A stretch of 64,000 bases of DNA from an uncultured Chloroflexia bacterium (GTDB lineage: Bacteria > Chloroflexota > Limnocylindria > Limnocylindrales > CSP1-4). Positions within the stretch are counted from its first letter, which is position 1; every line of letters starts with the position of its first letter. A program made the position numbers and the translations under genes. The stretch lies in contig CAWHDR010000001.1 in the NCBI GenBank assembly GCA_963828165.1, forward strand, positions 928,001 to 992,000, in the 5' to 3' direction. The notes below the pieces were generated by a model, which worked only from the letters and a program-made list of their open reading frames with translations, was not told the origin of the DNA and did not search any database. This document shows, one piece after another, positions 1 to 64,000 of this stretch.

Positions 1-836
1 ACGTTCAACGACGGCTCGTATGCCGGGAAGAAGGCCTTGTCGTCCTCCAGCACGGTGAGACCAAGCTCGACCACCCGTGAGTCGGTCGCGAACACTTCGC
101 CGAAGAGGCAGTCGGTGCCCTTGTCGATGGCGGGCGGGATGAGGCCAAGCTCCAGCGTGGCCGGCGTCGCGAACTTCATCCCGTACGCGGCTTCGAGCCC
201 CGGCAGGCCATCGTCGCGTGCCAGGAACTCGGACGCAGCACAGATCGTGGCCGCGGTCGGATTGGCCGTGGCGTAGGTCGCCACGTCTGAAAGGGTCGTG
301 AGCCCGAGCTCCGTCGCCTTCTCGGTCGCCAGCGCGATCGCGTACGTGTTGTTCAGCGGTGCCGGGTCGAGCCAGATGATGTCGTTCGCCGCGTCGGCGT
401 CCCTGACCGCCTCGAACTGCTCCCGGGTCCCTGGGACCGGCGCGGTGTTCTTGAGGTGCGTGATCCAGCCGGTGCCGGTGTACTCCCAGTACATGTCGAT
501 ATCGCCCGAAACGAGCGCTTCTCGCACCACGGGCGAGCCGACCAGGCCGGTCTCGTCCGTGACAGTCGCGCCAGCGTCCTCGAGCACGAGCTTGGTGATC
601 TGGCCGAGGATCAGCTGCTCCGTGAACTCCTTCGAGCCGACCGTGAAGGACTTGCCTGTGAGATCGACGCCTCCGGCCGCGCTGGTGGCCGGGCTGCCCG
701 CGCTGGCCGCCGGGGCCGAGGCCGTCGTGGCGACCGGTGAGGCGCCTGTCCCGCCGGTCGTACATGCCGCGAGGATGAGCGCGATCGCGCCCAGGAAGGC
801 GAAGGGCAGTTTGGCCCGTTCGTCAAGGCTTCGCAT
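1..836 (-). CDS. Glycine betaine/osmoprotectant ABC transporter substrate-binding lipoprotein (OpuAC/OsmF-like), truncated by the window edge
   Basis: ATG at 836 with GAGGAG RBS; lipobox ILAAC; motifs VGSKEFTEQLILG, DMYWEYTGT, NNTYAIA; last gene of the ABC operon. Confidence 0.9.
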   Translation of the reverse strand, partial: MRSLDERAKLPFAFLGAIALILAACTTGGTGASPVATTASAPAASAGSPATSAAGGVDLTGKSFTVGSKEFTEQLILGQITKLVLEDAGATVTDETGLVGSPVVREALVSGDIDMYWEYTGTGWITHLKNTAPVPGTREQFEAVRDADAANDIIWLDPAPLNNTYAIALATEKATELGLTTLSDVATYATANPTAATICAASEFLARDDGLPGLEAAYGMKFATPATLELGLIPPAIDKGTDCLFGEVFATDSRVVELGLTVLEDDKAFFPAYEPSLN

Positions 837-925
837 GGTTTGATCTCCTCCGTGATGACTGGTAGATCGGGTCGCGTCTCGGCGTCCGGACTCCTTTCGT
901 ACCGAGGGGTTGCCAGGCCCGGGGG

Positions 926-1735
926 TCAAAGGCCCTTTGGGCTCAGGCGGCTCTCAGCGAGGCCGCCAAGGTGGTCGATGAACAAGGCGAGAGAAGCCGT
1001 CAGGACGCTGCCGACCAACGTGACGGTCTGACGGTTCGTGACGATGCCGCCATTGATGATGTCGCCGAGGCCACCGGCGTTCACGAAGGTGGCCAACGCT
1101 GCGGTCCCGACATTGATGACCAAGGCCGTGCGGATCCCAGCCAGGATCACGGGGACGGCCAGGGGCAGCTCGATCTTGCGGAGGACCGCGCTCTTCGTCA
1201 TGCCCATGCCCCGGGCGGCTTCGATGACCGACGCATCGACTTGCTGAAGCCCGACCATGGTGTTGCGAAGGACGGGCAGGATGGCGTAGGCGACGAGGGC
1301 GACGATGGCCGGCCAGAACCCGGTGCTCCAGACGAGGGCGAGCAGCACCAGGACCCCGATCGATGGGATCGCCTGGCCCATGTTTGCGAGGGCGATCACC
1401 GGGGGAGTGATCGGGCGCGCCCCCGGACGAGTCAGAAGGATCCCGAGCGGGACCGCGATGAGGATCACCAGCACCGTGGACGTGAAGGCCAGGGCAAGGT
1501 GTCTCGTGAACGCCAGCGAGAGCGCGTCCGGGGTCAGGATCCGAGCCTCGATGCTGTCAAGGCCTTTCATGCTCACCCAGAGGAACAGCAGGGCGCACAC
1601 GATCGCCAGGGCGATCGGCAATCCGAGGATGGCGAGGAGGCCGTAGCGGCGGCTTCGGAGGATGTCGGTGCTGTCCGACGCAAGCACGACCGGGTTGATG
1701 GTCGGACCGAGGTCCGGCTGCCCCACGATGCCCAT
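926..1735 (-). CDS. Osmoprotectant ABC transporter permease
   Basis: Hydrophobic; EAARGMGM...KIELPLA EAA loop; GGLG motif. Confidence 0.92.
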   Translation of the reverse strand: MGIVGQPDLGPTINPVVLASDSTDILRSRRYGLLAILGLPIALAIVCALLFLWVSMKGLDSIEARILTPDALSLAFTRHLALAFTSTVLVILIAVPLGILLTRPGARPITPPVIALANMGQAIPSIGVLVLLALVWSTGFWPAIVALVAYAILPVLRNTMVGLQQVDASVIEAARGMGMTKSAVLRKIELPLAVPVILAGIRTALVINVGTAALATFVNAGGLGDIINGGIVTNRQTVTLVGSVLTASLALFIDHLGGLAESRLSPKGL

Positions 1736-2961
1736 CAGGCGTCGGCCGTCCGCGCTGCCTGCATCTCGTCCGCCTCGGCGCGGGATCGATCACGAGCGTC
1801 CTGTCGCATCTCCTGGATGGCCGTGCTGACGGTCGCGAAATCGACATTGCCCAGGTAGACGCCATCGGCATCCACCACCGTCGCGCACCCGAAGCGCATC
1901 TTGAGCATCTCGTTGAGGGCGTCCGCCAGGGTGGCGTTCGGCTGGACGAGCGCTTCTGGCGGCAGCCCGATCTCGGTCAGTGGCCGATCGTCGTGTTGGA
2001 GTTCGCGCCCGGCGATCCAGCGCACCGGTCGGCGCGCTTCGTCGAGGATCAGGACGGCGCCCTTGTCCGAGGCGAGCAGCGCTGAGCGCACCTCGTCGCG
2101 CGTGCTGTCCACCCGTGCGATCGGCCACTCGCTCAATGCGATGTCGCGAACCCGGGTCAGGTTCAGCCGCTTGAGGGAGGCCCCTGATCCGATGAAGTCG
2201 GCGACGAACTCATCAGCCGGGCCTGACAGGATCCGCTCGGGCGTGTCGTATTGAGCGATCTTCGATCCTTCGCGCAGGATCGCGATCCGGTCGCCCATCT
2301 TGATCGCCTCGTCGATGTCGTGCGTGACGAAGATGATCGTCTTGCGGATCGTCTCCTGAAGACGCAGGAACTCGTTCTGGAGTCGGTCCCGGGTGATCGG
2401 GTCGATGGCGCCGAACGGCTCGTCCATGAGCATGACCGGCGGGTCGGCACTCAACGCTCGGGCGACCCCCGCACGCTGGCGCTGGCCACCTGACAGGTGC
2501 TTGGGATAGCGGCCACGGTACGTCGCGGGTTCCAGCCCGACCATCGAGAGGAGCTCGTCGACCCGTGCCCGGATGCGCTTCTCGTCCCAGCCGAGCATGC
2601 GCGGAACGGTCGCGATGTTGTCGGAGATCGTCTGGTGCGGGAACAGGCCCACCTGCTGGATGACGTACCCGATCCGGCGGCGGAGCTTGTCCGGGTCCAC
2701 CTTCGTGACGTCCTCGCCCTCGAGGATGATCCGTCCGGATGATGGCTCGATGAGTCGATTGATCAGGCGCATCGTGGTCGTCTTGCCACAGCCTGACGGA
2801 CCCACCAGGACCACGATCTCCCCGGCGGCGATGTCCATGTCCAGGTGGTCCACGGCGGGGCGAGCTTGACCGGGAAAGGTCTTGCTCAGATCCTGGAGGC
2901 GGATCATCGGATCCCCGGTCGGGCCGTTCGGAGTGGCGGGCAGCGAAGGCATGGTCGTCAT
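1735..2961 (-). CDS. Osmoprotectant ABC transporter ATP-binding protein with C-terminal CBS pair
   Basis: Walker A GPSGCGKTT, LSGGQRQR, LMDEPFGAIDP, VTHD. Confidence 0.93.
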   Translation of the reverse strand: MTTMPSLPATPNGPTGDPMIRLQDLSKTFPGQARPAVDHLDMDIAAGEIVVLVGPSGCGKTTTMRLINRLIEPSSGRIILEGEDVTKVDPDKLRRRIGYVIQQVGLFPHQTISDNIATVPRMLGWDEKRIRARVDELLSMVGLEPATYRGRYPKHLSGGQRQRAGVARALSADPPVMLMDEPFGAIDPITRDRLQNEFLRLQETIRKTIIFVTHDIDEAIKMGDRIAILREGSKIAQYDTPERILSGPADEFVADFIGSGASLKRLNLTRVRDIALSEWPIARVDSTRDEVRSALLASDKGAVLILDEARRPVRWIAGRELQHDDRPLTEIGLPPEALVQPNATLADALNEMLKMRFGCATVVDADGVYLGNVDFATVSTAIQEMRQDARDRSRAEADEMQAARTADA

Positions 2962-2962
2962 G

Positions 2963-3610
2963 TCAGGCACGGATCCCCTTCGAGGTCGTGAGGCGCGCGA
3001 TGGCGACGAAGGCAAGGTCGATCGCGATGGCGATGACGACGATCCCGAGGATCGCCGAGAGCACCTGCGGCACGGCGGTCGGCGTACCGACGCGTGCGAG
3101 GGCCCGGAAGATGTCCTTGCCGAGGCCCGGCCCGTTGACGACGGCCGAGATGGCCGCGATCCCGACGATGATCACGGCGGAGACCCGGACGCCCGTGATG
3201 ATGATCGGCCAGGCCAACGGAAGCTCGATCTTGAAGAGGCGGCGGTAGCGGCCCATCCCCATGCCCTGGGCTGACTCCACGATCGCGGGATCGACCGAGC
3301 GGAGCCCCGTGATGGTGTTCCGCACGATCGGCAGCAGGCCGTACATCACGAGGGCGACGACCGCGGGTGGCGCGCCCAGTCCGAGGATCGGGATCAGCAG
3401 CCCGAACAGCGCGAACGACGGGATGGTCAGGAAGATCCCCGTGACTGCGAGGGCCGCGCGGCGCGGCGCATCCGTGCGATAGGTCAGGATGCCCAGGGCG
3501 ACCCCGATGGCCGTCGAGATGGCGACCGACACCAGGACGATGCCCAGGTGCTCGAAGGTCAGCCCCAGCAGGCGATCGCCTTGCCGTGCGAGGTAATCGA
3601 ACAGATTCAT
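2963..3610 (-). CDS. Osmoprotectant ABC transporter permease
   Basis: TIPSFALFG, ESAQGMGM...KIELPLA; start overlaps the IclR stop. Confidence 0.92.
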   Translation of the reverse strand: MNLFDYLARQGDRLLGLTFEHLGIVLVSVAISTAIGVALGILTYRTDAPRRAALAVTGIFLTIPSFALFGLLIPILGLGAPPAVVALVMYGLLPIVRNTITGLRSVDPAIVESAQGMGMGRYRRLFKIELPLAWPIIITGVRVSAVIIVGIAAISAVVNGPGLGKDIFRALARVGTPTAVPQVLSAILGIVVIAIAIDLAFVAIARLTTSKGIRA

Positions 3611-4431
3611 GCCGGGATCTCCGGCGCGATCGATCCGTCGGCGCCGCGGAAGCGCGTGCGACCGTCCCACCCCATCTGGGCGGACAGGTCGTCCGCCGCC
3701 GCCTTGACCGCCTGGCCGGCGTACGGCAACCGTCCACCGAGACGGAATTTCGGGCCGGAGACGTTGAGCGCTGCGACGACGTCGCCGCGGAACCCGCGCA
3801 CCGGCGCCGACGCGGCGACGAGACCCGATTCGAACTCCTCATCGACGATCGCATACCCGGCCCGTCGGGCGACGACGACGCGCTCGTACAGCTCGTCGAC
3901 GTCGCGTGGCGCGTTCGGCCCGCCGCTCCGGAATTCGACCCCGGCGAACAGTCGAGCGATCTCCGCGCGCTCGAAGTCGATGATCAATGAACGGCCCGAC
4001 GACGTGTTGTGGGCCGGGACGAGCCGACCGGCCCAGGCGACGCTCTGGACCGAGTGCGCCGGGCCTTCGGTCAGGATCGTGAGCACCTCGGGGCCCTTGA
4101 GGACCGAAAGGTGGATCCGCTCGCCGAGGTCGTGGTCCACGAGCCGTCGGAGGACGGGCGCGGCGGCGATGATCAGTCGCTGGTCGGCCGACCGTGCAGC
4201 GAGCGCGAAGACCTGCCAGCCGACCCGATATCGAAGGGATTCGGGATCACGCTCGATGTAGCCCGCGTCCGCGAGGACGCGAAGGGTGCGAGACACCTGG
4301 CTCTTGTCGCGGCCCAGGTGAGCCGCGAGGCGGTTCACGCCCCAGCCCCCCTGTGCGACGGCGTCATCCGACGCCAACGCGTCGAGGAGATCGAGGGCAC
4401 GGCGAAGGCTGCTGGAGGGGTCGTCGGCCAC
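3607..4431 (-). CDS. IclR family transcriptional regulator
   Basis: SLRRALDLLDAL, HTH DKSQVSRTL, C-terminal GYAIVDEEFESGLVAASAPV; GTG start inferred. Confidence 0.9.
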   Translation of the reverse strand: MADDPSSSLRRALDLLDALASDDAVAQGGWGVNRLAAHLGRDKSQVSRTLRVLADAGYIERDPESLRYRVGWQVFALAARSADQRLIIAAAPVLRRLVDHDLGERIHLSVLKGPEVLTILTEGPAHSVQSVAWAGRLVPAHNTSSGRSLIIDFERAEIARLFAGVEFRSGGPNAPRDVDELYERVVVARRAGYAIVDEEFESGLVAASAPVRGFRGDVVAALNVSGPKFRLGGRLPYAGQAVKAAADDLSAQMGWDGRTRFRGADGSIAPEIPA

Positions 4432-4452
4432 GATGGCACGGTGCCACAGTGG

Positions 4453-4486
4453 TGCGTCAGATGCAATAGGGTTTGCATTTGACGCA
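4453..4486. promoter_or_regulatory. Inverted-repeat operator in the divergent iclR/asnB promoter
   Basis: TGCGTCAGATGCAA-tagggt-TTGCATTTGACGCA (14-bp arms, 1 mismatch); TAGGAT -10-like element at 4494-4499. Confidence 0.65.
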
Positions 4487-4540
4487 ATCGCCGTAGGATG
4501 ACATCGACTAGGCGCTCGGCGTCGAAAGGACGTTCGCTCG

Positions 4541-6058
4541 ATGTGTGGGATCGCTGGCATCTGGGGGACCGAGGACCGCGCCCACGTCGAGCGGATCATG
4601 GACGGCGTTCGTCACCGCGGCCCAGACGGTTCCGGCGTCCACGCACAGACCAACGGCGTGCTGGGTCATCGGCGGCTCGCGATCATGGATCCGGAGGGTG
4701 GTGACCAGCCGCTGTACGACGAGACCCGCACGATGGCGATCGTCGCCAACGGCGAGATCTACAACTTCCCGCAGCTCCGGCCTGAGCTGGCGAAGCGGCA
4801 TGACTTCCGGACGACCAGCGATATCGAGGCCGTCCTGCACCTCTACGAGGAACTTGGCGTCGACACACCGTCCGCCCTCAAGGGGATGTTCGCCTTCGCG
4901 ATCTGCGGCGAGGACCACTTGTTCCTCGCTCGCGATCCCATCGGGATCAAGCCGCTCTACTACGGCAGCTGGACCGACCATCAGGGCACCACGACCATGG
5001 CCTTCGGGTCAGAGATGAAGCCCCTCGCCGAATGGGTCGATGATCTGCACGAATTCCCGCCGGGACACTATTTCGACAGTCGCGTCGGCTTCGTCCGGTA
5101 CTACGAGGTTCCCACCGAACCGCCGCTGACTCGCTCGACCGAGGACCACGTCTCGCTGGTCCGAAGCGGAGTCGAGGATGCCGTGGTGTCGCACCTGATG
5201 AGCGACGTGCCAGTCGGCGCGTTCCTGTCGGGCGGGCTCGATTCGAGCATCATCGCCGCGATCGCGCGCCAGCACCTCGAAGTGCTCCACACGTTCTCGG
5301 TCGGGATCGCGGGTTCCTCCGACATCGAGGCCGCGCGGCGGGTGGCCGCGCATATCGGTTCGATCCACCACGAGTTCCTGATGACGCCGACGGAGGTGGT
5401 CGCCAAGCTGCCCGAGATCATCAATGCCCTGGAATCGTTCGACCAGGACCTCGTCCGCAGCGCGATCCCCACGTATTTCTGCTCCCGCCTGGCCGCCGAC
5501 TACGTCAAGGTGATCCTCACCGGCGAAGGCGCGGACGAGCTGTTCGCCGGCTACGCCTACCACAAGACCGTCAGCGACCCGGCGACCCTCCATCAGGAGC
5601 TCTGTCGTTCGGTCACGACCTTGCACAACATCAACTTGCAGCGAGCCGACCGCCTCACGATGCTTCACGGCATCGAGGGCCGCGTGCCGTTCCTCGACAC
5701 GGACTTCATCGCGACGGCGCTGACCGTCCCCACCGAGCTGAAGATCGCGACGATGCCGGATGGTCGGGTGATCGAGAAGTGGGTGCTGCGTGCGGCCTTC
5801 GAGGATCTCCTGCCCGCCGACATCGTCTGGCGGACGAAGGAACAGTTCGACGAGGGGACGGGGACGATCGACCTGCTCGCCCAGGCCCTCGTCCCGCTTG
5901 TCGCGGAGATCGACCTTGACGCGTATCGGGTGACGACCGATGAACCCGTTCGTTCTGCCGAGGAGGCCCTCTACCACCGGATCCTGTGCGATGGCCTGCC
6001 ACGTCCGGACCTGATCCTGCGCAACGTCGCCCGCTGGACCGACGACCGCCACGGCTGA
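4541..6058 (+). CDS. asnB: Asparagine synthase (glutamine-hydrolysing) family amidotransferase
   Basis: N-terminal MCGIAG, HRGPD, NGEIYN, SGGLDSS, TGEGADELF, RVPFLD. Confidence 0.9.
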   Translation: MCGIAGIWGTEDRAHVERIMDGVRHRGPDGSGVHAQTNGVLGHRRLAIMDPEGGDQPLYDETRTMAIVANGEIYNFPQLRPELAKRHDFRTTSDIEAVLHLYEELGVDTPSALKGMFAFAICGEDHLFLARDPIGIKPLYYGSWTDHQGTTTMAFGSEMKPLAEWVDDLHEFPPGHYFDSRVGFVRYYEVPTEPPLTRSTEDHVSLVRSGVEDAVVSHLMSDVPVGAFLSGGLDSSIIAAIARQHLEVLHTFSVGIAGSSDIEAARRVAAHIGSIHHEFLMTPTEVVAKLPEIINALESFDQDLVRSAIPTYFCSRLAADYVKVILTGEGADELFAGYAYHKTVSDPATLHQELCRSVTTLHNINLQRADRLTMLHGIEGRVPFLDTDFIATALTVPTELKIATMPDGRVIEKWVLRAAFEDLLPADIVWRTKEQFDEGTGTIDLLAQALVPLVAEIDLDAYRVTTDEPVRSAEEALYHRILCDGLPRPDLILRNVARWTDDRHG

Positions 6059-6078
6059 CGGCACGGGCACCGGCACCG

Positions 6079-7608
6079 TCAGCCCGACAGGTCGAACCAG
6101 GTCGTCTTGAGCTGCGTGTAGCCATCGAGGGCGGCCATCCCCTTGTCGCGGCCGAACCCCGATTGCTTGAAGCCGCCGAACGGCACGGTGATGTCGGCCG
6201 CGTCGAAGGTGTTCACCCACACCACCCCAGCCCGGATGGATCGTGCCAGTCGATGGGCGCGATTGACGTCGCGTGTCCAGATCCCTGCGGCGAGGCCGTA
6301 GGGCGTGTCGTTGGCGATGGCCAGGGCGTCGGCCTCGTCCTCGAACTCGATCACCGTCAGGACCGGACCGAAGATCTCCTCGCGCGCCACGCGCCAGCCG
6401 TTGTCGACGCCGTCGAGGATGGTCGGGGCGATGTAGAAGCCACCGGTCTCCTCGCGGACCCGCTCGCCTCCGGCGACGACCTGCGCTCCTTCCTCGCGAC
6501 CCAGCGCGACGTAGCCGAGGACCTTCTCGAGCTGCCGCTCATCGACGATCGAGCCCAGCCGGGTGGCGGGATCCAGTGGCTCGCCGGGCGCCAGCTGTCG
6601 ACCGAGAGCCGCGATGCGCGCCACCAGCTCATCGCGCACGCTGCGGTGGACGATGAGCCGGGAGCCGGCGTTACAGGATTGACCGCTGTTGTAGAAGATC
6701 CCCATCCCGATCGTGTCGGCCGCGACTTCGAGGTCCCCGACATCTCCGAGGACGACCTGCGGGCTCTTCCCGCCGAGCTCGAGGGTGATGGCCTTGACGT
6801 CCGTCTCGCCGACCGCGCGAAGGAGCGACCGCCCGACCTCGGTGGAGCCCGTGAACGCGATCTTGTCGACCGCCGGGTGGCGGGCGAGGGCATCCCCGAT
6901 GACGGCACCCGGCCCCGGCACGACGTTGAGGACGCCATCCGGCAGGCCGGCTTCGGCCGCCAGCTCCGCGAGGCGCAGCGCGGTCAGCGGCGACTGGGAG
7001 GCCGGCTTGAGCACGACCGAGTTACCCGTCGCCAGGGCCGCACCGAGCTTCCAGGCGGTGACGATCAGCGGGTAGTTCCATGGCACGATCGCGGCGACCA
7101 CCCCGATCGGCTCGCGGGTCACGAGCGACAGGGCATCCGGGCCGGTCGGGCCGACCTCGCCGTAGACCTTGTCGATCGTCTCCGCGTACCACTGGATGGT
7201 CTTGGCGGCGGAGGGGACGTCGACCGCGAGGGTGTCGCGGATCGGCTTCCCGACGTCGAGCGACTCGAGCAGGGCGAGCTCGTCGCGGTTGGCCCGGATG
7301 AGGTCGGCGAGCTTCAGCAGGATGCGCTTGCGGTTCGCAGGCGATTGATCGGCCCAGCGTCGGTCGTCGAAGGCAGTTCGTGCCGCCTTGACGGCCCTTC
7401 CGACGTCCTCGACATCGCCCTGGGCGACATCGGTGATGTGCCCGCCGTCTCGCCCGGCGATGTCGGCGAACGTCTGGCCGGACGCCGCTGGGACGAACCG
7501 GCCGCCGATGAACGCCTCGTTGCGGGGAGTAACGGCCGCGGCACGAGCTAACCAGTCCGCGGCGGTCGGGCGGTCGCGGTCCGGCGCCGGGGCGGCAGAA
7601 TCGGTCAC
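6079..7608 (-). CDS. Aldehyde dehydrogenase (PuuC-like)
   Basis: IVPWNYP, FTGSTEVG, LELGGKSP, GQSCNAGSR, EEIFGP, PFGGFKQSG. Confidence 0.92.
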   Translation of the reverse strand: MTDSAAPAPDRDRPTAADWLARAAAVTPRNEAFIGGRFVPAASGQTFADIAGRDGGHITDVAQGDVEDVGRAVKAARTAFDDRRWADQSPANRKRILLKLADLIRANRDELALLESLDVGKPIRDTLAVDVPSAAKTIQWYAETIDKVYGEVGPTGPDALSLVTREPIGVVAAIVPWNYPLIVTAWKLGAALATGNSVVLKPASQSPLTALRLAELAAEAGLPDGVLNVVPGPGAVIGDALARHPAVDKIAFTGSTEVGRSLLRAVGETDVKAITLELGGKSPQVVLGDVGDLEVAADTIGMGIFYNSGQSCNAGSRLIVHRSVRDELVARIAALGRQLAPGEPLDPATRLGSIVDERQLEKVLGYVALGREEGAQVVAGGERVREETGGFYIAPTILDGVDNGWRVAREEIFGPVLTVIEFEDEADALAIANDTPYGLAAGIWTRDVNRAHRLARSIRAGVVWVNTFDAADITVPFGGFKQSGFGRDKGMAALDGYTQLKTTWFDLSG

Positions 7609-8717
7609 GCCGCGTACCTCGCGATCGCGGACTCGTCCAGCACGGCACCCAGGCCGGGTCCCGGCGGCACCCGCAGGACGCCGTCGCGGTCGGGACGGAT
7701 GGGCTCGGCCAGGAACGCGTCGCGACGCTCCGGTGTCCAGCCCGGCGGGTCGTACGGGTACTCGATGAACGGCCCACCACCCACACCGGCGGCCACGTGC
7801 AGGTTCGCGAGCAGACCCAGCCCATTGGTCCAGGTGTGGGGCGTGAACCAGCGATTGCGGGCGAGCGCCAGCTCGGCGACGGTCCGGGTCCGCAGCATCC
7901 CGCCCGCCAGCACGACATCCGGCTGGTAGACGTCAAAAGCGTCCGCATCGAGCGCAGCCAGCGTCTCCACGAACGTCCGGGTCATCTCGCCCCCGGCGAT
8001 CCGGATGCCGGGCGCGGAAGCCCGCAGCGCCGCCAGCCCTCGCAGATCCGTGCCCGCCAGCGGTTCCTCCAGCCAGAGCACGTCGTACGCCGCGAGCTGG
8101 GCGGCGACATCGCGCGCAGCGACGGGATCCAGCGACAGAGCGGTGTCACCGGGCATCCGCCAGCCCTGGTTGAGGTCGACCATGAGCGCCATCGAGTCGC
8201 CAACGGCGGCGCGGGTCGCGGCCACCGCCGCCATCCCGTCGGCCAGTCGCCGCGGATCCAGCCGGATCTTCATGGCGCGAAACCCCTCCTCGCGCAGCCG
8301 CAGCGCAGACTCCGCGCGCGCGGCCGCGGGCAGCAGCGACCCACACGAGGCGTAGGCCGGGATGCCGTCGCTCGATCCACCGAAGAGCGTCGCGACCGGC
8401 AGGCCGGCAACCTGGCCGATGATGTCCCAGAGCGCCGCTTCGAGCGGCCAGTACCGACCGGCATGGAAATCGATCGTCTCGAGGACGCGGACATGGCGGG
8501 CGATCGCGAGCGGGTCCTGCCCGACGAACAGGTGCTCGAATGCATCGAACCCGTCCATCGTGTCGCCTGAGCCCACACCGACGACGCCGTCATCGGTCTC
8601 GACGCGCACGAGCGTGACCGCGAAGGAACGCCTGGGCTCCGGGTCCCACGCGGCCGCGAACGGCGGTTCGAGGGGAACCACGAGTCGCTGCAGCCGGACC
8701 GCAGTGATGCGCACCAC
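7605..8717 (-). CDS. Mandelate racemase/muconate lactonizing enzyme (enolase superfamily)
   Basis: LVRVETDDG, ALWDIIG, MKIR, LMVDLNQGW, WLEEP, IAGGE, YQPD; GTG start near 8717 inferred. Confidence 0.88.
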   Translation of the reverse strand: MVRITAVRLQRLVVPLEPPFAAAWDPEPRRSFAVTLVRVETDDGVVGVGSGDTMDGFDAFEHLFVGQDPLAIARHVRVLETIDFHAGRYWPLEAALWDIIGQVAGLPVATLFGGSSDGIPAYASCGSLLPAAARAESALRLREEGFRAMKIRLDPRRLADGMAAVAATRAAVGDSMALMVDLNQGWRMPGDTALSLDPVAARDVAAQLAAYDVLWLEEPLAGTDLRGLAALRASAPGIRIAGGEMTRTFVETLAALDADAFDVYQPDVVLAGGMLRTRTVAELALARNRWFTPHTWTNGLGLLANLHVAAGVGGGPFIEYPYDPPGWTPERRDAFLAEPIRPDRDGVLRVPPGPGLGAVLDESAIARYAA

Positions 8718-8804
8718 CGCAGTATCGCCGACCAAGCCCCGCTGCCGGGGCGCGTGCCGGCTGCGATACTGTGACCTCCCCGCCTGGCCGTTAGGAACCG
8801 TCCC

Positions 8805-9548
8805 TTGTTGACCGCCCGCGACCGCCCGCCCGAAGAAGCCGCCGAGGACACCTCGTTCGCGCGTGGCTTGCGGGTGTTCCTCACGATCGCCGACCGCGGC
8901 GAGATCCGCGCCGACGAGCTCGCCACGCTGCTCGAAACGCCACTGTCGACCGTCTACCGCTATCTGCGCACCCTGACGGAGTTCGGGTTCGTGGAGCGGA
9001 TGGAGGGCGGTTACGCGCTCGGTCCGCGGCTGCATCTCACCGGCGGCGCCACGGTGAGCAGCGAAGAGCTCATCCGTCACGCGGACCCGGTCCTGCGCAT
9101 GCTCGTCGACGAGGCGGGCGAGACCGCGGTGATCGCGCGCCGCGTCGGCCTGACCGCCGTCTGCCTGCATGAAGTGCAATCCGGTCATGCCCTGCGGGTG
9201 ACCTGCGAACCGGGCTCCGCCACGCCGCTCGTCTCGGGAGCGATCGCCAAGGTCCTGCTCGCGTACGCCCCGCCGGAGGTCCAGGACGAGGTGCTCGCGG
9301 AGGTCTCGAACGCCAAGACGCTGCGTCGCGAGCTCGGGTCGGTCCTGGAAGACGGGGTCGCTCGGAGTGAGGGAGAGTTATTCTCCGGCACCGTGGACAT
9401 CGCCGTTCCCATCCTGCGGGACGACGGGATCGTGGCCGCGATCGGCGTCGTCGCCCCGGCTGAGCGAGCGACGCTGCCATGGCGCGTGCGTGCGAGCCGA
9501 CTCCTGGCCGACGGAGCCGCTGCGATCACCGGGGCGCTGCGCGAATAG
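8805..9548 (+). CDS. IclR family transcriptional regulator
   Basis: SFARGLRVF, PLSTVYRYLRTL HTH, GAIAKVLLA; divergent from the racemase. Confidence 0.9.
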   Translation: MLTARDRPPEEAAEDTSFARGLRVFLTIADRGEIRADELATLLETPLSTVYRYLRTLTEFGFVERMEGGYALGPRLHLTGGATVSSEELIRHADPVLRMLVDEAGETAVIARRVGLTAVCLHEVQSGHALRVTCEPGSATPLVSGAIAKVLLAYAPPEVQDEVLAEVSNAKTLRRELGSVLEDGVARSEGELFSGTVDIAVPILRDDGIVAAIGVVAPAERATLPWRVRASRLLADGAAAITGALRE

Positions 9549-9640
9549 CTTCTGCAGGACACCCCGGTACTATCGCGATATGGCATCAGGACGTTCCACG
9601 ATTTGACAATCATTGCCCATAAGCGGATGCTCGCGCCCAC

Positions 9641-10150
9641 ATGGACGCATTCGCCGCTCTTGCACCCGTCTCGGACGCGTATGCCCACCTGCCCCTTGCA
9701 GAGGCCTTCGACTGGAGCCAGGTCGGCCGGCAGCTCGGTACGGGCGAGTGGTATCTCGTCGCCTTCCGGTCCGTCCGCCGCCTCGACGCGGACGAAATCC
9801 GGCTGACCGAGTTCGACGATCGGGCCCATCACGAGGCGCAGTCGTCGCCCGGGTTCGTCCACTACTTCAAGGGGCCCGCGGAAGCCGATCGGTCGTGCCT
9901 CTCGTTCTGCCTGTGGACCAGCCGCGCCGAGGCACGTGCGGCGTCCGGGAGGCCGGCCCACATCGAGGCGGTCTCGGTGATCAACGAGATGTACGAGCGC
10001 TACACGCTCGAGTTCCTCCGGGTCACGGGCCGGGAGGGCTCGCCGCTACAGTTCGAGCCGTACGATGGAGTGCCTCCGGCCGACCCTGCCGGCGTCTCGC
10101 TTCCCGTGTTCGGGCTGCCGCCGCTCCAGGGCGCCCCTTCCGCCTCCTGA
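9641..10150 (+). CDS. Hypothetical protein, probable dimeric alpha-beta barrel (UPF0643-like)
   Basis: YLVAFRSVRR...DDRAHHEA...CLSFCLWTSRAEARAASGRPAH pattern; TTGACA at 9603-9608. Confidence 0.6.
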   Translation: MDAFAALAPVSDAYAHLPLAEAFDWSQVGRQLGTGEWYLVAFRSVRRLDADEIRLTEFDDRAHHEAQSSPGFVHYFKGPAEADRSCLSFCLWTSRAEARAASGRPAHIEAVSVINEMYERYTLEFLRVTGREGSPLQFEPYDGVPPADPAGVSLPVFGLPPLQGAPSAS

Positions 10151-10169
10151 GAGACCGCGTCGAGGGCGG

Positions 10170-11198
10170 TCAGCCAGGGCGGGGGCCCGGTTCCGGGGCC
10201 GTGACGCTCCCTTCGCCACCGACCTCCTGTTCCGTCGAATCGGTGCCCGTATCCAGGCCGACGCCCAGACGCAGCGCCGCGATCACACCGCCGACCGACG
10301 TCCCGATCAGGATCATCGCGTGGACCAGCAACGCCATCGCAAACGCTAGATCTGGGTCCGTGCCGAAGATCGACGCGATCGACACCGCCGTCAGCTCGAA
10401 CGTCCCGACGTAGCCCGGCGCCGACGGCACGATCGTGGCGAGCGCGACGCCGCTCGACAGGAGTGCCGCCTGCGGGATCGTCAGGTCGATCCCGACCGCC
10501 TGCGCACCGGCCATGAACGTGGCGATCGAGGCGGTCCATGCCGCCGCGCTGAGGAGCAGCGCGCGACCGAGCACGCCCGGCCGGCTCGCGACGGCCAGCC
10601 CGTCGCGGAGGCGCCTGGCCAGCTCGAGGATGCGTGGATATCCCTCGGCGACGGCCGTGACCCGATCGGCGCCGGGAAGCCGGTGGCTCACGGTCGCCAC
10701 GAGGAGACCTACCACGAGCAACGCCACGAATCCAGCGCCCAGGATGACGGCGGTCGAGATGGTGCCGCCGACGCCGAGGACCACCACCGAGATGGCGGCC
10801 AACGCGACGACGATGACGGTGTCGACCACGCGCTCGACGACGACGGTGCCCAGCACGGTCGCGGTGCTCAGAACCTCGCCCTTGGCCAGCGCGTGGCTCC
10901 GTACCAGCTCGCCCAGTCGCGCCGGCAGCACGTTATTCGCGAGGTACCCCAGGTACGTGTAGCCGAGCACGCGCGGGTACGAGATGTGCTTGATCGGCTG
11001 GAGGAGGGCGCGCCATCGACCGCCGCGCGCGGCCACGTCGATGAAGACCGTGCCCACCATCAGCAGGATCCATGCCGGGTTCGCCGACCGCAGGACGTCG
11101 ACCGCACGCGGCAGGTCGACCGAGCCCGCGAGGATCCAGATGGCGAGGCCGCTGATCGCGATGCCGATGACCGTCCGGAGGATCGTCCTCCGGCTCAT
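10170..11198 (-). CDS. Lysylphosphatidylglycerol synthase TM domain (UPF0104) flippase-like membrane protein
   Basis: YLANNVLPARLGELVR, VVERVVD, PSAPGYVGTFE. Confidence 0.88.
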   Translation of the reverse strand: MSRRTILRTVIGIAISGLAIWILAGSVDLPRAVDVLRSANPAWILLMVGTVFIDVAARGGRWRALLQPIKHISYPRVLGYTYLGYLANNVLPARLGELVRSHALAKGEVLSTATVLGTVVVERVVDTVIVVALAAISVVVLGVGGTISTAVILGAGFVALLVVGLLVATVSHRLPGADRVTAVAEGYPRILELARRLRDGLAVASRPGVLGRALLLSAAAWTASIATFMAGAQAVGIDLTIPQAALLSSGVALATIVPSAPGYVGTFELTAVSIASIFGTDPDLAFAMALLVHAMILIGTSVGGVIAALRLGVGLDTGTDSTEQEVGGEGSVTAPEPGPRPG

Positions 11199-11214
11199 CG
11201 GGTGGAGGCGGCGA

Positions 11215-12000
11215 TCATCGATCGAGATCGGCGCGCGGCGCCCCCGGCGGCCGGGCGGTCAACTTCCGGGAGCGGCGCACGCGCAATCGATGGAGGAGGT
11301 ACCGACCGACCACGCGCAGGGTCGAGAGCCCGTAGACGACGCTGCGCCTGAAGCCGACGGAGCTCGCCTCCTCGAAATAGCGCGTGGGGACGGCGATCTC
11401 GCCGATCCGCCGGCGCATCCCCGCGGCAACGACCTGGGCGATGAGCTCCTGGTCGAAGACGAAGTCGTCGCTGTTCCGGTCGTACGGAATGGTCTCGAGC
11501 AGCTGCCGGCTGTAGGCCCGCAACCCGGTGTGGTACTCGGACAGACGGAGGCCGAAGGCGACGTTCTCGACGATCGTGAGGAAGCGATTGCTGATGTACT
11601 TCCAGCGCGGCATGCCGCCAGCCAGTGGGTCGCCCAGGAACCGGCTGCCGAGCATGAGGTCATGGGTCCCGGCGGCGATCGGCGCGATGAGGGCGGGGAT
11701 GCGCGTCGCGTCGTACTGGTAATCGGGGTGGAGCATCACGACGATGTCGGCGCCGGCGGACAGCGCGGCGTCGTAGCACGTCTTCTGATTGCCGCCGTAG
11801 CCGCGATTCTGGGAATGGATGATGACGTCGAGCCCGAGGTTCCTCGCGATGTCGACGGTCTCGTCCTTGGACACGTCGTCCACGAGGATCACCTTGTCCA
11901 CGATGTCGTGCGGGATGTCGGCGTACGTGCGTTCGAGCGTCCGGGCAGCGTTATACGCGGGCATCACGATGACGAGGTTCGGGCGGGTGGGCGGTGTCAC
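11215..12000 (-). CDS. GT2 glycosyltransferase (polyprenol-phosphate/DPM1-like)
   Basis: VMPAYNAA, LVDDVSKD, NRGYGG, HPDYQY, GSRF. Confidence 0.9.
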   Translation of the reverse strand: MTPPTRPNLVIVMPAYNAARTLERTYADIPHDIVDKVILVDDVSKDETVDIARNLGLDVIIHSQNRGYGGNQKTCYDAALSAGADIVVMLHPDYQYDATRIPALIAPIAAGTHDLMLGSRFLGDPLAGGMPRWKYISNRFLTIVENVAFGLRLSEYHTGLRAYSRQLLETIPYDRNSDDFVFDQELIAQVVAAGMRRRIGEIAVPTRYFEEASSVGFRRSVVYGLSTLRVVGRYLLHRLRVRRSRKLTARPPGAPRADLDR

Positions 12001-12122
12001 GGCGGCAAGGGTACCCGAGGATCGGGGTCGGCTCGGGTCCCGGCCGTCGCTGGATCGTCATCGAGGTTGTGCGACGATAGGGGCCGTGGCCTTTCCCGCC
12101 GCACGCACAAGGATCCCCCTCG

Positions 12123-12728
12123 ATGTTCGAACGCCTCTTCGGCAACACCGCCACCGACCCCGCCGTCGCGGAACGGATCCCGCCCGGCCAGTACCGGACG
12201 GAGAAGTTCCCGGTCCTGCACTACGGGTCGGTGCCCAAGGTCGACCTCGCCACCTGGGACTTCCGCGTCTTCGGCGAGGTGGACGCGCCGTTCACGCTGA
12301 CGTGGGAGCAATTCAAGGCGCTGCCGCGCAAGCAGGTCCACACCGACGTCCACTGCGTGACGCGCTGGTCGAAGCTCGACACCGACTGGGAGGGTGTTCC
12401 GATCCAGGCGATCCTCGAGCTGGCCCAGGTCCGTCCGAGCGCGACGCACGTCGTGAGCCATGCCGAGCAGGGCTACACGGCCAACCTGCCGCTCTCGGTC
12501 CTCGACGATGACGACGTCCTGCTCGCCGACACGTACGGCGGTGAGCCGCTCGAGCCTGAGCACGGCTACCCGCTTCGCCTCGTGGTCCCGAAGAAGTACT
12601 TCTGGAAGAGCTCGAAGTGGATCCGTGGCCTGGAGTTCCTGGACCACGACCAGCTCGGCTTCTGGGAGCGGTACGGCTACAACAACGACGCCGATCCCTG
12701 GAAGGAAGAGCGCTTCAGCGGCGACTGA
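12123..12728 (+). CDS. Sulfite oxidase-like molybdopterin oxidoreductase (YuiH-like)
   Basis: RIPPGQ, DVHCVTRWS, HGYPLRLVVP, KSSKW, GFWERYGY. Confidence 0.9.
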   Translation: MFERLFGNTATDPAVAERIPPGQYRTEKFPVLHYGSVPKVDLATWDFRVFGEVDAPFTLTWEQFKALPRKQVHTDVHCVTRWSKLDTDWEGVPIQAILELAQVRPSATHVVSHAEQGYTANLPLSVLDDDDVLLADTYGGEPLEPEHGYPLRLVVPKKYFWKSSKWIRGLEFLDHDQLGFWERYGYNNDADPWKEERFSGD

Positions 12729-12782
12729 TCGCGGCGAGCCTATCCGGCGCTTTCGTCGCAGACGGACCTCCCGCAAGCGGCC

Positions 12783-13562
12783 TCAGCTGCGGCGCGGCCC
12801 GCCGAGCAGCGCCGGATCGGGTGTGAAGTAGCGGAGCCTGCGGGTCAGGAGGACGAGCTCCCGTTCCAGCAAGGAGACCAGGCCCTCCAGGCGCTCCACG
12901 GTCGTCTCGGCTTCGAGGAGCGCCTGGCGGCGCGGCAGCTCGACCTGGACGATCCCGGAGAGCAGGTACGACAACACCGTCGGATCGTCGGGGATGTGCA
13001 GGTCGGGCGTCGGTTCGGGCGAGGTCCCCTCCCCCTCGAGGCCCTCCATCTCGGGTCGGCCCGGAACCCGGTCGGACCCGTCGTCCTGCTGCGACTCGAT
13101 CTCGACGCGGATGTCGAGCACCTCGGTGGTCTCGCCGTCGCGCGCCCGCATGAGGTCGAGATAGCGGACGAAGCGACGGATGGCGGTCGCGGCCAGGCGC
13201 TCGGCACGCGGCTCGTCGCCGACCTCGTCGTCCAGCGGCGTGACCTCGGCGAGGAGGTAGGGCTCGGTCTGGGCGTCCACCGATTCGATCGCGAAGCGCC
13301 CGGTCGCGGCCGCCAGCAGGTCGAAGCGACCGTCGGGGTAACGACCCGCCTGGCGGATCTCGGCGAACGCGCCGACACCGGCCAGCGTCGCCATCCTGGC
13401 CGTGCCGATCTCGCGGCCGTCGCGGATGAGCACGACCCCGAACGGCTCACCGCTGTCGAGACAGCGCCGGGTCATCGCCCGGTAGCGTTCCTCGAAGATG
13501 TGGAGCGGCAGGACGATGCCCGGACAGAGCACCGTGTGCAGCGGAAAGAGCGGGATCTCCAT
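12783..13562 (-). CDS. LON peptidase substrate-binding domain protein
   Basis: IPLFPLHTVLCPGIVLPLHIFEERY, PFGVVLI, PDGRF. Confidence 0.88.
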   Translation of the reverse strand: MEIPLFPLHTVLCPGIVLPLHIFEERYRAMTRRCLDSGEPFGVVLIRDGREIGTARMATLAGVGAFAEIRQAGRYPDGRFDLLAAATGRFAIESVDAQTEPYLLAEVTPLDDEVGDEPRAERLAATAIRRFVRYLDLMRARDGETTEVLDIRVEIESQQDDGSDRVPGRPEMEGLEGEGTSPEPTPDLHIPDDPTVLSYLLSGIVQVELPRRQALLEAETTVERLEGLVSLLERELVLLTRRLRYFTPDPALLGGPRRS

Positions 13563-13643
13563 CGACTACCCGATCCGTGAAGCCGTGTTGCGCGAATGCC
13601 CGCCCGAGTGCAGCGAGATCGCGTCCGTCGAGTCTAGTCTCCC

Positions 13644-13677
13644 AAATGAAGAAGCCGCCGGACCTGCCGGCGGCTTC
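13644..13677 (-). terminator. Intrinsic terminator of erpA
   Basis: GAAGCCGCCGG-acctg-CCGGCGGCTTC stem followed on the minus strand by TTCATTT. Confidence 0.7.
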
Positions 13678-13698
13678 GAGTCGGTATTGCTGCGAGGA

Positions 13699-14115
13699 TC
13701 AGTGGGAGCAGCCCTTGGGCGACCCCGTGTCGTCCGCTGTGCGGAAGCTGGAACCGCAACCGCAGGCCGCGACCGCGTTGGGGTTGTTCACGGTGAACCC
13801 GGCGCCCATCAGCGTGTCGACGTAATCGATCTCCGAGCCCTGCAGCAGCGCGATGCTCTGACCGTCGACGTAGACCTTGATGCCACTGGCCTGGAGGACC
13901 TTGTCCTCAGGGGTGGGCGCGTCTTCGAGCATCATCCCGTAGCGGAAGCCCGAGCAGCCGCCGGAATACACGTACACGCGCAGACCGATGTCCGGATTCG
14001 TCTCGTCCTTGGTCAACTCACGCAGCTTGCTGGCCGCAGCGTCGCTCAGGGATACGACCGTGCCCGGGTCGAGGATGGGAGTCGGCTCGACGACGGTCGG
14101 CTGCTGTTCGATCAT
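13699..14115 (-). CDS. erpA: A-type Fe-S carrier (HesB/IscA/ErpA)
   Basis: GGCSGFRY, NPNA..ACGCGSSF; GGAGG RBS. Confidence 0.9.
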   Translation of the reverse strand: MIEQQPTVVEPTPILDPGTVVSLSDAAASKLRELTKDETNPDIGLRVYVYSGGCSGFRYGMMLEDAPTPEDKVLQASGIKVYVDGQSIALLQGSEIDYVDTLMGAGFTVNNPNAVAACGCGSSFRTADDTGSPKGCSH

Positions 14116-14374
14116 GCGGGTTCGTCCTCCTTCGGACGGGGCTGGTGGTATTCAAGGAGTCGATTCCAGAGTCGCTGCTCTGTATCGTACGCACGGCAAC
14201 GGGTTTCGACAAGCGTCGCGCCGAAATCCGATGGTCCCCCGTGAGGGGTCCATGAGGATGTCAGCTCCAAGGACGGCCGGATGTCACCACTAAAGGGACG
14301 GGACACGTCAGTGGTGATTGGGACCTCGCGATCGTCGGTCGGGTCTCCGATACCCGGATGACTGAGGGAGCCCG

Positions 14375-14758
14375 CTACCGATTCAGTCGAAAGTAGGTGC
14401 GGCTCCCGATTTCCTTGCCATCGAGCTGATACCTGCCTGACGCCCAGCGTTCTGGCCGCGTCATGACGGTGTACCAGACGAGTTGCCCGAAGAACATCGC
14501 GGACCGATCGAAGTCTCCGCGCGCCGCCTTTGTGTAGATGGGCTCGAACGGAGTTCCTGTCCAGTCGCTGCCGGGTAGCCATCCCGCCGTCGCGATCTCC
14601 GCTCCCTCCTGGTCGATGAGCTCGTTGATGCGCGTGACCATCGCGTCGAACTCGGCCTCGGACAGGCGCCCACGCAGCGCGTCGAAGTCGGTTCGGTACG
14701 GCATCCGCTCGATGACCTTGCCAGTGTCGATGTCGATGAGCATGGCGTCGCCGTCCAT
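14375..14758 (-). CDS. Hypothetical protein
   Basis: Globular-looking 122-127 aa ORF (WLPGSDWTGTPFEPIY); no family recognised. Confidence 0.65.
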   Translation of the reverse strand: MDGDAMLIDIDTGKVIERMPYRTDFDALRGRLSEAEFDAMVTRINELIDQEGAEIATAGWLPGSDWTGTPFEPIYTKAARGDFDRSAMFFGQLVWYTVMTRPERWASGRYQLDGKEIGSRTYFRLNR

Positions 14759-14886
14759 CCTGCAGCCACAGTCCTTCTGACCGAGGCGGACCAGGCGTAT
14801 CTCCGCATTGCGGAACAGCGACGACGAGGTCGTCCGAACTAAGGCGCTTCGCCCGTGCCGTGGTCAGGCGGACCGACAAGCGATCG

Positions 14887-15364
14887 TCATCGTGTCGAAC
14901 CTCCGATCGAGGCGTCGCCTCGTGCTTCGATCGTCGGGGGCCGTGCGGGGACCGAGGGCGCTTCGTGCGCCTGTTCGGACGACACTGGGCGCGCGGTCAG
15001 GCGGCCGAAGACGATCGTCGTGGCGATCGGGATCCAGAGGTACAGGGGCGCGAACACGGTGAGGTACTGCCCGATATCGACCGGCTCCATGAAGAGGAAG
15101 TGGTCGAGGTCATTGGCCACTCATCAGGCATCGCCCATGCCTGCCCGACGGCGAACACCTCCGGGCACTGAGCCCTGCCCGATCCGGCGCACGTAGTCGA
15201 CGGCGAAGAAGACTACCAAGAGCACGAGGACGAGGCGCCGGATCGACGGGAAGGACGGTGCCGACGTGATCGCGTCGGGAAGGAACTGGGCAATGCCGAT
15301 GAACCCGAACCAGATCCACCAGATGAGGAACCCGTACGCGATCGCACGGATGGGGCGCTGGCAT
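14887..15364 (-). pseudogene. Frameshifted small membrane protein
   Basis: AGGAG RBS and ATG at 15364, but hydrophobic segments (RAIAYGFLIWWIWF; LDHFLFMEPVDIGQYLTVFAPLYLWIP) lie in different frames. Confidence 0.55.
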
Positions 15365-15561
15365 GTTGATGACTCCTAGGGGGCCGCGACATGGGACGGC
15401 GCGACTTGCTGAACTTCATACGAGCCGGTCGATATCAGGCGGGTACCTCGAACGCGTCGTTCGATCGCGTGCCGTCGTGATGGCGTCACAGGGCGAAGCT
15501 GTAGATGGGACGCCTCGATCGCGTCGAAGGAAAAGGCCTGTCAGCGGCCCTCTGCGGGAGA

Positions 15562-15919
15562 TCAGCGTCTCGACGGGACTCGCCAGGCAACGGCGATCCC
15601 GGCGAAGGAGCAGAGCGATCACCGCCATGTGATAGACGATGTTGGGGACGGTGTTCGGACCGAGGCGCCGAAGAGCCATATAGAGGCCGATGGAGGCGCC
15701 GACCAGAGCGAAGCAGGGTTGAGGCGAGCCCTCCCCACCGAGCCCCATCCCTGCCGAAGAAGGTCAGCTTATCCCCACCACCAGCACTACGGCGACGCTC
15801 GATCTCGTACATCGCGCCTCGTTGAACGGGCCCGGGATCACGAGCCCGGAGTGCAGCGCCGCCAACCCGAGTAAGGACAGGGCCGCGACGGCCATGATCG
15901 AGCGAAGCGTGCGTGTCAT
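15562..15919 (-). pseudogene. Frameshifted small membrane protein
   Basis: Segments MTRTLRSIMAVAALSLL, FALVGASIGLYMAL..GPNTVPNIVYH and FAGIAVAWR need several frame changes to join. Confidence 0.55.
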
Positions 15920-16093
15920 GGAATTGGCCCCGCGAGTGGATTGCAGCTCGAAGACGGGTCGGCCGTGGGCCGCAGCCACCGGGTCATTGAGATCGACGCC
16001 ATCCACGGTGCGAATGAACCAGACGCCCAAGGGGACGCTTCGCGCGAGCCCGCCGAGATCGTCTCGGAGGAAGCGGAGCTCGCAGCGTCCGCC

Positions 16094-16116
16094 ATCCACA
16101 TGCACAGATTGTGGAT
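16094..16116. promoter_or_regulatory. LysR-type operator upstream of the MFS gene
   Basis: ATCCACA-N9-TGTGGAT; start of a ~70-bp block repeated at 23468. Confidence 0.65.
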
Positions 16117-16218
16117 CCAGCCGACGCAGGTGTTTCACATCGCACGACGTCGACGGCAGCATCGGTGTTCGACCACATCACATCTGAGTTTGCGCAGGTG
16201 TGTCCATGATCTGAACAG

Positions 16219-17853
16219 ATGACGGAGATGACGATGACAGCCTCGACTGACAACCCCAGGGCCGGCCGCAAGGAGTGGATCGGTCTGGGCGTCCTCGCCC
16301 TGGCGGCGCTGGTCTATGTCATGGACCTGACGGTCCTGCACTTGGCCGTCCCCGCCCTCAGCGCGGATCTCCAGCCGAGCAGCGCCGAGCTCCTGTGGAT
16401 CATCGACATCTACGGTTTCATGGTCGCGGGGCTCCTGATCACGATGGGTACGCTCGGCGACCGGATCGGCCGGCGCAGGCTCCTGATGATCGGCGCCGCA
16501 GCGTTCGGAGCGACGTCCATCCTTGCGGCGTTCTCGACCAGCTCCGAGATGCTGATCGTGAGCCGAGCGTTGCTGGGCATCGCTGGCGCGACCCTTGCCC
16601 CCTCGACCCTTTCCCTCATCTTCAGCATGTTCACCGACCCCGGGCAGCGTGCCCGCGCCATCGCCATCTGGGTCTCGGCCTTCTCGGTCGGCAGCGCGGT
16701 CGGCCCGATCCTCGGGGGCCTCCTCCTGGAGCACTTCTGGTGGGGTTCGGTCTTCCTGCTGGCACTGCCGGTCATGGCCTTCCTGCTGATTCTCGGTCCG
16801 CGGCTGCTGCCTGAGTATCGCGACCCGGACGCTGGGCGGCTGGATCTGATCAGCGCAGCGCTGTCCCTCGTCAGTCTCCTCGCGGTGATCTTCGGTCTCA
16901 AGCAGATCGCCCAGGACGGCATCGGTCCGCTGCCCGTCGGTTCGATCGTCGTCGGTCTGGTTTTCGGCGGCCTGTTCGTCCGTCGCCAGCTCACCCTGAC
17001 GGATCCGATGATCGATGTCCGGCTGTTCCGCATCCCCTCGTTCAGTGCCGCCCTGGTGGTCAACTTCCTGGCCGTCTTCGTGGCCTTTGGCTACTTCCTG
17101 TTCGTGGCCCAATACCTCCAGCTCGTGATCGGCCTGACGCCGCTGGAGGCGGGCCTCTGGTCGGTGCCCTCGGCGATCGGCTTCATCATCGGCTCTCAAC
17201 TGGCGCCGCGGCTCGTGCGCCTGGCTCGCCCCGCCTACGTGATGGGCGCCGGCCTGGGGCTCGGGGCGATCGGGCTGGGCCTGCTGACCCAGGTCGGCGG
17301 AGGTGATGGCCTGGCCGTCGTCGTGGCTGGCTCCATCATCATCTCCCTCGGACTCGGACCCGTCTTCGGGCTGACCACCGAGCTTATCGTCGGCTCGGCG
17401 CCGCCCGAGCGGGCGGGGGCTGCCTCCGGCATCTCGGAGACCGGCGCGGAGGTCGGCGGAGCCCTCGGGATCGCGCTCCTGGGTAGTGTCGGCGTCGCCA
17501 TCTACCGAGGCGCGATGGCCGATCTGCCGCCCGAGGTTCCGGCCCAGGCGGCAAGCATCGCCCGCGATACCCTCGGCGGCGCGACGGGCGTCGCCGCGGT
17601 ACTCCCCGCGGAGCTTGCCGCGACCGTGCTCGCGATCGCGCGCGAGGCATTCGTGGACGGGATGCAGGTGGTGGCCGGGATCAGCGCGGCGGTCGCCGTC
17701 GGTGTCGCCATCCTGACCGTGGTCATGTTGCGCAACGTCCGCTCAGATGGCCCACTCTCGGGGATCGAGCCTGGGAACGAACCCGCCACGAGCGGCGACG
17801 AGCGGCCGCACCTCGGAGCCCGACCATCTGCTGCGCCGATCCCGGAAGCCTGA
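16219..17853 (+). CDS. DHA2-family (QacA/EmrB-like) MFS efflux transporter
   Basis: MDLTVLHLAVP, ELLWIIDIY, GTLGDRIGRRRLL, GPILGGLLLEHFWWGSVF. Confidence 0.92.
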   Translation: MTEMTMTASTDNPRAGRKEWIGLGVLALAALVYVMDLTVLHLAVPALSADLQPSSAELLWIIDIYGFMVAGLLITMGTLGDRIGRRRLLMIGAAAFGATSILAAFSTSSEMLIVSRALLGIAGATLAPSTLSLIFSMFTDPGQRARAIAIWVSAFSVGSAVGPILGGLLLEHFWWGSVFLLALPVMAFLLILGPRLLPEYRDPDAGRLDLISAALSLVSLLAVIFGLKQIAQDGIGPLPVGSIVVGLVFGGLFVRRQLTLTDPMIDVRLFRIPSFSAALVVNFLAVFVAFGYFLFVAQYLQLVIGLTPLEAGLWSVPSAIGFIIGSQLAPRLVRLARPAYVMGAGLGLGAIGLGLLTQVGGGDGLAVVVAGSIIISLGLGPVFGLTTELIVGSAPPERAGAASGISETGAEVGGALGIALLGSVGVAIYRGAMADLPPEVPAQAASIARDTLGGATGVAAVLPAELAATVLAIAREAFVDGMQVVAGISAAVAVGVAILTVVMLRNVRSDGPLSGIEPGNEPATSGDERPHLGARPSAAPIPEA

Positions 17854-17888
17854 CCACCGCCTCGTCGATCGACCGAAGGGAGTCCCTC

Positions 17889-18560
17889 ATGACCACCTCC
17901 GCCGCCATCACAAGCGTCGTTTCGACCCGCGCCCGGCCAGACCGTGACAGTCGCCGATCGTTGGCTGGCACCGTGACCGCTGGGCGCATCGAACACCAGC
18001 CCCCGGCGGGCCGCCCGTGGGCCATCCACCGCTGGCCGACCGCGGCCGGCATCCTCCTCGCGGCATCCTTCGCCGCGGGCATCAGCTTGGGATTCGCCGG
18101 AAGCACCGACATCGCGCAGGTCGTCACGGCCTCCGGTTTCGTCTACCTCGGCGCCGCGGCGCTCGGGCGGCGCATGGCCGCGTGGCCGTTGTTCCTAGTC
18201 AGCTTCGGGCTGATCACGATCGGCTTCCTGGTCCCCGGGTTCGACCCTTCGTTGTGGATGCTCGGCACCGTGGCCATCCTCGTGGTCTACGGTCTGGTGC
18301 AGGGCGGGCTGCGAACACCCTGGGGTATTCCGTTGCAGGCCGCGGCGATGATCGTGCTCGCTGCCGTCGCGATCACCGCCGCCAACCTCGTCGCGCCCTG
18401 GGCCGGACTGGTGGTCAGCACGGCCCTATTCGGGCACGCCGCCTGGGACATCTACCACCATCGCGTCGACCGCGTCGTCGCACGCTCGATGGCCGAATTC
18501 TGCGGAGTGCTGGACACCCTGCTCGCACTCGTCGTCCTGGTCGTGACCTTCACACGGTGA
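17889..18560 (+). CDS. Hypothetical membrane protein
   Basis: About 6 hydrophobic segments; GHAAWDIYHH...AEFCGVLD; GGGAG RBS. Confidence 0.75.
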   Translation: MTTSAAITSVVSTRARPDRDSRRSLAGTVTAGRIEHQPPAGRPWAIHRWPTAAGILLAASFAAGISLGFAGSTDIAQVVTASGFVYLGAAALGRRMAAWPLFLVSFGLITIGFLVPGFDPSLWMLGTVAILVVYGLVQGGLRTPWGIPLQAAAMIVLAAVAITAANLVAPWAGLVVSTALFGHAAWDIYHHRVDRVVARSMAEFCGVLDTLLALVVLVVTFTR

Positions 18561-18787
18561 ACCACGAAATGAATGGGAGATGCCGCCGTAGTCATCAGCC
18601 GCAGGCTGTTCGACCTGAGTTAGCGGCTGGAACGGCAAACCCGCCGCGGACCTCGATCAGCGGCCGGCGTTCAGGTTACAAGTCCCGCTTGTCCGGGCAT
18701 TCCGGCCCGATCTTCAGCCGTGGCGCAACGTGTCGACGGAAGCTGGCAAGGTCAGACCCAACCCCAACCAAGAAGGAAACCGATGGC

Positions 18788-19167
18788 ATGACGCAAACAA
18801 CCGACGAGGTCATCGACCGCTTCAATCGGGCGTTCCAAGAACGGGACGCCACCCTCCTCGTGGACAGCATCGCCTCCGACTGCGTCATGGAGAGCGTCCA
18901 GCCAGCCCCAGACGGCACACGCTACGAGGGCTATGAGGCTTCGTTCAGCTCGTGGAAGGCGCTCATCGACGACACCGCCAGCCATTTCGAGGTGGAGGAC
19001 GTCCGCACCGGCGACGAGTGGGCACTCATCCGCTGGCACTAGGTATGGGGTCCGGGCACCGAGGACTCGGTCGTGGCGTGAACGTCATGCGGGTTGTCGA
19101 TGGCAAGATCGTCGAGGCGGCCGGCTCTTCAAAGACTGCGCGGATCGTCGCCGCCCTAGAGAGCTGA
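18788..19167 (+). pseudogene. SnoaL/NTF2-like protein pseudogene
   Basis: IDRFNRAF...PAPDG...RGVNVMRVVDGKIVE; in-frame TAG at 19040-19042 and a frameshift near 19070. Confidence 0.75.
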
Positions 19168-19221
19168 CCGAACGATGACCACCATCAACGCCAACGAGGT
19201 CGCCCTGGGCGCGGGTATGTC

Positions 19222-19806
19222 ATGACCGACCAGAGGCCGTTCACCTACCATGTCTTCATCGGTACGAGCCTGGACGGGTTCATCGCCCGTGCCAACGGTG
19301 ACCTAGAGTGGCTCACCAGCCGGGGCGAGGCCGCCGGCGAGTATGGGTTCCAGGAGTTCATCGACAGCATCGACACCGTCGCGATGGGCCGCGTCACGTA
19401 CCAGAATTGGCTGGACTTGGGCACCGAACAGTGGCCGTTCCACGGCAAGCACGTGGCGGTAGTCAGCTCCCGGCTGGTCGCCGACGACGACGCGCGCATC
19501 GCGGTCTACCGGGACGTGGACCAGCTGCTCATGAGCCTGTTCGACCCGAGGGGCCAAGAGCGTCTACGTCGACGGGGGCGGGTCATCCGGGAGTGTCTGC
19601 AAGCTGGCCTGATCGACGACATCACGAGCACGACCGTCCCGGTCCTGATCGGGAGCGGGATCCCGTTCCCCGGCGACCTCGACGCCGATATCCCGCTGAT
19701 CCACCATTCGACCAAGGTGTTCGGGGCCGGTCTCGTCCAGTCCTCGAATGTAGTCGACCGCTCACCATCCGCCGGCAAAAGCGGCGTAATCCTACCCGGA
19801 GCCTGA
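19222..19806 (+). CDS. RibD C-terminal/DHFR-like protein carrying a compensating frameshift pair
   Basis: FIGTSLDGFIA, MGRVTY, PVLIGSGIP; the expected GAKSVYVDGG segment is in another frame at ~19547-19580. Confidence 0.75.
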   Translation: MTDQRPFTYHVFIGTSLDGFIARANGDLEWLTSRGEAAGEYGFQEFIDSIDTVAMGRVTYQNWLDLGTEQWPFHGKHVAVVSSRLVADDDARIAVYRDVDQLLMSLFDPRGQERLRRRGRVIRECLQAGLIDDITSTTVPVLIGSGIPFPGDLDADIPLIHHSTKVFGAGLVQSSNVVDRSPSAGKSGVILPGA

Positions 19807-19863
19807 CACTCGTCACCTGCGCGAGACAGTCAACCCGAATCCTTCGGGGCCTACAATCAGATC

Positions 19864-20808
19864 TTGTGGAGTGACCGTCCGGCCGGACACCTGCCGCCCA
19901 TCGAGATCGAGCCGCCGATCGACGTCCGACAGCTGCGGTACTTTCTTGCGCTTGCCGAGGAGCTCAATTTCACTCGTGCCGCGGCGAGGCTCCACATCGC
20001 GCAGCAAGCACTCAGTTCGTCGATCAGAAACCTTGAACAGACGCTCGGTGTAGTTCTCTTCGCTCGCAGCACGCGGCACGTCTCGTTGACGAGCGCTGGG
20101 GAAGTGCTCGTTCCGGCCGCCCAACGGATCCTCGCCGATTTGGCCGACGCGCTTCATGCAGTGGAGCAGGCGGCCGCTGGTCGTCAAGGGCGGCTAGTCG
20201 TCGGCGTCGCGATCGCGGTCCACGGGACTCACCTGGTTCGCGAAGCCATCCGGCGGTTTGGCGAGCAGTCGCCGGGCGTGGACCTCCAGATCGTCGGGTA
20301 CGACCATTCCGATCCGTCAGCCGGGCTGGCGAGTGGGTCGAGCCAGGCAAGCTTCGTGCTGGCTCCACTCACGGTCGACGGACACGAGTCGGTGACGGTG
20401 CTCCGGGAGACGCGTCATGTGATGCTCCCGGCGGAACATCCCCTCGCGAAGCGTGACCAGCTGCACGCTCGCGACCTGTCTGGCATGCCCTGGCTTCGTG
20501 TGCCGGCCCCCGACAGCCCGTGGACCCGATTCTGGTTCCAGCATCCCCTCGGTGAGCCCTCGAGCGGACCGGAGGTCCACTCGGGCGTGGACTGGGTTCC
20601 CGCTGTCGCGTCCGGGCGTGCGGTTGGCTTTAGCCTGCCGACGCTGGTTGGGGATTATCTTCCGCCTGACATCGTGACCGTGCCTGTCGTCGACATCGAG
20701 CCGGGTTCTGTCCTGCTGGCGTGGCCGAGCAGCACCGCCGAGGAAGTCGTCCACATGTTCGTTTCGACGGTTCGTGAGGCTCTCGTCGAAATGGCGGCCG
20801 TCGAGTAG
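19864..20808 (+). CDS. LysR family transcriptional regulator
   Basis: QLRYFLALAEELNFTRAAARLHIAQQALSSSIRNLE HTH; operator-like palindrome overlaps its start (19851-19869). Confidence 0.93.
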   Translation: MWSDRPAGHLPPIEIEPPIDVRQLRYFLALAEELNFTRAAARLHIAQQALSSSIRNLEQTLGVVLFARSTRHVSLTSAGEVLVPAAQRILADLADALHAVEQAAAGRQGRLVVGVAIAVHGTHLVREAIRRFGEQSPGVDLQIVGYDHSDPSAGLASGSSQASFVLAPLTVDGHESVTVLRETRHVMLPAEHPLAKRDQLHARDLSGMPWLRVPAPDSPWTRFWFQHPLGEPSSGPEVHSGVDWVPAVASGRAVGFSLPTLVGDYLPPDIVTVPVVDIEPGSVLLAWPSSTAEEVVHMFVSTVREALVEMAAVE

Positions 20809-20983
20809 GCGACGGCCAGATCCACATCCGCCGGTTGTGGGTTGCGCAGGAACCTGTGTTTCTCATCGGCTGCGGACCCCTGCAGGATGGGGGTCGGCGA
20901 GGCGTGGGCTAAGGGACTGCCCAAGCCGTATCGCCGGCGATCTCGGAGGAACGCGAGACGTTGTCTACCACCCTGGAGACGGC

Positions 20984-22639
20984 ATGCAGCGGATGAGCCA
21001 CCACCCAAGCGACGAAACCGGACAGTTCTCGACGGACGTCTCGGGCCTGCCTCAGGCGGAGCCGACCCCGATCGTCGACCTGCCCAACGGCGGTCAGTTC
21101 GACCTGCGCATCGCGCCCGTTGCGCAGAGCATCGGAGGCAACGTGGTCCGGAGACTCGCCTACAACGGATCGGTGCCGGGTCCCACGCTGCGCGTGAAGC
21201 AAGGATCGGAAACCGTCGCCCACGTAAAGAATGACGGCGACGTCGATGCGACCGTCCACTGGCACGGCCTGCGCCTCGAGAATCGGTACGACGGCGTCCC
21301 GCACGAGACACAGAAGCCGATCCCGGTCGGCGGGAGCTTCACGTACCGAGTTCGCTTCCCCGACGAAGGGCTCTACTGGTACCACCCGCACTTCCGCGAG
21401 GACTACGCGCAGGACATGGGGCTGTACGGGAACATCGTCGTGGAGCCCAGAGATCCGAACTACTGGCCACCGGTCGACCGCGATCTCGTGCTCGCGGTCG
21501 ACGATGTGCTCCTCCAGGGCGGGCTGGTCGCCGCGTACGACCGATCGGGACCCGACCACGTCGCCATGGGCCGGTTCGGCAACGTCCTTCTCGTGAACGG
21601 GCGGTCCGACTGGGAGTTCGACGTCAGGCGCGACGAGGTGGTCCGCTTCTACCTGACGAACACGGCGAACACGCGCGTCTTCAACCTCGCGATCGCGGGC
21701 GCCCGGATGAAGCTCGTCGGAGGCGACGGGGGCCGCTATGAACGGGAGACCCTCATCGAGGAGGTGCTGATCGCGCCCTCAGAGCGCGCGGTGATCGACG
21801 TCTTGTTCGACCGGCCCGGAGCGGCGACACTGGAACACCGCACTCCGGAGCGAACGTACTCGCTCGGGCGGATCGCCGTCCTGGAGGACGCGGTCGACTC
21901 GAAGGCGGCGGGGGAATTCCCGACGCTGCGGCGAAGTCCGGAACTCGAAGCCGAGCGAACCGCGATCTCGGTCGACCTCGAGCGGGAACCCGACAAGATC
22001 CTGGCTCTCGTCGCCGCGATGACGATGACCGCGCCATCCTCCGAGTCCGATTCGGCCGATACGGCGTTCGCCTGCCCGATGCATCCGGACGTTGTGAGCG
22101 CCGACTCAGGTCGGTGTCCCAAGTGCGGGATGAAGCTCCTCCCGATCTCGATGACGGCGAGCGAACTCGTCGTAGCACCTGATTCGATGGACCACCACCA
22201 GCACGGTCGCGCCTCCAGTGGCTCCCAAGCGGCCGACAGCATCGAGTGGGAAGACACGATGGAGGACATCAACCGGCAGTCGAACCCGGGCAACATGCGA
22301 TGGATGCTCTTGGATCGCGAGACCGGCAACGTCAACGCCGCCATCGACTGGTCGTTCCGCGTCGGCGATCGGGTGAAGATCCGGCTGGTGAACGAGATGG
22401 ATTCGGATCACCCGATGCACCATCCATTCCACATCCACGGTGCGGGCCGGTTCCTCGTCCTGGCGCGGGCTGGAGAGGTCGAAGCCAACCTCGTCTGGAA
22501 GGACACGGTGCTGGTCCGGACCGGCGAAGTCGTCGACATTCTCTTGGACGTTTCGAACCCTGGCCTGTGGATGGCTCACTGCCACATCGCCGAACACGCC
22601 GAGGGCGGGATGATGTTCAGTTTCCGGGTCGCGAGATGA
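20984..22639 (+). CDS. Multicopper oxidase with an inserted heavy-metal-binding domain
   Basis: HWHG, WYHPH, HPFHIHG, HCHIAEHAEGGM; insert CPMHP...CPKCGM. Confidence 0.92.
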   Translation: MQRMSHHPSDETGQFSTDVSGLPQAEPTPIVDLPNGGQFDLRIAPVAQSIGGNVVRRLAYNGSVPGPTLRVKQGSETVAHVKNDGDVDATVHWHGLRLENRYDGVPHETQKPIPVGGSFTYRVRFPDEGLYWYHPHFREDYAQDMGLYGNIVVEPRDPNYWPPVDRDLVLAVDDVLLQGGLVAAYDRSGPDHVAMGRFGNVLLVNGRSDWEFDVRRDEVVRFYLTNTANTRVFNLAIAGARMKLVGGDGGRYERETLIEEVLIAPSERAVIDVLFDRPGAATLEHRTPERTYSLGRIAVLEDAVDSKAAGEFPTLRRSPELEAERTAISVDLEREPDKILALVAAMTMTAPSSESDSADTAFACPMHPDVVSADSGRCPKCGMKLLPISMTASELVVAPDSMDHHQHGRASSGSQAADSIEWEDTMEDINRQSNPGNMRWMLLDRETGNVNAAIDWSFRVGDRVKIRLVNEMDSDHPMHHPFHIHGAGRFLVLARAGEVEANLVWKDTVLVRTGEVVDILLDVSNPGLWMAHCHIAEHAEGGMMFSFRVAR

Positions 22640-22803
22640 TCAGCCGCACGGCGCGGAAGACCTCACAGCCATGATCCACCGGCGCGATCGATAGCCGACG
22701 TTCACAAGCGGCCTGTCGTCCACGAGGCGTCCCGACGCCCCGTAGTCCCTGCTTGTCGCCCCCACAGGGGCAAGCAGTTTGAGCGAGTTCATCGGAGGTG
22801 ATC

Positions 22804-23388
22804 GTGTCAGCATCAGTGCTCTACATGTCAATGTCCCTCGACGGATACATCGCCGGTCCGAACGACGGACCGGACAACCCCGGCGGCGACGGCTTCGACC
22901 GGCTGCACGAGTGGATGTTCATACCGGGCACATATGACGTCCCGCTGTCCGGCCCGGGCCGGGACCTGTTCGACGAGATGGACGCGACCGTCGGTGCCCT
23001 GCTGGCGGGTCGGCGTACTGTGGAGCAGGTCGATCATTGGGGCGGAGACAATCACGGCTGGCCGATCTTCGTGCCGAGCCACCGGCCGCCGGGTCCATCC
23101 GTGGCGAACTATCCCTTGGTGACGTATGTGGCCGACGGGATCGAGAGCGCGATGGCGCAGGCGAAGGCTGCAGCCGGAGATAGAGTCGTCCTCGTGCACG
23201 GTGCGTACACGGCACAGCGCGCGCTTCAGGCCGGCGTCCTGGATGAGTTGCAGATTCATCAGATTCCCGTGCTGCTCGGTGGTGGTCGTCGATTGTTCGA
23301 TGTCTTGCCGTCGCGCGTCGAGTTGGACGTCGTTCGGGTCATCGACACCCCTAAGGCAACCCACATCCGCTACCGCGTCCGCCGCTGA
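22804..23388 (+). CDS. RibD C-terminal/DHFR-like protein
   Basis: MSMSLDGYIAGP, AGVLDELQIHQIPVLLGGG; GGAGGTG RBS. Confidence 0.88.
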   Translation: MSASVLYMSMSLDGYIAGPNDGPDNPGGDGFDRLHEWMFIPGTYDVPLSGPGRDLFDEMDATVGALLAGRRTVEQVDHWGGDNHGWPIFVPSHRPPGPSVANYPLVTYVADGIESAMAQAKAAAGDRVVLVHGAYTAQRALQAGVLDELQIHQIPVLLGGGRRLFDVLPSRVELDVVRVIDTPKATHIRYRVRR

Positions 23389-23467
23389 GCCGGATCTCGA
23401 GGGTCGAAGTCGAGGCGCGTGCCCAAGCGGCTCGCGGTGTCCGGCGGTGGCCTCTCGCCGCTTCACC

Positions 23468-23490
23468 ATCCACATGTGCCGCTTGTGGAT
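23468..23490. promoter_or_regulatory. LysR-type operator upstream of the small ORF-VOC-monooxygenase unit
   Basis: ATCCACA-N9-TGTGGAT, near-identical to the 16094 block. Confidence 0.65.
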
Positions 23491-23613
23491 CCAGCCGAAG
23501 CAGGTGTTTCACAGCCGCACAGTTCGACTGCAACATCAGGGTCCTGATCCTGGAGGTGGCGCATCTAGGGCGCCTGCCGGACGACCACGGCCGCTGGCCA
23601 CCCTCGGCTGACC

Positions 23614-23865
23614 ATGAACGGAGTCACGACCATGCATCTCCTCTTCTACGACCTCGTCATCGCATCCGAGCGCGAGCACTCGAGCAAATGCGAATACGAC
23701 CGGTTCGCGGCCCTCGCCGCCCTGCGGGAAGGTGACCGTTCGTGGGTCCGGCACAAGCTCGCGGTGGCGCTGGCGGGCGTGAGCCGTGCCAGCGCGGCGG
23801 GCGTGCGCTGGCTCGATGCCTGCCTCGCCGACGACCTGGTGGCACACATCGCGGCGAACCGCTGA
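23614..23865 (+). CDS. Small hypothetical protein
   Basis: 77-83 aa ORF between the operator and the VOC gene. Confidence 0.5.
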   Translation: MNGVTTMHLLFYDLVIASEREHSSKCEYDRFAALAALREGDRSWVRHKLAVALAGVSRASAAGVRWLDACLADDLVAHIAANR

Positions 23866-23929
23866 ACCGGCCCGCGCGTGACATGTGCACCCGTAGGCGC
23901 AGCGAACACTCGCAGCCACGGAGGACCTC

Positions 23930-24316
23930 ATGAAGATCACCGCGTCAGCGCTGTCACTCAACGTCGCCGACGAGCGGGCGTCCGCGCAGTTCGCCCGTGA
24001 CTACCTCGGATTCGTCGAGGAGATGGCCGATGACGGATTCGTCTCGCTGTCCAGACCGGACGCTGGCTTCAACCTCATCTTTCTGCGCACAGGGCTGAAG
24101 ACCTTCAAGCCGGACCACCTGCGCGGCCACGCCGCGGACGGCCTGTTGGTGGTCTTCGTCGTTGACGACGTCGACGCCGAGTTCGCCCGGCTGCAAGCCG
24201 CGGGCGTTCCCATCACGACACCGATCGAGACCGAACCGTGGGGTGAGCGCTACTTCCAGATGAGCGACCCGAATGGGGTTGTGATCCAGCTGGTGAAGTG
24301 GATGACCCGAGCATGA
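23930..24316 (+). CDS. VOC/glyoxalase family protein
   Basis: VFVVDDVDAEFARL, EPWGERYFQMSDPNG; GGAGG RBS. Confidence 0.9.
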   Translation: MKITASALSLNVADERASAQFARDYLGFVEEMADDGFVSLSRPDAGFNLIFLRTGLKTFKPDHLRGHAADGLLVVFVVDDVDAEFARLQAAGVPITTPIETEPWGERYFQMSDPNGVVIQLVKWMTRA

Positions 24317-25773
24317 CCGAGCATGCAGTGGTTATCGCCGGCGGCGGCCCGACCGGGATGATGCTCGGAGCCGAGTTGACGCTCGCAGGCGTCGACGTCG
24401 TCATCGTTGAGCGGCGCGTGGACAAGGTTCGCATCCAGCCCGGTGCGCTCGGCCTTCATGCACGCACGATCGAGGTGTTCGACCAGCGCGGCATCGCCGA
24501 CCGCTTCCTCGCCGAAGGCAAGGCCATGCAGGTGATGGGGTTTGCCGGCGTGCATTTCGACATCAGCGCGTTCCCGAGCCGCCATCCCTATGGCCTTGCA
24601 CTGATCCAGAAGCACAGCGAGCGGATCCTTCTCAACTGGGCCGAGGAGCTCGGCGTCCCGTTCCTTCGTGGCGTCGAGGTGACGGGATTCGCCGAAGACG
24701 CCTCCGGCATCCACGTCGCGCTCAGCGACGGCCGGTCCTTGCGGGCACACTACCTCGTGGGCTGCGACGGCGGCCGCAGCCTTGTCCGCAAGGCGGCCGG
24801 CATCGCGTTCCCGGGCTCGGATCCGACGCTGAGCCATCTCCTCGCCGAGGCTGAGCTCACAGGCGAGCCGGAGTGGGGCCTCCGTACCGACGAGATCGGC
24901 ACCCACGCGCTCAGCAAAACAGAAGACGGCAAGGTCGGGATATTGGTGACCGAACGCGGCGTCGGCACCGTAGAGCCCACGCTCGACGATCTGCGCGAGG
25001 CGCTGATCGCCCACTACGGGTCGGACTACGGCGTCCGCAACCCGAGCTTCATCACGCGGTTCACCGATTCTACCCGGCAGGCCGAAACCTACCGCAAGGG
25101 CAGGGTACTGCTCGCCGGCGACTCGGCTCACATCCACTACCCGGCCGGTGGGTTCGGCATGAATCTCGGCATCCAGGATGCAGTCAACCTCGGGTGGAAG
25201 CTCGCGGAGGTGGTCAAAGGAACCGCGCCCGAGGCGCTGCTCGACACATATCACGCCGAGCGGCATCCGGTCGCCGCTAGTCTCATCCGCTACCCCATGG
25301 CGACTGTTGCCCTCGGCCGCCACGACGACCGCACGAAAGCACTGAACTCGATCGTCACCGAACTCGTGAACATGGACGAAGCGCGGAAGACCATCGCCGG
25401 CCAGATGTCGGGCCTCGCCATCCACTACGACCTCGGCGACGGGCACCCATTGCTCGGGCGCCGGATGCCCGATCTCGAGCTCGGTACCCCCGGTGGTCCG
25501 CTGCGGGTCTTCGACCTGCTCCACGATGCCCGGCCGGTGCTGCTCAACCTCGGGGATTCCAGCGCCATCGACATCACGGCTTGGGCCAATCGGGTTCGGC
25601 TGGTCGACGCCACATCTGAAGGCCCATGGGAGCTTCCGGTCCTTGGTCCTGTTCCTGCTCCGGCGGCCGTGTTGATCCGGCCCGACGGATATGTCGCCTG
25701 GGTGGGGGACGAGACCCAGCCGGGGCCCGCTGGCGCGCTTACCACCTGGTTCGGACCGCCTACGGCGGCGTAG
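24313..25773 (+). CDS. FAD-dependent aromatic monooxygenase (group A; Rox/PgaE-like)
   Basis: GGGPTG, GCDGGRS, LAGDSAHIH.PAGGFGMNLGIQDA, LIRPDGYVAW. Confidence 0.9.
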   Translation: MTEHAVVIAGGGPTGMMLGAELTLAGVDVVIVERRVDKVRIQPGALGLHARTIEVFDQRGIADRFLAEGKAMQVMGFAGVHFDISAFPSRHPYGLALIQKHSERILLNWAEELGVPFLRGVEVTGFAEDASGIHVALSDGRSLRAHYLVGCDGGRSLVRKAAGIAFPGSDPTLSHLLAEAELTGEPEWGLRTDEIGTHALSKTEDGKVGILVTERGVGTVEPTLDDLREALIAHYGSDYGVRNPSFITRFTDSTRQAETYRKGRVLLAGDSAHIHYPAGGFGMNLGIQDAVNLGWKLAEVVKGTAPEALLDTYHAERHPVAASLIRYPMATVALGRHDDRTKALNSIVTELVNMDEARKTIAGQMSGLAIHYDLGDGHPLLGRRMPDLELGTPGGPLRVFDLLHDARPVLLNLGDSSAIDITAWANRVRLVDATSEGPWELPVLGPVPAPAAVLIRPDGYVAWVGDETQPGPAGALTTWFGPPTAA

Positions 25774-25871
25774 AGGACCGGATTCCAAGATGGGTCGGCG
25801 GCTCGGTGCTGCTCAACATCCTGTGTGTCCGAGGTCTTCGACGATGGAACAAGCCGATCACCGGCGAGCTA

Positions 25872-25956
25872 AACATGTGACATGAGTGTCCCGGCGAGCG
25901 TGACATGCTCATGTACCCCTCACACCGGTGTGAGGGGTACGTCACGATGTCATGTC
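25872..25956. repeat. Long imperfect hairpin; copy 1 of a ~55-bp direct repeat
   Basis: Perfect 28-bp palindrome GTACCCCTCACACCGGTGTGAGGGGTAC (25913-25940), extended by CGTGAC/GTCACG and GACATGA/TCATGTC. Confidence 0.8.
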
Positions 25957-25958
25957 TG

Positions 25959-26390
25959 TCAGGGCGCGTCGTCGACTTGCAGGTCCATAGGCCATGGATC
26001 AGCGTCACACACCACGAACGCGCCGTCGGCGTTCAGGGCGGGGCTGTTGGGGTCACCATCCGAGAGCACGATAATGCGCGTTCCGGTGGTACCGCGAACG
26101 CTACCTGTGGCGTCCAGGACCTCGAATTGCCCACCGTCTGTCGCACGGATCTCCCAGCCGTCGGGCACGTCGAGCGGCACGGGGTCGGAGGGAAGGTTGT
26201 GCTGAATGCTCCTGAAGACCGGCCGCCCGTTCTCGGCAACAAGGTTGCCGTGGAACTGTTCCAGCGAGCATCCCACGACGTCATCGTGAGCGCTACGTAC
26301 CGTCTGCGAACACGCGACGAGCGCGAGGGACAGCACGAAACCGACGGCATTGGCAACGACCGCGCGGTGGGATGCGGTGAGGGTGCGCAT
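25959..26390 (-). CDS. Small hypothetical lipoprotein
   Basis: Hydrophobic signal with LVAC lipobox; lies between the two repeat copies. Confidence 0.65.
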   Translation of the reverse strand: MRTLTASHRAVVANAVGFVLSLALVACSQTVRSAHDDVVGCSLEQFHGNLVAENGRPVFRSIQHNLPSDPVPLDVPDGWEIRATDGGQFEVLDATGSVRGTTGTRIIVLSDGDPNSPALNADGAFVVCDADPWPMDLQVDDAP

Positions 26391-26501
26391 GGCGCGATCA
26401 TCCCTTCCAACATCGGCGGCGGCAAACGTCTCTCGGCCCGACTGGAGTGCGATCGCGACCACTACCTCGACCAACCGCGTATGACGCATAGGGCCGAGTA
26501 G

Positions 26502-26562
26502 AACACTTGACACGCCTGTCCCGCGAGCGTGACATGCTCGTGAACCCCTGACACCGGGGGTT
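26502..26562. repeat. Copy 2 of the ~55-bp direct repeat
   Basis: TGTCCC-GCGAGCGTGACATGCTCgTGaACCCCTgACACCGG matches 25887-25928; lies just past the paaJ stop. Confidence 0.75.
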
Positions 26563-26570
26563 GGCGGTGC

Positions 26571-27801
26571 CTACTCCTCGATGCGTTCCACGATCGTCGC
26601 GATGCCCTGGCCGACGCCGATGCACATCGTGGCGAGGCCGTAGCGACCACCGGTTCGCCGCAGCTCGTGCGTGAGCATCGTGATCAGGCGGCCGCCGCTC
26701 ATCCCCAGCGGATGTCCGAGCGCGATCGCGCCACCATTCGGGTTCACCGTGGCCGGGTCGAGCCGCAGCTCGTCGATGACCGCGATCGACTGCGACGCGA
26801 AGGCCTCGTTCAGCTCGACGACGTCGAGGTCGTCGATGCCGATCCCGGCGCGCTCGAGCGCCTTGCGCGTGGCGGGCACCGGGCCGATGCCCATCACCGC
26901 CGGGTCCACGCCGGCGACGGCGGTCGACACGACCCGGGCGAGCGGCTTGAGACCCAACTCGCGGGCCCGCTTCGCCTCCACGAGCAGGACCGCCGAAGCG
27001 CCGTCGTTGATCCCGGAGCTGTTGCCGGCCGTGACCGACCCGCCGTCCTGCTTGAACGCCGGTCGGAGCTTCGCCAGCGCTTCGGCGGACGTGTCGGCGC
27101 GGGGATGCTCGTCGCGCGCGACGGTCGTCGTCTCGCCCTTGCGCCCGGCGACCTCGACCGGGACGATCTGGCCGTCGAACCTGCCGCGCCTCGATCGCCG
27201 CGACGGCGCGACGCTGGCTCTCGAGCGCGAAGGCGTCCTGGCGCTCGCGGTCGACGCCGTAGCGCTCCGCGACGTTCTCCGCCGTCTCGCCCATCGAGTA
27301 CGGGTAGTACATCTCGGCGAGCTTGGGATTGAGAAAGCGCCAGCCGAGCGTCGTGTCCTCGACCTCGCGTGGCCCGCGGTCCCACGCGTTCGCGGGCTTG
27401 GCCATGACGTACGGGGCCCGCGTCATCGATTCCACGCCGCCGCCGATGAACACGTCGCCGTCCCCCACGGCGATGGCGTGGGCGGCCGAGTTGACTGCCT
27501 GCAGGCCCGACCCGCACAGCCGGTTGACGGTCAACCCACCGACCTCGACCGGGAAGCCGGCCAGCAGGACCGCCATCCGGGCGACGTCGCGGTTGTCCTC
27601 GCCCGCCTGGTTCGCGCAGCCAAGGATCACGTCCTCGACCAAGGAGGCGTCGATGCCGGCGCGGTCCACGACGGCCCGAAGCACGAGCGCAGCGAGGTCG
27701 TCCGGCCGGACGCTCGCGAGCGCCCCGCCGTAGCGGCCGATCGGGGTACGGACCGCCTCGACGATCCAGGCGTCGCGGAGGGTTCGGTTCGAGTCAGGCA
27801 C
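26571..27801 (-). CDS. paaJ: 3-oxoadipyl-CoA/acetyl-CoA thiolase with one frameshift near 27186
   Basis: [35 protein letters not shown]; removing one base restores [14 protein letters not shown]. Confidence 0.85.
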
Positions 27802-27948
27802 GCACGGATTGTAGGCGGCGACCGGCCGGGCGGGCCGAGACGAGCCCGAGCACGTGCGCTACGGCAGTTTCGAGAGCGCTTCGCCCACGAGCGTCTCGTC
27901 GGCCGCAGCGACCGTGAAGGACACATCGCCGGCGCCGTCCGTGATGGG

Positions 27949-29070
27949 TCAGCCGGAGGCGGTCATTCGCTCGAACGGGCCCATCGGGTGCGCGGCGCCG
28001 AGTCGGAGCGCGAGGTCGATGTCGGATTCGGTCGCGACGCCGTCGGCGAGGGCGCGCTGCGCCTCGGCGTCGATCGCCCGGAGGATCCGCGAGGTGATCT
28101 CCGCCGGGGGTAGCTCAGTGGCCGGCCGTTCAGCAACCCGGAATTCGGGGGCGATCGAGTCGCGACGGCCCTCCGTGTAGGTGTAGAACCCGACGCCGCT
28201 CTTGCGGCCCAGGTGCTCCGCGGCCGCCAGTCGTTCCTGGATCTCCGACGGCCGCAGGTGCTCGGGCCGACCCAGGCCCTCCCACACGCCCCGTGCGGCA
28301 GCGAGCGTCACGTCGATGCCGGTGAGGTCCATGAGCTCGAACGGACCGAGCGGGAATCCGGCCGCGCGCATCGCCTCGTCGATGCTCTCGACGGATGCGA
28401 CTCCCGACTCGAGGATGCGCAGCGCCTCGATCGTGAACGGGCGGTTCACCCGGTTGACGACGAACCCCGGCGAATCCGTGCAACGAACGGGGGTCTTGTC
28501 CCAGGTCCTGACGATCTCCTCTGCGCGCGCGACGACCTCGCGGGCGGTCAGCGCCCCGGGCACGACCTCCACGAGGGCCATGCGGGGCACCGGGTTGAAG
28601 AAATGCAACCCGAGGACCCGTGCGGGCGTGGCGGTCGCCGCGGCGATCGCCTCGATCGACAGCGCGCTGGTGTTGGTCGCCAGGATCGTGTCACTCCGGG
28701 CACCCGCGTCGAGCGCTCGGAAGATCTCCTGCTTCAGACCAAGGTCCTCGAGGGCCGCCTCGACGACGAGCTCCGCCTCGGCCGCGACCGCGTCCAGCGT
28801 CCGAGCATCGCGCAATCGTTCGAGGCGGCCTGCCGCCCACGCGTCGATCGAGTCCGGATCCAGGTCGAGCGGCGCGGCGCGGCGCTCGAGCCCACGCTGG
28901 ATGCCGGCCCGAGCACGCGCGATGGCGGAGGGATCGACGTCGTGAAGGACGACTTCGGAGCCCGCCTCGAGCGCGACCTGTGCGATGCCGGCACCCATGG
29001 CGCCCGCGCCGACGACCCCGATGATCGGGAGCGCGCGCGGCTGGAGGTCGGGCGTGGATGAGCCGGTCAC
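27949..29070 (-). CDS. paaH: 3-hydroxyacyl-CoA dehydrogenase
   Basis: GAGAMGAGIA, ATNTSAL, GLHFFNP, PGFVVNR, GPFELMD. Confidence 0.88.
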   Translation of the reverse strand: MTGSSTPDLQPRALPIIGVVGAGAMGAGIAQVALEAGSEVVLHDVDPSAIARARAGIQRGLERRAAPLDLDPDSIDAWAAGRLERLRDARTLDAVAAEAELVVEAALEDLGLKQEIFRALDAGARSDTILATNTSALSIEAIAAATATPARVLGLHFFNPVPRMALVEVVPGALTAREVVARAEEIVRTWDKTPVRCTDSPGFVVNRVNRPFTIEALRILESGVASVESIDEAMRAAGFPLGPFELMDLTGIDVTLAAARGVWEGLGRPEHLRPSEIQERLAAAEHLGRKSGVGFYTYTEGRRDSIAPEFRVAERPATELPPAEITSRILRAIDAEAQRALADGVATESDIDLALRLGAAHPMGPFERMTASG

Positions 29071-29113
29071 GAGCGGAGCATAGGCGTCCGCGTGGAAGGT
29101 TCGGGGCGGCCGA

Positions 29114-29257
29114 CTAGCGGCGGCGGACCGTTCGCGTCGCGACGACCGGCACCGGGGACGGCGCCGGCGTTCGGAAGGCCTCGATCAGGGCGCGCAACAC
29201 GGCCCACAGGACACGCTCGCGGCCCTCGGCAGGGGCACTCGATCGCTGGCTGTTCAT
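29114..29257 (-). CDS. Putative 47-aa small protein (absent from the ORF track)
   Basis: MNSQRSSAPAEGRERVLWAVLRALIEAFRTPAPSPVPVVATRTVRRR; GGAGG RBS upstream. Confidence 0.5.
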   Translation of the reverse strand: MNSQRSSAPAEGRERVLWAVLRALIEAFRTPAPSPVPVVATRTVRRR

Positions 29258-29362
29258 GCACATCCTCCACGTGCGGGCGTCAGGTATGCGCCTTGGTTCG
29301 GGTGGTGCGCATCGTCAACCGGGGTGCGCATATCGAATCGGCGTAACAGCGTCGAAAGCCGT

Positions 29363-29887
29363 TCAGACGGTCTTGAGCGCCTCGAACGGTTGCCGGCACG
29401 CACGGCAATAGAACAGCGAGCGGCACTGCGTCGGCCCGAACGCGCTGTCCATCACGACCTGGCCCGAAGCACAGAACGGACAGCGCACGTCGGCGTGCTC
29501 GGACGGCGGGGCGATGCCCACGGACGCGAGCGCGCGCTTGCCCGACGCCGAGATCCGGTCGGACGTCCAGGGCACCTCGAACGTCGTGTCGACCGCGACT
29601 GGCAGTCCGAAGGTGGCAAGGCGGTCCGAGATCGAACCACGGATGACGTCCAGCGCCGGGCAACCGACGAAGGTCGGCAGGATCACGACCCGGATGCCCT
29701 GGGCATCGACTTCGACGCGGTGCACGATCCCGAGATCGACCACGGACAGGACGGGCAGCTCGGGATCCGGGACCTCGTCTAGGGCCGCACGCACGTCCGC
29801 GACCGTGGGCAGTGACGTCGCAGGGTGCACCTCGGCCCGAGCACGGGCCCGGGCGACCGAGACGTGGGTTCCGAGCTCGCTCACCAC
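29363..29887 (-). CDS. paaD: Phenylacetyl-CoA epoxidase subunit D
   Basis: VPDPELPVLSVVDLG, PTFVGCPA, CPFC, FGPTQCRSLFYCRACRQPFE. Confidence 0.92.
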   Translation of the reverse strand: MVSELGTHVSVARARARAEVHPATSLPTVADVRAALDEVPDPELPVLSVVDLGIVHRVEVDAQGIRVVILPTFVGCPALDVIRGSISDRLATFGLPVAVDTTFEVPWTSDRISASGKRALASVGIAPPSEHADVRCPFCASGQVVMDSAFGPTQCRSLFYCRACRQPFEALKTV

Positions 29888-30675
29888 GTGGCTCCCGGGT
29901 CGCTCCGCCGGACGGCGGTGAACTCGCCGTGCAGCCAGCTGAAGGGCTCGCCGTGGTCGCTGCGGCCGCGGGCGGGGTCACGCGTCTCGGGCAGTGCCGG
30001 CAGACCGAGCCGTTCAAGCGTGGGCGCCACGCCGGCACGCCAGTGGCCCTCGAGCTCTGCCATCGGTCGACCCAGGATCCCGGCCTCGAGGAGTGCCGGT
30101 TCGCCGGGGAGTGGCGTGAACACCGTCCCGGAATCCGGTCCCAGCGTCTCGAGCGCAGCGATGAGGCGGTCGCGCGGCTCCCCGGCCGTGGTCGCGAGGC
30201 GGTCCAGCCACAGGTCGACATGCATGAGGTGGTATCGCTCCTCGCGCACGAGCTTGCCGACGAGTTCCGCGAGGGGCCGCCACGAGGCGGCGACGAGCGC
30301 CGCGAGACGAACGGAGTCCGCGGTTTCGTACAGATAGCGCCGGGCGATGGTCATCGCCCAGTCCCCACGGCCATGATCCAGGAGCCGCGCATGCCGGTAT
30401 GCGGAGGGCTCGCGGTCGTAGGCGAGCGAGTCCGCGTCGCCGCTGCCCGTGACCGTGGCCAGCAATTGGAACAGCGCCTGCGCGTGACCCAGCTCGTCCT
30501 GGGCCAGCGAGCTCATCGCGATGTCCTCCTCGAGCTGCGGGGCGATCCCCGTCCACTCCGAATCGGAGAATCCGATGACGAACTCGTCGTCCGCCATCGA
30601 GCGCAGCAGCTCTTCGAGGCCGTCGACCGCCGGAGCGGGGTCAATCGGCGCGGTCAAGCCGGTCGCCGCGCTCAT
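29881..30675 (-). CDS. paaC: Phenylacetyl-CoA epoxidase subunit C
   Basis: ADDEFVIG, APQLEEDIA, QDELGHA, REERYH. Confidence 0.92.
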   Translation of the reverse strand: MSAATGLTAPIDPAPAVDGLEELLRSMADDEFVIGFSDSEWTGIAPQLEEDIAMSSLAQDELGHAQALFQLLATVTGSGDADSLAYDREPSAYRHARLLDHGRGDWAMTIARRYLYETADSVRLAALVAASWRPLAELVGKLVREERYHLMHVDLWLDRLATTAGEPRDRLIAALETLGPDSGTVFTPLPGEPALLEAGILGRPMAELEGHWRAGVAPTLERLGLPALPETRDPARGRSDHGEPFSWLHGEFTAVRRSDPGATW

Positions 30676-31016
30676 GTGGCCCGTGCCTTCGGCTTCTGCT
30701 GACCCGCGGCCGAGCGGGCCGCCGCAAGCTTGTCCCGCATGACGTAGCCACCGGGCTTCTTGAAGGAGCGGTCGAGCGGCGGCTGGAGCAGGTCCGGGTC
30801 GTGCAGGTCGACGACATCGGCGCGGCGGACGATCCACAGGCGGACGCTCTCCTGGCGGCGGCCGAACAGCTCGCGGGCGTAGTGCATGGCGAGCTCGGCG
30901 TCCGGCGCCATGACGCTCCCGCCATGGCGCATCGGGTCGCCGTCCTTCTCCTGGCGGAACACCTCCCAGGGCTCGAGCGCCCCCGGCACGGGCGGCGTCG
31001 CGCGGCGCGCCGTCAT
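30672..31016 (-). CDS. paaB: Phenylacetyl-CoA epoxidase subunit B
   Basis: WEVFRQ...HGGSVMAPDAELA...ARELFGRRQE..LWIV. Confidence 0.9.
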   Translation of the reverse strand: MTARRATPPVPGALEPWEVFRQEKDGDPMRHGGSVMAPDAELAMHYARELFGRRQESVRLWIVRRADVVDLHDPDLLQPPLDRSFKKPGGYVMRDKLAAARSAAGQQKPKARAT

Positions 31017-32023
31017 GCTGCCTGCGGCGCGGCCAGGATCGTCTCGCGGACCCAGGCCGTCTCCTTCCGAGCCAGCCGCCGGAATTCCAGCCGCTCCTCG
31101 GACATCGGGCCGTGGTTCGTGACGACCGTGCGCAGCTCGTCCCAGTCGGGCTCCGTGTATCGCCACTCTCCGGCGTCCTCGTCGAAGCGCAACTCCGGGT
31201 CGGGGATCACGAGGCCGAGCTCGCGGATGCGCGGGACATAGATCGTCAGGAACTCCTGGCGCAGCTCCTCGGAGGTCTTCGCCTTGATCCGCCAGCGGAG
31301 GTCCTTGTCCTTCTCACGCGGAGAGCGCGGGCCGTGCATCTGCATCAGCGGTCCCCACCAGCGGTCGAGGGCCTCCTGGATCGCGGTGCGCTGGGCCGGC
31401 GACCCGGTCACCATGGTCACGACGACGTCGCGCCCATGCATGATGTGGACCGACTCCTCCCAGCAGATCTTGCGCATCGTCCGGGCGTACGGCGCGTACG
31501 ACGAGTTGCGGAGCGCCTGCTGCGCGACGATCGCCGCCGCATCCACGAGCCAGGCGATCATCCCGACATCGGCCCACGACCGAGTCGGGTAGTGGAACAC
31601 GTTATGGAACTTGGTCTTGCCGGCAAGCAGGTCGTCGAACATGGCCTCGCGCGGCTTGCCGAGGTCCTCCGCGACGCGGTACAGGAGCTGGGCGTGACCC
31701 ACCTCGTCCTGGATCTTGGCCGTCAGCGCGAGCTTCCGGCGAAGGGTTGGCGCCCGCATGATCCAGTCGCGCTCGGGGAGGACACCCATGAGCTCGGAGT
31801 TGGCGTGCATCTCGACGAAGCGCAGGACCGCGGTCCGGTACTCGTCGGGCATCGAATCGGTCGATTCCACGGTCCCGCCGGCGGCAAGGTGCGCTTCGAA
31901 GCGCTCGAACCAGGCGTCGTACGCCTCGTCATGGGCGCGCATGGGCGCTGGCGTGGACGGGGCGGCGTCCGTCGAACGGTCGCCGGGCGCGAGGACCGGA
32001 TCGAGGGCGAGCGGGTCGGTCAT
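31013..32023 (-). CDS. paaA: Phenylacetyl-CoA epoxidase subunit A
   Basis: HANSELMG, APTLRRK..AKIQDEVGH, ICWEESVH, ALDRWW. Confidence 0.93.
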   Translation of the reverse strand: MTDPLALDPVLAPGDRSTDAAPSTPAPMRAHDEAYDAWFERFEAHLAAGGTVESTDSMPDEYRTAVLRFVEMHANSELMGVLPERDWIMRAPTLRRKLALTAKIQDEVGHAQLLYRVAEDLGKPREAMFDDLLAGKTKFHNVFHYPTRSWADVGMIAWLVDAAAIVAQQALRNSSYAPYARTMRKICWEESVHIMHGRDVVVTMVTGSPAQRTAIQEALDRWWGPLMQMHGPRSPREKDKDLRWRIKAKTSEELRQEFLTIYVPRIRELGLVIPDPELRFDEDAGEWRYTEPDWDELRTVVTNHGPMSEERLEFRRLARKETAWVRETILAAPQAA

Positions 32024-32619
32024 GACGATTCGTCCGGCACGGCGCCCGACACGGCGCGGATCGACAGCTCGACGTAGGCATCGGTCACGGAGCCCGGGCC
32101 GAGCCGACCGTCGGGCCGATACCAGGCGACGAGGCCGTTGAGCGCGGTCAGGAGATAGGCGGCGGCGACCGTCGGGTCGATGGGCGCGAAGGTGCCAGCG
32201 TCGATGCCCTCGCGGATGACGTCGCGGAACCCCTGTTCGTAGTCGTCGCGGCGGGTCAGCGTGTTGGCGCGGCGCTCCGGGCTCAGCGAACGCCACTCGT
32301 GGATGAACACGCTGGCACGCCCGATGTCCTCGACCACCACCCCGACATGGGCGCGGGCGAGCGCCCGGAGCCTGGCCATCGGGTCCGCGTCACGCAGGCC
32401 GGACAACGCCTCATCCGCCGCGGCTTCGAACTGCGAGGCGGTGCGGTCCACGATCGACCAGAGCACGTCCTGCTTGGAGGCGACGTGCGCGTACAGGCTG
32501 GCCCCCTGGATGTCCAGCGCACGGGCGATATCGCGCACGCTCGTCCCGGAATAGCCATGCTCGCGGAAGAGTTCGCTGGCGACGTCCTCGATCTCGCGAC
32601 GTCGCGTGGTCTCGACCAT
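32020..32619 (-). CDS. paaR: TetR family regulator (PaaR-like)
   Basis: FREHGYSGTSVRDIA...ASLYAHVASK HTH; directly upstream of paaA. Confidence 0.8.
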   Translation of the reverse strand: MVETTRRREIEDVASELFREHGYSGTSVRDIARALDIQGASLYAHVASKQDVLWSIVDRTASQFEAAADEALSGLRDADPMARLRALARAHVGVVVEDIGRASVFIHEWRSLSPERRANTLTRRDDYEQGFRDVIREGIDAGTFAPIDPTVAAAYLLTALNGLVAWYRPDGRLGPGSVTDAYVELSIRAVSGAVPDESS

Positions 32620-32637
32620 GGAGATTGGGCCCCCAAC

Positions 32638-32651
32638 CTAACGTTCGTTAG
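32638..32651. promoter_or_regulatory. PaaR operator
   Basis: CTAACGTTCGTTAG fits the Thermus PaaR consensus CNAACGNNCGTTNG as I recall it; about 20 bp upstream of the TetR start. Confidence 0.8.
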
Positions 32652-32694
32652 GCGCCAGCCTACGTCACGGCGGGCGTGTGGGCAAGCGGCGCGT

Positions 32695-33474
32695 CTACTC
32701 CCCCGTGAAGCGTGGCGCCCGCTTCTCGCGGAATGCGGCGAGGCCCTCCGCGTGGTCGGCTGTCGCGCCGGCGATCCCCTGCAGCTTCGCTTCGCCTTCG
32801 AGCGCCTCGTCGAGGTCGGTCGTCGCCGCGCGCTCGAGTGCGCCCTTCGTCAGGGCGACGGCCAGCGGCGCACCCGCCGCCACACGGTCCGCGAGGGTCC
32901 GAGCCTCGGCCATCAGGTCGTCGGGCGGGACGACCCGTGCCACCAGCCCGATGCGGAGCGCCTCCTCGGCGGAGATCGGGTCGCCGACGAAGGCCATCTC
33001 GGCGGCCCGTGCCGCTCCGACGAGTCGCGGCAGCAACCACGTCGCGCCGCTGTCCGGGATCAGCCCGATGCGCCCGAACGCCAGCACGAAGCGCGCGTCC
33101 GCGGCGGCGATTCGCAGGTCGCACGCGAAGGCGAGCGAGGCGCCCGCTCCCGCCGCCACGCCATTGACGGCCGCGATGACCGGCTGGCCCATGGATCGCA
33201 AGGCCCTGATGATCGGGTTGTACCGCTCGCGAACCTCCTCGTCGAGCGGGGCGGCATCGGGTCGCTCGCGCTCGGCGAGATCCTGCCCGGCGCAGAAGGC
33301 ACGACCGGCCCCGGTCAGGATGACGGCCCGGACGGCTCGCTCGGTGGCGATCCGCTCGAGCGCCTCGCGCAGGGCGAGCTTCATCGGGATCGTCAGGGCG
33401 TTGAGCGCCTCCGGGCGGTCGAGGGTGAGCGTCGCGACCGGCCCGTCGACCTCGACGCGCAGGCCCTCGGTCAC
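32695..33474 (-). CDS. paaG: Enoyl-CoA isomerase/hydratase (ring-1,2-epoxyphenylacetyl-CoA isomerase)
   Basis: FCAGQDL, AAGAGASLAFACD, GLIPDSGATW. Confidence 0.82.
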   Translation of the reverse strand: MTEGLRVEVDGPVATLTLDRPEALNALTIPMKLALREALERIATERAVRAVILTGAGRAFCAGQDLAERERPDAAPLDEEVRERYNPIIRALRSMGQPVIAAVNGVAAGAGASLAFACDLRIAAADARFVLAFGRIGLIPDSGATWLLPRLVGAARAAEMAFVGDPISAEEALRIGLVARVVPPDDLMAEARTLADRVAAGAPLAVALTKGALERAATTDLDEALEGEAKLQGIAGATADHAEGLAAFREKRAPRFTGE

Positions 33475-34265
33475 CCGCTGAACTCGACCAGCCGCCCGTC
33501 CACGATCTCGAATACCCGCCGGTCGATGGGCTCGTCCGCGCCACCCGACTGCTCGAGGATGAACTCCGCGAACATCCCCGCGAACCCCTGGTCGTCCGGC
33601 CGCAGACTTGCGGCCGTGAGGAGGTGACGCTCGGGGATGCCGACGAGCACGCGCGCCCCATTCCCACCCAGCTCCTTGGCGAGATGGGCGATGACGTCAG
33701 GCAGGAGGATCCGGACCGCATCCATGCCGTCGCCGGTGTCGGAGCTGATCAGGTGCCGTTCACCCGAGACCTCGTCGGTCCACGGCGCGGTCGCCGCCCA
33801 GGCCGCGAGGTTGCGCAGGGCCGCGTCCTGCAGCTCGACGGCCTCGATACCCCACGACAGCAGGTGATCGCCGTTCACCATGATGTCGAAGCCACCCGCG
33901 GGGATGGCGTACACCACGGGCAGCCCTGCCGGGCCGGCGTCGAGGACCGGCTGGGCATGGCTCTGCATCGCGTGCTGGGCCAGCGTGTCGCGCTGGACGT
34001 CCTCGATCGCGAGGCCCTGCGTCCCGACCGGCCGGAACGCGGGCCGGATGACGTCACGCGCCAGTGCCCAGTCGTGCTCGGGCGAATCGACCACCGACGA
34101 GGAGGACTGGGGCCGTGGCACGTGCCCGCTGACGGGCGCTGTGTCGTCGATCGGAGAGAGGATGTCAGGCGGACTGTCGCGGAGTGACGATGGCGGCTCG
34201 TCGCCGAGGTCTCTGGCCAGGTCGCGCCCGACGTCGCTCCCGCCTTCGTACGGGTCACGCTCCAT
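33471..34265 (-). CDS. Hypothetical protein, DUF1444/YtpQ-like
   Basis: VVYAI...LLSWGI...ALRNL...GDGMDAVRILLP...GIPERHLL pattern. Confidence 0.6.
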   Translation of the reverse strand: MERDPYEGGSDVGRDLARDLGDEPPSSLRDSPPDILSPIDDTAPVSGHVPRPQSSSSVVDSPEHDWALARDVIRPAFRPVGTQGLAIEDVQRDTLAQHAMQSHAQPVLDAGPAGLPVVYAIPAGGFDIMVNGDHLLSWGIEAVELQDAALRNLAAWAATAPWTDEVSGERHLISSDTGDGMDAVRILLPDVIAHLAKELGGNGARVLVGIPERHLLTAASLRPDDQGFAGMFAEFILEQSGGADEPIDRRVFEIVDGRLVEFSG

Positions 34266-34283
34266 CCGTTCCTCCTCGTGTGG

Positions 34284-35087
34284 TCATCGGCCGGTCCAGG
34301 TCGGCGAGCGCTTCTCCATGAACGCACGCATCCCTTCGCGTTGGTCCTCGGTGGCAAAGAGCTCGAAGAAGGCCGCCCGCTCGGCACGCAGGCCGGCGCT
34401 GAGCGACAGGTCCGCGGCGGCGAGCACGGAACGTTTGGCGGCACGGACCGCGAGTGGCGGCATGCCGGCGATCGTGTCGGCCAGGTCCAGGGCCGCCTCG
34501 ACAGTCTGGGCGCTCGGGACGACCTTCGTGACGAGCCCGGCCGCCTTGGCCTCCTCGGCCGGCATCGCCCGCCCGGTCAGGATGAGCTCCATGGCCAGCG
34601 CCGCGCCGACTGCCCTGGTCAGACGCTGCGTGCCCCCGGCCCCTGGCATGACCCCGATACGGATCTCCGGCTGGCCGAACTGAGCGTCGTCGCCCGCAAC
34701 GATGAGGTCGCAGGTCATGGCCAGCTCGCAGCCGCCACCCAGGGCGAAGCCGCGGACGGCGGCGATCAGCGGCAGGCCGATCGAGCCGATACGGTCCCAA
34801 GCGGAGAAGTTGCCCTCGGCGTGCAGCCGCTCCGGAGTCTGGTCCGCGAGCTCCATGATGTCGGCACCGGCCGCGAACGCGCGGTCCCCGGCACCGGTCA
34901 GGACGACGACCCGGATGCGATCGTCGAGATCGAGCGCCTCGAGCTGGGCGGCCAGCTCGGCCAGGAGCGCGAAGCTGAGCGCGTTGTGCGCCTCGGGCCG
35001 ATCGATCGTGACGAGCGCGACGCCGTCATGCCCGGGGACGGGGGCATCGACACGGATCAAGCGGGTGGTCGGCTCGACGTCGGTCAC
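34284..35087 (-). CDS. paaF: Enoyl-CoA hydratase
   Basis: FAAGADI, ALGGGCEL, FGQPEI, PGAGGTQRL. Confidence 0.82.
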   Translation of the reverse strand: MTDVEPTTRLIRVDAPVPGHDGVALVTIDRPEAHNALSFALLAELAAQLEALDLDDRIRVVVLTGAGDRAFAAGADIMELADQTPERLHAEGNFSAWDRIGSIGLPLIAAVRGFALGGGCELAMTCDLIVAGDDAQFGQPEIRIGVMPGAGGTQRLTRAVGAALAMELILTGRAMPAEEAKAAGLVTKVVPSAQTVEAALDLADTIAGMPPLAVRAAKRSVLAAADLSLSAGLRAERAAFFELFATEDQREGMRAFMEKRSPTWTGR

Positions 35088-35175
35088 GGGCTCCTCGCTG
35101 GTCGTCCCGTCAAGTATCCATGTTCCGGGAAGTGCGACGCGGGGTTTCCGGTCGATGCCACGGTGTCAACCAGCG

Positions 35176-35628
35176 CTATTCGCGGGCGCGAAGGGCGGCC
35201 TCGATCTCGTCGAGGTGCTCACCACGGTGCTCGCCGCGGGCCGGGCTGATCGGGCTGTCCGGATCGCCCGGCCAGAGCCGATCCAGGGGCAGCCGAGCAG
35301 CGAGGGCGTCCGTCTCCTCCGCGGTCTGCAGGGCGAACCGCGCGGCCGTGCGCGGCTCGATCTGGTGGATCAGGGGGCGGGTCGAGTCGTTCAGCCAGTC
35401 ACCATCGGGCTCGTCATCACCTGACACCCACGGCTCGCCTCGATCGATCTTCGCCGCAAGCGTCTGGAAGCGGATATCCCAGTAGGCGAGGTGACCGAGC
35501 ACTCCCGCTACCGTCCAGAATTCGTTCACGGGCGCCGTAAGCGCGTCGTCGTCCAGCCCCTCGATGAGCGCGCGCAGTCGCGCTCGCTGACGCGCGTTGG
35601 CTTCGATGTACGGCCGATCTTCGCTCAT
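35176..35628 (-). CDS. DinB/MDMPI N-terminal-like protein
   Basis: WTVAGVLGHLAYWD, HRGEHLDEI. Confidence 0.8.
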   Translation of the reverse strand: MSEDRPYIEANARQRARLRALIEGLDDDALTAPVNEFWTVAGVLGHLAYWDIRFQTLAAKIDRGEPWVSGDDEPDGDWLNDSTRPLIHQIEPRTAARFALQTAEETDALAARLPLDRLWPGDPDSPISPARGEHRGEHLDEIEAALRARE

Positions 35629-35695
35629 GGTCTGACCATACAGCCCGCGCGCGGGGCGCGCCCAAGCTCGGGCGAGGCTGCTTCACACTGGGCGA

Positions 35696-37075
35696 ATGAC
35701 CCGGCGTCGCGTCCTGAGCGCGCTCCAGTTCTTTCCGCGCGGCGGGTCGTCGCATGTCGCCCGCGCACTCGCGCGGGAGCTTCCGGCGCATGGCTGGGAC
35801 GTCACGATCCTGTCCGGCTCGCGGCGGGACCTCGAGGGTGTCGGCGACGCGGCGCGCTTCTACGCGGGCCTCGACGTGTATCCGGTGTCATTCGACGAGG
35901 CGCTCGCTTCGCCCGACCCACTGGCTCCGCCCCCGGGTGTTGCGCCGATCCAGCCGTCGTACGAGGATCGCCCCGGCGCTCCGGACCGGGTGTTCGCCAT
36001 GCTCGACGACCATGCCTACGAGCGGCAAGTACGCGCTTGGGCGAGCGTCCTGACCACCGCCGGCGCCGCCCGATTCGACGCGCTGCACCTGCACCATCTG
36101 ACGCCGATCCACGAGGCGGCAGCGCGAGTCGCTCCAGCGGTCCCGATCGTCGGACATCTGCACGGCACCGAGCTGCTGATGCTCGAGGCGATCGCAGCCG
36201 GCCCGCCGCTCAGCTGGACGCACGCCGAGGCGTGGGTCGAGCGAATGCGCCGCTGGGCGCACGGTTGCGAGCGACTCGTGCTGGTCTCCCCATCGGAGAT
36301 CCCACGCGTTGAGCGGTTGCTCAGCCTGGGTACGGACCGGCTGGTGGTGCTGCCGAATGGGTTCGACCCGCGCGTCTTCGCGCGGCGCGATGTCGATCGC
36401 GCGTCGCTCTACCGCGATGCGCTCGTCGAAGCGCCGCGCGGCTGGTCTGCCGGCCAGGAAGCCGGCAGCGTCCGCTACCTGCCCGAGGACGTTTCGACCC
36501 TCGCTGACGGGGTGGTGGTGCTCACGGTCAGCCGCTTCACCGGGGTAAAGCGGCTCCCGCTACTCATCGAGGCATTCGCCCTGGCCCGCGATCGCGCGCG
36601 GACGCCCACCGGGCTGGTGATCGTCGGTGGCCACCCGGGCGAGTGGGAGGGAGAGCACCCTGCCGATACGATCGCCCGACTCGGAGTGCGCGGCGTCTTC
36701 CTGGCCGGCTGGCGCGACCACGCTGAGGTCTCCGAATTCCTGTCGGCCGCGGACCTGTTCGCCCTGGCCTCAGTTCGCGAACAGTTCGGCCTCGTGCTCG
36801 TCGAAGCGATGGCGTGCGAGATGGCGGTGATTGCCGTCGACCGCTTCGGGCCTGGCGAGATCATCGACGACGGCGAAACCGGCTGGCTGGTGGAGCCCGA
36901 CGATGTCGGGGGCCTCGCCGGGGCGCTGCTCCACGCAGTCGACGACCCCGCTGAGCGGGCGCGCCGCGGCGCCCATGCGCGCGCCGTCGCCATCGAGCGC
37001 TACGGCTGGCCAAAACTCGCCGAGCGCCTGGCCGGCGTGTTGGATGCCTCCGTGGTCGGGCCACCAAGGCGATAA
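35696..37075 (+). CDS. GT4 family glycosyltransferase
   Basis: HLHGTE, PNGFD, EQFGLVLVEAMA, GETGWLV. Confidence 0.9.
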   Translation: MTRRRVLSALQFFPRGGSSHVARALARELPAHGWDVTILSGSRRDLEGVGDAARFYAGLDVYPVSFDEALASPDPLAPPPGVAPIQPSYEDRPGAPDRVFAMLDDHAYERQVRAWASVLTTAGAARFDALHLHHLTPIHEAAARVAPAVPIVGHLHGTELLMLEAIAAGPPLSWTHAEAWVERMRRWAHGCERLVLVSPSEIPRVERLLSLGTDRLVVLPNGFDPRVFARRDVDRASLYRDALVEAPRGWSAGQEAGSVRYLPEDVSTLADGVVVLTVSRFTGVKRLPLLIEAFALARDRARTPTGLVIVGGHPGEWEGEHPADTIARLGVRGVFLAGWRDHAEVSEFLSAADLFALASVREQFGLVLVEAMACEMAVIAVDRFGPGEIIDDGETGWLVEPDDVGGLAGALLHAVDDPAERARRGAHARAVAIERYGWPKLAERLAGVLDASVVGPPRR

Positions 37076-37241
37076 CCGCGCTTTCTTGCGCAGTTGTAGG
37101 CGGACGACCTCGCAATCCCATTGGTCACGACGCGAGGGGTCGCGGCTTCGTCCCGCTTGGCGCCCACCGGGGGCCGTACCCGGGCAGCCAGTCTGCGTCG
37201 GCCCGTCGCTCGGCGCCGGGCTCGCGGTGACGAGACACAGC

Positions 37242-37269
37242 TCCGTTTGCGTCCGCCAATGACACCTGA
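37242..37269 (+). repeat. Array site R1
   Basis: TCCGTTTGCGT-CCGCCA-ATGACACCTGA. Confidence 0.85.
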
Positions 37270-37339
37270 GACCGCTGCGCCTTCCCCGCGCATTCGTGCC
37301 TCGCTACGACTTAGTCGGCCCGCCGCCGTTCACCGCCTT

Positions 37340-37714
37340 CTAATTCCTGACCGTGTAGACGGTGTGATTGGCGATCCGATTCGCGAGGACGCGGTCGAGC
37401 ACGTCCGCTCGCGGCAGTTCTACGCGCTGATCGACGCTGTCGGAGCTCCAGGTGGCAGTCAACTCCAGCACGCCAGTCAGCTGGCTGAACAACGTCGATA
37501 GGTCGGCATGCAGGCTCGATCGATGCTCCTTGGGAAGCTTCCAACCGGATGGGCGATCCCATTCGCGGACCATCTCGCACCCGTGGAGAGACAACGTCGG
37601 CTCCTCGTCATCCCGGTCGATTTCCCAGTCGAGGGAGACGGGCGCGCGGTCCCAGCCGATGAGGTTCGCTCGATCCGACGGAGTCATCGGGCGCACGACG
37701 TAGACCATGCACAT
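37340..37714 (-). CDS. Cassette ORF 1, hypothetical
   Basis: 124 aa; TACCCT 6 nt before ATG. Confidence 0.65.
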   Translation of the reverse strand: MCMVYVVRPMTPSDRANLIGWDRAPVSLDWEIDRDDEEPTLSLHGCEMVREWDRPSGWKLPKEHRSSLHADLSTLFSQLTGVLELTATWSSDSVDQRVELPRADVLDRVLANRIANHTVYTVRN

Positions 37715-37773
37715 GCCGCGAGGGTAGCAGTCGGCCCGCTGTTGGGCCCTCCCGTCGTCACAGCTCCCCGTGG

Positions 37774-37801
37774 TCGCAATGCGTCCGCCAATGACACTAG
37801 G
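37774..37801 (+). repeat. Array site R2
   Basis: TCGCAATGCGT-CCGCCA-ATGACACTAGG; contains the stop of ORF 2. Confidence 0.85.
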
Positions 37802-38402
37802 GCGATAAATCCTCGCACTGAGTCAGAGTCTTCCCCGGCTTCACGAATTGACAAAGCGCGTCGTAGGAATCGTCGGAGCCTTTGAGCACGAGATACTTCG
37901 GGTAGGCGCCGAGGTGGTCGCCCTCGCCTTCATTGGTTTCCATCAGCAGAGCCGTTCGAGCTGGCACGCCGGGGATCCGGTATACCGTCCTCTTCTCGCC
38001 TTCATAGGACGTCGTGCCAGATGCCTCGAGACCATTGGGCCAATCGAAGCTTCGACCAATGGACACCAGGTATGGGTCCCCATTGACGGTTGCCGTGGCG
38101 GCCTCGAGAACCTCTGTCACGACCACGTTGCCTGGAAGCTGAACGACGTCCACTCGCGCGCTGACATGCGACCGAGTAGGGTCGGCAACCGCGACGCTCG
38201 GGGCACCGGCCTCGGGGCGGTCTGCCGGCCGGGACAGGCCGAGGACGGCGACGGCGGCCACGACTCCGAGCGCCACTATCGGAACCCAGCGCGGAAGGAG
38301 CGGACCCGGCTCATCCTCGGACGTCGCGACGACGGCGAAGGTCTCGGGCAGCTGACGATGTCGGTCGACATCCGCGAAGACGGTCGCCTGTTGATCACGC
38401 AT
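37797..38402 (-). CDS. Cassette ORF 2, single-TM anchored hypothetical protein
   Basis: 201 aa; WVPIVALGVVAAVAVLGL; TAGCCT 8 nt before ATG. Confidence 0.65.
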   Translation of the reverse strand: MRDQQATVFADVDRHRQLPETFAVVATSEDEPGPLLPRWVPIVALGVVAAVAVLGLSRPADRPEAGAPSVAVADPTRSHVSARVDVVQLPGNVVVTEVLEAATATVNGDPYLVSIGRSFDWPNGLEASGTTSYEGEKRTVYRIPGVPARTALLMETNEGEGDHLGAYPKYLVLKGSDDSYDALCQFVKPGKTLTQCEDLSP

Positions 38403-38429
38403 GTGCTCTCAGGCTACTCGACCTTGGTG

Positions 38430-38457
38430 TGGCTTAGCGTCCGCCAAAGTCACCCGA
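38430..38457 (+). repeat. Array site R3
   Basis: TGGCTTAGCGT-CCGCCA-AAGTCACCCGA; contains the stop of ORF 3. Confidence 0.85.
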
Positions 38458-38833
38458 ATGGAGTAGCGCCAGGATCTGAGCCTGCGCGCATCGGCGAAAC
38501 GGGAAGCGAACTGGGGTCCGAAGCGTGAAGTCCATCCTCGGCAGAGAACATGACCAGTGCGACGACGAGGGCGTCACCGCTGGGCGATCGCAGCCGGAAT
38601 CCCTTTCGGTCATACGTCAGCGCCTTCAGAGCGTCCTCGCCCCCGATCGAGCGGACCTCGGCCGGTGAGACTTCGTCGATGGACTCGATGTCGAGCCCAT
38701 CCGGCATGTGAAGGAAGCTCACGCCCTTGAAGAGAACGTCGATCCGTGTCGGATTGTCGTTGTCCCGCTGGCTCCTCAGCAGCAGTTGGGCGTGAGTAAC
38801 CGCGTACTCCCATATGACGTAGCGGCGCGTCAC
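38450..38833 (-). CDS. Cassette ORF 3, hypothetical (start uncertain)
   Basis: WEYAVTHAQLLLRS...RIDVLFKGV motif. Confidence 0.65.
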   Translation of the reverse strand: MTRRYVIWEYAVTHAQLLLRSQRDNDNPTRIDVLFKGVSFLHMPDGLDIESIDEVSPAEVRSIGGEDALKALTYDRKGFRLRSPSGDALVVALVMFSAEDGLHASDPSSLPVSPMRAGSDPGATPFG

Positions 38834-38929
38834 CGCGCAAACGAAAACGGGGTGCCAAGGACCGCACCCCCGAGGACGAAGGTGACCCTCCCAAACGGCC
38901 GCATTGCGCGATGTTACAGGCCACCCCGG

Positions 38930-38957
38930 TCGCAAAGCGTTCGCGAATGTCACTCGA
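38930..38957 (+). repeat. Array site R4
   Basis: TCGCAAAGCGT-TCGCGA-ATGTCACTCGA; contains the stop of ORF 4. Confidence 0.85.
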
Positions 38958-39660
38958 CCGGGGGCTTGAAACCGTAGCGTGCCTGCTCGTCCGCGATCGT
39001 GTAGCTGAGATCGGGCCGGAAATCCCGAGTTGTAATCAGCAATCCCTCTAATCCATAGAAGCTCTCGTCGAATGGGCGCAGGCCGATCGCCCGGCAGTAT
39101 CGATCGACCAGTGCCGGCGTCAGTCGGTCCGCCACGCGGCGGGCCCCGTAGGAACGGAGGTCCTCGTAGGGCTGCGGACGCCCGGTCGCGACGAAGACCA
39201 AACGGCCACCATCATCACGTCCCACATGAACGGTGCGTTCATGGTTGAGAAAATCAGTTGGGTGGTCGGCGATGAGCTGGAAGCGAAGGGTCTCATGGCT
39301 CGGTACCGGCCACCACACGATGTAGACGGCGCGGCATCTCATCATCTCCGCGATCACACCGACCGGAGCTTCGTCAGCACCGGTGTGCTGGTTGCTGAAG
39401 TAGGCCGTCCAATCGGACCGCGTGCCAAGGAGTAGCTCGCGATTGCCTAGGCTCATCGGTTCCAGGGCAGATAGGACCTCGCGAAGCGGCCCAACCACGC
39501 CCAGCTCGACCGGCTGCAGATCGAGTCCTCGACGCCATGCGGCCAGGACTTCGGCAACTTCGCCGATCGCGGCGTCGAAGAACGCGTAGGCGCCCGTGAT
39601 GGGCCACAGCTCCGCTCCGAGAAGCGGTTTTGGCTCGGGCGCCGCGGGTTCGTCGTGCAT
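38950..39660 (-). CDS. Cassette ORF 4, hypothetical
   Basis: 236 aa; WTAYFSN...GRPQPYE...RRVADRLT...FDESFY; TACGCT 7 nt before ATG. Confidence 0.7.
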   Translation of the reverse strand: MHDEPAAPEPKPLLGAELWPITGAYAFFDAAIGEVAEVLAAWRRGLDLQPVELGVVGPLREVLSALEPMSLGNRELLLGTRSDWTAYFSNQHTGADEAPVGVIAEMMRCRAVYIVWWPVPSHETLRFQLIADHPTDFLNHERTVHVGRDDGGRLVFVATGRPQPYEDLRSYGARRVADRLTPALVDRYCRAIGLRPFDESFYGLEGLLITTRDFRPDLSYTIADEQARYGFKPPVE

Positions 39661-39697
39661 GCGAACAAGCGTATCGGGCGGGACCAGGCCGCTCGGC

Positions 39698-39725
39698 TCA
39701 GTCTGTGTCCGCCAATGTCACCCGG
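39698..39725 (+). repeat. Array site R5
   Basis: TCAGTCTGTGT-CCGCCA-ATGTCACCCGG; contains the stop of ORF 5. Confidence 0.88.
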
Positions 39726-40053
39726 TCGACTGCCGAGATTGGCGGGCGGCGCGATCCGCTGCGTAGCGCCTCGCCACGGCCTTCAGCTCGTCAATCGAGG
39801 CATCGCTTCGAGCACTCCACGCGTCCCATTCGCCGTGGGGGTAGCTCAGCAATTGGAAGAGCGCGGCCTGGACGACGTGGTATGTCTGGTCGGTCCCAAT
39901 CCCCTCCGGCCACACATCGAGGACCGCCCGAACCGTGTCTCGCTCGTAACCGAAGAGGGTCGGGAATTCCCAGTCGGGATAGAGCGGGCCATCGACCGTG
40001 GCAAGAAGGACGCTATGGATGACATCGCGATCGCGTTCCGTCAACGCCGCCAT
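39718..40053 (-). CDS. Cassette ORF 5, hypothetical
   Basis: 111 aa; YPDWEFPTLFG...LLSYPHG; TACACT 6 nt before ATG. Confidence 0.7.
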   Translation of the reverse strand: MAALTERDRDVIHSVLLATVDGPLYPDWEFPTLFGYERDTVRAVLDVWPEGIGTDQTYHVVQAALFQLLSYPHGEWDAWSARSDASIDELKAVARRYAADRAARQSRQSTG

Positions 40054-40077
40054 TGCCGGAGTGTAGGCATCGCGAGG

Positions 40078-40105
40078 TCTCACAGTGTTTGGGAATGTCA
40101 CCCGA
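40078..40105 (+). repeat. Array site R6
   Basis: TCTCACAGTGT-TTGGGA-ATGTCACCCGA. Confidence 0.85.
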
Positions 40106-40139
40106 AAGCGGGGGCACTCCGACCTGTCATGCTCCACGT

Positions 40140-40439
40140 GTGTCCACGGAGTCGGCCGAGAAGACCGAGCAGTTTGAGTACGAGGTCGCGGAGGCTCTTG
40201 CGCTCCCGCAGCACGGCATCGGCGCGATTGGCTGGATCCGTGTCGGGACAGTTCGAATTGGCGACCAAGTAGCCGTCGACGATGACGCAGCTGAGCCATA
40301 CACGGTTCGCGGAGTAGGAATTCTCGACGGGCTGGGACCGAAAGCGGGTAGCGCCAACATCGAGCTTCTCCTCGACGACTACGGCACGAAACGATTGGCG
40401 CCAGGCGTTCCAATTCGCAGGTGGAGAGACTTCACCTAG
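40140..40439 (+). CDS. Cassette ORF 6, small beta-barrel (EF-Tu domain II-like, inferred)
   Basis: 99 aa FEYEVAEAL...GIGAIGWIRVGTVRIGDQV...; CATGCT 6 nt before GTG. Confidence 0.55.
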   Translation: MSTESAEKTEQFEYEVAEALALPQHGIGAIGWIRVGTVRIGDQVAVDDDAAEPYTVRGVGILDGLGPKAGSANIELLLDDYGTKRLAPGVPIRRWRDFT

Positions 40440-40455
40440 GGCGAGGGCAACCGCA

Positions 40456-40483
40456 CCGTTACGTATCCGCCAATGTCACTCGA
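40456..40483 (+). repeat. Array site R7
   Basis: CCGTTACGTAT-CCGCCA-ATGTCACTCGA; contains the stop of ORF 7. Confidence 0.85.
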
Positions 40484-41087
40484 GCGTGAGCTTTCCGTGT
40501 GCTCCCGTCAGGGAGATCGACCACGCCCCGGATGAACCCGTCACGGCGATCGGTAGGTCGTGGTCGCCGAGCCAGTCGGCGAGACGTTCTTGGTCTGCCG
40601 CCACCGACAGAAGCGTCAGACTGACCGAACCATCCCGATGGCGAACGGCGGCGGCTCCCGGCACCTGCATGCCGTCTCCCCATTGGATGAAGAACGGAAG
40701 CCCGGGCTCGCGCACGGCGATTTCGACACCTACGCTGCGCCAGGCGATGAGGGCACCCCGGGGATCGACTCGCGAACCAGGAAGGACGGGCTGGCCGAGC
40801 CTTCGCCCGACAGCGTCGATCGAATCCGTTCGAACAGCCCAGCCGAGCGGGCTTCCCGGAAGCGCGGAGGCGACCCATCGCCCGAAGGCGCTCCGACTCG
40901 CCGCCTCGCGGTCGGCCACCGCGACGAGCTCGAGATAGGACTCGCCGAGCGGGACGATCCAATTGGCCGTACCCCACGCTGGATGCCGCCCACCCTCAAC
41001 GGAGACAAGCCCGTACCGAGCCTTCAGCCTGGCCACCTCGGCCGCGAGGTCACGGACGGGCAGGATCACGTGATCGATCGCTAGCAC
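40476..41087 (-). CDS. Cassette ORF 7, VOC/Glyoxalase_3 family
   Basis: IDHVILPVRDL, GGRHPAWGTAN, YLELV, LPFFIQW. Confidence 0.85.
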   Translation of the reverse strand: MLAIDHVILPVRDLAAEVARLKARYGLVSVEGGRHPAWGTANWIVPLGESYLELVAVADREAASRSAFGRWVASALPGSPLGWAVRTDSIDAVGRRLGQPVLPGSRVDPRGALIAWRSVGVEIAVREPGLPFFIQWGDGMQVPGAAAVRHRDGSVSLTLLSVAADQERLADWLGDHDLPIAVTGSSGAWSISLTGAHGKLTLE

Positions 41088-41114
41088 AGCTCACTCAAGG
41101 TGGTACCCGCTGGG

Positions 41115-41173
41115 CTCACAGGTGTCCGGGAAGGTTTCTCAGATCGGCCACGTATGGGGGCTATGTCACCTGT
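41115..41173 (+). repeat. Degenerate array sites R8a/R8b
   Basis: GTGT-CCGGGA-AGGTTTC (41122-41138) and GTAT-GGGGGCT-ATGTCACCTGT (41152-41173); the latter contains the stop of ORF 8. Confidence 0.6.
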
Positions 41174-41567
41174 CAGGTTCGGCCGCGTCGAACGGTGGCA
41201 GGGCGTGCTGCCCGAACGATTCCTGCCACCCAACATAGGCGACCGACAACCCGTCACTTACGTCGGTCAGGTCCGTCGTGGCACCGGTCAACTCGTTGGT
41301 GCCGACCACTTTGATCCAAGGCAATCGCTCGATAGCCCACATCGTATTGCTCACCGCCTCGTTCGTCACGGCGACGACGAGCTCTCGCACGAACTGCTGC
41401 CCTTCGGGCGAAAGGGCCTGAAAGGCAACCCCGACATCCCGTGCGCCAGGAAACCGCATCCGCCCCTCGAACGTGGCGAACCAGTTACTGATCGTGTAGT
41501 CGAACCCGGTCTCGACGATCTCCCGACCGAGGGCAGCGAGCGCGTCCATTTCGTCATCGATGGTCAC
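41166..41567 (-). CDS. Cassette ORF 8, hypothetical
   Basis: 133 aa; DLTDVSDGLSVAYVGWQESF; CATACT 6 nt before GTG. Confidence 0.65.
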   Translation of the reverse strand: MTIDDEMDALAALGREIVETGFDYTISNWFATFEGRMRFPGARDVGVAFQALSPEGQQFVRELVVAVTNEAVSNTMWAIERLPWIKVVGTNELTGATTDLTDVSDGLSVAYVGWQESFGQHALPPFDAAEPDR

Positions 41568-41590
41568 GGTGAGAGTATGCGGCCGGGACC

Positions 41591-41640
41591 CATGGGATCG
41601 GGTCGAAGCGAGGGAGCCCTTGCGACTGTCCACAAGCGTC
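41591..41640 (+). repeat. 50-bp exact direct repeat (second copy at 41917-41966)
   Basis: CATGGGATCGGGTCGAAGCGAGGGAGCCCTTGCGACTGTCCACAAGCGTC; both copies end at the TC of a site's left arm. Confidence 0.95.
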
Positions 41641-41913
41641 TCACAGTGTTCGGGAATGTCACCCGAAAGCGGGGGCACTCCGACCTGTCGGGCTCCACGT
41701 GTGTCCACGGAGTCGGCCGAGAAGACCGAGCAGTTTGAGTACGAGGTCGCGGAGGTTCTTGCGCTCCCGCAGCACGGCATCGGCGCGATTGGCTGGATCC
41801 GTGTCGGGACAGTTCGAATTGGCGACCAAGTAGCCGTCGGCGATGACGCAGCTGAGCCATCCACGGTTCGCGGAGTAGGAATTCTCGACGGGCTGGGACC
41901 GAAGGCGGGTAGC
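41638..41913 (+). pseudogene. Truncated duplicate of site R6 plus cassette ORF 6 (includes site R9, 41639-41666)
   Basis: 276 bp matching 40077-40352 with 7 substitutions; R9 = TCTCACAGTGT-TCGGGA-ATGTCACCCGA. Confidence 0.9.
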
Positions 41914-41964
41914 CCGCATGGGATCGGGTCGAAGCGAGGGAGCCCTTGCGACTGTCCACAAGCG

Positions 41965-41992
41965 TCGCTTGGTGTCCGCCAATGTCACCCGA
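41965..41992 (+). repeat. Array site R10
   Basis: TCGCTTGGTGT-CCGCCA-ATGTCACCCGA. Confidence 0.88.
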
Positions 41993-42036
41993 AGCAAAGA
42001 GCGTTGGTAGCGGCCGGCAGGGGCGCCAGTCCGTCC

Positions 42037-42459
42037 CTAGACGGCCTCAAACATGTGTGCTAGGGACGTAGCGATCAAGGACAGCGAGCCGGGGTCCACG
42101 ATTACCTGTGCCGTCACCTTCCAGGCCGGTTCGTGCCATTCGTGGACAGGATCGACGCCCAGCACCACCTGGATGGCGACGTGTCCGATGCGGTCGTGCC
42201 AACATGTCAACTGGAAGTTGCCGTCGCCGTAGGAGTCCCAGCCTCGTGGGCCTTCCCAGCCTTTCCAATCCCGGGCGAGGCCCTGGAAAAAGTCCACCAG
42301 CTCACCGCCCTGGATGTAGTGACCGGGAAACACCGGTTCTGACGCTGTGATTCCGGGGAGGTCGAGAGAAACGACGAACGACTGCCCAACCGGGTCGTCG
42401 GTTTGGAAGGTCAGCGTGGCTCCCGGCTGGCCGATGGTCACCGAGGGCGTGGGTTCCAT
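42037..42459 (-). CDS. Cassette ORF 10, DUF6228-like hypothetical protein
   Basis: LVDFFQGLARDWKGWEGPRGWDS...HDRIGHV...W; TACAGT 6 nt before ATG. Confidence 0.7.
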   Translation of the reverse strand: MEPTPSVTIGQPGATLTFQTDDPVGQSFVVSLDLPGITASEPVFPGHYIQGGELVDFFQGLARDWKGWEGPRGWDSYGDGNFQLTCWHDRIGHVAIQVVLGVDPVHEWHEPAWKVTAQVIVDPGSLSLIATSLAHMFEAV

Positions 42460-42590
42460 CCGACGACTGTAGCAACCACAGGCCGCATTTGGCAGGCCGG
42501 GCAGCACTCGAGCTGCATGTCCGCAAGGCTCAGGTCGGGCTGCGGACGATCTGAATGACCGCTGGACTCGGCAGTGACGCCGCGTGATCC

Positions 42591-42618
42591 TCCCAAAGTG
42601 TCCGGGAATGTCACCTGA
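42591..42618 (+). repeat. Array site R11
   Basis: TCCCAAAGTGT-CCGGGA-ATGTCACCTGA. Confidence 0.85.
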
Positions 42619-42771
42619 CGAAGTGGAGAGGTGGTGTGTACGCGTGCCCGCTCGCACCAGACATCGCGGTTCGGTCGTTCCATGTGCGGGCTGTTCGAGT
42701 CATGCTCAACGGCAACGCTCCGAGATTGGAGGACCGGGATGCTCCCGCCGGCGAGAAGACCGTCTGACAGG

Positions 42772-43182
42772 ATGCCTCGGCAGGCCGCGCAGGGTGGCAG
42801 GTCGCCGTGGCTGCTGGCTGTGCTCGTGTTCCTCTCCGTCAGCCTGGTGACCCTCGGCCCGACGAGCTGGCCTCATGTGGTCGACGCGGATTGTCCGGCG
42901 CCAGAGTTCATGCTCGATTCCGACGGCGATTGCATGGCCCGAGGCACGCTCATCGTCATGACCGGCGCGCCTTCCGACGGCAAAACTCGCGCGGACCTCG
43001 AACGCGCCATTGAACCGCTCGGCGGACGGATCGAGACGGACGTCGACGCTCTGAGGATCTACGGAGTTCTGTTTCCGTCAGCGGACACCCTTGCAGAGCT
43101 CGACGAACTGGAGGCCGCCCTCGAAGCGCTCGGATTCTGGGTCAGCCGCTCATACACCGGGGAACTGTTCGCCACGACCTGA
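42772..43182 (+). CDS. Cassette ORF 11, secreted/membrane-anchored hypothetical protein (start uncertain)
   Basis: WLLAVLVFLSVSLVTL followed by a small alpha/beta domain. Confidence 0.55.
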   Translation: MPRQAAQGGRSPWLLAVLVFLSVSLVTLGPTSWPHVVDADCPAPEFMLDSDGDCMARGTLIVMTGAPSDGKTRADLERAIEPLGGRIETDVDALRIYGVLFPSADTLAELDELEAALEALGFWVSRSYTGELFATT

Positions 43183-43290
43183 GCCACGCCCCTGCCGGCG
43201 TGCGGAATCCGCGCCGCGGCGCGCCCGGCTGGTCCGATCGGAGCCCGAGTCATCGGTGGTCGTCACCTTCGGGTGTAGAGCACGCAAGCG

Positions 43291-43318
43291 TCAGTCACTG
43301 TGCGTCGATGTCACCAGG
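43291..43318 (+). repeat. Degenerate array site R12
   Basis: TCAGTCACTGT-GCGTCG-ATGTCACCAGG; ORF 12 stops in its left arm. Confidence 0.7.
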
Positions 43319-43732
43319 GCCATCCCAGGCCGCCATGACCTGTTCTTGATCCGTCTTGCTTTCGCCGAGGTGCGTGACGCCTCCGGCAGTCACCTCGTGG
43401 CGGGAGCTCAGGTCCGACCACGGCTCGGCGTAGGCGAATCCCTCGAGTACATCCAGAACACCGTCCTGAACGAACAGCACGAACCCGGCCCCATGCTCCA
43501 AGCCTTCGATGGTTGCGGTGACGTCCCCAAGGTCCATCCTCCCGGGCTTCACGGGGGCGGGCGCAGCATCCGTCGCGACATCGAGCTCCGTGATGAAGCC
43601 CACGCCTGTCATCTGGCGCGACGCCACCTGGCAACGCTCGACTTGGCGGCGAAGCGCATTCATGACGGGGTGGTCCGGCGCGAGGATGGCCGCGATCACG
43701 TCCCGCTCCAACAAGCTCAGCGCGTCGGCCAT
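43295..43732 (-). CDS. Cassette ORF 12, hypothetical
   Basis: RQMTGVGFITEL...GLEHGAGFVLFVQDGVLDVLEGFAYAEPW; TAACGT 7 nt before ATG. Confidence 0.72.
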   Translation of the reverse strand: MADALSLLERDVIAAILAPDHPVMNALRRQVERCQVASRQMTGVGFITELDVATDAAPAPVKPGRMDLGDVTATIEGLEHGAGFVLFVQDGVLDVLEGFAYAEPWSDLSSRHEVTAGGVTHLGESKTDQEQVMAAWDGPGDIDAQ

Positions 43733-43758
43733 GCCGGGCACGTTACAACGCGGTTGTG

Positions 43759-43786
43759 TCCCTCAGTGTCCGCCAATGTCACCCGG
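43759..43786 (+). repeat. Array site R13
   Basis: TCCCTCAGTGT-CCGCCA-ATGTCACCCGG; ORF 13 stops in its left arm. Confidence 0.88.
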
Positions 43787-44317
43787 TCCGGCCACGATAC
43801 GGAAAACCATCCATTGGTCGTGGAAACCCGCGCAGAGCGGGACATCCGGGCTCCACTTGGCTGATGCGCGACCGAAGGCGGCGATGGTACGGGCTAGCAG
43901 GTGGAGATTGCGCGCCTCGTCCGCAGCGTTACCGCGCCACGTGGTTGCTAACAGGGCAGCAAGTTCAGGCACAGCAGGCCCAGAACGGACCTGTGACGGA
44001 TCGAAGTCCGATGCCCAACTGTCGTCACCAACGGACTCAGACTCATAAGAGAGACACTCGAAGAACGCACTACTCCATCCGTTATCGACGTCAAACTCCC
44101 AATAGACCGCGGCCGTGGTCTTGTCCAGTCGGTTGCCCAAGGCGTCGATGCTGTCCGCAAGGGCAGAGGTATACGAACTGAGATCGACCGAGGACACGGC
44201 CGCGGCCGCCTCAGGATCAAGGCGACGGCAGTCTTCGGCGAATGTGTACTCGAGACCATCCCAATCGCGGCTGGCGATCCAGGCTCTCATCGCTTCCACG
44301 CCCGCATCGATATCCAC
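43763..44317 (-). CDS. Cassette ORF 13, hypothetical acidic protein
   Basis: AVYWEFDVDNGWSSAFFEC...DDSWASD...CAGFHDQ; TACCCT 6 nt before GTG. Confidence 0.7.
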   Translation of the reverse strand: MDIDAGVEAMRAWIASRDWDGLEYTFAEDCRRLDPEAAAAVSSVDLSSYTSALADSIDALGNRLDKTTAAVYWEFDVDNGWSSAFFECLSYESESVGDDSWASDFDPSQVRSGPAVPELAALLATTWRGNAADEARNLHLLARTIAAFGRASAKWSPDVPLCAGFHDQWMVFRIVAGPGDIGGH

Positions 44318-44342
44318 GCTCGGAGGGTACGGCACCGCCGGG

Positions 44343-44681
44343 TCACATGGCGTGATCTCCCCCGAGGTCTTCCGCCTCTTCCAGTACCAGCAACGTCGAC
44401 AGACCTGGTGCGATCTCGCGCAGGTTTCGGCCCGCGGCGCGCATCGCGTCCGAAGCGAGACCCGCGTCCATCGCCGCGCGATCGTCGAATTCCATCGCCG
44501 TGACCAACACAAGGTCGGTCTCGCCTCCCAGGGCCTCGGAAACGCGCTGCACCTTGGTCGAGCGCAAGCCCGGCGTCTCGGCAACGAGAGGCAGATGTTC
44601 CGTCGCGTAGCGACGCTCGAACTCGGCGAGCGCGTCGGGGCCGCCCTCAGGGCGGCGATACAGGGCGAGTAGCGTGGTCAT
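44343..44681 (-). CDS. EthD family reductase
   Basis: LLALYRRP...FERRYATEHLPLVAETPGL...MEFDDRAAM. Confidence 0.85.
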   Translation of the reverse strand: MTTLLALYRRPEGGPDALAEFERRYATEHLPLVAETPGLRSTKVQRVSEALGGETDLVLVTAMEFDDRAAMDAGLASDAMRAAGRNLREIAPGLSTLLVLEEAEDLGGDHAM

Positions 44682-45493
44682 GCGGTCACCTCCTCAGTGG
44701 TCGTCGCGGTCGTTCCGGCGCGCTGGCGCGCGATCGCCTCGGTCGATCGATAGAACTCGCCGAGCGCTTCGGTGGCGATCACCGGTCGTTCCGAGAACGC
44801 CTCGTGGCCGGCCTCGGGCAGGACGAGCAGGCGCCCGTCCAGGACGGAGCGCGACAGCCGCCAGGCATCGTCGACCGGGACGAACGGGTCGCGGTCACCG
44901 GCCGCCACGAGCGTCGGCGGATCGATCGTCCGGATCTCGCGCGGCGTCAGCAACGATTGGGTCGCCACGTCGCGCGCGATAGCCGGGAGCAGCACCCGCC
45001 AGGCACCCGCACCCTGCTCGGGATCGTGCCGGCGCGCGAGGTCGGCCGCCCACGTGGGATCGTCACGGTCGATCCGGATCGGGTCCATCAGCCGTCGGGC
45101 GACGCTGGCGCGCGGTTCTCGGTCGGTCGTGATGCCGACGACGACGAGGGTCCTCAATCGGTCGGGCGCCCGGACGGCGACGCGCAGCGCGGTCATCGCC
45201 CCAAGCGAGAACCCGAGCAGGTGGAACGTCTCCAGCCCCAGGGCGTCGGCGAACGCCAGCAGGTCGTCTGCGAGCCAGTCGGCCGAGAATCCACCGGTCG
45301 CCGTGTCCCAGCGCGTCCGTCCATGACCGCGGGCGTCCGGCGTGTAGCAGCGAAAGGCCTCCGTGAGCGTCGGCAGCTGGCCGCGAAAGTCTCGGGCGGC
45401 GTCGGATGTCGCGCCGTGCAGGAGGATCAGCGGCGGGCCGGCGCCGGCGACGTCGTACCCGACGGTCAGGCCGTTGGCGTCGATGGTGGGCAT
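44678..45493 (-). CDS. Alpha/beta hydrolase
   Basis: LILLHG, PDARGHG, GFSLG nucleophile elbow, GDRD, AGH. Confidence 0.88.
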   Translation of the reverse strand: MPTIDANGLTVGYDVAGAGPPLILLHGATSDAARDFRGQLPTLTEAFRCYTPDARGHGRTRWDTATGGFSADWLADDLLAFADALGLETFHLLGFSLGAMTALRVAVRAPDRLRTLVVVGITTDREPRASVARRLMDPIRIDRDDPTWAADLARRHDPEQGAGAWRVLLPAIARDVATQSLLTPREIRTIDPPTLVAAGDRDPFVPVDDAWRLSRSVLDGRLLVLPEAGHEAFSERPVIATEALGEFYRSTEAIARQRAGTTATTTEEVTA

Positions 45494-45563
45494 CACGGGC
45501 GATGCTACGACGTCCGCCCGGCGACGACCCACCGAGCCAGAGCCCGGACCTACAATCGGGTCC

Positions 45564-46973
45564 ATGACCGACCCCGAGCCCGGCACGCGCCTCGAACGCG
45601 ATTCGATGGGCGAGATGCCCGTCCCGGCCGATGCCCTCTACGGCGCATCGACCCAGCGCGCAGTCCTGAACTTCCCGATCTCGGGGCAGCCCTTCCCACC
45701 CGGGTTCATCCGCGCCCTCGCCCTGGTGAAGCTCGCGGCCGCGGAAACGAACGGGGAGCTCGGACTCCTCGAGCCGGACGTCGCGCGGGCGATCGCGACT
45801 GCGGCGGCAGCCGTCGCCGACGGCGACCACGACGCGCAATTCCCGATCGATATCTACCAGACGGGATCGGGAACCTCGACCAACACGAACATGAACGAGG
45901 TCGTGGCGCACCTCGCCTCGAGGCGGCTGGGCGAGGGTCGAAACGTCCACCCGAACGATCACGTCAATCGCTGTCAGAGCTCGAACGACGTGATCCCGAC
46001 CGCGCTTCAGCTCTCGGCGGCGATGGCGATCGAGGAAGCGCTGCTGCCGGCGCTCATCGAGCTGCAGACCGCGCTGGCCGCGAAGGCCGACGAGTTCTGG
46101 CCGGTGGTCAAGACCGGGCGAACCCACCTCCAGGACGCGACGCCGATCCGGCTGGGCCAGGAGTTCCGTGGCTATGCCGGACAGGTCGAGGAAGCCGTGC
46201 GGCGAGCCCTGGCCGCCCAGGCCGAGTTGCTGTCCGTGCCGCTCGGGGGCACGGCCGTCGGGACCGGCATCAACGCCCATCCCGAGTTCGCGGCACGGAC
46301 CTGCCAGCGCCTGGCCGAGCTGACCGGCCTCCCCGTGCGCGAGACCCGGAACCATTTCCACGCCCAGGCCTCGCTCGACGCGGTGATCGCCGCGCACGGC
46401 GCGATCCGGACGATCGCGCTGGGCCTGTGGAAGATCGCCTCGGACGTGCGGCTCATGGGCATGGGCCCGCGCGCCGGCCTCGCGGAGCTGTCGCTGCCTG
46501 AGACCCAGCCGGGTTCGAGCATCATGCCGGGCAAGGTGAACCCAGTCATCGTCGAGTCGCTGACGATGGTGGTGGCGCGGGTCGTCGGCAATGACGCGAC
46601 CGTGGCGTTCGCGCAGACCGGCTCGCTGTTGGAACTCAACGTGATGCTGCCGGTCACGGCGGCCGCGATGCTCGAATCGATCGGTCTGCTGGCCGCCGCC
46701 GCCCGCAACTTCAGCGACCGAACGATCACCGGGCTGACCGCCACGGAGCGCGGTCCGCAGCTGGTCGAGCAGGGATTGATGCTCGCGACGGCGCTCGCGC
46801 CCGTGATCGGCTATGACGACGCTGCGACGCTGGCCAAGGAGGCGTTCAAGTCCGGGCGCACGATCCGGGAGCTGGCCCTGGAGCGCGGCATGAGCTCCGA
46901 GGACCTCGACCGGCTGCTGGATCCGGCCGCGATGACCGAGCCGGGCCTCGACGGCGGACCCGCCGGCGGCTGA
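45564..46973 (+). CDS. fumC: Class II fumarate hydratase
   Basis: ERDSMGE, QTGSGTSTN, GRTHLQDATP, GSSIMPGKVNP. Confidence 0.9.
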   Translation: MTDPEPGTRLERDSMGEMPVPADALYGASTQRAVLNFPISGQPFPPGFIRALALVKLAAAETNGELGLLEPDVARAIATAAAAVADGDHDAQFPIDIYQTGSGTSTNTNMNEVVAHLASRRLGEGRNVHPNDHVNRCQSSNDVIPTALQLSAAMAIEEALLPALIELQTALAAKADEFWPVVKTGRTHLQDATPIRLGQEFRGYAGQVEEAVRRALAAQAELLSVPLGGTAVGTGINAHPEFAARTCQRLAELTGLPVRETRNHFHAQASLDAVIAAHGAIRTIALGLWKIASDVRLMGMGPRAGLAELSLPETQPGSSIMPGKVNPVIVESLTMVVARVVGNDATVAFAQTGSLLELNVMLPVTAAAMLESIGLLAAAARNFSDRTITGLTATERGPQLVEQGLMLATALAPVIGYDDAATLAKEAFKSGRTIRELALERGMSSEDLDRLLDPAAMTEPGLDGGPAGG

Positions 46974-47096
46974 CCCTCACGGGGAGGGACCGACCGGACC
47001 TTCCGCGGCTGGTTGGAACGGTCCTGGCGCCAAGCGCGGGGCACGAGCGCCGCGGAACCGATCCCATGGGCGGCCCGACCGGTACAATCCGGCGCG

Positions 47097-47876
47097 ATGA
47101 CCGACACGCGACTCTGGGACCGCGCGGCCCTGACCGTCCAGTCCGGGGAGCGCCGCCTTCCGGCGGTCGCGTCGCTGCCCGCGACGCTGCCGACGCCGGC
47201 GATGCTCTTCGACTTCATGCGCGATGCGGAGCTGCGTTTCGCGACCCTGCGGATGCGCATCCTGGAGCGCACGACCACGACGCGCGGCGAGGACGCTGTC
47301 CAGATGGACGTCCTGGTCCGCCACCCGGCGCACGCGAAGGTGACGACCAGCCGCCCGGGCAAGGTGCTGGGCCACGACTACGAGGTCTGGATCTCGGACG
47401 GTGACCTCGTTCGGACGTACGCAGCCGCCCACAAGCTCGGCACGCAGCGCCCGATGCGGAACCGGCCCCGGGGCCTCGGCGACAAAGATTTTCCAGGCAT
47501 GTCGCGCGTCTACGAACCGGTCACCGCGTTGCCGATGGAGACCCTGCCCGACACGTTCGTCCATCCCGGCGGCTACTGCCAGAACGTGCTCGCCACGGGC
47601 CGCTGCACGGTCACCGGCACGGCGCTCGTCGCGCAGCGGGAGGCGATCCTGCTCGAATGCGACCATCCGCGCACCATCGAAGTCGCCGCGGACCGGCCCG
47701 ACTTCAAGATCTCCATCGCGGTCGATCGCCAACTCGGCGTGATCCTGCGTCTGGTCGAGACGATCGGCGGAGGGACGAGCCGCGACGCCGAGGTGACGGA
47801 CATCGGTCCGGACGCGCCGCTGCCGCCTGGTGCCTTCGACTTCGTCTTCCCCACCGGGACGACGATGCTCTACTGA
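47097..47876 (+). CDS. Hypothetical protein, LolA/RseB-like beta fold (inferred)
   Basis: VWISDG...IAVDRQLGVILRL...PLPPGAFDFVFPTG pattern. Confidence 0.55.
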   Translation: MTDTRLWDRAALTVQSGERRLPAVASLPATLPTPAMLFDFMRDAELRFATLRMRILERTTTTRGEDAVQMDVLVRHPAHAKVTTSRPGKVLGHDYEVWISDGDLVRTYAAAHKLGTQRPMRNRPRGLGDKDFPGMSRVYEPVTALPMETLPDTFVHPGGYCQNVLATGRCTVTGTALVAQREAILLECDHPRTIEVAADRPDFKISIAVDRQLGVILRLVETIGGGTSRDAEVTDIGPDAPLPPGAFDFVFPTGTTMLY

Positions 47877-48211
47877 CCGGACGGGTCTTCCCGCGCCGAG
47901 AAGCGGCGCGTATAGTCCGGCCATCGTGTCAGGGTCGGGTGACCGACCCGGGGCGTTCAGACGCCGAGGACACGCGGAAGGAGGGCCAGCGAGCGACCCC
48001 GCGCCGTCGACCCGTCGACCCGTCGGCCCCACGGCGCCACCCGCGGCCATGCCGCTCCCCGTCACGCGTCATCCACGCGATCCCCGCGTCCCGCGCGGCG
48101 CCCCGCCTCAGGGCTGCTGCCGCGCACGGTCCGACATCGAGGGAACGTCGGACCCGAGGCGCCCGTCGGCCACCCCGACCGACGGTTCCGCCGTTGTGAG
48201 GGAGGTTCTCG

Positions 48212-49861
48212 ATGACCCAGGCACGTTCGCGCGACGACGTCATCAAGCAGGACGTCGCCGACCTGCATTCGCTCGGCTACGCGCAGGAGCTGTTCCGCTC
48301 GATGGGCGGTTTCAGCAACTTCGCGATCAGCTTCTCGATCATCAGCATCCTGACCGGCGCGGTCATCCTCTACGACTACGGCCTCGCCTGGGCGGGCAAG
48401 GCCGCGGTGACGCTCGGCTGGCCGCTGATCACGATCTTCGTGCTTGCCATCGCCGCGGCGATGGCCGAGATCGCCTCTGCCTACCCCACGGCCGGCGGCC
48501 TGTACTACTGGGCCAGCCGGATGAAGAACAAGAACTGGGGCTGGTGGACCGCGTGGCTGAACCTGATCGGCCAGTTCGCCATCGTCGCGGGCATCAACTA
48601 CGCGGCTGCGGGCTTCATCAACGCGACGATCATCGAGCGCCTGACCGCTCCAACGTTCGCGAACACGACGGAGATCATCCCGGGGATCCTCAATGGCCAA
48701 CTCGTGACCATGGGCATCCTCATGCTCATCCAGCTGGTGATGAACATCCGGGGGATCAACCTCGTCGCGATGCTCAACCAGGTCAGCGTCTGGTGGCACA
48801 TCGTCATCGTCGCGGCCGTCGTCCTGCTCATCTTCGTGACCGGCAAACCGGACGAGTCCGGTCTGCCGCTGTTCGGGATCCAGCCGTTGGATACGGCCGG
48901 AAGCTGGGACAACAATCTGGGTGTGGTCCATCTGACCTACGGCCCGGCCATCTCGTACCCGATCGTGCTGGCCTTCTTCTTCTCGCTCCTCCAGGCGAAC
49001 TGGACCTACACGGGCTACGACGCCTCGGCGCACGTCGCCGAGGAGACCGTCGGTGCCCGGGTCGCCAGCGCGTGGGGACTCTTCCTGTCAGTGGCGGTCA
49101 GTGCGGTCGTCGGATTCATCTTCCTGCTCGCGCTGTCCACGCACCTGCCGGACCTGTCGGCGCTCTTCCCGGCATCGCTGGACGACGCCGCGACCTACAG
49201 CCAGTACTACTTCGGTGGCGGCGTGGCGGTCATCGAGATCCTGCGCTACAACCTCGGCCAGCTCGGCGACGTCCTTTCGGCAGGCATCGCCATCGCCATG
49301 GCGTTCTGCGGGCTTTCGTCGGTCGCGTCGGCGGGCCGCATGCTGTACGCGTTCAGCCGCGACGACGGGCTGCCCGGCTCGGGCTGGCTCAAGAAGGTGT
49401 CCCACACCTATCGAACCCCGGCGAATTCGCTGATCGCGATCGTCGTGATCTCGTGGCTGTTCACGGTCGCCGCGTTCATCGTCGGGACCGGGACTGCCAT
49501 CGTGATCGTCACGGCGATCAGCACGATCTTCCTGTACGCGGCGTATGGGATCTGCATCTACCTGGGCGCGACGACCGAAGAATGGATGAAGGAGCGCGTC
49601 TGGAGCCTCGGTCGGTGGTCGAAGCCGATCGCCTGGATCGCCATCGCCTGGGTGATCGTGCTCATGGTCCTCTTCAGCTTCCCGACATCGGGCAACATCA
49701 GCTGGCCGTTCATGGTGGTGACGGTCCTGTTCCTGCTCGTCTATTACTTCGCGTCGGCACGTCGCACGTTCAAGGGCCCGAAGTCCATGGGCGACGCCGC
49801 CGAATTGACGGAGATCGAGCGGGAGTTCTCGCACGAAGCCGAGAAGCTCAGCACCACTTGA
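48212..49861 (+). CDS. APC-family amino acid/amine permease
   Basis: FSNFAISFSIISI, AEIASAYPTAGGLY, GYDASAHVAEET, RMLYAFSRD. Confidence 0.92.
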   Translation: MTQARSRDDVIKQDVADLHSLGYAQELFRSMGGFSNFAISFSIISILTGAVILYDYGLAWAGKAAVTLGWPLITIFVLAIAAAMAEIASAYPTAGGLYYWASRMKNKNWGWWTAWLNLIGQFAIVAGINYAAAGFINATIIERLTAPTFANTTEIIPGILNGQLVTMGILMLIQLVMNIRGINLVAMLNQVSVWWHIVIVAAVVLLIFVTGKPDESGLPLFGIQPLDTAGSWDNNLGVVHLTYGPAISYPIVLAFFFSLLQANWTYTGYDASAHVAEETVGARVASAWGLFLSVAVSAVVGFIFLLALSTHLPDLSALFPASLDDAATYSQYYFGGGVAVIEILRYNLGQLGDVLSAGIAIAMAFCGLSSVASAGRMLYAFSRDDGLPGSGWLKKVSHTYRTPANSLIAIVVISWLFTVAAFIVGTGTAIVIVTAISTIFLYAAYGICIYLGATTEEWMKERVWSLGRWSKPIAWIAIAWVIVLMVLFSFPTSGNISWPFMVVTVLFLLVYYFASARRTFKGPKSMGDAAELTEIEREFSHEAEKLSTT

Positions 49862-49888
49862 CCTCTCGCCGATCGATCATGCGCAAAT

Positions 49889-49915
49889 GACCCGGCCGGT
49901 CTCGCCGGCCGGGTC
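49889..49915 (+). terminator. GC-rich hairpin between the permease and the GS-family gene
   Basis: GACCCGGCCGG-tctcg-CCGGCCGGGTC; no clear U-tract. Confidence 0.45.
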
Positions 49916-49942
49916 GACCTACCTACCCCAGCGGAGTCCCCC

Positions 49943-51343
49943 ATGACCGACCACGGCCACGCGACCAAGCATCCACGCCTGGCGGAGCTCGAGGGCATGG
50001 TCCGCGACGGGCGGATCGACACGATCGTCGTGGCCTTCACCGACATGCAGGGCCGGCTCATGGGCAAACGCGTCCAGGGCCAGGCCTTCCTCGACGGGGT
50101 CATCTCCCACGGCGCTCACTTCTGCACGTACCTGCTCGGTACGGACATGGAGATGAACACGCCTGACGGCTTCAAGCTCATGAACTGGGAGACCGGCTAC
50201 GGGGACTGGATCGCCGAGCCCATCTGGGACCAGCTCCGGATCCTCCCCTGGCTGCCCGGGACGGCCATGGTCCTCGCCGACACGATCGACGAGGAGACCG
50301 GGGACGAGATTCCCGTCTCACCGCGCACGATCCTCAAGCGCCAGGTGACGCGCGCCGCCGATGCCGGCTACGCGATCAAGGCTGGCTCGGAGTTCGAGTT
50401 CTACGTCCTCAAGGATTCCTGGGAGGATCTCGCCGAACGCGGTTGGCCGGTCCCCAGGCCGTTCGGCCACTACAACGAGGACTACCACCTGCTCCAGGCG
50501 ACCAAGGCGGAGCCCCTCCATCGGCTGCTGCGCAATCAGATGACCGAGGCGAATGTCCCGATCGAGTTCAGCAAGGGCGAGGCGGCCAACGGCCAGCACG
50601 AGGTCAACATCCGCTACGACCACGTCCTCGAGTCGGCCGATCGGAGCGTGGTCTTCAAGCACGGGGCCAAGGAGATCGCCTACCTGAACGGCTGGGGAAT
50701 CACGTTCATGGCGAAACCCGACCATCGCTGGACGGGTTCGTCCGGGCACCTGCACATGAGCGTCTGGGATGTCGTCAAGGACGTGCCGCTGATGCACGCG
50801 ACCGGCCGCGAGAAGGCGGGACCTTACGGCCTATCGAAGGTGGGCCAGCAGTTCATGGCCGGGATGATGACGCTGTCCCGCGAACTCGCCGTGTTCGTCG
50901 CGCCGTTCATCAACTCCTACAAGCGCTACGCGTCGCTGTCATGGGCGCCAGTGAACGTGGTGTGGGGCCGTGACAACCGGACGACGGGCTTCCGGCTCGT
51001 CGGCCGCGGCCCGGCGCTGCATGTCGAGAATCGCTTCCCGGGTGGCGACATGAACGCCTACCTCACCTACGCCGCGATGATCGGCGCCGGTCTGTACGGC
51101 ATCGAGCACGGCCTGAAGCTCGAGCCCGAATTCAAGGGCAACGGCTACCTCGCAACGGGCCATCCCCGGATGCCGCGCGCCCTGTACGAGGCGATCGGGG
51201 AGCTGGAACGCTCCGAGGCCGCCCGCGCGATCTTCGGCGAGGACGTCGTGGACCACTATCTCAACGCCGCCCGCGTGGAACAGGAGACGTACGACGCGAT
51301 GGTCCACCCGTGGGACCGTGAGCGCTACCTCGAGCGCGGCTGA
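49943..51343 (+). CDS. Glutamine synthetase family gamma-glutamyl-amine ligase (GlnA4-like)
   Basis: IDTIVVAFTDMQGRLMGKR, WETGYGD, GQHEV, FMAKP..GSSGHLH, WGRDNRT, ENRFPGGD. Confidence 0.85.
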   Translation: MTDHGHATKHPRLAELEGMVRDGRIDTIVVAFTDMQGRLMGKRVQGQAFLDGVISHGAHFCTYLLGTDMEMNTPDGFKLMNWETGYGDWIAEPIWDQLRILPWLPGTAMVLADTIDEETGDEIPVSPRTILKRQVTRAADAGYAIKAGSEFEFYVLKDSWEDLAERGWPVPRPFGHYNEDYHLLQATKAEPLHRLLRNQMTEANVPIEFSKGEAANGQHEVNIRYDHVLESADRSVVFKHGAKEIAYLNGWGITFMAKPDHRWTGSSGHLHMSVWDVVKDVPLMHATGREKAGPYGLSKVGQQFMAGMMTLSRELAVFVAPFINSYKRYASLSWAPVNVVWGRDNRTTGFRLVGRGPALHVENRFPGGDMNAYLTYAAMIGAGLYGIEHGLKLEPEFKGNGYLATGHPRMPRALYEAIGELERSEAARAIFGEDVVDHYLNAARVEQETYDAMVHPWDRERYLERG

Positions 51344-51416
51344 GGGTCGGCGGACCGCGCTGCTATCCTCCCCCCGTCCCCGCACGTCGCGAGTGTGATC
51401 GGCGTGTGGCCCCGAG

Positions 51417-54400
51417 GTGACATTGGCCCGACGCGCGCGCCCTGAGACCACGTCCGCCGCACCCGAGGGCTCGGACGAGGCCGTCCTGAGGAAACGCGTC
51501 GCTGAGCTCGAGACGCGCGACGCGGAGCGAGCCGACGCGGAGCGCCTCCAGGACGCTCTCTACCGGATCGCCGAAGCCGCCAGCGCGGCACCCGACCTGG
51601 ACGACTTCTACCGGGTGATGCACGGCATCGTCGGGGAGCTCATGGATGCGCGGAATTTCTATATCGCCCTCTATGACGCCGACCGCAGTACGATCAACTT
51701 CCCGTACTACGTCGATACTGTCGATCAGGACCTCCCCAATCCCGATGCCTGGGAACCGTTCGGTGCAGGCAACGCCCGTGGGCTGACCGCTTACGTCCTG
51801 CGAACCGGTGAGCCGGCCCTCGTGACGCGCGAGCGCTGGGAGCGATTGGTCGAGGAAGGGCAGATCGACATGATCGGCGAGGCCGGCGAGGACTGGCTCG
51901 GCGTTCCGCTGCATTGGGACGGCAACGTCATCGGGATCGTCGTCGTGCAGACGTACGACGAGGGTCTCCACTACCGCGAGCAGGATGCCGACCTGCTGAC
52001 GTACGTAGGTCGGCACATCGCGGCTGCCTTGGCTCGAGCGCGGGCGATCGAGGAAACACGCCAGCGCAACGCCGAACTGACCCTCGTGAACGAGATCGGG
52101 CAGGCGCTCGCCGCGCAGCTCGAGTTCGACGCGATCATCGACATCGTCGGCGAGCGCATCCGATCGATCTTCGACGTCCACGCGATGTTCATCGCGTTGT
52201 ACGACACGGCGACCGACACGATCGCCTTCCCATACGACATCGATGCTGGAGAGCGCTTCGTGCGCACCAGCTTCCCGCTAGGGCCGGGCATGACCTCGAC
52301 GGTGATCCGGACGAAGCGGCCGCTACGCGTCGGCTCCTTGCAGCAACAGATCGCCCTGGGCGCGATCGAGGTCGGGGGTACGCCAACGCAATCCTGGCTC
52401 GGCGTGCCGATCCTGTCCGGCGAGCGCGTCATCGGCGTCGTCGGGCTGGAGGCCGTGCGCGCCTTTGCCTTCAGCGAGTCGGACGAGCGGCTGCTCACGA
52501 CCCTCGCGTCGAGCATGGGCGTCGCGCTCGACAACGCCCGGCTGCTCGGCGAGACGAAGCGACTGCTCGCCGAGACGGATGAGCGCGCCGCCGAGTTGGC
52601 GATCATCAACGGCGTCCAGCAGGGACTCGCGGCCGAGCTCGATCTCCAGGCGATGTACGAGCTCGTGGGCGACAAGATCCAGGAGATCTTCGACGCGCAG
52701 GTCGTCGACATCGGCATCTACGATCTCGACGCCGGCGTCATCCACTACCCGTACGCGATCGAGCGCGGCGTCCGCTACCCGGACGAACCCGTGCCGATCA
52801 CCGAGGTGAGCCGCGCCCAGATCGCGGCGGGTAAGCCGGTGCTCATCAACGACGTCCCGGCCTGGCAGCTCGAGCAAGGACATGAGATGGCGGTCGTCCA
52901 GGGTGAGCCGTCCCTTTCGATGCTCACCGCGCCACTCACCGCCGGTGGCGCCGTGCGCGGACGGATCGGCCTCCAGAACCTCGACCACACGGATGCGTTC
53001 TCCGATGCGGATGTGCGACTCCTGACCACCATCGCGGCGAGCCTCAGCGTCGCGCTCGAGAATGCGCGGCTGTTCGGGGAGACGCGGCGGCAGGCGGCCG
53101 AGCTCGCGATCGTCAACCGCGTCGGCCAGGCGTTGAGTGCGCAGCTCGACCTCGACGCCCTGATCGACCTCGTGGGCGAGCAGATGCGCGAGACGTTCGC
53201 GGCGGACATCGTCTACGTCGCGCTGCTGGATGTGGACGCCGGAGAGATCCAGTTCCCGTATTACTCCGAGGACGGCACCTCCCAGCTTCAGCCGGCGCTC
53301 CCCTACGGCACGGGCTTGACCTCACGGATCGTGCGCGACCGAGCGCCGCTCCTCCTGCGCCACCCAGCGGAGTGGGAGGCTCTGGGCGACCGCGGGATCG
53401 GGACCCAGGCGATGACCTACCTTGGCGTCCCGATCCTCCAGGGCGAGGCGGCGATCGGCGTCATCAGTGTCCAGAGCACCACGCAGGAGGGCCGCTTCGG
53501 CGATGAGGACGTCCGCCTGCTCTCGACGCTCGCGGCGAGTGTCGGGTCCGCGATCTCGAACGCTCGGCTGTACGAGGAGACGCGCCGGCGCGCGCGCGAG
53601 ATGGCGGCGCTCGCCGAGGTCGGTCGCGAGATCTCCGCGAACCTGGACCTGACAGCGGTCCTGCAGCAGATCGTGGAACTTGCGCAGTCGTTGCTCGGCG
53701 TCGATTCGACGGCCCTGTTCCTGGCCCAACCGGATGGCAAGACCCTCAAGGCGATCGTCGCGATCGGCGCCCTCGCCGAACCCGTCCTCAACGATTCGAT
53801 CGAGGTCGGCGAGGGGATCATCGGCGACATCGTGCTCCGCCGCACTGCCGAGGTCATCAACGACGTCAATGCCGACGGCCGCAGCGTCGAGATCCCGGGC
53901 ACCGACCCCGACATCGAGGAGCGGCTGATGGTCGCTTCGCTGGTGGCCCGTGACCAGGTCGTGGGCGGGTTCGCCGCCTGGCGGAGCATGCCGAGCCGGC
54001 AGTTCACGGACAGCGACCTCGACCTGCTCGTCGGCATGTCACAGCAGGCCGCGATCGCCATCGACAATGCTCGCCTGTTCCGCGAGGGCGAGGCAGCCCG
54101 CGAGGCGGCCGAGGACGCGGACCGCGCAAAGAGCACGTTCCTCGCGGCCATGAGCCATGAGATCCGCACGCCGATGAACGCGGTCATCGGCATGAGCGGC
54201 CTGCTGCTCGACACCACGCTCGATGACGAGCAACGCGACTACGCCGAGACGATCCGCACCTCGGGCGACGCGCTGCTGACGATCATCAACGACATTCTCG
54301 ATTTCTCGAAGATCGAGGCCGGCAGGGTCGAGCTCGACCACCGTCCCTTCGCCCTCGCTCCGTGCATCGAGGGAGCGATCGATGTCCTCGCGCCGACCGC

Positions 54401-55694
54401 AGCGGCGAAGCAACTCGAGCTCGTCTACACCATCGCCGAGGACCTGCCGCGCGCGATCCTGGGCGATGAAGGACGGCTCCGCCAGATCGTGCTCAACCTG
54501 CTGTCGAACGCAGTGAAGTTCACGGAGGCGGGTGAGGTCGAGCTCGCGGTCACCGGCCAGCCGCTCGATCCCGCAGCGCCGGATGCACGCTGGCGGTTCA
54601 CGGTGGAGGTCCGCGACACGGGCATCGGGATCCCGGCGGACCGGGTCGGACAGCTCTTCCAGTCGTTCAGCCAGGCCGATGCCTCGATCAGCCGTCGCTA
54701 CGGTGGGACGGGACTCGGTCTGGCCATCAGCCGCCGACTCGCGGAACTGATGGACGGCTCGATCACGGCGCAGAGCGCCGGCGTGGCCGGGCGGGGCAGT
54801 ACCTTCCGGCTGACGTTCGGCGCCGACGTGGATGAGTCGACCCCGGCGCCAGGACCGGCGATCGACTACGACCTCGACGGGCGTCACGTGCTCGTCGTCG
54901 ACGACAACGCGGCCAATCGCCGGATCTTGGTGACCCTGCTGGGGCGCTGGGGGATGACCTCCGAAGCCACCGCGTCCCCACGCGAGGCGCTCGGGTGGGT
55001 AACGGCCGGCCGGCGGTTCGACCTCGCCCTGCTCGACCTCCATATGCCCGAGCTCGATGGCCTGAGCCTGGCCACCGCCATCCGGTCCTCGGGTGGGGGC
55101 GCGGAGACACCGATCCTGATCCTTTCCTCGCTGGGCGTGCACGACCGCACCAACGACGCCGTCGCCGCGTACCTGGTCAAGCCGGTGAAGCCGTCTGCGC
55201 TCCACGATTCGCTCGCCACCGTGCTGGCTGGTCAGGCGAGCGCCGTGCCGGTCCGCGTTGCAACGACCGGGATCGATCACGACCTGGGGGCGCGCCATCC
55301 CCTGCGCATCCTGCTGGCCGAGGACAATCCGGTGAACCGCAAGATCGCGCTGCGCCTGCTCGATCGGATGGGCTACGCCGCCGACGTCGCCGGCAACGGG
55401 CTCGAGGCGATCGCCGCCGTGGAGGGCGCCCGCTATGACGTCGTCCTCATGGACATCCAGATGCCGGAGCTCGACGGCCTCGAGGCGACCCGGCGGATCC
55501 GACAGCGGTGGCCCGACGGCAGCGGCCCCCGGATCGTGGCGATGACCGCGAACGCCATGGAAGGGGACCGCGAGGCGTGCATCGCGGCGGGCATGGATGA
55601 CTACATCTCCAAGCCGATCAGGCCGGAGGCACTCGCGGCAGCCCTCACGGCGGCAGCACTGAGCGCCACGGCGCAGGCCGGGGGCGCCCCGTGA
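51417..55694 (+). CDS. Hybrid sensor histidine kinase: 5 GAF + HisKA + HATPase + 2 REC
   Basis: Repeated WLGVP...F..D..LL...A.A.DNARL units; SHEIRTPMN; N/G boxes; two receiver domains. Confidence 0.93.
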
Positions 55695-56797
55695 ACGGCG
55701 GCCGCGTCCTGGTCGTCGACGACACGCCATTCAACCGGCGACTATTGGTCCGACTCCTCGCAGACATCGGGCATTCGACGGTCGAGGCAGCGGACGGTCG
55801 CGCGGCACTCGCCGTGCTGCGCGACGACCGAGCAGAGCCGGTGGATGTGGTCCTGCTGGACATCGTCATGCCGGTGATGGACGGCTACGAGACGCTGGCG
55901 AATCTCAAGGCCGACGACGCGCTCCGGGACCTTCCGGTCATCGTGATCTCGGGGGTCGATGAGCTCGACAGCGTCGTGCGCTGCATCCAGATGGGGGCTG
56001 CCGACTATCTGCCCAAGACCGTCGCACCCGAGATCCTCCGGGCGAGGATCGAGGCCTCGATGAGCCAGAAGCGATTCCGCGACCTCGAACGCGCCACGGT
56101 CGACGAACAGCGACGCCTCCTGGCAACGATCGATCGCCAACGGTCCGAACTCTCCCGGTTCCTGTCGCCGCAGGTGGCGGCGCTGGTCTCCAGCGAGGAC
56201 GGTGAGGCCATGCTGGCGGGGCATAGGCGCGAGATCACCGCGATGTTCTGCGACCTGCGCAACTTCACGTCCTTTTCCGAGACCGCCGAACCGGAAGAGG
56301 TCCTGGGGTTCCTGCGCGCCTATCACGCGGCGATGGGGCGACTCATCGTCGAGCACGAGGGGACGCTCGAGCACTTCGCCGGCGATGGATTCATGACCTT
56401 CTTCAACGATCCGGTCCTCCAGCCCGACCACGCCGCCCGCGCCGTCGGGCTCGCGGTGGCAATGCGCGAACGATTCGCGGAGATCGCCAGCGACTGGCGG
56501 AAACGCGGTCATGTGCTCGAGATCGGCATCGGGATCGCCACCGGCTACGCGACGCTCGGTCGGATCGGGTTCGAGGGACGCTACGACTACGGGGCCATCG
56601 GCCAGGCCATCATCCTGGCGGCACGCCTCAGCGGCGAGGCTGGCCCGGCGGAGATCCTCATCGCGCCGCGGACGTATGCCGCCGCCGAGGACGCGATCGT
56701 GGCGGCGGCAGCGGGCGAGCGACAGTTGAAGGGCTTCAGCCGGCCGGTCGAGGTGTACGCCGTGTCCGGCATGGCGACCGCCGAGGTGGGCACGTGA
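55691..56797 (+). CDS. Response regulator with a class III nucleotide cyclase domain
   Basis: REC (VVDD, LLDIVMP); [18 protein letters not shown]. Confidence 0.88.
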
Positions 56798-57150
56798 CCC
56801 TTCCGACCTTCGACCAGGCGGCGTTCGACCACCTCCTGGAGATCACTGGCAACGACCTCGAGTTCGTCGATGAGCTCATCGACACGTACCTCGCCGATGC
56901 GTCCCTCCAGCTCGAGGCGATGCAGGCCGCGGCATCGTCAGGAGATGCTGCGGCTCTGGTCCGTCCGGCCCACTCACTCAAGTCGAGCAGCGCCAACGTG
57001 GGGGCGATGGCCCTCGCCGACATCTGCCGGGCCCTCGAGGTGGCCGCCCGGAACGGCGACGTGCCGGATGCACAGGAACGGGTGGCGGACTGCGATCAGG
57101 CCTTTGCCGATGCAAGAGCGGCGCTCCTGGCGGCTCGCGCAGCGCGCTGA
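56794..57150 (+). CDS. Hpt phosphotransfer protein
   Basis: AHSLKSSSANVGA. Confidence 0.9.
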   Translation: MTLPTFDQAAFDHLLEITGNDLEFVDELIDTYLADASLQLEAMQAAASSGDAAALVRPAHSLKSSSANVGAMALADICRALEVAARNGDVPDAQERVADCDQAFADARAALLAARAAR

Positions 57151-57192
57151 CGCGCCGGGCGCGGTTACGACCGGCTGGCGTCGTCGCGGCCT

Positions 57193-57861
57193 TCAGGTCG
57201 CGTCGACGACCTCGCGAAGCCGGCGCGCGAGATCGACATGACCGGCACCCTCCGCGACCTCGACCGGGGTTCGGCCGTCGGCGGTCTTTGCCCCCACGTC
57301 GGCCCCGGCCGACAGGAACAGCTCCACCAGCTCCACGTCGCCGCTCGCCGCGACCTCGTGCAGTGGCGAGTAGCCCCCGTGCTGCGTCGCGTTCACATCC
57401 GCGCCGGCGGCCAGGAGCGCTCGACAGACCTCGATATGTCGTCCGGCCGCGGCAGCGTGCAATGGCTGGTTGGCGAAGTCGTTGGCGCTGTATACGTGTG
57501 GCGAGGCGCCGGCATCAAGCAGGAGTCGTGCCGCCTCGAGCTTGCCGAAGAAGGCGGCCAGGTGAAGGGCGGTGAAGCCGTCCGCCGCGACTGCCCGGGC
57601 GCTCCCGGGATCTTCCTCGAGCCGCCCCCGAAGCCGGTCGATGTGCCCCAGTGCGGCGCTGTCGAACACGTCCATCTCGGGGTCGGCGGCGAGCAGCAGA
57701 TCCAGGGTGGCACGGTCGAAGCGGTAGCGAGCGTGCAGCAGGACCGACACGCCATCGTCGCCGCGACCGCTCGCGAGAGACGGGTCCTCGGCCAACATGG
57801 CCCCCACGCGCGCCGTGTCCCCGGCGTCGACAGCCGCTACGAATCCCTGGGCGCTGGGCAT
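57193..57861 (-). CDS. Ankyrin repeat protein
   Basis: GFTALHLAAFFG, QPLHAAAAG, SPLHEVAASG. Confidence 0.9.
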   Translation of the reverse strand: MPSAQGFVAAVDAGDTARVGAMLAEDPSLASGRGDDGVSVLLHARYRFDRATLDLLLAADPEMDVFDSAALGHIDRLRGRLEEDPGSARAVAADGFTALHLAAFFGKLEAARLLLDAGASPHVYSANDFANQPLHAAAAGRHIEVCRALLAAGADVNATQHGGYSPLHEVAASGDVELVELFLSAGADVGAKTADGRTPVEVAEGAGHVDLARRLREVVDAT

Positions 57862-58009
57862 GGCGCGAGGGTACTCCCGACCTCGCCCCGCCGCGGCCCG
57901 AACGCGCGGATCGCGTGACGCCGGCCCGACGCAGCCGGGTACGATGCGGCGCACGGCGCCCGCACGCCGTCAGCGTGGTCACACCCATCCTGAGGATCGA
58001 GTGACATCG

Positions 58010-58777
58010 ATGCGACTCGCCGACAAGGTCACGATCATCACCGGCGCGGGCGGCGGCATGGGCCGCGTCGCGGCGCAGATGTTCGCGAGGGAGGGCGCCA
58101 AGGTCGTCGTGGCCGAGTACGGCGAGGCGGCCGGCCAGGAAACCGTCGACCTCATCCGCGCCGAAGGCCGCGACGCGACCTTCGTCAAGGTCGACGTCTC
58201 GAGGGAGGCCGACGCCAAGGCGATGGTCGACCATGCCGTCGCGACGTATGGCCGGCTCGACTGCCTCTACAACAATGCCGGCGTCATGCCCGAGGCGGAT
58301 CACTCGGTGACGGACACGGAAGTCGACGTCTGGGACCAGGTGATGGCCGTCAACGTGCGCGGCGTGTTCCTCGGCTGCAAGTATGCGATCCCGGCGATGG
58401 AGGCCGCCGGTGGCGGATCCATCATCAACATTGCCAGCTTCGTCGCGCTCGTCGGCTGCTCCGTGCCGCAGGACGCGTACACCGCCTCGAAGGGCGCGGT
58501 CCTGAGCCTGACGCGCAGCCTCGCAGTCCAGTTCGGCCCGAAGGGCATCCGCTCCAACGCGATCTGCCCCGGGCCCGTCGAGACGCCGCTGCTCATGGAC
58601 TGGCTCGTCAAGGACGAGGCCGCCAAGCAGTTGCGCCTGGCGCGAAACCCGACCGGCCGCTTCGGCAAGCCCGAGGAGATCGTCCACATGGCCGTCTACC
58701 TCGCCTCGGACGAGTCCCGCTGGACGAACGGCGCGTCGCTCGTCGTCGACGGTGGCATCACCGTCAACTACTTCTGA
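58010..58777 (+). CDS. SDR oxidoreductase (Rv2857c-like)
   Basis: TGAGGGMG, NNAG, INIASFVA, YTASKG, CPGPVETPLL. Confidence 0.9.
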   Translation: MRLADKVTIITGAGGGMGRVAAQMFAREGAKVVVAEYGEAAGQETVDLIRAEGRDATFVKVDVSREADAKAMVDHAVATYGRLDCLYNNAGVMPEADHSVTDTEVDVWDQVMAVNVRGVFLGCKYAIPAMEAAGGGSIINIASFVALVGCSVPQDAYTASKGAVLSLTRSLAVQFGPKGIRSNAICPGPVETPLLMDWLVKDEAAKQLRLARNPTGRFGKPEEIVHMAVYLASDESRWTNGASLVVDGGITVNYF

Positions 58778-58785
58778 GGTGTGAG

Positions 58786-59653
58786 GTGACGGTCAGCCCG
58801 CTCAAGGGCAGCGCGTCGAAACGATCGAGCGGACCGCTTGCCATCGGGGTCGACGTCGGTGGCAGTGGGATCAAGGCAGCGATCGTGGACACGGCCTCCG
58901 GGCAGTTCGTGTCCGAGCGACTTCGCGTCCCCACGCCGACCCCGTCGACCCCGGAGAAGGTCGGTGCCACGATCGGACGGCTCGTCCGGCGTCTCGTGAA
59001 GTCCAGCGGGATCGACGACGGTGCCCAGGTCGGTGTCGGCCTGCCGGGCGTCGCGGTAGGCGGTCGCCTGCTGACGGCGGCCAACATCGACCCGGCCTGG
59101 GTGGATTACCCCATCGCCGAGAAGCTCGCGAAGACCTTGAAACGGCCGGTCAGCGTCGTCAACGACGCGGACGCCGCGGGCATCGCGGAGATGCGGTTCG
59201 GGATCGGACAGGGCTAAGCCGGGTGTGGTCATCTTCCTGACCCTCGGCACCGGAGTCGGCTCCGGCGTATTCGTCGACGGGACCCTGGTGCCGAACACCG
59301 AGTTCGGTCAGATGGAGATCCGCGGCCGCCCGGCCGAGCGGCGATCCGCGGCCGCTTCCCGACGCCGCCGCGGCCTGTCCTGGAAGGCGTGGGCGATGGA
59401 TCTCGATGAACACCTCCAGCGGATCGAAGACCTGATGTGGCCGACGCTGTTCATCCTCGGGGGCGGCGTCAGCAAGAACGCCGACAAGTTCATCCCCAGG
59501 CTGACGACCCGCACGCCCGTGGTCCCTGCGTCGCTGCGCAACGACGCCGGGATCGTGGGGGCGGCGGTCGTGGCCGCAGAAGGGCTCGCCGATGCGCAGT
59601 CGACGTGGGACGACCTACCCGCGGCCAAGCGCCCCAAGTCGGCCGAGGCCTGA
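58786..59653 (+). CDS. ppgK: Polyphosphate glucokinase/ROK family with a one-base insertion near 59215
   Basis: GVDVGGSGIK, NDADAAGIAEMRFG | LTLGTGVGS, PNTEFG, LGGGVSK, NDAGIVGAA. Confidence 0.8.
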
Positions 59654-59713
59654 TCCGGGCGTATCATCGGGGTCCTTTCTCGACGGCTCACGCCCGAATC
59701 CGAGGTCCCGACC

Positions 59714-61201
59714 ATGACGACCGAATCGAAGCCCGCGGCTGAGGCCGCTGCCCCCACCGTCGCGCGAATGCTGATCGGCGGTGAGGCCGTCGACGCCGCC
59801 GACGGCCAGACGTTCGACGTCGTCGACCCCGCCACTGGCCGGACCATGGCCACGGCACCGCTCGGCGGGCGCGAGGACGTCGACCGCGCCGTTGCGGCGG
59901 CCCGCAAGGCCTTCGACGACCGCAAGGGCTGGGCCAACTGGGCTGCCGGCAAGCGTGGTCGGAGCCTCTCGAAGCTCGCCGACCTCATCAAGAAGAACAG
60001 CGAGGAGCTGGCCCAGCTCGAGAGTCACAACGTCGGCAAGCCGATCACCGGCTCACGCGGCGAGGTCATCGGCGCCAGCCTCGTGTTCGACTACTACGCG
60101 GGGGCGGCGAACAAGCTCTACGGCCAGACGATCCCCGTCAGCAAGCCCGGCCTGGACCTGACGCTGCGCGAGCCGATCGGCGTCGTCGGGCTGATCGTGC
60201 CGTGGAACTTCCCGATCCTCATGGCCTCCTGGAAGGTCGCGCCGGCCCTGGCGGCCGGCAACACCGCGATCCTGAAGCCAGCGTCGTACACCCCGCTGAC
60301 GGCGATCCGCCTCGGCGAGCTGGCCCTCGAGGCCGGCATCCCGGCCGGGGTCCTCAACATCGTGACGGGCCCCGGCGGCACGGCGGGCGCGTCGATCGCC
60401 GCCCACGACGGCATCGGCAAGGTCGCGTTCACGGGCGAGACGACGACCGGCCAGGAGATCATGCGGCTGGCGTCGGGCAACGTGAAGAAGATCTCGCTCG
60501 AGCTCGGTGGCAAGAGCCCGAGCATCGTCTTCGCCGACGCCGATCTCGAGAAGTTCGCGAAGGAGTCGCCCTACAGCGTCTTCGACAACGCCGGTCAGGA
60601 CTGCTGCGCGCGCAGCCGCATCCTCGTCGAGCGCTCGGTGCACGAGCGCGTGCTCGAGCTATTCGTCGAAGCGACGCGCAACGTCAAGGTCGGCGATCCG
60701 GCGGACGACGCGACCGAGGTCGGGACCCTCGTCAGCGCGAAGCAGCGCGACCGCGTGAAGGACTACATCGAGATCGGGCTCGGCGAAGGAGCGACGATCG
60801 TGGTCGGCGGGACTGAACCCGACGATCCGGCCCTGGCCGATGGCGCGTATCTCCTCCCGACGGTCTTCGACGGCGTCTCGAATGACATGCGCATCGCCAA
60901 GGAGGAGATCTTCGGGCCGGTGGTATCGATCATCCCGTTCGATACGGAGGAGGAGGCCCTGCAGCTGGCCAACGCGACGCCGTACGGCCTCAGCGGCTCG
61001 ATCTGGAGTCGCGACATCGGCAAGGCGCTGCGTGCCGCGAAGGCACTGCAGGCCGGCGTGATCAGCGTGAACTCGAACAGCTCGGTCCACACCGAGGCCC
61101 CGTTCGGCGGCTACAAGATGTCCGGGATCGGCCGGGAGCTCGGGCTGAGCGCACTCGATCTCTACACGGAGACCAAGAACGTCTTCATCGACATCAGCTG
61201 A
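59714..61201 (+). CDS. Aldehyde dehydrogenase (Rv2858c/AldC-like)
   Basis: LELGGKSP, FDNAGQDCCARSR, EEIFGP, SVNSNSSV..PFGG. Confidence 0.9.
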   Translation: MTTESKPAAEAAAPTVARMLIGGEAVDAADGQTFDVVDPATGRTMATAPLGGREDVDRAVAAARKAFDDRKGWANWAAGKRGRSLSKLADLIKKNSEELAQLESHNVGKPITGSRGEVIGASLVFDYYAGAANKLYGQTIPVSKPGLDLTLREPIGVVGLIVPWNFPILMASWKVAPALAAGNTAILKPASYTPLTAIRLGELALEAGIPAGVLNIVTGPGGTAGASIAAHDGIGKVAFTGETTTGQEIMRLASGNVKKISLELGGKSPSIVFADADLEKFAKESPYSVFDNAGQDCCARSRILVERSVHERVLELFVEATRNVKVGDPADDATEVGTLVSAKQRDRVKDYIEIGLGEGATIVVGGTEPDDPALADGAYLLPTVFDGVSNDMRIAKEEIFGPVVSIIPFDTEEEALQLANATPYGLSGSIWSRDIGKALRAAKALQAGVISVNSNSSVHTEAPFGGYKMSGIGRELGLSALDLYTETKNVFIDIS

Positions 61202-61874
61202 GACACGGTTCGAGGGCTCGGTCGGCGGGCGGGGCGGGCCCGGCGGACGCGGCCCGGGGCGGTTCGCCATCGCTGCGTGGGGTCTTGGTCTCGTCACGGT
61301 CGTTGGCGTTGCCCTCGCCGGTGGCGGCATCGGCGAAGCGGCGGGCGAGGCGGCGCCGGCGGTCAGCGCGGTCCCATCGGTGGGCGCGGCCCCTTCCACC
61401 GATGCCAGGGCGGCGACGGCTGCTCCGACGCTCGATCCTGCGTTTGCAGATCTGGCCATGACCTCGCCGGCACGCCCCAACCAGGTCATCACCACGCGCG
61501 ACCTCGTGGTCCGCGGTCACGTGCGCGAATCGTCGTGGCGCGTGCAGGTGGTGCTGCAGTCCCAGAGCGCGGAGCCCATCGTGGTGCGCACCGGCGGGCC
61601 CATGACCCGACCCGGGGATCGCGACCGGAGCCCGGGCCGGACCTTCATCATCACGTTGCCCCTCCCCGATCCACGTCCCGCGGGGCCCGCGGTCGTGCAG
61701 ATCGTGGCGTACGACGCGAGCGGCCGAGCCCAGGAGGTCGTGCTGCGGACCATCCAGATCGGAGCACTCCTCGGCCCGGCGTCCGGCGCCGACCCCGGGC
61801 TCATCGCGCGCTGTCACCTGCCGGACGCCATCCGCGGGCAACGCAGGCTGGACCTCGCCGGATCGGGCTGCTGA
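61200..61874 (+). CDS. Hypothetical membrane-anchored/secreted protein (start codon unclear)
   Basis: Frame of ORF 61380-61874 stays open upstream through a TM segment FAIAAWGLGLVTVVGVALAG. Confidence 0.5.
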   Translation, partial: ETRFEGSVGGRGGPGGRGPGRFAIAAWGLGLVTVVGVALAGGGIGEAAGEAAPAVSAVPSVGAAPSTDARAATAAPTLDPAFADLAMTSPARPNQVITTRDLVVRGHVRESSWRVQVVLQSQSAEPIVVRTGGPMTRPGDRDRSPGRTFIITLPLPDPRPAGPAVVQIVAYDASGRAQEVVLRTIQIGALLGPASGADPGLIARCHLPDAIRGQRRLDLAGSGC

Positions 61875-61893
61875 GCGCGGCGAAGCTGCCTCG

Positions 61894-62511
61894 CTAGCGC
61901 CCTACCTCGACGGCCGGCCACGAAACATCCGGCCGGTGCCGCTCGAGCCAGTCGCGCAGCGCCCACATGGTCGTGCGGAACGCGAGGCCGGACCACGGGA
62001 TGTCCTCCGGGGCGAACGTCCGGATCTCGAGCGCCTCGGCCGTGGGCGCGGCCGTGCCACCCACGATCCGCGCGGCGAACGCGATCGTCACGACGGCCGC
62101 CTCGAGACGCGTGTACAACCCGACGATCTCGGTGGGCTCGATCAGCAGACCGGTCTCCTCCCAGGTCTCGCGGATGGCCGCCTGGTTGACGGTCTCGTCG
62201 ATCTCCAGGAAGCCGCCGGGCTGGGCCCACTGGCCGCGGCCGGGCTCGATCCCGCGTCGCAGCAGGACGATCTCGCCTTCCTCGGTGATCGGGAAGACCG
62301 TGACGACGAGGCGCGGGTTGACGTAGGCGATGTGGCCGCAGTCCGGGCAAGACAGCCGGTCGCGGTCCTCACCCTCGATCTGGCCGAAGCGCAGCGACGT
62401 ACCGCAGTTCGAGCAGAAGTTGAGGGACTGGCCCATCCACTGCGGGACGCCGCCACCGGACGGGAGATCCGTGGAGCGGCCGTCGCGTCCTCGATCGAAC
62501 TCGTCCATCAC
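61894..62511 (-). CDS. NUDIX hydrolase with N-terminal zinc ribbon
   Basis: FCSNCG...CPDCG..YVNP; [23 protein letters not shown]. Confidence 0.9.
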
Positions 62512-62521
62512 CCGATGCGCG

Positions 62522-62953
62522 TCAGGCGAGCAGCACGGCGATGGCCGCGACGACGAGGGCTCCGAGCCCGATCAGGCTGACCGCGACCCAGGCGAGCCGG
62601 AACAGACCCTTGCCACGATCCACGCCCATCCAGGCCCAGGCCGAGCGCCAGATGCGCACGATCGCGTCGGCGGTCGTCACGACCAGCAAGGGCGCGGCCA
62701 CGATCACGCACAGCTTGATGAGCGGATCGCCGAGCCTCGCCCCGAGGTTGAGGGCCGTGATCGCGATCGCGCCACAGATGAGCACGACCACGGACAGGTT
62801 GATGTAGTGCTTCTGGAGCGGCGTCGGAGCGACTTCGGGCACGGAGCGCGGGGCCAGCCCCTGCAGGCTGGGCGGGAGCGGCGTCGGGGCGCGAACCGCC
62901 TGGCGGTCCAGGGCCGGCATCCCCGGTTCCCAGCGTTCGTCGTCCATCGTCAC
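62522..62953 (-). CDS. Hypothetical membrane protein
   Basis: 3 hydrophobic segments; TACACT 6 nt before GTG. Confidence 0.65.
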
Positions 62954-63006
62954 AGTCCGAGTGTAGCCACGTCACGCACAACCGCGGTGCGGCTCGCCCT
63001 CCGAGG

Positions 63007-63999
63007 TCAGGCTTGGCTGGTGGGCCGTCCGCCTCGCCGGAGGAAGCTCGGGACGTCGAGGTCGTCGCTCTCCGCGTTCGTCGATCGTGCGTGGACCTGG
63101 TCGGGGAGTTCCGGGCCCCCGGCGGAACGCGGTTGGATGTGCTGCCTCCGGGTGGCGACAGCCTGCCGGGGCGGGATCGTGGCCGATCGAGCCGGACGCT
63201 TCGCGGGCGCCATCACCGGGATCGCCGGCGGCGGCGGGACCGTGGCAGCCTCCTCGACGCGGGGAGGGCCAGAGACCGGGGGGTCCTTGGGGGACGCAGT
63301 CTCGATGGGCGGCGTCGAACTCCGAACCGGCGTCGCCAAGCCCGTGGCGATCAGCGTGACGAGGACGTCCCCCTCGAGCGAGTCATTGAAGCTCGCCCCG
63401 AAGATCACGTTCGCGTCGGGGTCGGCCCTTTCGCGGATCACCTCGGCGGCCTGACGCACCTCGCGCAAGCGGAGGTCCCGCGGGCCGGAGACGTTGAAGA
63501 GGATCCCCCGGGCGCCTTCGATGCTGGCCTCCAGCAGCGGGCTGGCGATGGCCTGGCGTGCCGCGTCCGTGGCGCGATGCTCGCCCGTCCCGCGACCCAG
63601 GCCGATGAGCGCCGGACCGGCGTCCTGCATCACGGACCGGACATCGGCAAAGTCGAGATTGATCAGACCGGGTGCGGTGATGAGGTCGATGATCCCCTGG
63701 ACCGCCTGGCGGAGGACGTCGTCGACCACGCCGAATGCGTCGATCATCGAGGCGTCCTCGGCGAGGACATCCGCGACACGGTCGTTCGGGACGACGATCA
63801 AGGCATCGACGTTGGCGGCGAGCTCCGCTGCGGCGGCCTCGGCGACCCGCAGCCGATGCGAACCCTCGAATCCGAACGGCTTGGTCGCGACCGCGATCGT
63901 CAGGGCGCCCTGGTCCCTGGCGTTGGCCGCGACGATCGGCGCGGCGCCGGATCCGGTGCCGCCACCAAGGCCGGCGGTGACGAAGACGAGGTCTGCGCC
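63007..63999 (-). CDS. ftsZ: Cell division GTPase FtsZ (5' end outside the window)
   Basis: AGLGGGTGSGAAP, PFGFEG, LINLDFADV, C-terminal DLDVPSFLR. Confidence 0.93.
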   Translation of the reverse strand, partial: GADLVFVTAGLGGGTGSGAAPIVAANARDQGALTIAVATKPFGFEGSHRLRVAEAAAAELAANVDALIVVPNDRVADVLAEDASMIDAFGVVDDVLRQAVQGIIDLITAPGLINLDFADVRSVMQDAGPALIGLGRGTGEHRATDAARQAIASPLLEASIEGARGILFNVSGPRDLRLREVRQAAEVIRERADPDANVIFGASFNDSLEGDVLVTLIATGLATPVRSSTPPIETASPKDPPVSGPPRVEEAATVPPPPAIPVMAPAKRPARSATIPPRQAVATRRQHIQPRSAGGPELPDQVHARSTNAESDDLDVPSFLRRGGRPTSQA

Positions 64000-64000
64000 G

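What the first reader, a model, noticed from the sequence alone, without database searches (positions are those of the whole stretch)
37242..44330. Integron-like gene-cassette array built on non-attC 28-bp direct repeats (candidate new system)
Seen: 13 same-orientation sites (consensus TCNSWNWGYGT-YCGSSA-ATGTCACYNGR) spaced 326-768 bp apart across 7 kb, each interval carrying one small unrelated ORF, inserted between ordinary genes. I found no full site elsewhere in the window. Known: integron attC sites are 55-141-nt hairpins with RYYYAAC/GTTRRRY ends, CRISPR spacers are about 30-40 nt, and pdif modules use inversely oriented sites; none of these fits. Inference: a site-specific gene capture and stockpiling system where recombination between direct sites excises or inserts single-gene circles.
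Basis: partly seen in the sequence, partly recalled or inferred. Interest (0 to 1): 0.92.

Follow-up and report, generated by a model that had tools for sequence, protein, structure and literature searches.

The report
Serine-recombinase-linked gene cassette arrays
The repeats are real and mark the joints of an integron-like stockpile of small, mostly immunity-type genes in a soil Chloroflexota lineage, apparently run by a large serine recombinase rather than an integron integrase.

Summary
Thirteen same-orientation ~30-nt sites lie at window 37240-43786, against about 1.4 core matches expected by chance. The genes run on the minus strand, and each site sits at the 3' end of one small ORF and just upstream of the next ORF's -10 box.

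The genome holds about 48 such sites in five loci and none elsewhere. The arrays are missing from the same loci in relatives, or carry entirely different cassettes there. Identical cassettes recur in three arrays, and their homology stops inside the sites.

One array starts with a large serine recombinase (SR) and a divergent rolling-circle Rep gene. This SR-Rep-array layout recurs in about 11 of 16 evaluable related loci. A shortened site upstream of the SR co-varies with each lineage's array site. Array heads carry this shortened site, with the left motif 5 nt closer in. That matches the published attB versus attP half-site offset of serine integrases.

The cargo includes Barstar, SUKH, Imm1 and Imm26 families. 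The best reading is an integron-like, serine-recombinase-driven platform for orphan immunity genes, analogous to Bacteroidales rAID-1 and to polyimmunity loci but mechanistically distinct. No circles or junction reads could be examined, so recombination is inferred, not shown.

The parts
44342..44359 (-). Array head: a shortened site overlapping the EthD stop codon. It is followed by 12 nt, a TACCCT -10-like hexamer and the GTG start of cassette 13.
   Evidence: sequence of the heads of arrays D, W, B and S. The match here is degenerate, about 10 of 13 positions to the right-half consensus by my own reading. One search shows that EthD of relatives ends just before this point.
43763..44335 (-). 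Cassette 13 ORF (about 185-190 aa, no Pfam family). It reads through site S13 and stops in the site's right half.
43757..43786 (+). Site S13
43295..43741 (-). Cassette 12 ORF (148 aa, no Pfam family). It has a 67% aa homologue in array A of the same genome, and the whole cassette is 73% identical at nucleotide level.
43289..43318 (+). Site S12 (divergent copy)
42631..43182 (+). Cassette 11: a reverse-oriented ORF (183 aa open frame with a hydrophobic segment). The whole cassette recurs in arrays B and D at 85-92% nt identity with different neighbours.
42589..42618 (+). Site S11
42037..42459 (-). Cassette 10 ORF, DUF6228 (E 2e-21)
41963..41992 (+). Site S10
41659..41961 (-). Cassette 9: a chimeric or partial copy. 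Its 3' 276 nt are 97% identical to cassette 6, and its first 72 nt are 90% identical to the start of cassette 8.
41637..41666 (+). Site S9
41166..41567 (-). Cassette 8 ORF (133 aa, no Pfam family)
41144..41173 (+). Site S8, degenerate. The other half of the motif lies about 30 nt away at 41122-41135.
   Evidence: D15; PWM score 9.4
40476..41087 (-). Cassette 7 ORF, Glyoxalase_3 (E 2.5e-37)
40454..40483 (+). Site S7
40098..40475 (-). Cassette 6. The coding strand is uncertain (minus-strand open frame of 125 aa without a good start, or a + ORF at 40089-40436). No Pfam family.
40076..40105 (+). Site S6
39718..40053 (-). Cassette 5 ORF (111 aa). A -10-like TACACT lies 6 nt before the ATG.
39696..39725 (+). 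Site S5
38950..39660 (-). Cassette 4 ORF (236 aa, no Pfam family)
38928..38957 (+). Site S4
38450..38833 (-). Cassette 3 ORF (about 127 aa). It has an 80% aa homologue in an array of relative G111.
38428..38457 (+). Site S3
37797..38402 (-). Cassette 2 ORF (201 aa with a hydrophobic segment). Its 5' 150 nt are shared with cassettes of G116 and G066.
37772..37801 (+). Site S2
37340..37714 (-). Cassette 1 ORF (124 aa, no Pfam family), the last in the array
37240..37269 (+). Site S1, the array tail. Its right half departs from the consensus.
35134..37239 (.). The rest of the segment absent in relatives: a DinB_2 gene (35176-35628, minus) and a GT4 glycosyltransferase (35696-37075, plus).

Best explanation
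The region is one of five arrays, in a genome whose nearest named neighbours are Candidatus Limnocylindrales / Chloroflexota MAGs, of a gene-cassette system that works like an integron but is built on a large serine recombinase (SR).

Each cassette consists of three parts:
- the right half of a ~30-nt site plus a -10 box for a leaderless-type transcript;
- one small gene;
- the left half of the next site, which often supplies the stop codon.

A complete platform consists of a shortened head site, the SR gene, a divergent rolling-circle Rep gene, and then the array. Arrays without an SR, such as the one in this window, are the counterpart of integron CALINs. They would be served in trans or be relics.

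Inferred mechanism: the short head site acts as an attB-like partner and the long internal sites as attP-like partners, with the left motif shifted by 5 bp. Inserting a cassette circle at the head regenerates the head site and leaves a long site behind. Cassettes therefore pile up at the head. Recombination between the head and an internal site releases head-proximal cassettes as circles.

The cargo is largely orphan immunity-type genes, each with its own promoter, so the array would serve as a stockpile of defences against toxins from other bacteria.

Shown: the sites, their genomic restriction, cassette modularity and turnover, the SR-Rep-array linkage, the co-variation of sites, the 5-nt offset, and the cargo families.
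Inferred: catalysis by the SR, the crossover position, circles, promoter activity and immunity function.
For: Sites in this genome:
- 12 plus 1 sites in the window against 1.38 expected.
- A genome-wide PWM scan gives 38 hits of at least 27 bits, all in five loci. The next best scores are at most 18.5 bits.
- The strict pattern gives 31 matches in arrays and 0 outside.
- The relaxed pattern gives 47 sites, plus the degenerate S8.
- The array is 63-66% G+C against 70-72% in the flanks.

Insertion and turnover:
- The 12.8-kb SR-Rep-array island is absent between php and ymdB in 14 of 14 relatives examined.
- The window segment is absent in 4 of 5 relatives.
- The array A locus is empty in 2 of 5 relatives. 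In the closest relative it holds at least 8 sites with no shared cassette at that locus.
- The locus of array S holds 12 sites in G137.

Modularity:
- Cassette 11 occurs in three arrays at 85-92% identity, with homology ending inside the sites.
- Of 10 inter-array matches, 9 start within 9 nt of a site and 6 end in the next site.

Recombinase:
- The only Resolvase-domain gene of the genome heads array D.
- Intact orthologues of 465-468 aa carry Resolvase, Recombinase and Zn_ribbon_recom domains, all above the Pfam cut-offs.
- SR plus a divergent Rep (PF23343) is followed by same-orientation sites in G000, L064, L066, L068, L070, L072, L073, L074, L083, L131 and L134. There are none in L078 and L096. 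L069, L071 and L116 are ambiguous.
- No sites lie upstream of the SR in the four relatives' loci with arrays read.
- The sequence upstream of the SR carries the lineage-specific right half of that lineage's array site in four lineages.

Head sites:
- The spacing between the left and right motifs is 3 nt instead of 8 in G000 arrays D and S, in G111, and upstream of four g7 SR genes. It is 1 nt in arrays W and B.
- Rutherford et al. 2013 (PMC3783163, passages read) report the zinc-ribbon-domain motif shifted 5 bp toward the centre in attB relative to attP.

Cargo (115 cassette ORFs from 16 arrays): Barstar 2, SMI1_KNR4 2, Imm1 1, Imm26 1, DUF6228 3, DUF7674 3, DUF4304 2 and others. In G000 itself: Imm26, DUF7674, DUF4279, DUF6228.

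Promoter: a TAnnnT hexamer lies at a fixed +37 in 29 of 106 sites.
Against: - No excised circle, junction read or population variant could be examined, because no sequencing run was listed.
- The SR of this genome carries a 1-nt deletion relative to its orthologue and is split into two frames. This is either a real frameshift or an assembly error.
- Four of the five arrays here, and the arrays examined in G111, G116, G137 and G140, have no adjacent recombinase. G137, G140 and G066 gave no Resolvase-domain hit at all, though these genomes are 77%, 91% and 71% complete.
- Only 19 of 251 family genomes had an SR relative (a floor; a stricter first look was used), whereas 52 of 137 had sites.
- Two SR loci with ample downstream sequence show no sites (L078, L096).
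- Actinomycetota isolates with the SR-Rep module show no arrays with this pattern.
- The conserved block of about 30 nt is shorter than the 40-50 bp of characterised serine-integrase sites, and its dyad symmetry is weak (best 0.39).
- Canonical serine integrases do not recombine hybrid sites without a directionality factor, so the 'regenerated head' model needs equivalent right halves. This is assumed.
- Only 6 of 115 cassette ORFs fall in families explicitly named as immunity proteins, and most have no family.
Confidence: 0.62

Rival explanations
1. The ~45-nt junction element is chiefly a shared promoter/operator module of a polyimmunity locus. Cassettes are shuffled by ordinary homologous recombination between these short repeats. 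The SR-Rep unit is an unrelated small integrative replicon that uses the array site as its attachment site, making it a parasite of the arrays.
For: A -10-like hexamer lies at a fixed distance and start codons follow 5-8 nt after it. The SR gene has the same promoter geometry. SR-Rep modules exist without arrays in Actinomycetota isolates and in L078 and L096. Most arrays lack an SR. The SR-Rep unit is itself bounded like a cassette.
Against: Unrelated genes could not each acquire the same 30-nt block by homologous recombination alone. In all five evaluable loci the SR sits at the array head and never inside the array. Head sites are a distinct 5-nt-shorter form even in arrays without an SR. 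The sites occur nowhere outside arrays.
Confidence: 0.2
2. A tyrosine recombinase acting in trans moves the cassettes, as proposed for rAID-1, pdif modules and Xer-exploiting elements. It could be the housekeeping XerC/XerD pair or another enzyme.
For: Every genome examined has a pair of tyrosine recombinases 41-49 kb apart, which I read as XerC/XerD, plus others. Two lie 3.6 and 7.8 kb from the G140 array. Polyimmunity loci and rAID-1 are linked to XerC/D-family genes. This would explain arrays without an SR.
Against: The unique dif-like sequence of the genome shares only 5 of 11 positions of its XerD arm with the site (my alignment). The sites lack the 11-6-11 inverted-arm layout. No tyrosine recombinase is adjacent to any of the five arrays here. 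This rival does not explain the SR linkage or the co-varying site upstream of the SR.
Confidence: 0.08
3. The rolling-circle Rep (an HUH-type initiator) nicks at one site and terminates at the next, releasing single-stranded cassette circles. The SR only integrates the master element.
For: A PF23343 Rep is conserved next to the SR in about 50 of 80 related loci. About a third of sites can form a 5-bp stem around a 7-nt loop (my reading).
Against: There is no conserved hairpin or nick motif. The Rep is absent from SR-less arrays. Nothing ties the Rep to the sites other than proximity.
Confidence: 0.05

Closest known systems
Integrons (IntI with attI and attC cassette arrays; CALINs)
   Same: Single-gene cassettes run in one orientation. 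A recombination site sits at the 3' end of each ORF and is split at the cassette boundary. The distinct head site is analogous to attI. Arrays can lack the recombinase. Content turns over completely between related genomes.
   Different: The recombinase is a large serine recombinase, not a tyrosine IntI. The sites are about 30 nt without the 55-141-nt attC hairpin. Every cassette has its own -10 box instead of relying on Pc. The recombinase is co-oriented with the cassettes, and a Rep gene lies between them. One genome carries several arrays at the 3' ends of housekeeping genes.
rAID-1 (recombinase-associated acquired interbacterial defence) of Bacteroidales, Ross et al. 2019, bioRxiv 10.1101/471110 (passages read)
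   Same: Arrays of orphan immunity genes, repetitive intergenic sequences 'reminiscent of integrons', skewed G+C and a recombinase at one end.
   Different: rAID-1 has a XerD-family tyrosine recombinase and occurs in Bacteroidales. Here the enzyme is a large serine recombinase with a Rep, in Chloroflexota-type MAGs. The site sequences are unrelated. I could not see the rAID-1 motifs, which are in supplementary figures.
Heterogeneous polyimmunity loci, Zhang et al. 2012, PMC3482391 (passages read)
   Same: Tandem, strain-variable arrays of unrelated immunity genes without toxins, sometimes next to recombinases.
   Different: That paper defines the loci by gene content. It suggests polycistronic expression and XerC/D neighbours, and lists extended loci only in proteobacteria, bacteroidetes, firmicutes and actinobacteria. 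No site, cassette boundary or serine recombinase is described in the passages I read.
   Same: Large serine recombinases insert elements at the 3' end of a conserved gene. Tandem elements are separated by short direct repeats. Recombinase-less elements depend on Ccr in trans.
   Different: SCC elements are multi-gene, kilobases to tens of kilobases long, and sit at a single locus (rlmH). They do not form arrays of up to 20 single-gene units with promoters.
Phage-type large serine integrases (LI/A118, Bxb1, phiC31), Rutherford et al. 2013, PMC3783163 (passages read)
   Same: The domain set is the same (Resolvase, Recombinase, zinc ribbon). The best solved relative is an integrase, 9iu2, at E 3.4e-14. 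A binding motif is shifted 5 bp between the short and long forms of the site.
   Different: Only one half of the site shows the shift. The sites are shorter. Many long sites lie in tandem, which canonical unidirectional integrases would not produce.
pdif modules and Xer-exploiting elements
   Same: Short (~28-nt) sites flank small gene modules without an adjacent dedicated recombinase.
   Different: pdif sites alternate in orientation and resemble dif. Here all sites are direct and unlike the candidate dif.

Membership tests
Integron | Adjacent IntI-type tyrosine recombinase | tested here: not met
   The genome has three PF00589 hits (C5:119473, C5:160719, C1:454536). None is in the window or next to any array.
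Integron | attC sites: 55-141-nt imperfect palindromes with R/L boxes | tested here: not met
   The conserved block is about 30 nt and the best dyad score is 0.39. No Rfam match. I did not check whether Rfam holds an attC model, and IntegronFinder was not available.
Integron | Promoterless cassettes read from a common Pc | tested here: not met
   A -10-like hexamer follows the sites at a fixed distance (29 of 106 at +37), with starts 5-8 nt later. This is sequence evidence only; expression was not measured.
rAID-1 | Conserved XerD-family recombinase at the head of the array | tested here: not met
   no tyrosine recombinase heads the arrays. A serine recombinase does.
rAID-1 | Array of orphan immunity genes with repeated intergenic sequence and skewed G+C | tested here: met
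Polyimmunity locus | Tandem, diverse immunity genes without an associated toxin, variable between strains | tested here: inconclusive
   Named immunity families account for 6 of 115 cassette ORFs, several DUFs recur, and no toxin family appears among the 24 families hit. No RHS repeat or barnase-type RNase was found in the genome, which is 87.7% complete. Most cassettes have no family. Variability is met.
Large serine recombinase system | Resolvase catalytic domain, recombinase domain and zinc ribbon in one protein of about 450-550 aa | tested here: met
   The intact orthologue (466 aa) scores above the cut-off for all three families. The N-terminal YARIS motif is invariant in 6 of 6 aligned sequences. 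The G000 copy is frameshifted.
Large serine recombinase system | Short (attB-type) and long (attP-type) sites differing by a 5-bp shift of a binding motif per half-site | tested here: inconclusive
   A 5-nt shorter spacing occurs in 7 head sites and a 7-nt shorter spacing in 2, but on one side of the site only. The binding domains are unknown.
Large serine recombinase system | Recombination at a central dinucleotide, shown by products | not testable with these tools
   From shared cassettes, the crossover can only be bracketed to about positions +12 to +18 of the site.
pdif / Xer module | Sites resemble the host dif (11-6-11) and alternate in orientation | tested here: not met
   All sites are direct. 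Only 5 of 11 positions are shared with the XerD arm of the single dif-like sequence.
CRISPR array | Repeats separated by 25-50-nt non-coding spacers | tested here: not met
   The intervals are 326-768 nt and contain ORFs.

The most novel reading that the evidence does not exclude
This is an independent class of gene-capture platform, a 'serine integron'. A large serine recombinase inserts single-gene circles at a short attB-like head site, and each insertion regenerates that head site because only one half-site differs between the partners. A linked rolling-circle Rep may replicate the excised circles. The platform seeds new arrays at the 3' ends of housekeeping genes and then decays. What remains are recombinase-less stockpiles of self-expressed orphan immunity genes, found across Limnocylindria-type Chloroflexota and, going by MAG labels, in some Dormibacterota and Actinomycetota.
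Probability: 0.45. Interest if true: 0.9.

Novelty: new variant of a known kind. Interest (0 to 1): 0.8.

Why it matters
Integrons are the textbook case of a genetic device that captures and stockpiles genes, and they rest on one tyrosine recombinase family and folded attC sites. A second platform with the same logic but a serine recombinase, plain 30-bp sites and self-expressed cassettes would show that gene stockpiling arose more than once.

It would also give a mechanistic handle on how polyimmunity loci are assembled. That question has been open since such loci were described in 2012, and it is unresolved for rAID-1.

Most of the cargo has no known family. The arrays would therefore be a catalogue of candidate immunity proteins from abundant, uncultured soil and freshwater bacteria.

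A serine recombinase whose target site is regenerated at each insertion would also interest those who build serial DNA-integration tools.

Tried and rejected
Read evidence. The look-up of sequencing runs for window 36900-44500 listed no run. Nothing can be said about circles or population variants.

Rfam. Only two chance hits below the gathering score were found.

Xer hypothesis. The single ATAA-N6-TTAT sequence in the genome (C1, about 2.889 Mb) was taken as candidate dif. Its similarity to the site is weak.

Empty sites. The empty loci of relatives for arrays W and A show no site with up to 2 mismatches. No clear attB could be derived from the W or D junctions.

Common flanking genes. An all-against-all comparison of ORFs around 11 array regions found no shared neighbour other than orthologous flanks.

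De novo repeat search downstream of SR homologues. Counts of 10-mers were too noisy in these G+C-rich loci to exclude arrays with other site sequences in Actinomycetota isolates.

Viral contigs. There were 13 SR relatives at 32-40% identity on small IMG/VR contigs, with no Rep homologue and no arrays. This was not informative.

Protein atlas for cassettes 12 and 4. The best scores were 0.86 and 0.84, with DUF6984 and DUF6928 as leads only.

GT4 synteny. Five relatives carry a 79% identical GT4 elsewhere, with no shared neighbours. GT4 is therefore not a stable flank.

Literature. Searches returned no listed paper whose title or abstract describes serine-recombinase-linked single-gene cassette arrays. 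The 2024 integron preprint 10.1101/2024.07.02.601686 mentions serine recombinases only in its methods. The rAID-1 motif figures and the additional files of Zhang et al. could bear on similarity of sites, and I could not see them.

The tally for family f4 (13 of 153) includes one match in the unpublished genome G415. No other claim rests on it.

Full report
**1. The observation**

The repeats are real. A 15-nt core pattern with up to one mismatch matches 12 times in the window. All matches are on the + strand and all lie between 37251 and 43782. The 100 dinucleotide-preserving shuffles gave a mean of 1.38 and a maximum of 4. A 13th copy at 41144-41173 is degenerate, and part of the motif sits about 30 nt away at 41122-41135. 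The spacings run from 326 to 768 nt, as stated. The array is 63-66% G+C, against 70-72% on either side.

**2. Anatomy**

- *Strand.* The genes lie on the minus strand.
- *Site consensus.* Read on that strand, the conserved block is TCNGGTGWCATTSSCGSACRCTTTGCGAC. This consensus comes from 106 sites in the genus.
- *ORF ends.* Of the 12 minus-strand ORFs, 7 use the TGA inside GGTGAC as their stop and 1 uses a TAG abutting the core. Two read through the core and stop in the right half of the site, and 2 stop earlier (my reading).
- *Promoter-like element.* Twelve nucleotides after the block there is often a TAnnnT hexamer. It lies at +37 in 29 of 106 sites and at +35 to +37 in 36 of 106. Where I checked by eye, the next start codon follows 5-8 nt later. 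This is the layout of leaderless transcripts.
- *Exceptions.* One cassette (42631-43182) carries its ORF on the other strand. Cassettes 6 and 9 share 276 nt at 97% identity.
- *Pfam.* Only two window cassettes have a family: DUF6228 and Glyoxalase_3.

**3. The rest of the genome**

The whole genome is 3.31 Mb in 6 contigs and 87.7% complete.

- A PWM built from the window sites gives 38 hits of at least 27 bits. They lie in five loci: C1 585.6-591.2 kb (array A), the window (W), C1 1609.1-1611.6 kb (B), C1 1778.7 kb (S) and C5 13.4-20.8 kb (D). Nothing else scores above 18.5 bits.
- A strict 17-nt pattern matches 31 times, all in these loci.
- With up to two mismatches the five loci hold 47 sites, plus the degenerate one.
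- Within each array all sites point the same way, opposite to the genes.

**4. The arrays are insertions and turn over**

- *Array D.* This array and the 3.2 kb before it form a 12.8-kb block between php and ymdB. In 14 of 14 relatives examined the two genes are adjacent. That includes the closest relative, G066, which has 98% identical YmdB.
- *Array W.* Window positions 35134-44361 are replaced by gaps of 15-84 bp in G042, G021, G071 and G045, and by 2.5 kb of unrelated DNA in G066. The missing block includes a DinB_2 gene and the GT4 gene, so GT4 is not a stable flank. Relatives carry a 79% identical GT4 elsewhere.
- *Array A.* Its locus is empty in G021 and G071. G066 has at least 8 sites there, spread over two contig ends. 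None of its cassettes matches array A: one matches a cassette of array B at 73% and one segment matches array W.
- *Array S.* Its locus holds 12 sites in G137.

**5. Cassettes are modules bounded by the sites**

- Cassette 11 of the window recurs in arrays B and D at 85-92% identity over 720-770 nt, with unrelated neighbours. In a three-way alignment the similarity begins at the upstream site and ends in the downstream site.
- In that alignment the left part of a site travels with the cassette before it and the right part with the cassette after it. This brackets the exchange point to about positions +12 to +18 of the block (my reading).
- Across 21 array regions there are 10 inter-array matches of at least 150 nt. 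Nine start within 9 nt of a site in both partners. Six also end within 6-42 nt after the start of the next site. Three cover only a shared 5' segment of about 150 nt, and one is internal.
- Two cassettes adjacent in G116 occur in the opposite order in G066.

**6. Distribution**

- The strict pattern occurs in 52 of 131 genomes of the genus, against a single hit for the reversed-pattern control. Arrays are present in G111, G116, G137 and G140.
- In a class-wide draw it occurs in 52 of 137 genomes of the family, across many genera. In the other families the counts are 0 of 16, 6 of 92, 13 of 153 and 0 of 2, all as single hits. The control matched none of the 401 genomes. One of the 13 is the unpublished genome G415.
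- Titles of the nearest named records are Candidatus Limnocylindrales / Chloroflexota MAGs. I infer the lineage from these neighbours only.

**7. The recombinase**

- *In this genome.* The only Resolvase-domain gene lies at C5 10.2-11.6 kb. It is co-oriented with the cassettes and precedes array D. A divergent PF23343 rolling-circle Rep gene follows it. The G000 copy has a 1-nt deletion relative to its 86% identical orthologue, inside the zinc-ribbon region, and it is therefore split into two frames. This could also be an assembly error.
- *Orthologues.* Intact orthologues of 465-468 aa have Resolvase, Recombinase and Zn_ribbon_recom domains above the cut-offs. The closest solved relatives are phage-type integrases: 9iu2 at E 3.4e-14, and TP901-1.
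- *Frequency.* SR relatives (E at most 1e-30) were found in 19 of 251 family genomes. This is a floor, because a stricter first look was used.
- *Linkage to arrays.* SR and Rep form a module in about 50 of 80 loci retrieved from genome collections.
  - Among loci whose SR is at least 56% identical to the G000 copy and that have at least about 2 kb beyond the module, same-orientation sites follow in G000, L064, L066, L068, L070, L072, L073, L074, L083, L131 and L134.
  - None follow in L078 and L096.
  - L069, L071 and L116 are ambiguous.
  - Several other contigs end right after Rep.
  - L129 (46%) and L090 (54%, variant core) also have arrays.
  - In the four relatives' loci with arrays read, no site lies upstream of the SR.
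- *Different contexts.* These islands sit in different chromosomal contexts. A php-like hit lies next to the SR in 1 of 80 loci.

**8. Head sites**

- Upstream of every SR gene aligned (11 loci) there is an extended -10 (TGnTAATGT), followed 7-8 nt later by the start codon. Twelve nucleotides upstream of that -10 lies the right half of a site.
- The right half matches the variant used by that lineage's own array: CTTTGCGAC in G000, CTGACTGA in genus g7, CCGTGCCA in G599 and CTTGCGGA in G271. This co-variation links the SR to the array sites.
- The left motif is also present there, but closer in. The spacing between the left and right motifs is 3 nt instead of 8 in array D and upstream of four g7 SR genes.
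- The same short form marks the heads of arrays that lack an SR: array S, G111, and with 1 nt spacing arrays B and W. In W it overlaps the EthD stop codon at 44342-44359. The W match is degenerate, and array A's head is unclear.
- For serine integrases, Rutherford et al. 2013 report that the zinc-ribbon-domain motif lies 5 bp closer to the centre in attB than in attP, and that minimal attB sites are about 10 bp shorter (PMC3783163, passages read). The short head and long internal sites fit that logic on one side of the site.

**9. Proposed mechanism (inferred)**

1. A cassette circle carries one long site.
2. The SR pairs that long site with the short head site.
3. Only the left halves differ, so the products are again a short site at the head and a long site behind the new cassette. 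Insertion can therefore repeat at the head, as at an integron attI.
4. Recombination between the head and any internal site removes the head-proximal cassettes as a circle carrying a long site.
5. The SR-Rep unit is bounded like a cassette. It could be the autonomous member that founds a new array at the 3' end of a host gene and is later lost, which would explain arrays without an SR.

None of these steps has been observed.

**10. Cargo**

- Of 115 cassette ORFs from 16 arrays in 11 genomes, hits fell in 24 Pfam families. These included Barstar (2), SMI1_KNR4 (2), Imm1 (1), Imm26 (1), DUF6228 (3), DUF7674 (3), DUF4304 (2), DUF4265, DUF1963, DUF4279 and others. Two transposase hits were found; from their size I attribute them to IS insertions in the G599 array (the scan reports only counts per family). 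The ORF choice was automatic and some picks may be wrong.
- In G000 itself the hits are Imm26 and DUF7674 (array A), DUF4279 (D), DUF6228 and Glyoxalase_3 (W), and an AadA_C/NTP_transf_2 nucleotidyltransferase (B).
- No RHS repeat or barnase-type RNase was found in the genome.
- The only recurrent functional theme is immunity to polymorphic toxins, but most cassettes have no family.

**11. Comparison with known systems**

- *Closest in function.* Heterogeneous polyimmunity loci (Zhang et al. 2012, passages read) and rAID-1 of Bacteroidales (Ross et al. 2019, passages read). Both are linked to XerC/D-family recombinases, and no cassette boundary or mechanism is defined for either in the passages I read.
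- *Closest in logic.* The integron.
- *Closest in enzyme.* Phage-type and SCC-type large serine recombinases.
- *Integron features tested.* The defining features were not met: there is no IntI, no attC and no shared promoter.
- *Literature.* In six searches no listed title or abstract described a serine-recombinase-linked array of single-gene cassettes. Supplements were closed.

**12. Verdict**

It should be described as a serine-recombinase-associated, integron-like cassette platform for immunity-type genes. I rate it a new variant of a known kind, with recombination inferred from comparative evidence only.

Noticed in passing
window 35176-37075: A DinB_2 family gene (minus strand) and a GT4 glycosyltransferase with a weak 'GT4-conflict' Pfam hit (E 5e-9) lie inside the block that relatives lack. 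Relatives carry close copies of both genes at other loci.
   Followed up: partly
window 40077-40352 and 41638-41913: A 276-nt segment is duplicated at 97% identity between two cassettes. The second copy is a chimera whose first 72 nt match the start of a third cassette, which suggests homologous exchange between cassettes.
   Followed up: partly
window 41122-41173: Site S8 looks split. One part of the motif (41122-41135) is separated from the core (41163-41169) by about 30 nt of unrelated sequence.
   Followed up: no
G000 C5:22640-22985 (L002:2640-2985): Between the last site of array D and the point where homology with relatives resumes there are about 350 nt with three short palindromes of the type ATATCGCC...GGCGATAT. 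Their role is unknown.
   Followed up: no
G000 C1:2888998-2889011: This is the only ATAA-N6-TTAT sequence in the genome, near a contig end. It is a candidate dif site.
   Followed up: partly
L004:7161-8102 (array B of G000, reverse strand): A 314-aa cassette ORF has NTP_transf_2 and AadA_C domains (an aminoglycoside-nucleotidyltransferase-like protein). It is a non-immunity cargo in reverse orientation.
   Followed up: no
G000 C1:591244-591630 (L003:13245-13631): An S4-domain (hslR-like) gene sits just after the last site of array A. In three relatives its homologue lies at a different locus.
   Followed up: no
G000 C5:22602-23801 (L002:2602-3801): The ymdB-like ORF is open for 399 aa and runs up to the last array site. 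Only the first ~258 aa are conserved in relatives, so insertion of the island appears to have extended or altered its 3' end.
   Followed up: no
L060 (G599), cassettes of 1.2-2.2 kb: The 115-ORF scan reports two 'rve' hits without naming the members. I attribute them to the unusually long cassettes of this array, which suggests IS insertions; the SR gene of this locus is in pieces.
   Followed up: no
L093-L109, L133 (Kocuria, Nocardioides, Microbacterium, Pengzhenrongella records): The same SR plus divergent Rep module (44-52% identity) occurs in cultured Actinomycetota without recognisable arrays. This suggests the module is a small integrative replicon in its own right.
   Followed up: partly

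Follow-up and report, generated by a model that had tools for sequence, protein, structure and literature searches.

Integrons are the textbook gene-capture device, and their attC sites are 57-141 nt long and form folded hairpins. Xer-dependent elements comprise chromosomal dif, IMEX arrays at dif and the pdif modules of Acinetobacter, which alternate in orientation. CALINs are groups of attC sites with no integron integrase; the genome survey that described them found Actinobacteria to be without a complete integron (Cury et al. 2016, PMC4889954). Recombinase-associated acquired interbacterial defence (rAID-1) clusters of Bacteroidales are defined by a 5' gene for a XerD-like recombinase (bioRxiv 10.1101/471110). 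The shufflon sites sfx, recombined by Rci, have conserved nucleotides only in the core and one arm, the other arm being variable (PMC11852207). Because only these parts of sfx are conserved, an alignment places the crossover at the edge of what is conserved.

An array system with a far simpler site and no visible integrase was found in the 64-kb stretch of DNA analysed here (the window). Its site is 28 bp long; the window contains 12 strong copies, picked as 28-mers at 37242-43786 by a position weight matrix (PWM), and one decayed copy at about 41113-41141. The features of the array are as follows; the plus strand is the motif orientation.

37242..37269, plus: site 1 (C1:965242 in genome coordinates), PWM 35.5; 3' site of cassette gene 37340-37714 and last site of the array in gene sense
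37340..37714, minus: last cassette gene, no family
37774..37801, plus: site 2, PWM 39.9
37797..38402, minus: cassette gene, no family above cut-off
38430..38457, plus: site 3, PWM 34.5, AAAGTCAC variant
38450..38833, minus: cassette gene, no family
38930..38957, plus: site 4, PWM 44.0; its ATG-TCA-C holds the stop codon of gene 38950-39660
38950..39660, minus: cassette gene, no family
39698..39725, plus: site 5, PWM 36.2, left arm of the TCAGTC type
39718..40053, minus: cassette gene, no family
40078..40105, plus: site 6, PWM 39.0, rare left arm TCTCACAGTGT, also in site 9
40456..40483, plus: site 7, PWM 21.7, left arm decayed; 3' site of the Glyoxalase_3 cassette
40476..41087, minus: cassette gene, Glyoxalase_3; homologues in related genomes occur both with and without the site
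41113..41141, plus: decayed site, left arm with a 1-nt insertion, right arm degenerate
41166..41567, minus: cassette gene, no family
41638..41913, plus: duplicate of a site and truncated cassette, 97% identical to 40077-40352
41639..41666, plus: site 9, PWM 41.1
41965..41992, plus: site 10, PWM 39.0
42037..42459, minus: cassette gene, DUF6228
42591..42618, plus: site 11, PWM 43.2; moves together with cassette 42619-43290
42739..43182, plus: cassette gene, membrane-anchored, no family, on the strand opposite to the other cassette genes
43291..43318, plus: site 12, PWM 20.9, weak
43295..43741, minus: cassette gene, no family, with a paralogue in the array at C1:585-591 kb
43759..43786, plus: site 13, PWM 38.9, furthest-upstream full site in gene sense
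43763..44317, minus: first cassette gene, no family; GTG start at 44317 proposed from the -10 spacing
44343..44353, plus: resident half-site consisting of the left arm alone (TCACATGGCGT), which overlaps the EthD-family gene at its stop codon; proposed array anchor
44343..44681, minus: resident EthD-family gene, at whose stop codon the array starts; its own start overlaps the end of the alpha/beta hydrolase gene 44678-45586

The right arm ATGTCACYNGR, which the first-pass annotation had called near-invariant, proved to be a real repeat, with 10 occurrences in the window against 0.46 expected, nine of them co-oriented at 38947-43786. Position 10 of this arm was G in all 12 strong sites of the window and in each of the 46 sites of the source genome but A in the decayed copy, so the earlier count of 13 in 13 was one too many if that copy was included. 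The outer TC and inner GYGT that the left arm was said to keep were each present in 10 of the 12 window sites, but this arm keeps more than these, its consensus in the source genome being TCGCWHAGYGT. The proposed mirror symmetry of the arms was not confirmed: the left arm matched the reverse complement of the right at a mean of 3.7 of 11 positions, compared with 2.8 of 11 for random genomic 11-mers. In a larger alignment of 447 distinct site contexts, some of which were gathered with patterns fixing core positions, the symmetry was lost and the outer left arm differed by lineage (TCGCAA in 136, TGGGCC in 56, TCAGTC in 27 and TCCGCC in 18). Left-arm position 2 was G in 103 of the 447, and the outer TC mirror was therefore lost too. 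The 6-bp spacer differed among neighbouring sites. When five sites were folded as single-stranded DNA on both strands (10 folds), z ranged from -1.9 to +1.15 and no common hairpin or other structure was found.

The source genome (G000) carried 46 sites in five co-oriented clusters and one stray match. Of 131 genomes of the genus, 45 carried the site pattern, and controls gave no matches. Arrays with the same core were found in records of Gaiellaceae (15 sites), Acidimicrobiia (9) and Chloroflexia (14) and in other Actinomycetota MAGs, and a metagenome scan yielded 91 stretches, of which 85 loci with 221 sites were analysed. A 22-nt core was identical across phyla, and sites within arrays were directly repeated, with one exception seen. 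Cassette genes in the window were small, of lower GC content and mostly on the strand opposite to the site motif. The cargo, which is typical of integron-type cassette arrays, included Glyoxalase_3, DUF6228, Imm26, DUF7674, DUF4279, DUF6714, GNAT, APH, an AadA_C-type nucleotidyltransferase, SnoaL, YCII, TetR and SRPBCC, and thus immunity-like, detoxification and aminoglycoside-modifying-type genes; most of it belonged to families other than Imm26, DUF4279, DUF7674 and DUF6228 or to no known family.

The same cassettes recurred across different arrays and genomes, with homology stopping at the sites; for example, cassette 42619-43290 with site 11 recurred in three arrays of the source genome and in genome G152. 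At an orthologous locus, the same conserved gene was followed by two sites in the source genome, one in G015 and four in G001, each time behind a degenerate half-site. At least two co-oriented sites with cargo varying between related genomes, as in an integron-type array, were found. Given this turnover and the shared cassettes whose homology ends at the site, sequence comparison supports the view that the 28-mer behaves as a site-specific recombination site, in line with the recombinase substrate proposed in the first-pass annotation, and that it bounds mobile gene cassettes; the 11-6-11 dif-like geometry assigned to it in that annotation did not hold.

The position of the exchange was studied through the linkage of the 447 contexts to their neighbours, with kin, which are not independent, grouped into 25 and 20 families. 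In 34 pairs (25 families) sharing only the right flank in motif orientation, the variable site positions (3-6, 9, 12, 15, 16 and 25-28) agreed at 0.71-0.91, compared with 0.33-0.55 in random pairs, and agreement dropped to 0.56 at position -1 and 0.35 at -2. For the 26 pairs (20 families) sharing only the left flank, agreement was 0.77 at -1 and 0.92 at position 2 and was random from position 3. The whole 28-mer, rare left-arm variants included, thus travelled with one neighbour in 25 cassette families in different contexts, and the homology break lay between -1 and +3, at the outer edge of the left arm and not in the 6-bp spacer. Therefore, the unit is a gene with its own 3' site. Conservation ended at the exchange point, beyond which only a C at +1 in 34 of 46 sites and weak signals followed. 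In a site-less homologue of the Glyoxalase_3 cassette gene (L165), homology ended exactly at the start of the 28-mer.

Another homologue (L164) kept the spacer and right arm next to an unrelated left arm, with the break at the border between left arm and spacer. Considering this case, the greater left-arm divergence in the pair L011/L013 and the agreement of left arm and spacer in the right-flank pairs (0.71-0.91), slightly below that of the right arm (about 0.9), it is possible that a minority of exchanges occurs at this border. Exchange there is what a dif-like site would require: a XerC-type arm, a 6-bp central region and a XerD-type arm, acted on by a divergent Xer pair or by host XerC/D at the borders of the central region. 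The 28-bp length, the nearly invariant right arm and the presence of Xer-type enzymes in array-bearing genomes (see below) agree with such a site. However, exchange in the central region would part the two arms, and in 25 families the left arm co-segregated both with the right arm and with the adjoining cassette on that side. The host dif was identified as a distinct canonical site, CCGATAA-GGTGAG-TTATGTCC; of 61 genomes of the genus, 47 matched it once and 2 twice, 49 in all. As for the supposed likeness of ATGTCA to the XerD-arm core, ATGTC is common to the array site and the XerD-side arm of the host dif, TTATGTCCGGT, but nothing else is shared; aligned on ATGTC, 5 of 11 positions agree and the register is shifted by 2. 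The canonical inner bases ATAA/TTAT are indeed absent from the array site, as had been noted for the inner AA/TT. With a different host dif, a variable spacer, arms that are not inverted repeats and exchange at the outer edge, a dif-like site was considered unlikely. The arrays resemble dif, IMEX and pdif elements in the 28-bp length and in having no recombinase of their own, and IMEX also in the direct repeats separating inserted elements. Unlike these, the array site has asymmetric arms, is not located at dif and is exchanged at its edge instead of its centre, and it is repeated directly, whereas pdif sites alternate.

A search for the recombinase revealed none among the 20 ORFs around the window array and no recurrent recombinase family among 1170 ORFs of 24 array loci. 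In tblastn searches of the other array loci with four recombinase queries, one serine-recombinase module was the only match. The source genome has three PF00589 genes, none near an array; against integron-integrase models they reached 112-115 bits where the cut-off is 265, and 74-84 bits where it is 435. XerC- and XerD-like genes were present in this genome and tyrosine recombinases in five other array genomes, only two being seen in the array-bearing G157, and no recombinases other than XerC/D-type enzymes were detected in every one of the six array genomes examined. Neither excised circles nor empty-site alleles of the cassettes were observed.

One-sided recognition with a break at the edge would also suit an enzyme of another kind brought in by an integrative plasmid-like element. 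This could be an HUH rolling-circle Rep or relaxase-type enzyme nicking one strand of the site, starting at one site, stopping at the next and releasing a single-stranded circle, or a serine recombinase crossing over at the terminal dinucleotide. The source genome has its only serine recombinase and its only REP_ORF2-G2P Rep at 0.85-2 kb upstream of the largest of its arrays (C5:13.4-22.6 kb), and two weak sites on another Chloroflexota contig (L033) adjoin a homologous module of recombinase and Rep, 65% identical over 1711 nt. However, four of the five arrays of the source genome have no such neighbour, this genome has no Y1 transposase and the folds gave no common hairpin. Moreover, homologues of both proteins were not found in five other array-rich genomes, only two of which had a resolvase-domain gene, although MAG incompleteness weakens both negatives. 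Overall, such an enzyme was judged quite improbable.

The homology break would instead be the work of a site-specific recombinase acting in trans, most likely, by analogy with Rci at sfx, a tyrosine recombinase reading one conserved side of the crossover region. In the shufflon system, sfx resembles the array site in its asymmetry, with a conserved core and arm and a variable other side, but sfx sites are inverted, invert DNA within one gene and lie beside rci, whereas the sites here are direct and bound whole genes without a linked recombinase. Compared with rAID-1, the arrays appear similar in their lower-GC small genes, some of them of immunity families (here Imm26 and DUF4279), in their repetitive intergenic sequences and in an integron-like look. 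They differ from it in phyla, in repeat sequence, in cargo broader than immunity genes and in the lack of a XerD-like gene in the flanks of the window array or, by tblastn, in other loci.

A further regularity was found beyond the site. TANNNT occurred exactly 13-14 nt past it in 32 of 257 contexts, compared with 0-2 at most other offsets (maximum 7), and 23 of 36 boxes at offsets 12-15 were followed by a start codon 6-8 nt later. After the half-site 44343..44353, the order in gene sense is 13 nt, TACCCT, 6 nt and the GTG of the first cassette; similar half-sites with 13 nt, TANNNT and a start head both the window array and the array at C1:1.609 Mb. This fixed spacing to a -10 box also fits a transcription role. 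The 28-mer might even be mainly an operator, an activator site or the upstream promoter half of the next gene, inherited with the genes while the arrays were made by other means. Against this, the site is linked to the upstream gene and not to the gene to be controlled; no sigma-70-type promoter was called and no -35-like hexamer lay at a workable distance from the -10 box, which was present in only about 12% of contexts (12 of 45 in the source genome). Since the identity of the 22-nt core across phyla and turnover exactly at the site edge would also be left unexplained, a mainly transcriptional element appears very improbable. A double role in recombination and transcription is possible.

Each mobile cassette thus probably has the 28-mer on its 3' side as its recombination site, a functional counterpart of attC without a linked integrase. 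In gene sense (the minus strand here), a cassette would begin with roughly 13 nt, in many cases followed by a TANNNT -10 box; the start codon of a leaderless gene would come 6-8 nt later, and YCNRGTGWCATTSSCGSACRCTTTGCGA 0-90 nt after the gene. Exchange would take place at, or up to 2 bases from, the last GA of YCNRGTGWCATTSSCGSACRCTTTGCGA, so that the whole site stays with the upstream gene; the conserved GTGWCATT block may be a second or accessory binding element. The array would have its anchor where a resident chromosomal gene ends, in a solitary half-site (ACRCnnnGYGA), and would grow and shrink through insertion and excision of gene-and-site units.

As in integrons and CALINs, co-oriented single-gene cassettes each place the gene before its own site, exchange maps to the distal end of the site, the cargo is small and varied, several arrays per genome lack a nearby integrase, and the array opens at a different, simpler resident site. 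In contrast to attC, the site is unfolded and lacks the R''/L''/L'/R' organisation; no tyrosine recombinase of the source genome reaches the integron-integrase cut-off, and many cassettes bring their own -10 box, whereas integron cassettes rely on Pc. The hosts include Actinomycetota, for which the survey cited above lists no complete integron. It is tentatively suggested that the arrays may represent a new cassette system of soil Chloroflexota and Actinomycetota, with a short, unfolded, one-sided site and exchange at its edge. Lacking a dedicated integrase, it might be driven in trans by housekeeping XerC/D working in an unusual register, or else by enzymes of a family that has so far not been recognised as recombinases. 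With the -10 box 13-14 nt from the junction, each insertion might create a leaderless promoter, with the preceding site as its upstream half. No published description of such a cassette system was found.

These arrays, which attC-based tools cannot detect, suggest that soil lineages of high abundance (Limnocylindria-type Chloroflexota, Gaiellales, Acidimicrobiia) have a cassette economy parallel to that of integrons. With the exchange point mapped and the resident half-sites known, this can be put directly to the test, and if the enzyme is identified, the unfolded, one-sided 28-bp site could also serve as a recombination tool.

The window array also differs from its surroundings in composition, with a GC content of 0.63-0.66 compared with 0.70-0.72 outside it. 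Within it, the duplicate at 41638..41913 is followed by a 47-nt duplicate (41917-41963) of 41591-41637.

In the window, 10 matches to the right-arm pattern ATGTCACYNGR were counted where 0.46 would be expected, and nine of them were co-oriented, at 38947-43786. Right-arm-only matches at 57997-58007 and at 51441, both on the minus strand, lacked the remaining site and were taken as chance. A position matrix seeded with 35 regular-expression matches from the whole genome was run on all six contigs of this genome; since this genome also supplied the seeds, the matrix scores are partly circular, and the clustering is not. The matrix returned 47 matches, of which 46 (scores 18.8-44.8) fell into five co-oriented clusters and one (14.1) stood alone.

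Site arrays of the source genome (contigs C1 and C5, position matrix) and the decayed site of the window
C1, 585.6-591.2 kb: array of 10 sites
C1, 965.2-971.8 kb: window array, 12 sites
C1, 1609.1-1611.6 kb: array of 5 sites
C1, 1778.1-1778.8 kb: array of 2 sites
C5, 13.4-22.6 kb: largest array, 17 sites
Window, about 41113-41141: decayed 13th site copy, read from the sequence

The consensus of the 28-bp site, divided into left arm, spacer and right arm, was TCGCWHAGYGT-NCGNNA-ATGWCACYNGR. All 12 strong window sites and all 46 genome sites had G at position 10 of the right arm. The first-pass annotation had described the 28-mer largely correctly with respect to the enrichment of ATGTCACYNGR and the G at position 10; its count of 13 of 13 sites would be too high by one if it included the decayed copy. 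The GC content was 0.63-0.66 in the window array versus 0.70-0.72 outside it. Relative to the motif as given here, the array genes lie on the other (minus) strand. In 22 of the 112 cassettes scored, the stop codon of the longest sense ORF lay within the site: at the TGA of GTGACAT in 16, near the other end of the site in five and at offset +2 in one. A metagenome contig (L200) carried two strong sites in opposite orientation, 2442 (-) and 3622 (+), and this was the sole such case seen.

Copies of the window cassettes were found in other arrays and genomes. The cassette at 42591-43318 had copies in two other arrays of the source genome and in genome G152 (85-91% identity), the Glyoxalase_3 cassette had a copy in G118, and other window cassettes had copies in G119, G081, G124 and G074. 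In every well-resolved case, the copies had unrelated sequence on the left side of the site, read in motif orientation, and had the site itself in common. Rare left-arm variants also accompanied the cassettes: TCTCACAGTGT was present in both copies of the duplicated cassette, TCAGTCAGYGT occurred in three genomes, and the CGTT variant was found in both the window and the G118 copies. At the other cassette end, homology extended up to the last base before the next site and then stopped, and this next site differed between copies. The earlier proposal that the 28-mer is a recombination site is thus supported by the recurrence of cassettes in different arrays and genomes with homology ending at the sites.

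The position of the exchange was studied by linkage analysis over 447 distinct site contexts, and an earlier, smaller run gave the same picture. Pairs sharing only the right flank (34 pairs, 25 families) agreed at the variable positions 3-6, 9, 12, 15, 16 and 25-28 with a frequency of 0.71-0.91, against 0.33-0.55 for random pairs; their agreement was 0.56 at position -1 and 0.35 at -2. Among pairs sharing only the left flank (26 pairs, 20 families), the agreement was 0.77 at -1 and reached 0.92 at position 2; from position 3 onward it was that of random pairs. These profiles, in which the families are few and related, place the exchange point in the interval from -1 to +3 of the 28-mer, which corresponds to '...GCGA|C' in gene sense; the unit is a gene with its 3' site. 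Agreement in the left arm and spacer was slightly below that in the right arm. Locus L164, which kept only the spacer and right arm, fits a break at the arm/spacer border, as does the pair L011/L013. In L165, a site-less Glyoxalase_3 homologue, homology was lost exactly at the start of the 28-mer. Glyoxalase_3 homologues outside arrays were present in five related genomes (L164 in G035, L165 in G028, and L168-L170); such a homologue may be either the gene from which a cassette arose or a cassette that has decayed.

It had been suggested that the site has the 11-6-11 geometry of Xer substrates, and identification of the host dif was proposed for comparison. In a search with short dif-type motifs, one site was found in the genome, ...ACTTCCGATAA-GGTGAG-TTATGTCCGGT..., at C1:2,888,996. 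The terminus could not be placed by GC skew, which was too weak and had its minimum at a contig end. The dif core was detected in 49 of 61 genomes of the genus, once in 47 and twice in two, with one control match; approximately one copy per genome is the behavior expected of dif. The array site differed from this dif: only ATGTC was common with its XerD-side arm, and when the two were aligned on ATGTC, with a register shift of two, 5 of 11 positions agreed. Between the left arm and the reverse-complemented right arm, 3.7 of 11 positions matched on average, compared with 2.8 of 11 for random 11-mers, so the site is not a pair of inverted arms. With barely symmetric arms, no inner ATAA/TTAT and exchange apparently at the outer edge instead of the spacer, the Xer geometry was not upheld.

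A folded hairpin of the attC type was also considered, and 10 single-strand DNA folds gave no common structure. A CGC-AAA-GCG palindrome in the left arm was rejected as well. It was absent from the TGGGCC-type arm, and positions 3 and 9 were pairable in about 36 of 45 sites versus about 77% expected from the marginals (our own tally), which indicates no covariation at these positions. No Rfam family was found at the sites; only two sub-threshold snoRNA matches were obtained, neither at a site.

The ends of the arrays next to resident genes, which are the proposed array anchors, were compared. At an orthologous locus 3' of the same conserved gene, two cassettes were present in the source genome, one in G015 and at least three in G001, and no two of these cassettes were alike. 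All three genomes had, as the first junction, a shortened site that retained the half next to the exchange point. In the window, the half-site ACGCCATGTGA overlapped the stop codon of the resident EthD-family gene (44343-44681), the start of which overlapped the end of the hydrolase gene. Between the half-site and the GTG opening the first cassette gene lay 13 nt, TACCCT and 6 nt, in this order. The array at C1:1.609 Mb had the same arrangement, and no such half-site was found at the two other arrays of the genome. The 10-mer 'GAGATCACGC', common to two resident half-sites, was treated as chance because it occurs 27 times in the genome.

A TANNNT box starting 13-14 nt past the site in gene sense was found in 32 of 257 contexts (12 of 45 in the source genome), compared with 0-2 occurrences at most other offsets and a maximum of 7 at any offset. 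An ATG or GTG followed 6-8 nt after the box in 23 of the 36 boxes at offsets 12-15. This placement looks like that of a leaderless promoter at a fixed distance from the junction. The site contained no workable -35 hexamer, and a consensus scan called no sigma-70 promoters. Terminator-like matches numbered 5 versus 3.5 expected, none at a site.

The search for the enzyme, whose negative results were all obtained on incomplete MAGs, included the surroundings of the array. The 20 ORFs at 33.4-47.9 kb of the window, including those for a GT4 glycosyltransferase, an alpha/beta hydrolase and fumarase, contained no recombinase. The source genome had three tyrosine recombinase genes (XerD-like, XerC-like and a small divergent integrase), none of which was near an array or reached integron-integrase cut-offs. 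Homologues of the small integrase (C1:454.5 kb) were found in 28 and sites in 45 of the 131 genomes of the genus; both occurred in 10 genomes versus 9.6 expected, and therefore the integrase was not associated with the sites. The only serine recombinase and the only HUH Rep of the genome were located just upstream of the largest array, in an integrative-plasmid-like module (large serine recombinase, small ORF and REP_ORF2-G2P Rep; C5:9929-13312, or 6529-9912 of locus L004). A homologous module with 65% DNA identity (L033, 322-2608) adjoined two weak sites in another Chloroflexota contig. Homologues of neither protein were found in five other array-rich genomes, two of which had a resolvase-domain gene; all five had tyrosine recombinases, one of them just two. 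No Y1 transposase was found in the source genome, and tblastn with four recombinases gave no match in the 85 metagenome loci. A tRNA target was rejected, as the window contained no tRNA gene.

Taken together, the sequence comparisons fit a candidate system of integron-like cassettes in which a short, unfolded site would be recognized on one side of the crossover by an enzyme acting in trans. The nearest mechanistic precedent that could be documented is the sfx site, the asymmetric target of the shufflon recombinase Rci (PMC11852207), and rAID-1 clusters (10.1101/471110) and CALINs (PMC4889954) are the nearest in organization. Full-text searches for arrays of this kind in Actinobacteria, Actinomycetota or Chloroflexota, and for dif-like cassette arrays, listed no publication describing the system.

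A degenerate core pattern was present in 45 of the 131 genomes of the genus, with no matches to the reversed control pattern, and in none of 24 sampled genomes of the sister family. When one genome per species was scanned, at least 147 stretches were obtained. Among the matches listed were multi-site arrays in Gaiellaceae (15, 6 and 4 sites), an Acidimicrobiia array of 9 sites, several 'Actinomycetes' MAGs with multi-site arrays, and Chloroflexia and Limnocylindria records with arrays of 14, 4 and 3 sites; single matches in unrelated phyla were estimated by us to be at chance level. With the genus-type left arm in the pattern, 91 stretches were obtained from metagenomes, and the 85 loci analyzed held 221 sites, mostly on short contigs. 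The core AGYGT-NCGNN-AATGWCACYNGR was retained across lineages, and the outer six bases varied by lineage (TCGCAA 136, TGGGCC 56, TCAGTC 27 and TCCGCC 18 in the 447 contexts).

The cargo is the mixture of small genes usual for cassette arrays, plus some immunity-protein families. Only Glyoxalase_3 and DUF6228 were named families within the window array; Imm26, DUF7674 and DUF4279 were found in the other arrays of the genome. The majority of 88 cassette ORFs of related arrays had no family, and the remainder included GNAT, APH, an AadA_C-type nucleotidyltransferase, glyoxalase, SnoaL, YCII, TetR, SRPBCC, cupin, L-PSP and DUF6714. When 1170 ORFs of 24 array loci were clustered to find recurrent neighbor genes, only signaling and transport families emerged.

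Several minor observations were made. The most widespread cassette, 42739-43182 (+), with three copies in the source genome and one in G152, encodes a small, membrane-anchored protein that belongs to no known family; all other cassette genes lie on the other strand. One cassette was chimeric: 41638-41913 is a truncated, 97% identical copy of 40077-40352 (a cassette and its site), joined to 41917-41963, where the 47 nt with which the neighboring cassette begins (41591-41637) are duplicated. In arrays L033 and L273, similar duplicates of sequence just past the junction were also present. A long GC-rich palindromic element of about 55 nt was found at C1:1377600-1377660 and in L009 (about 7980-8040 and 11547-11639); its inverted copies flank a variable island, which holds a 6-site array in G026 and an unrelated small membrane-protein gene in the source genome. 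Finally, the window gene 51417-55694 (+) encodes a 1425-aa hybrid histidine kinase with five GAF-domain and two receiver-domain stretches; the gene after it (55601-56797) is a receiver-adenylate/guanylate cyclase gene.
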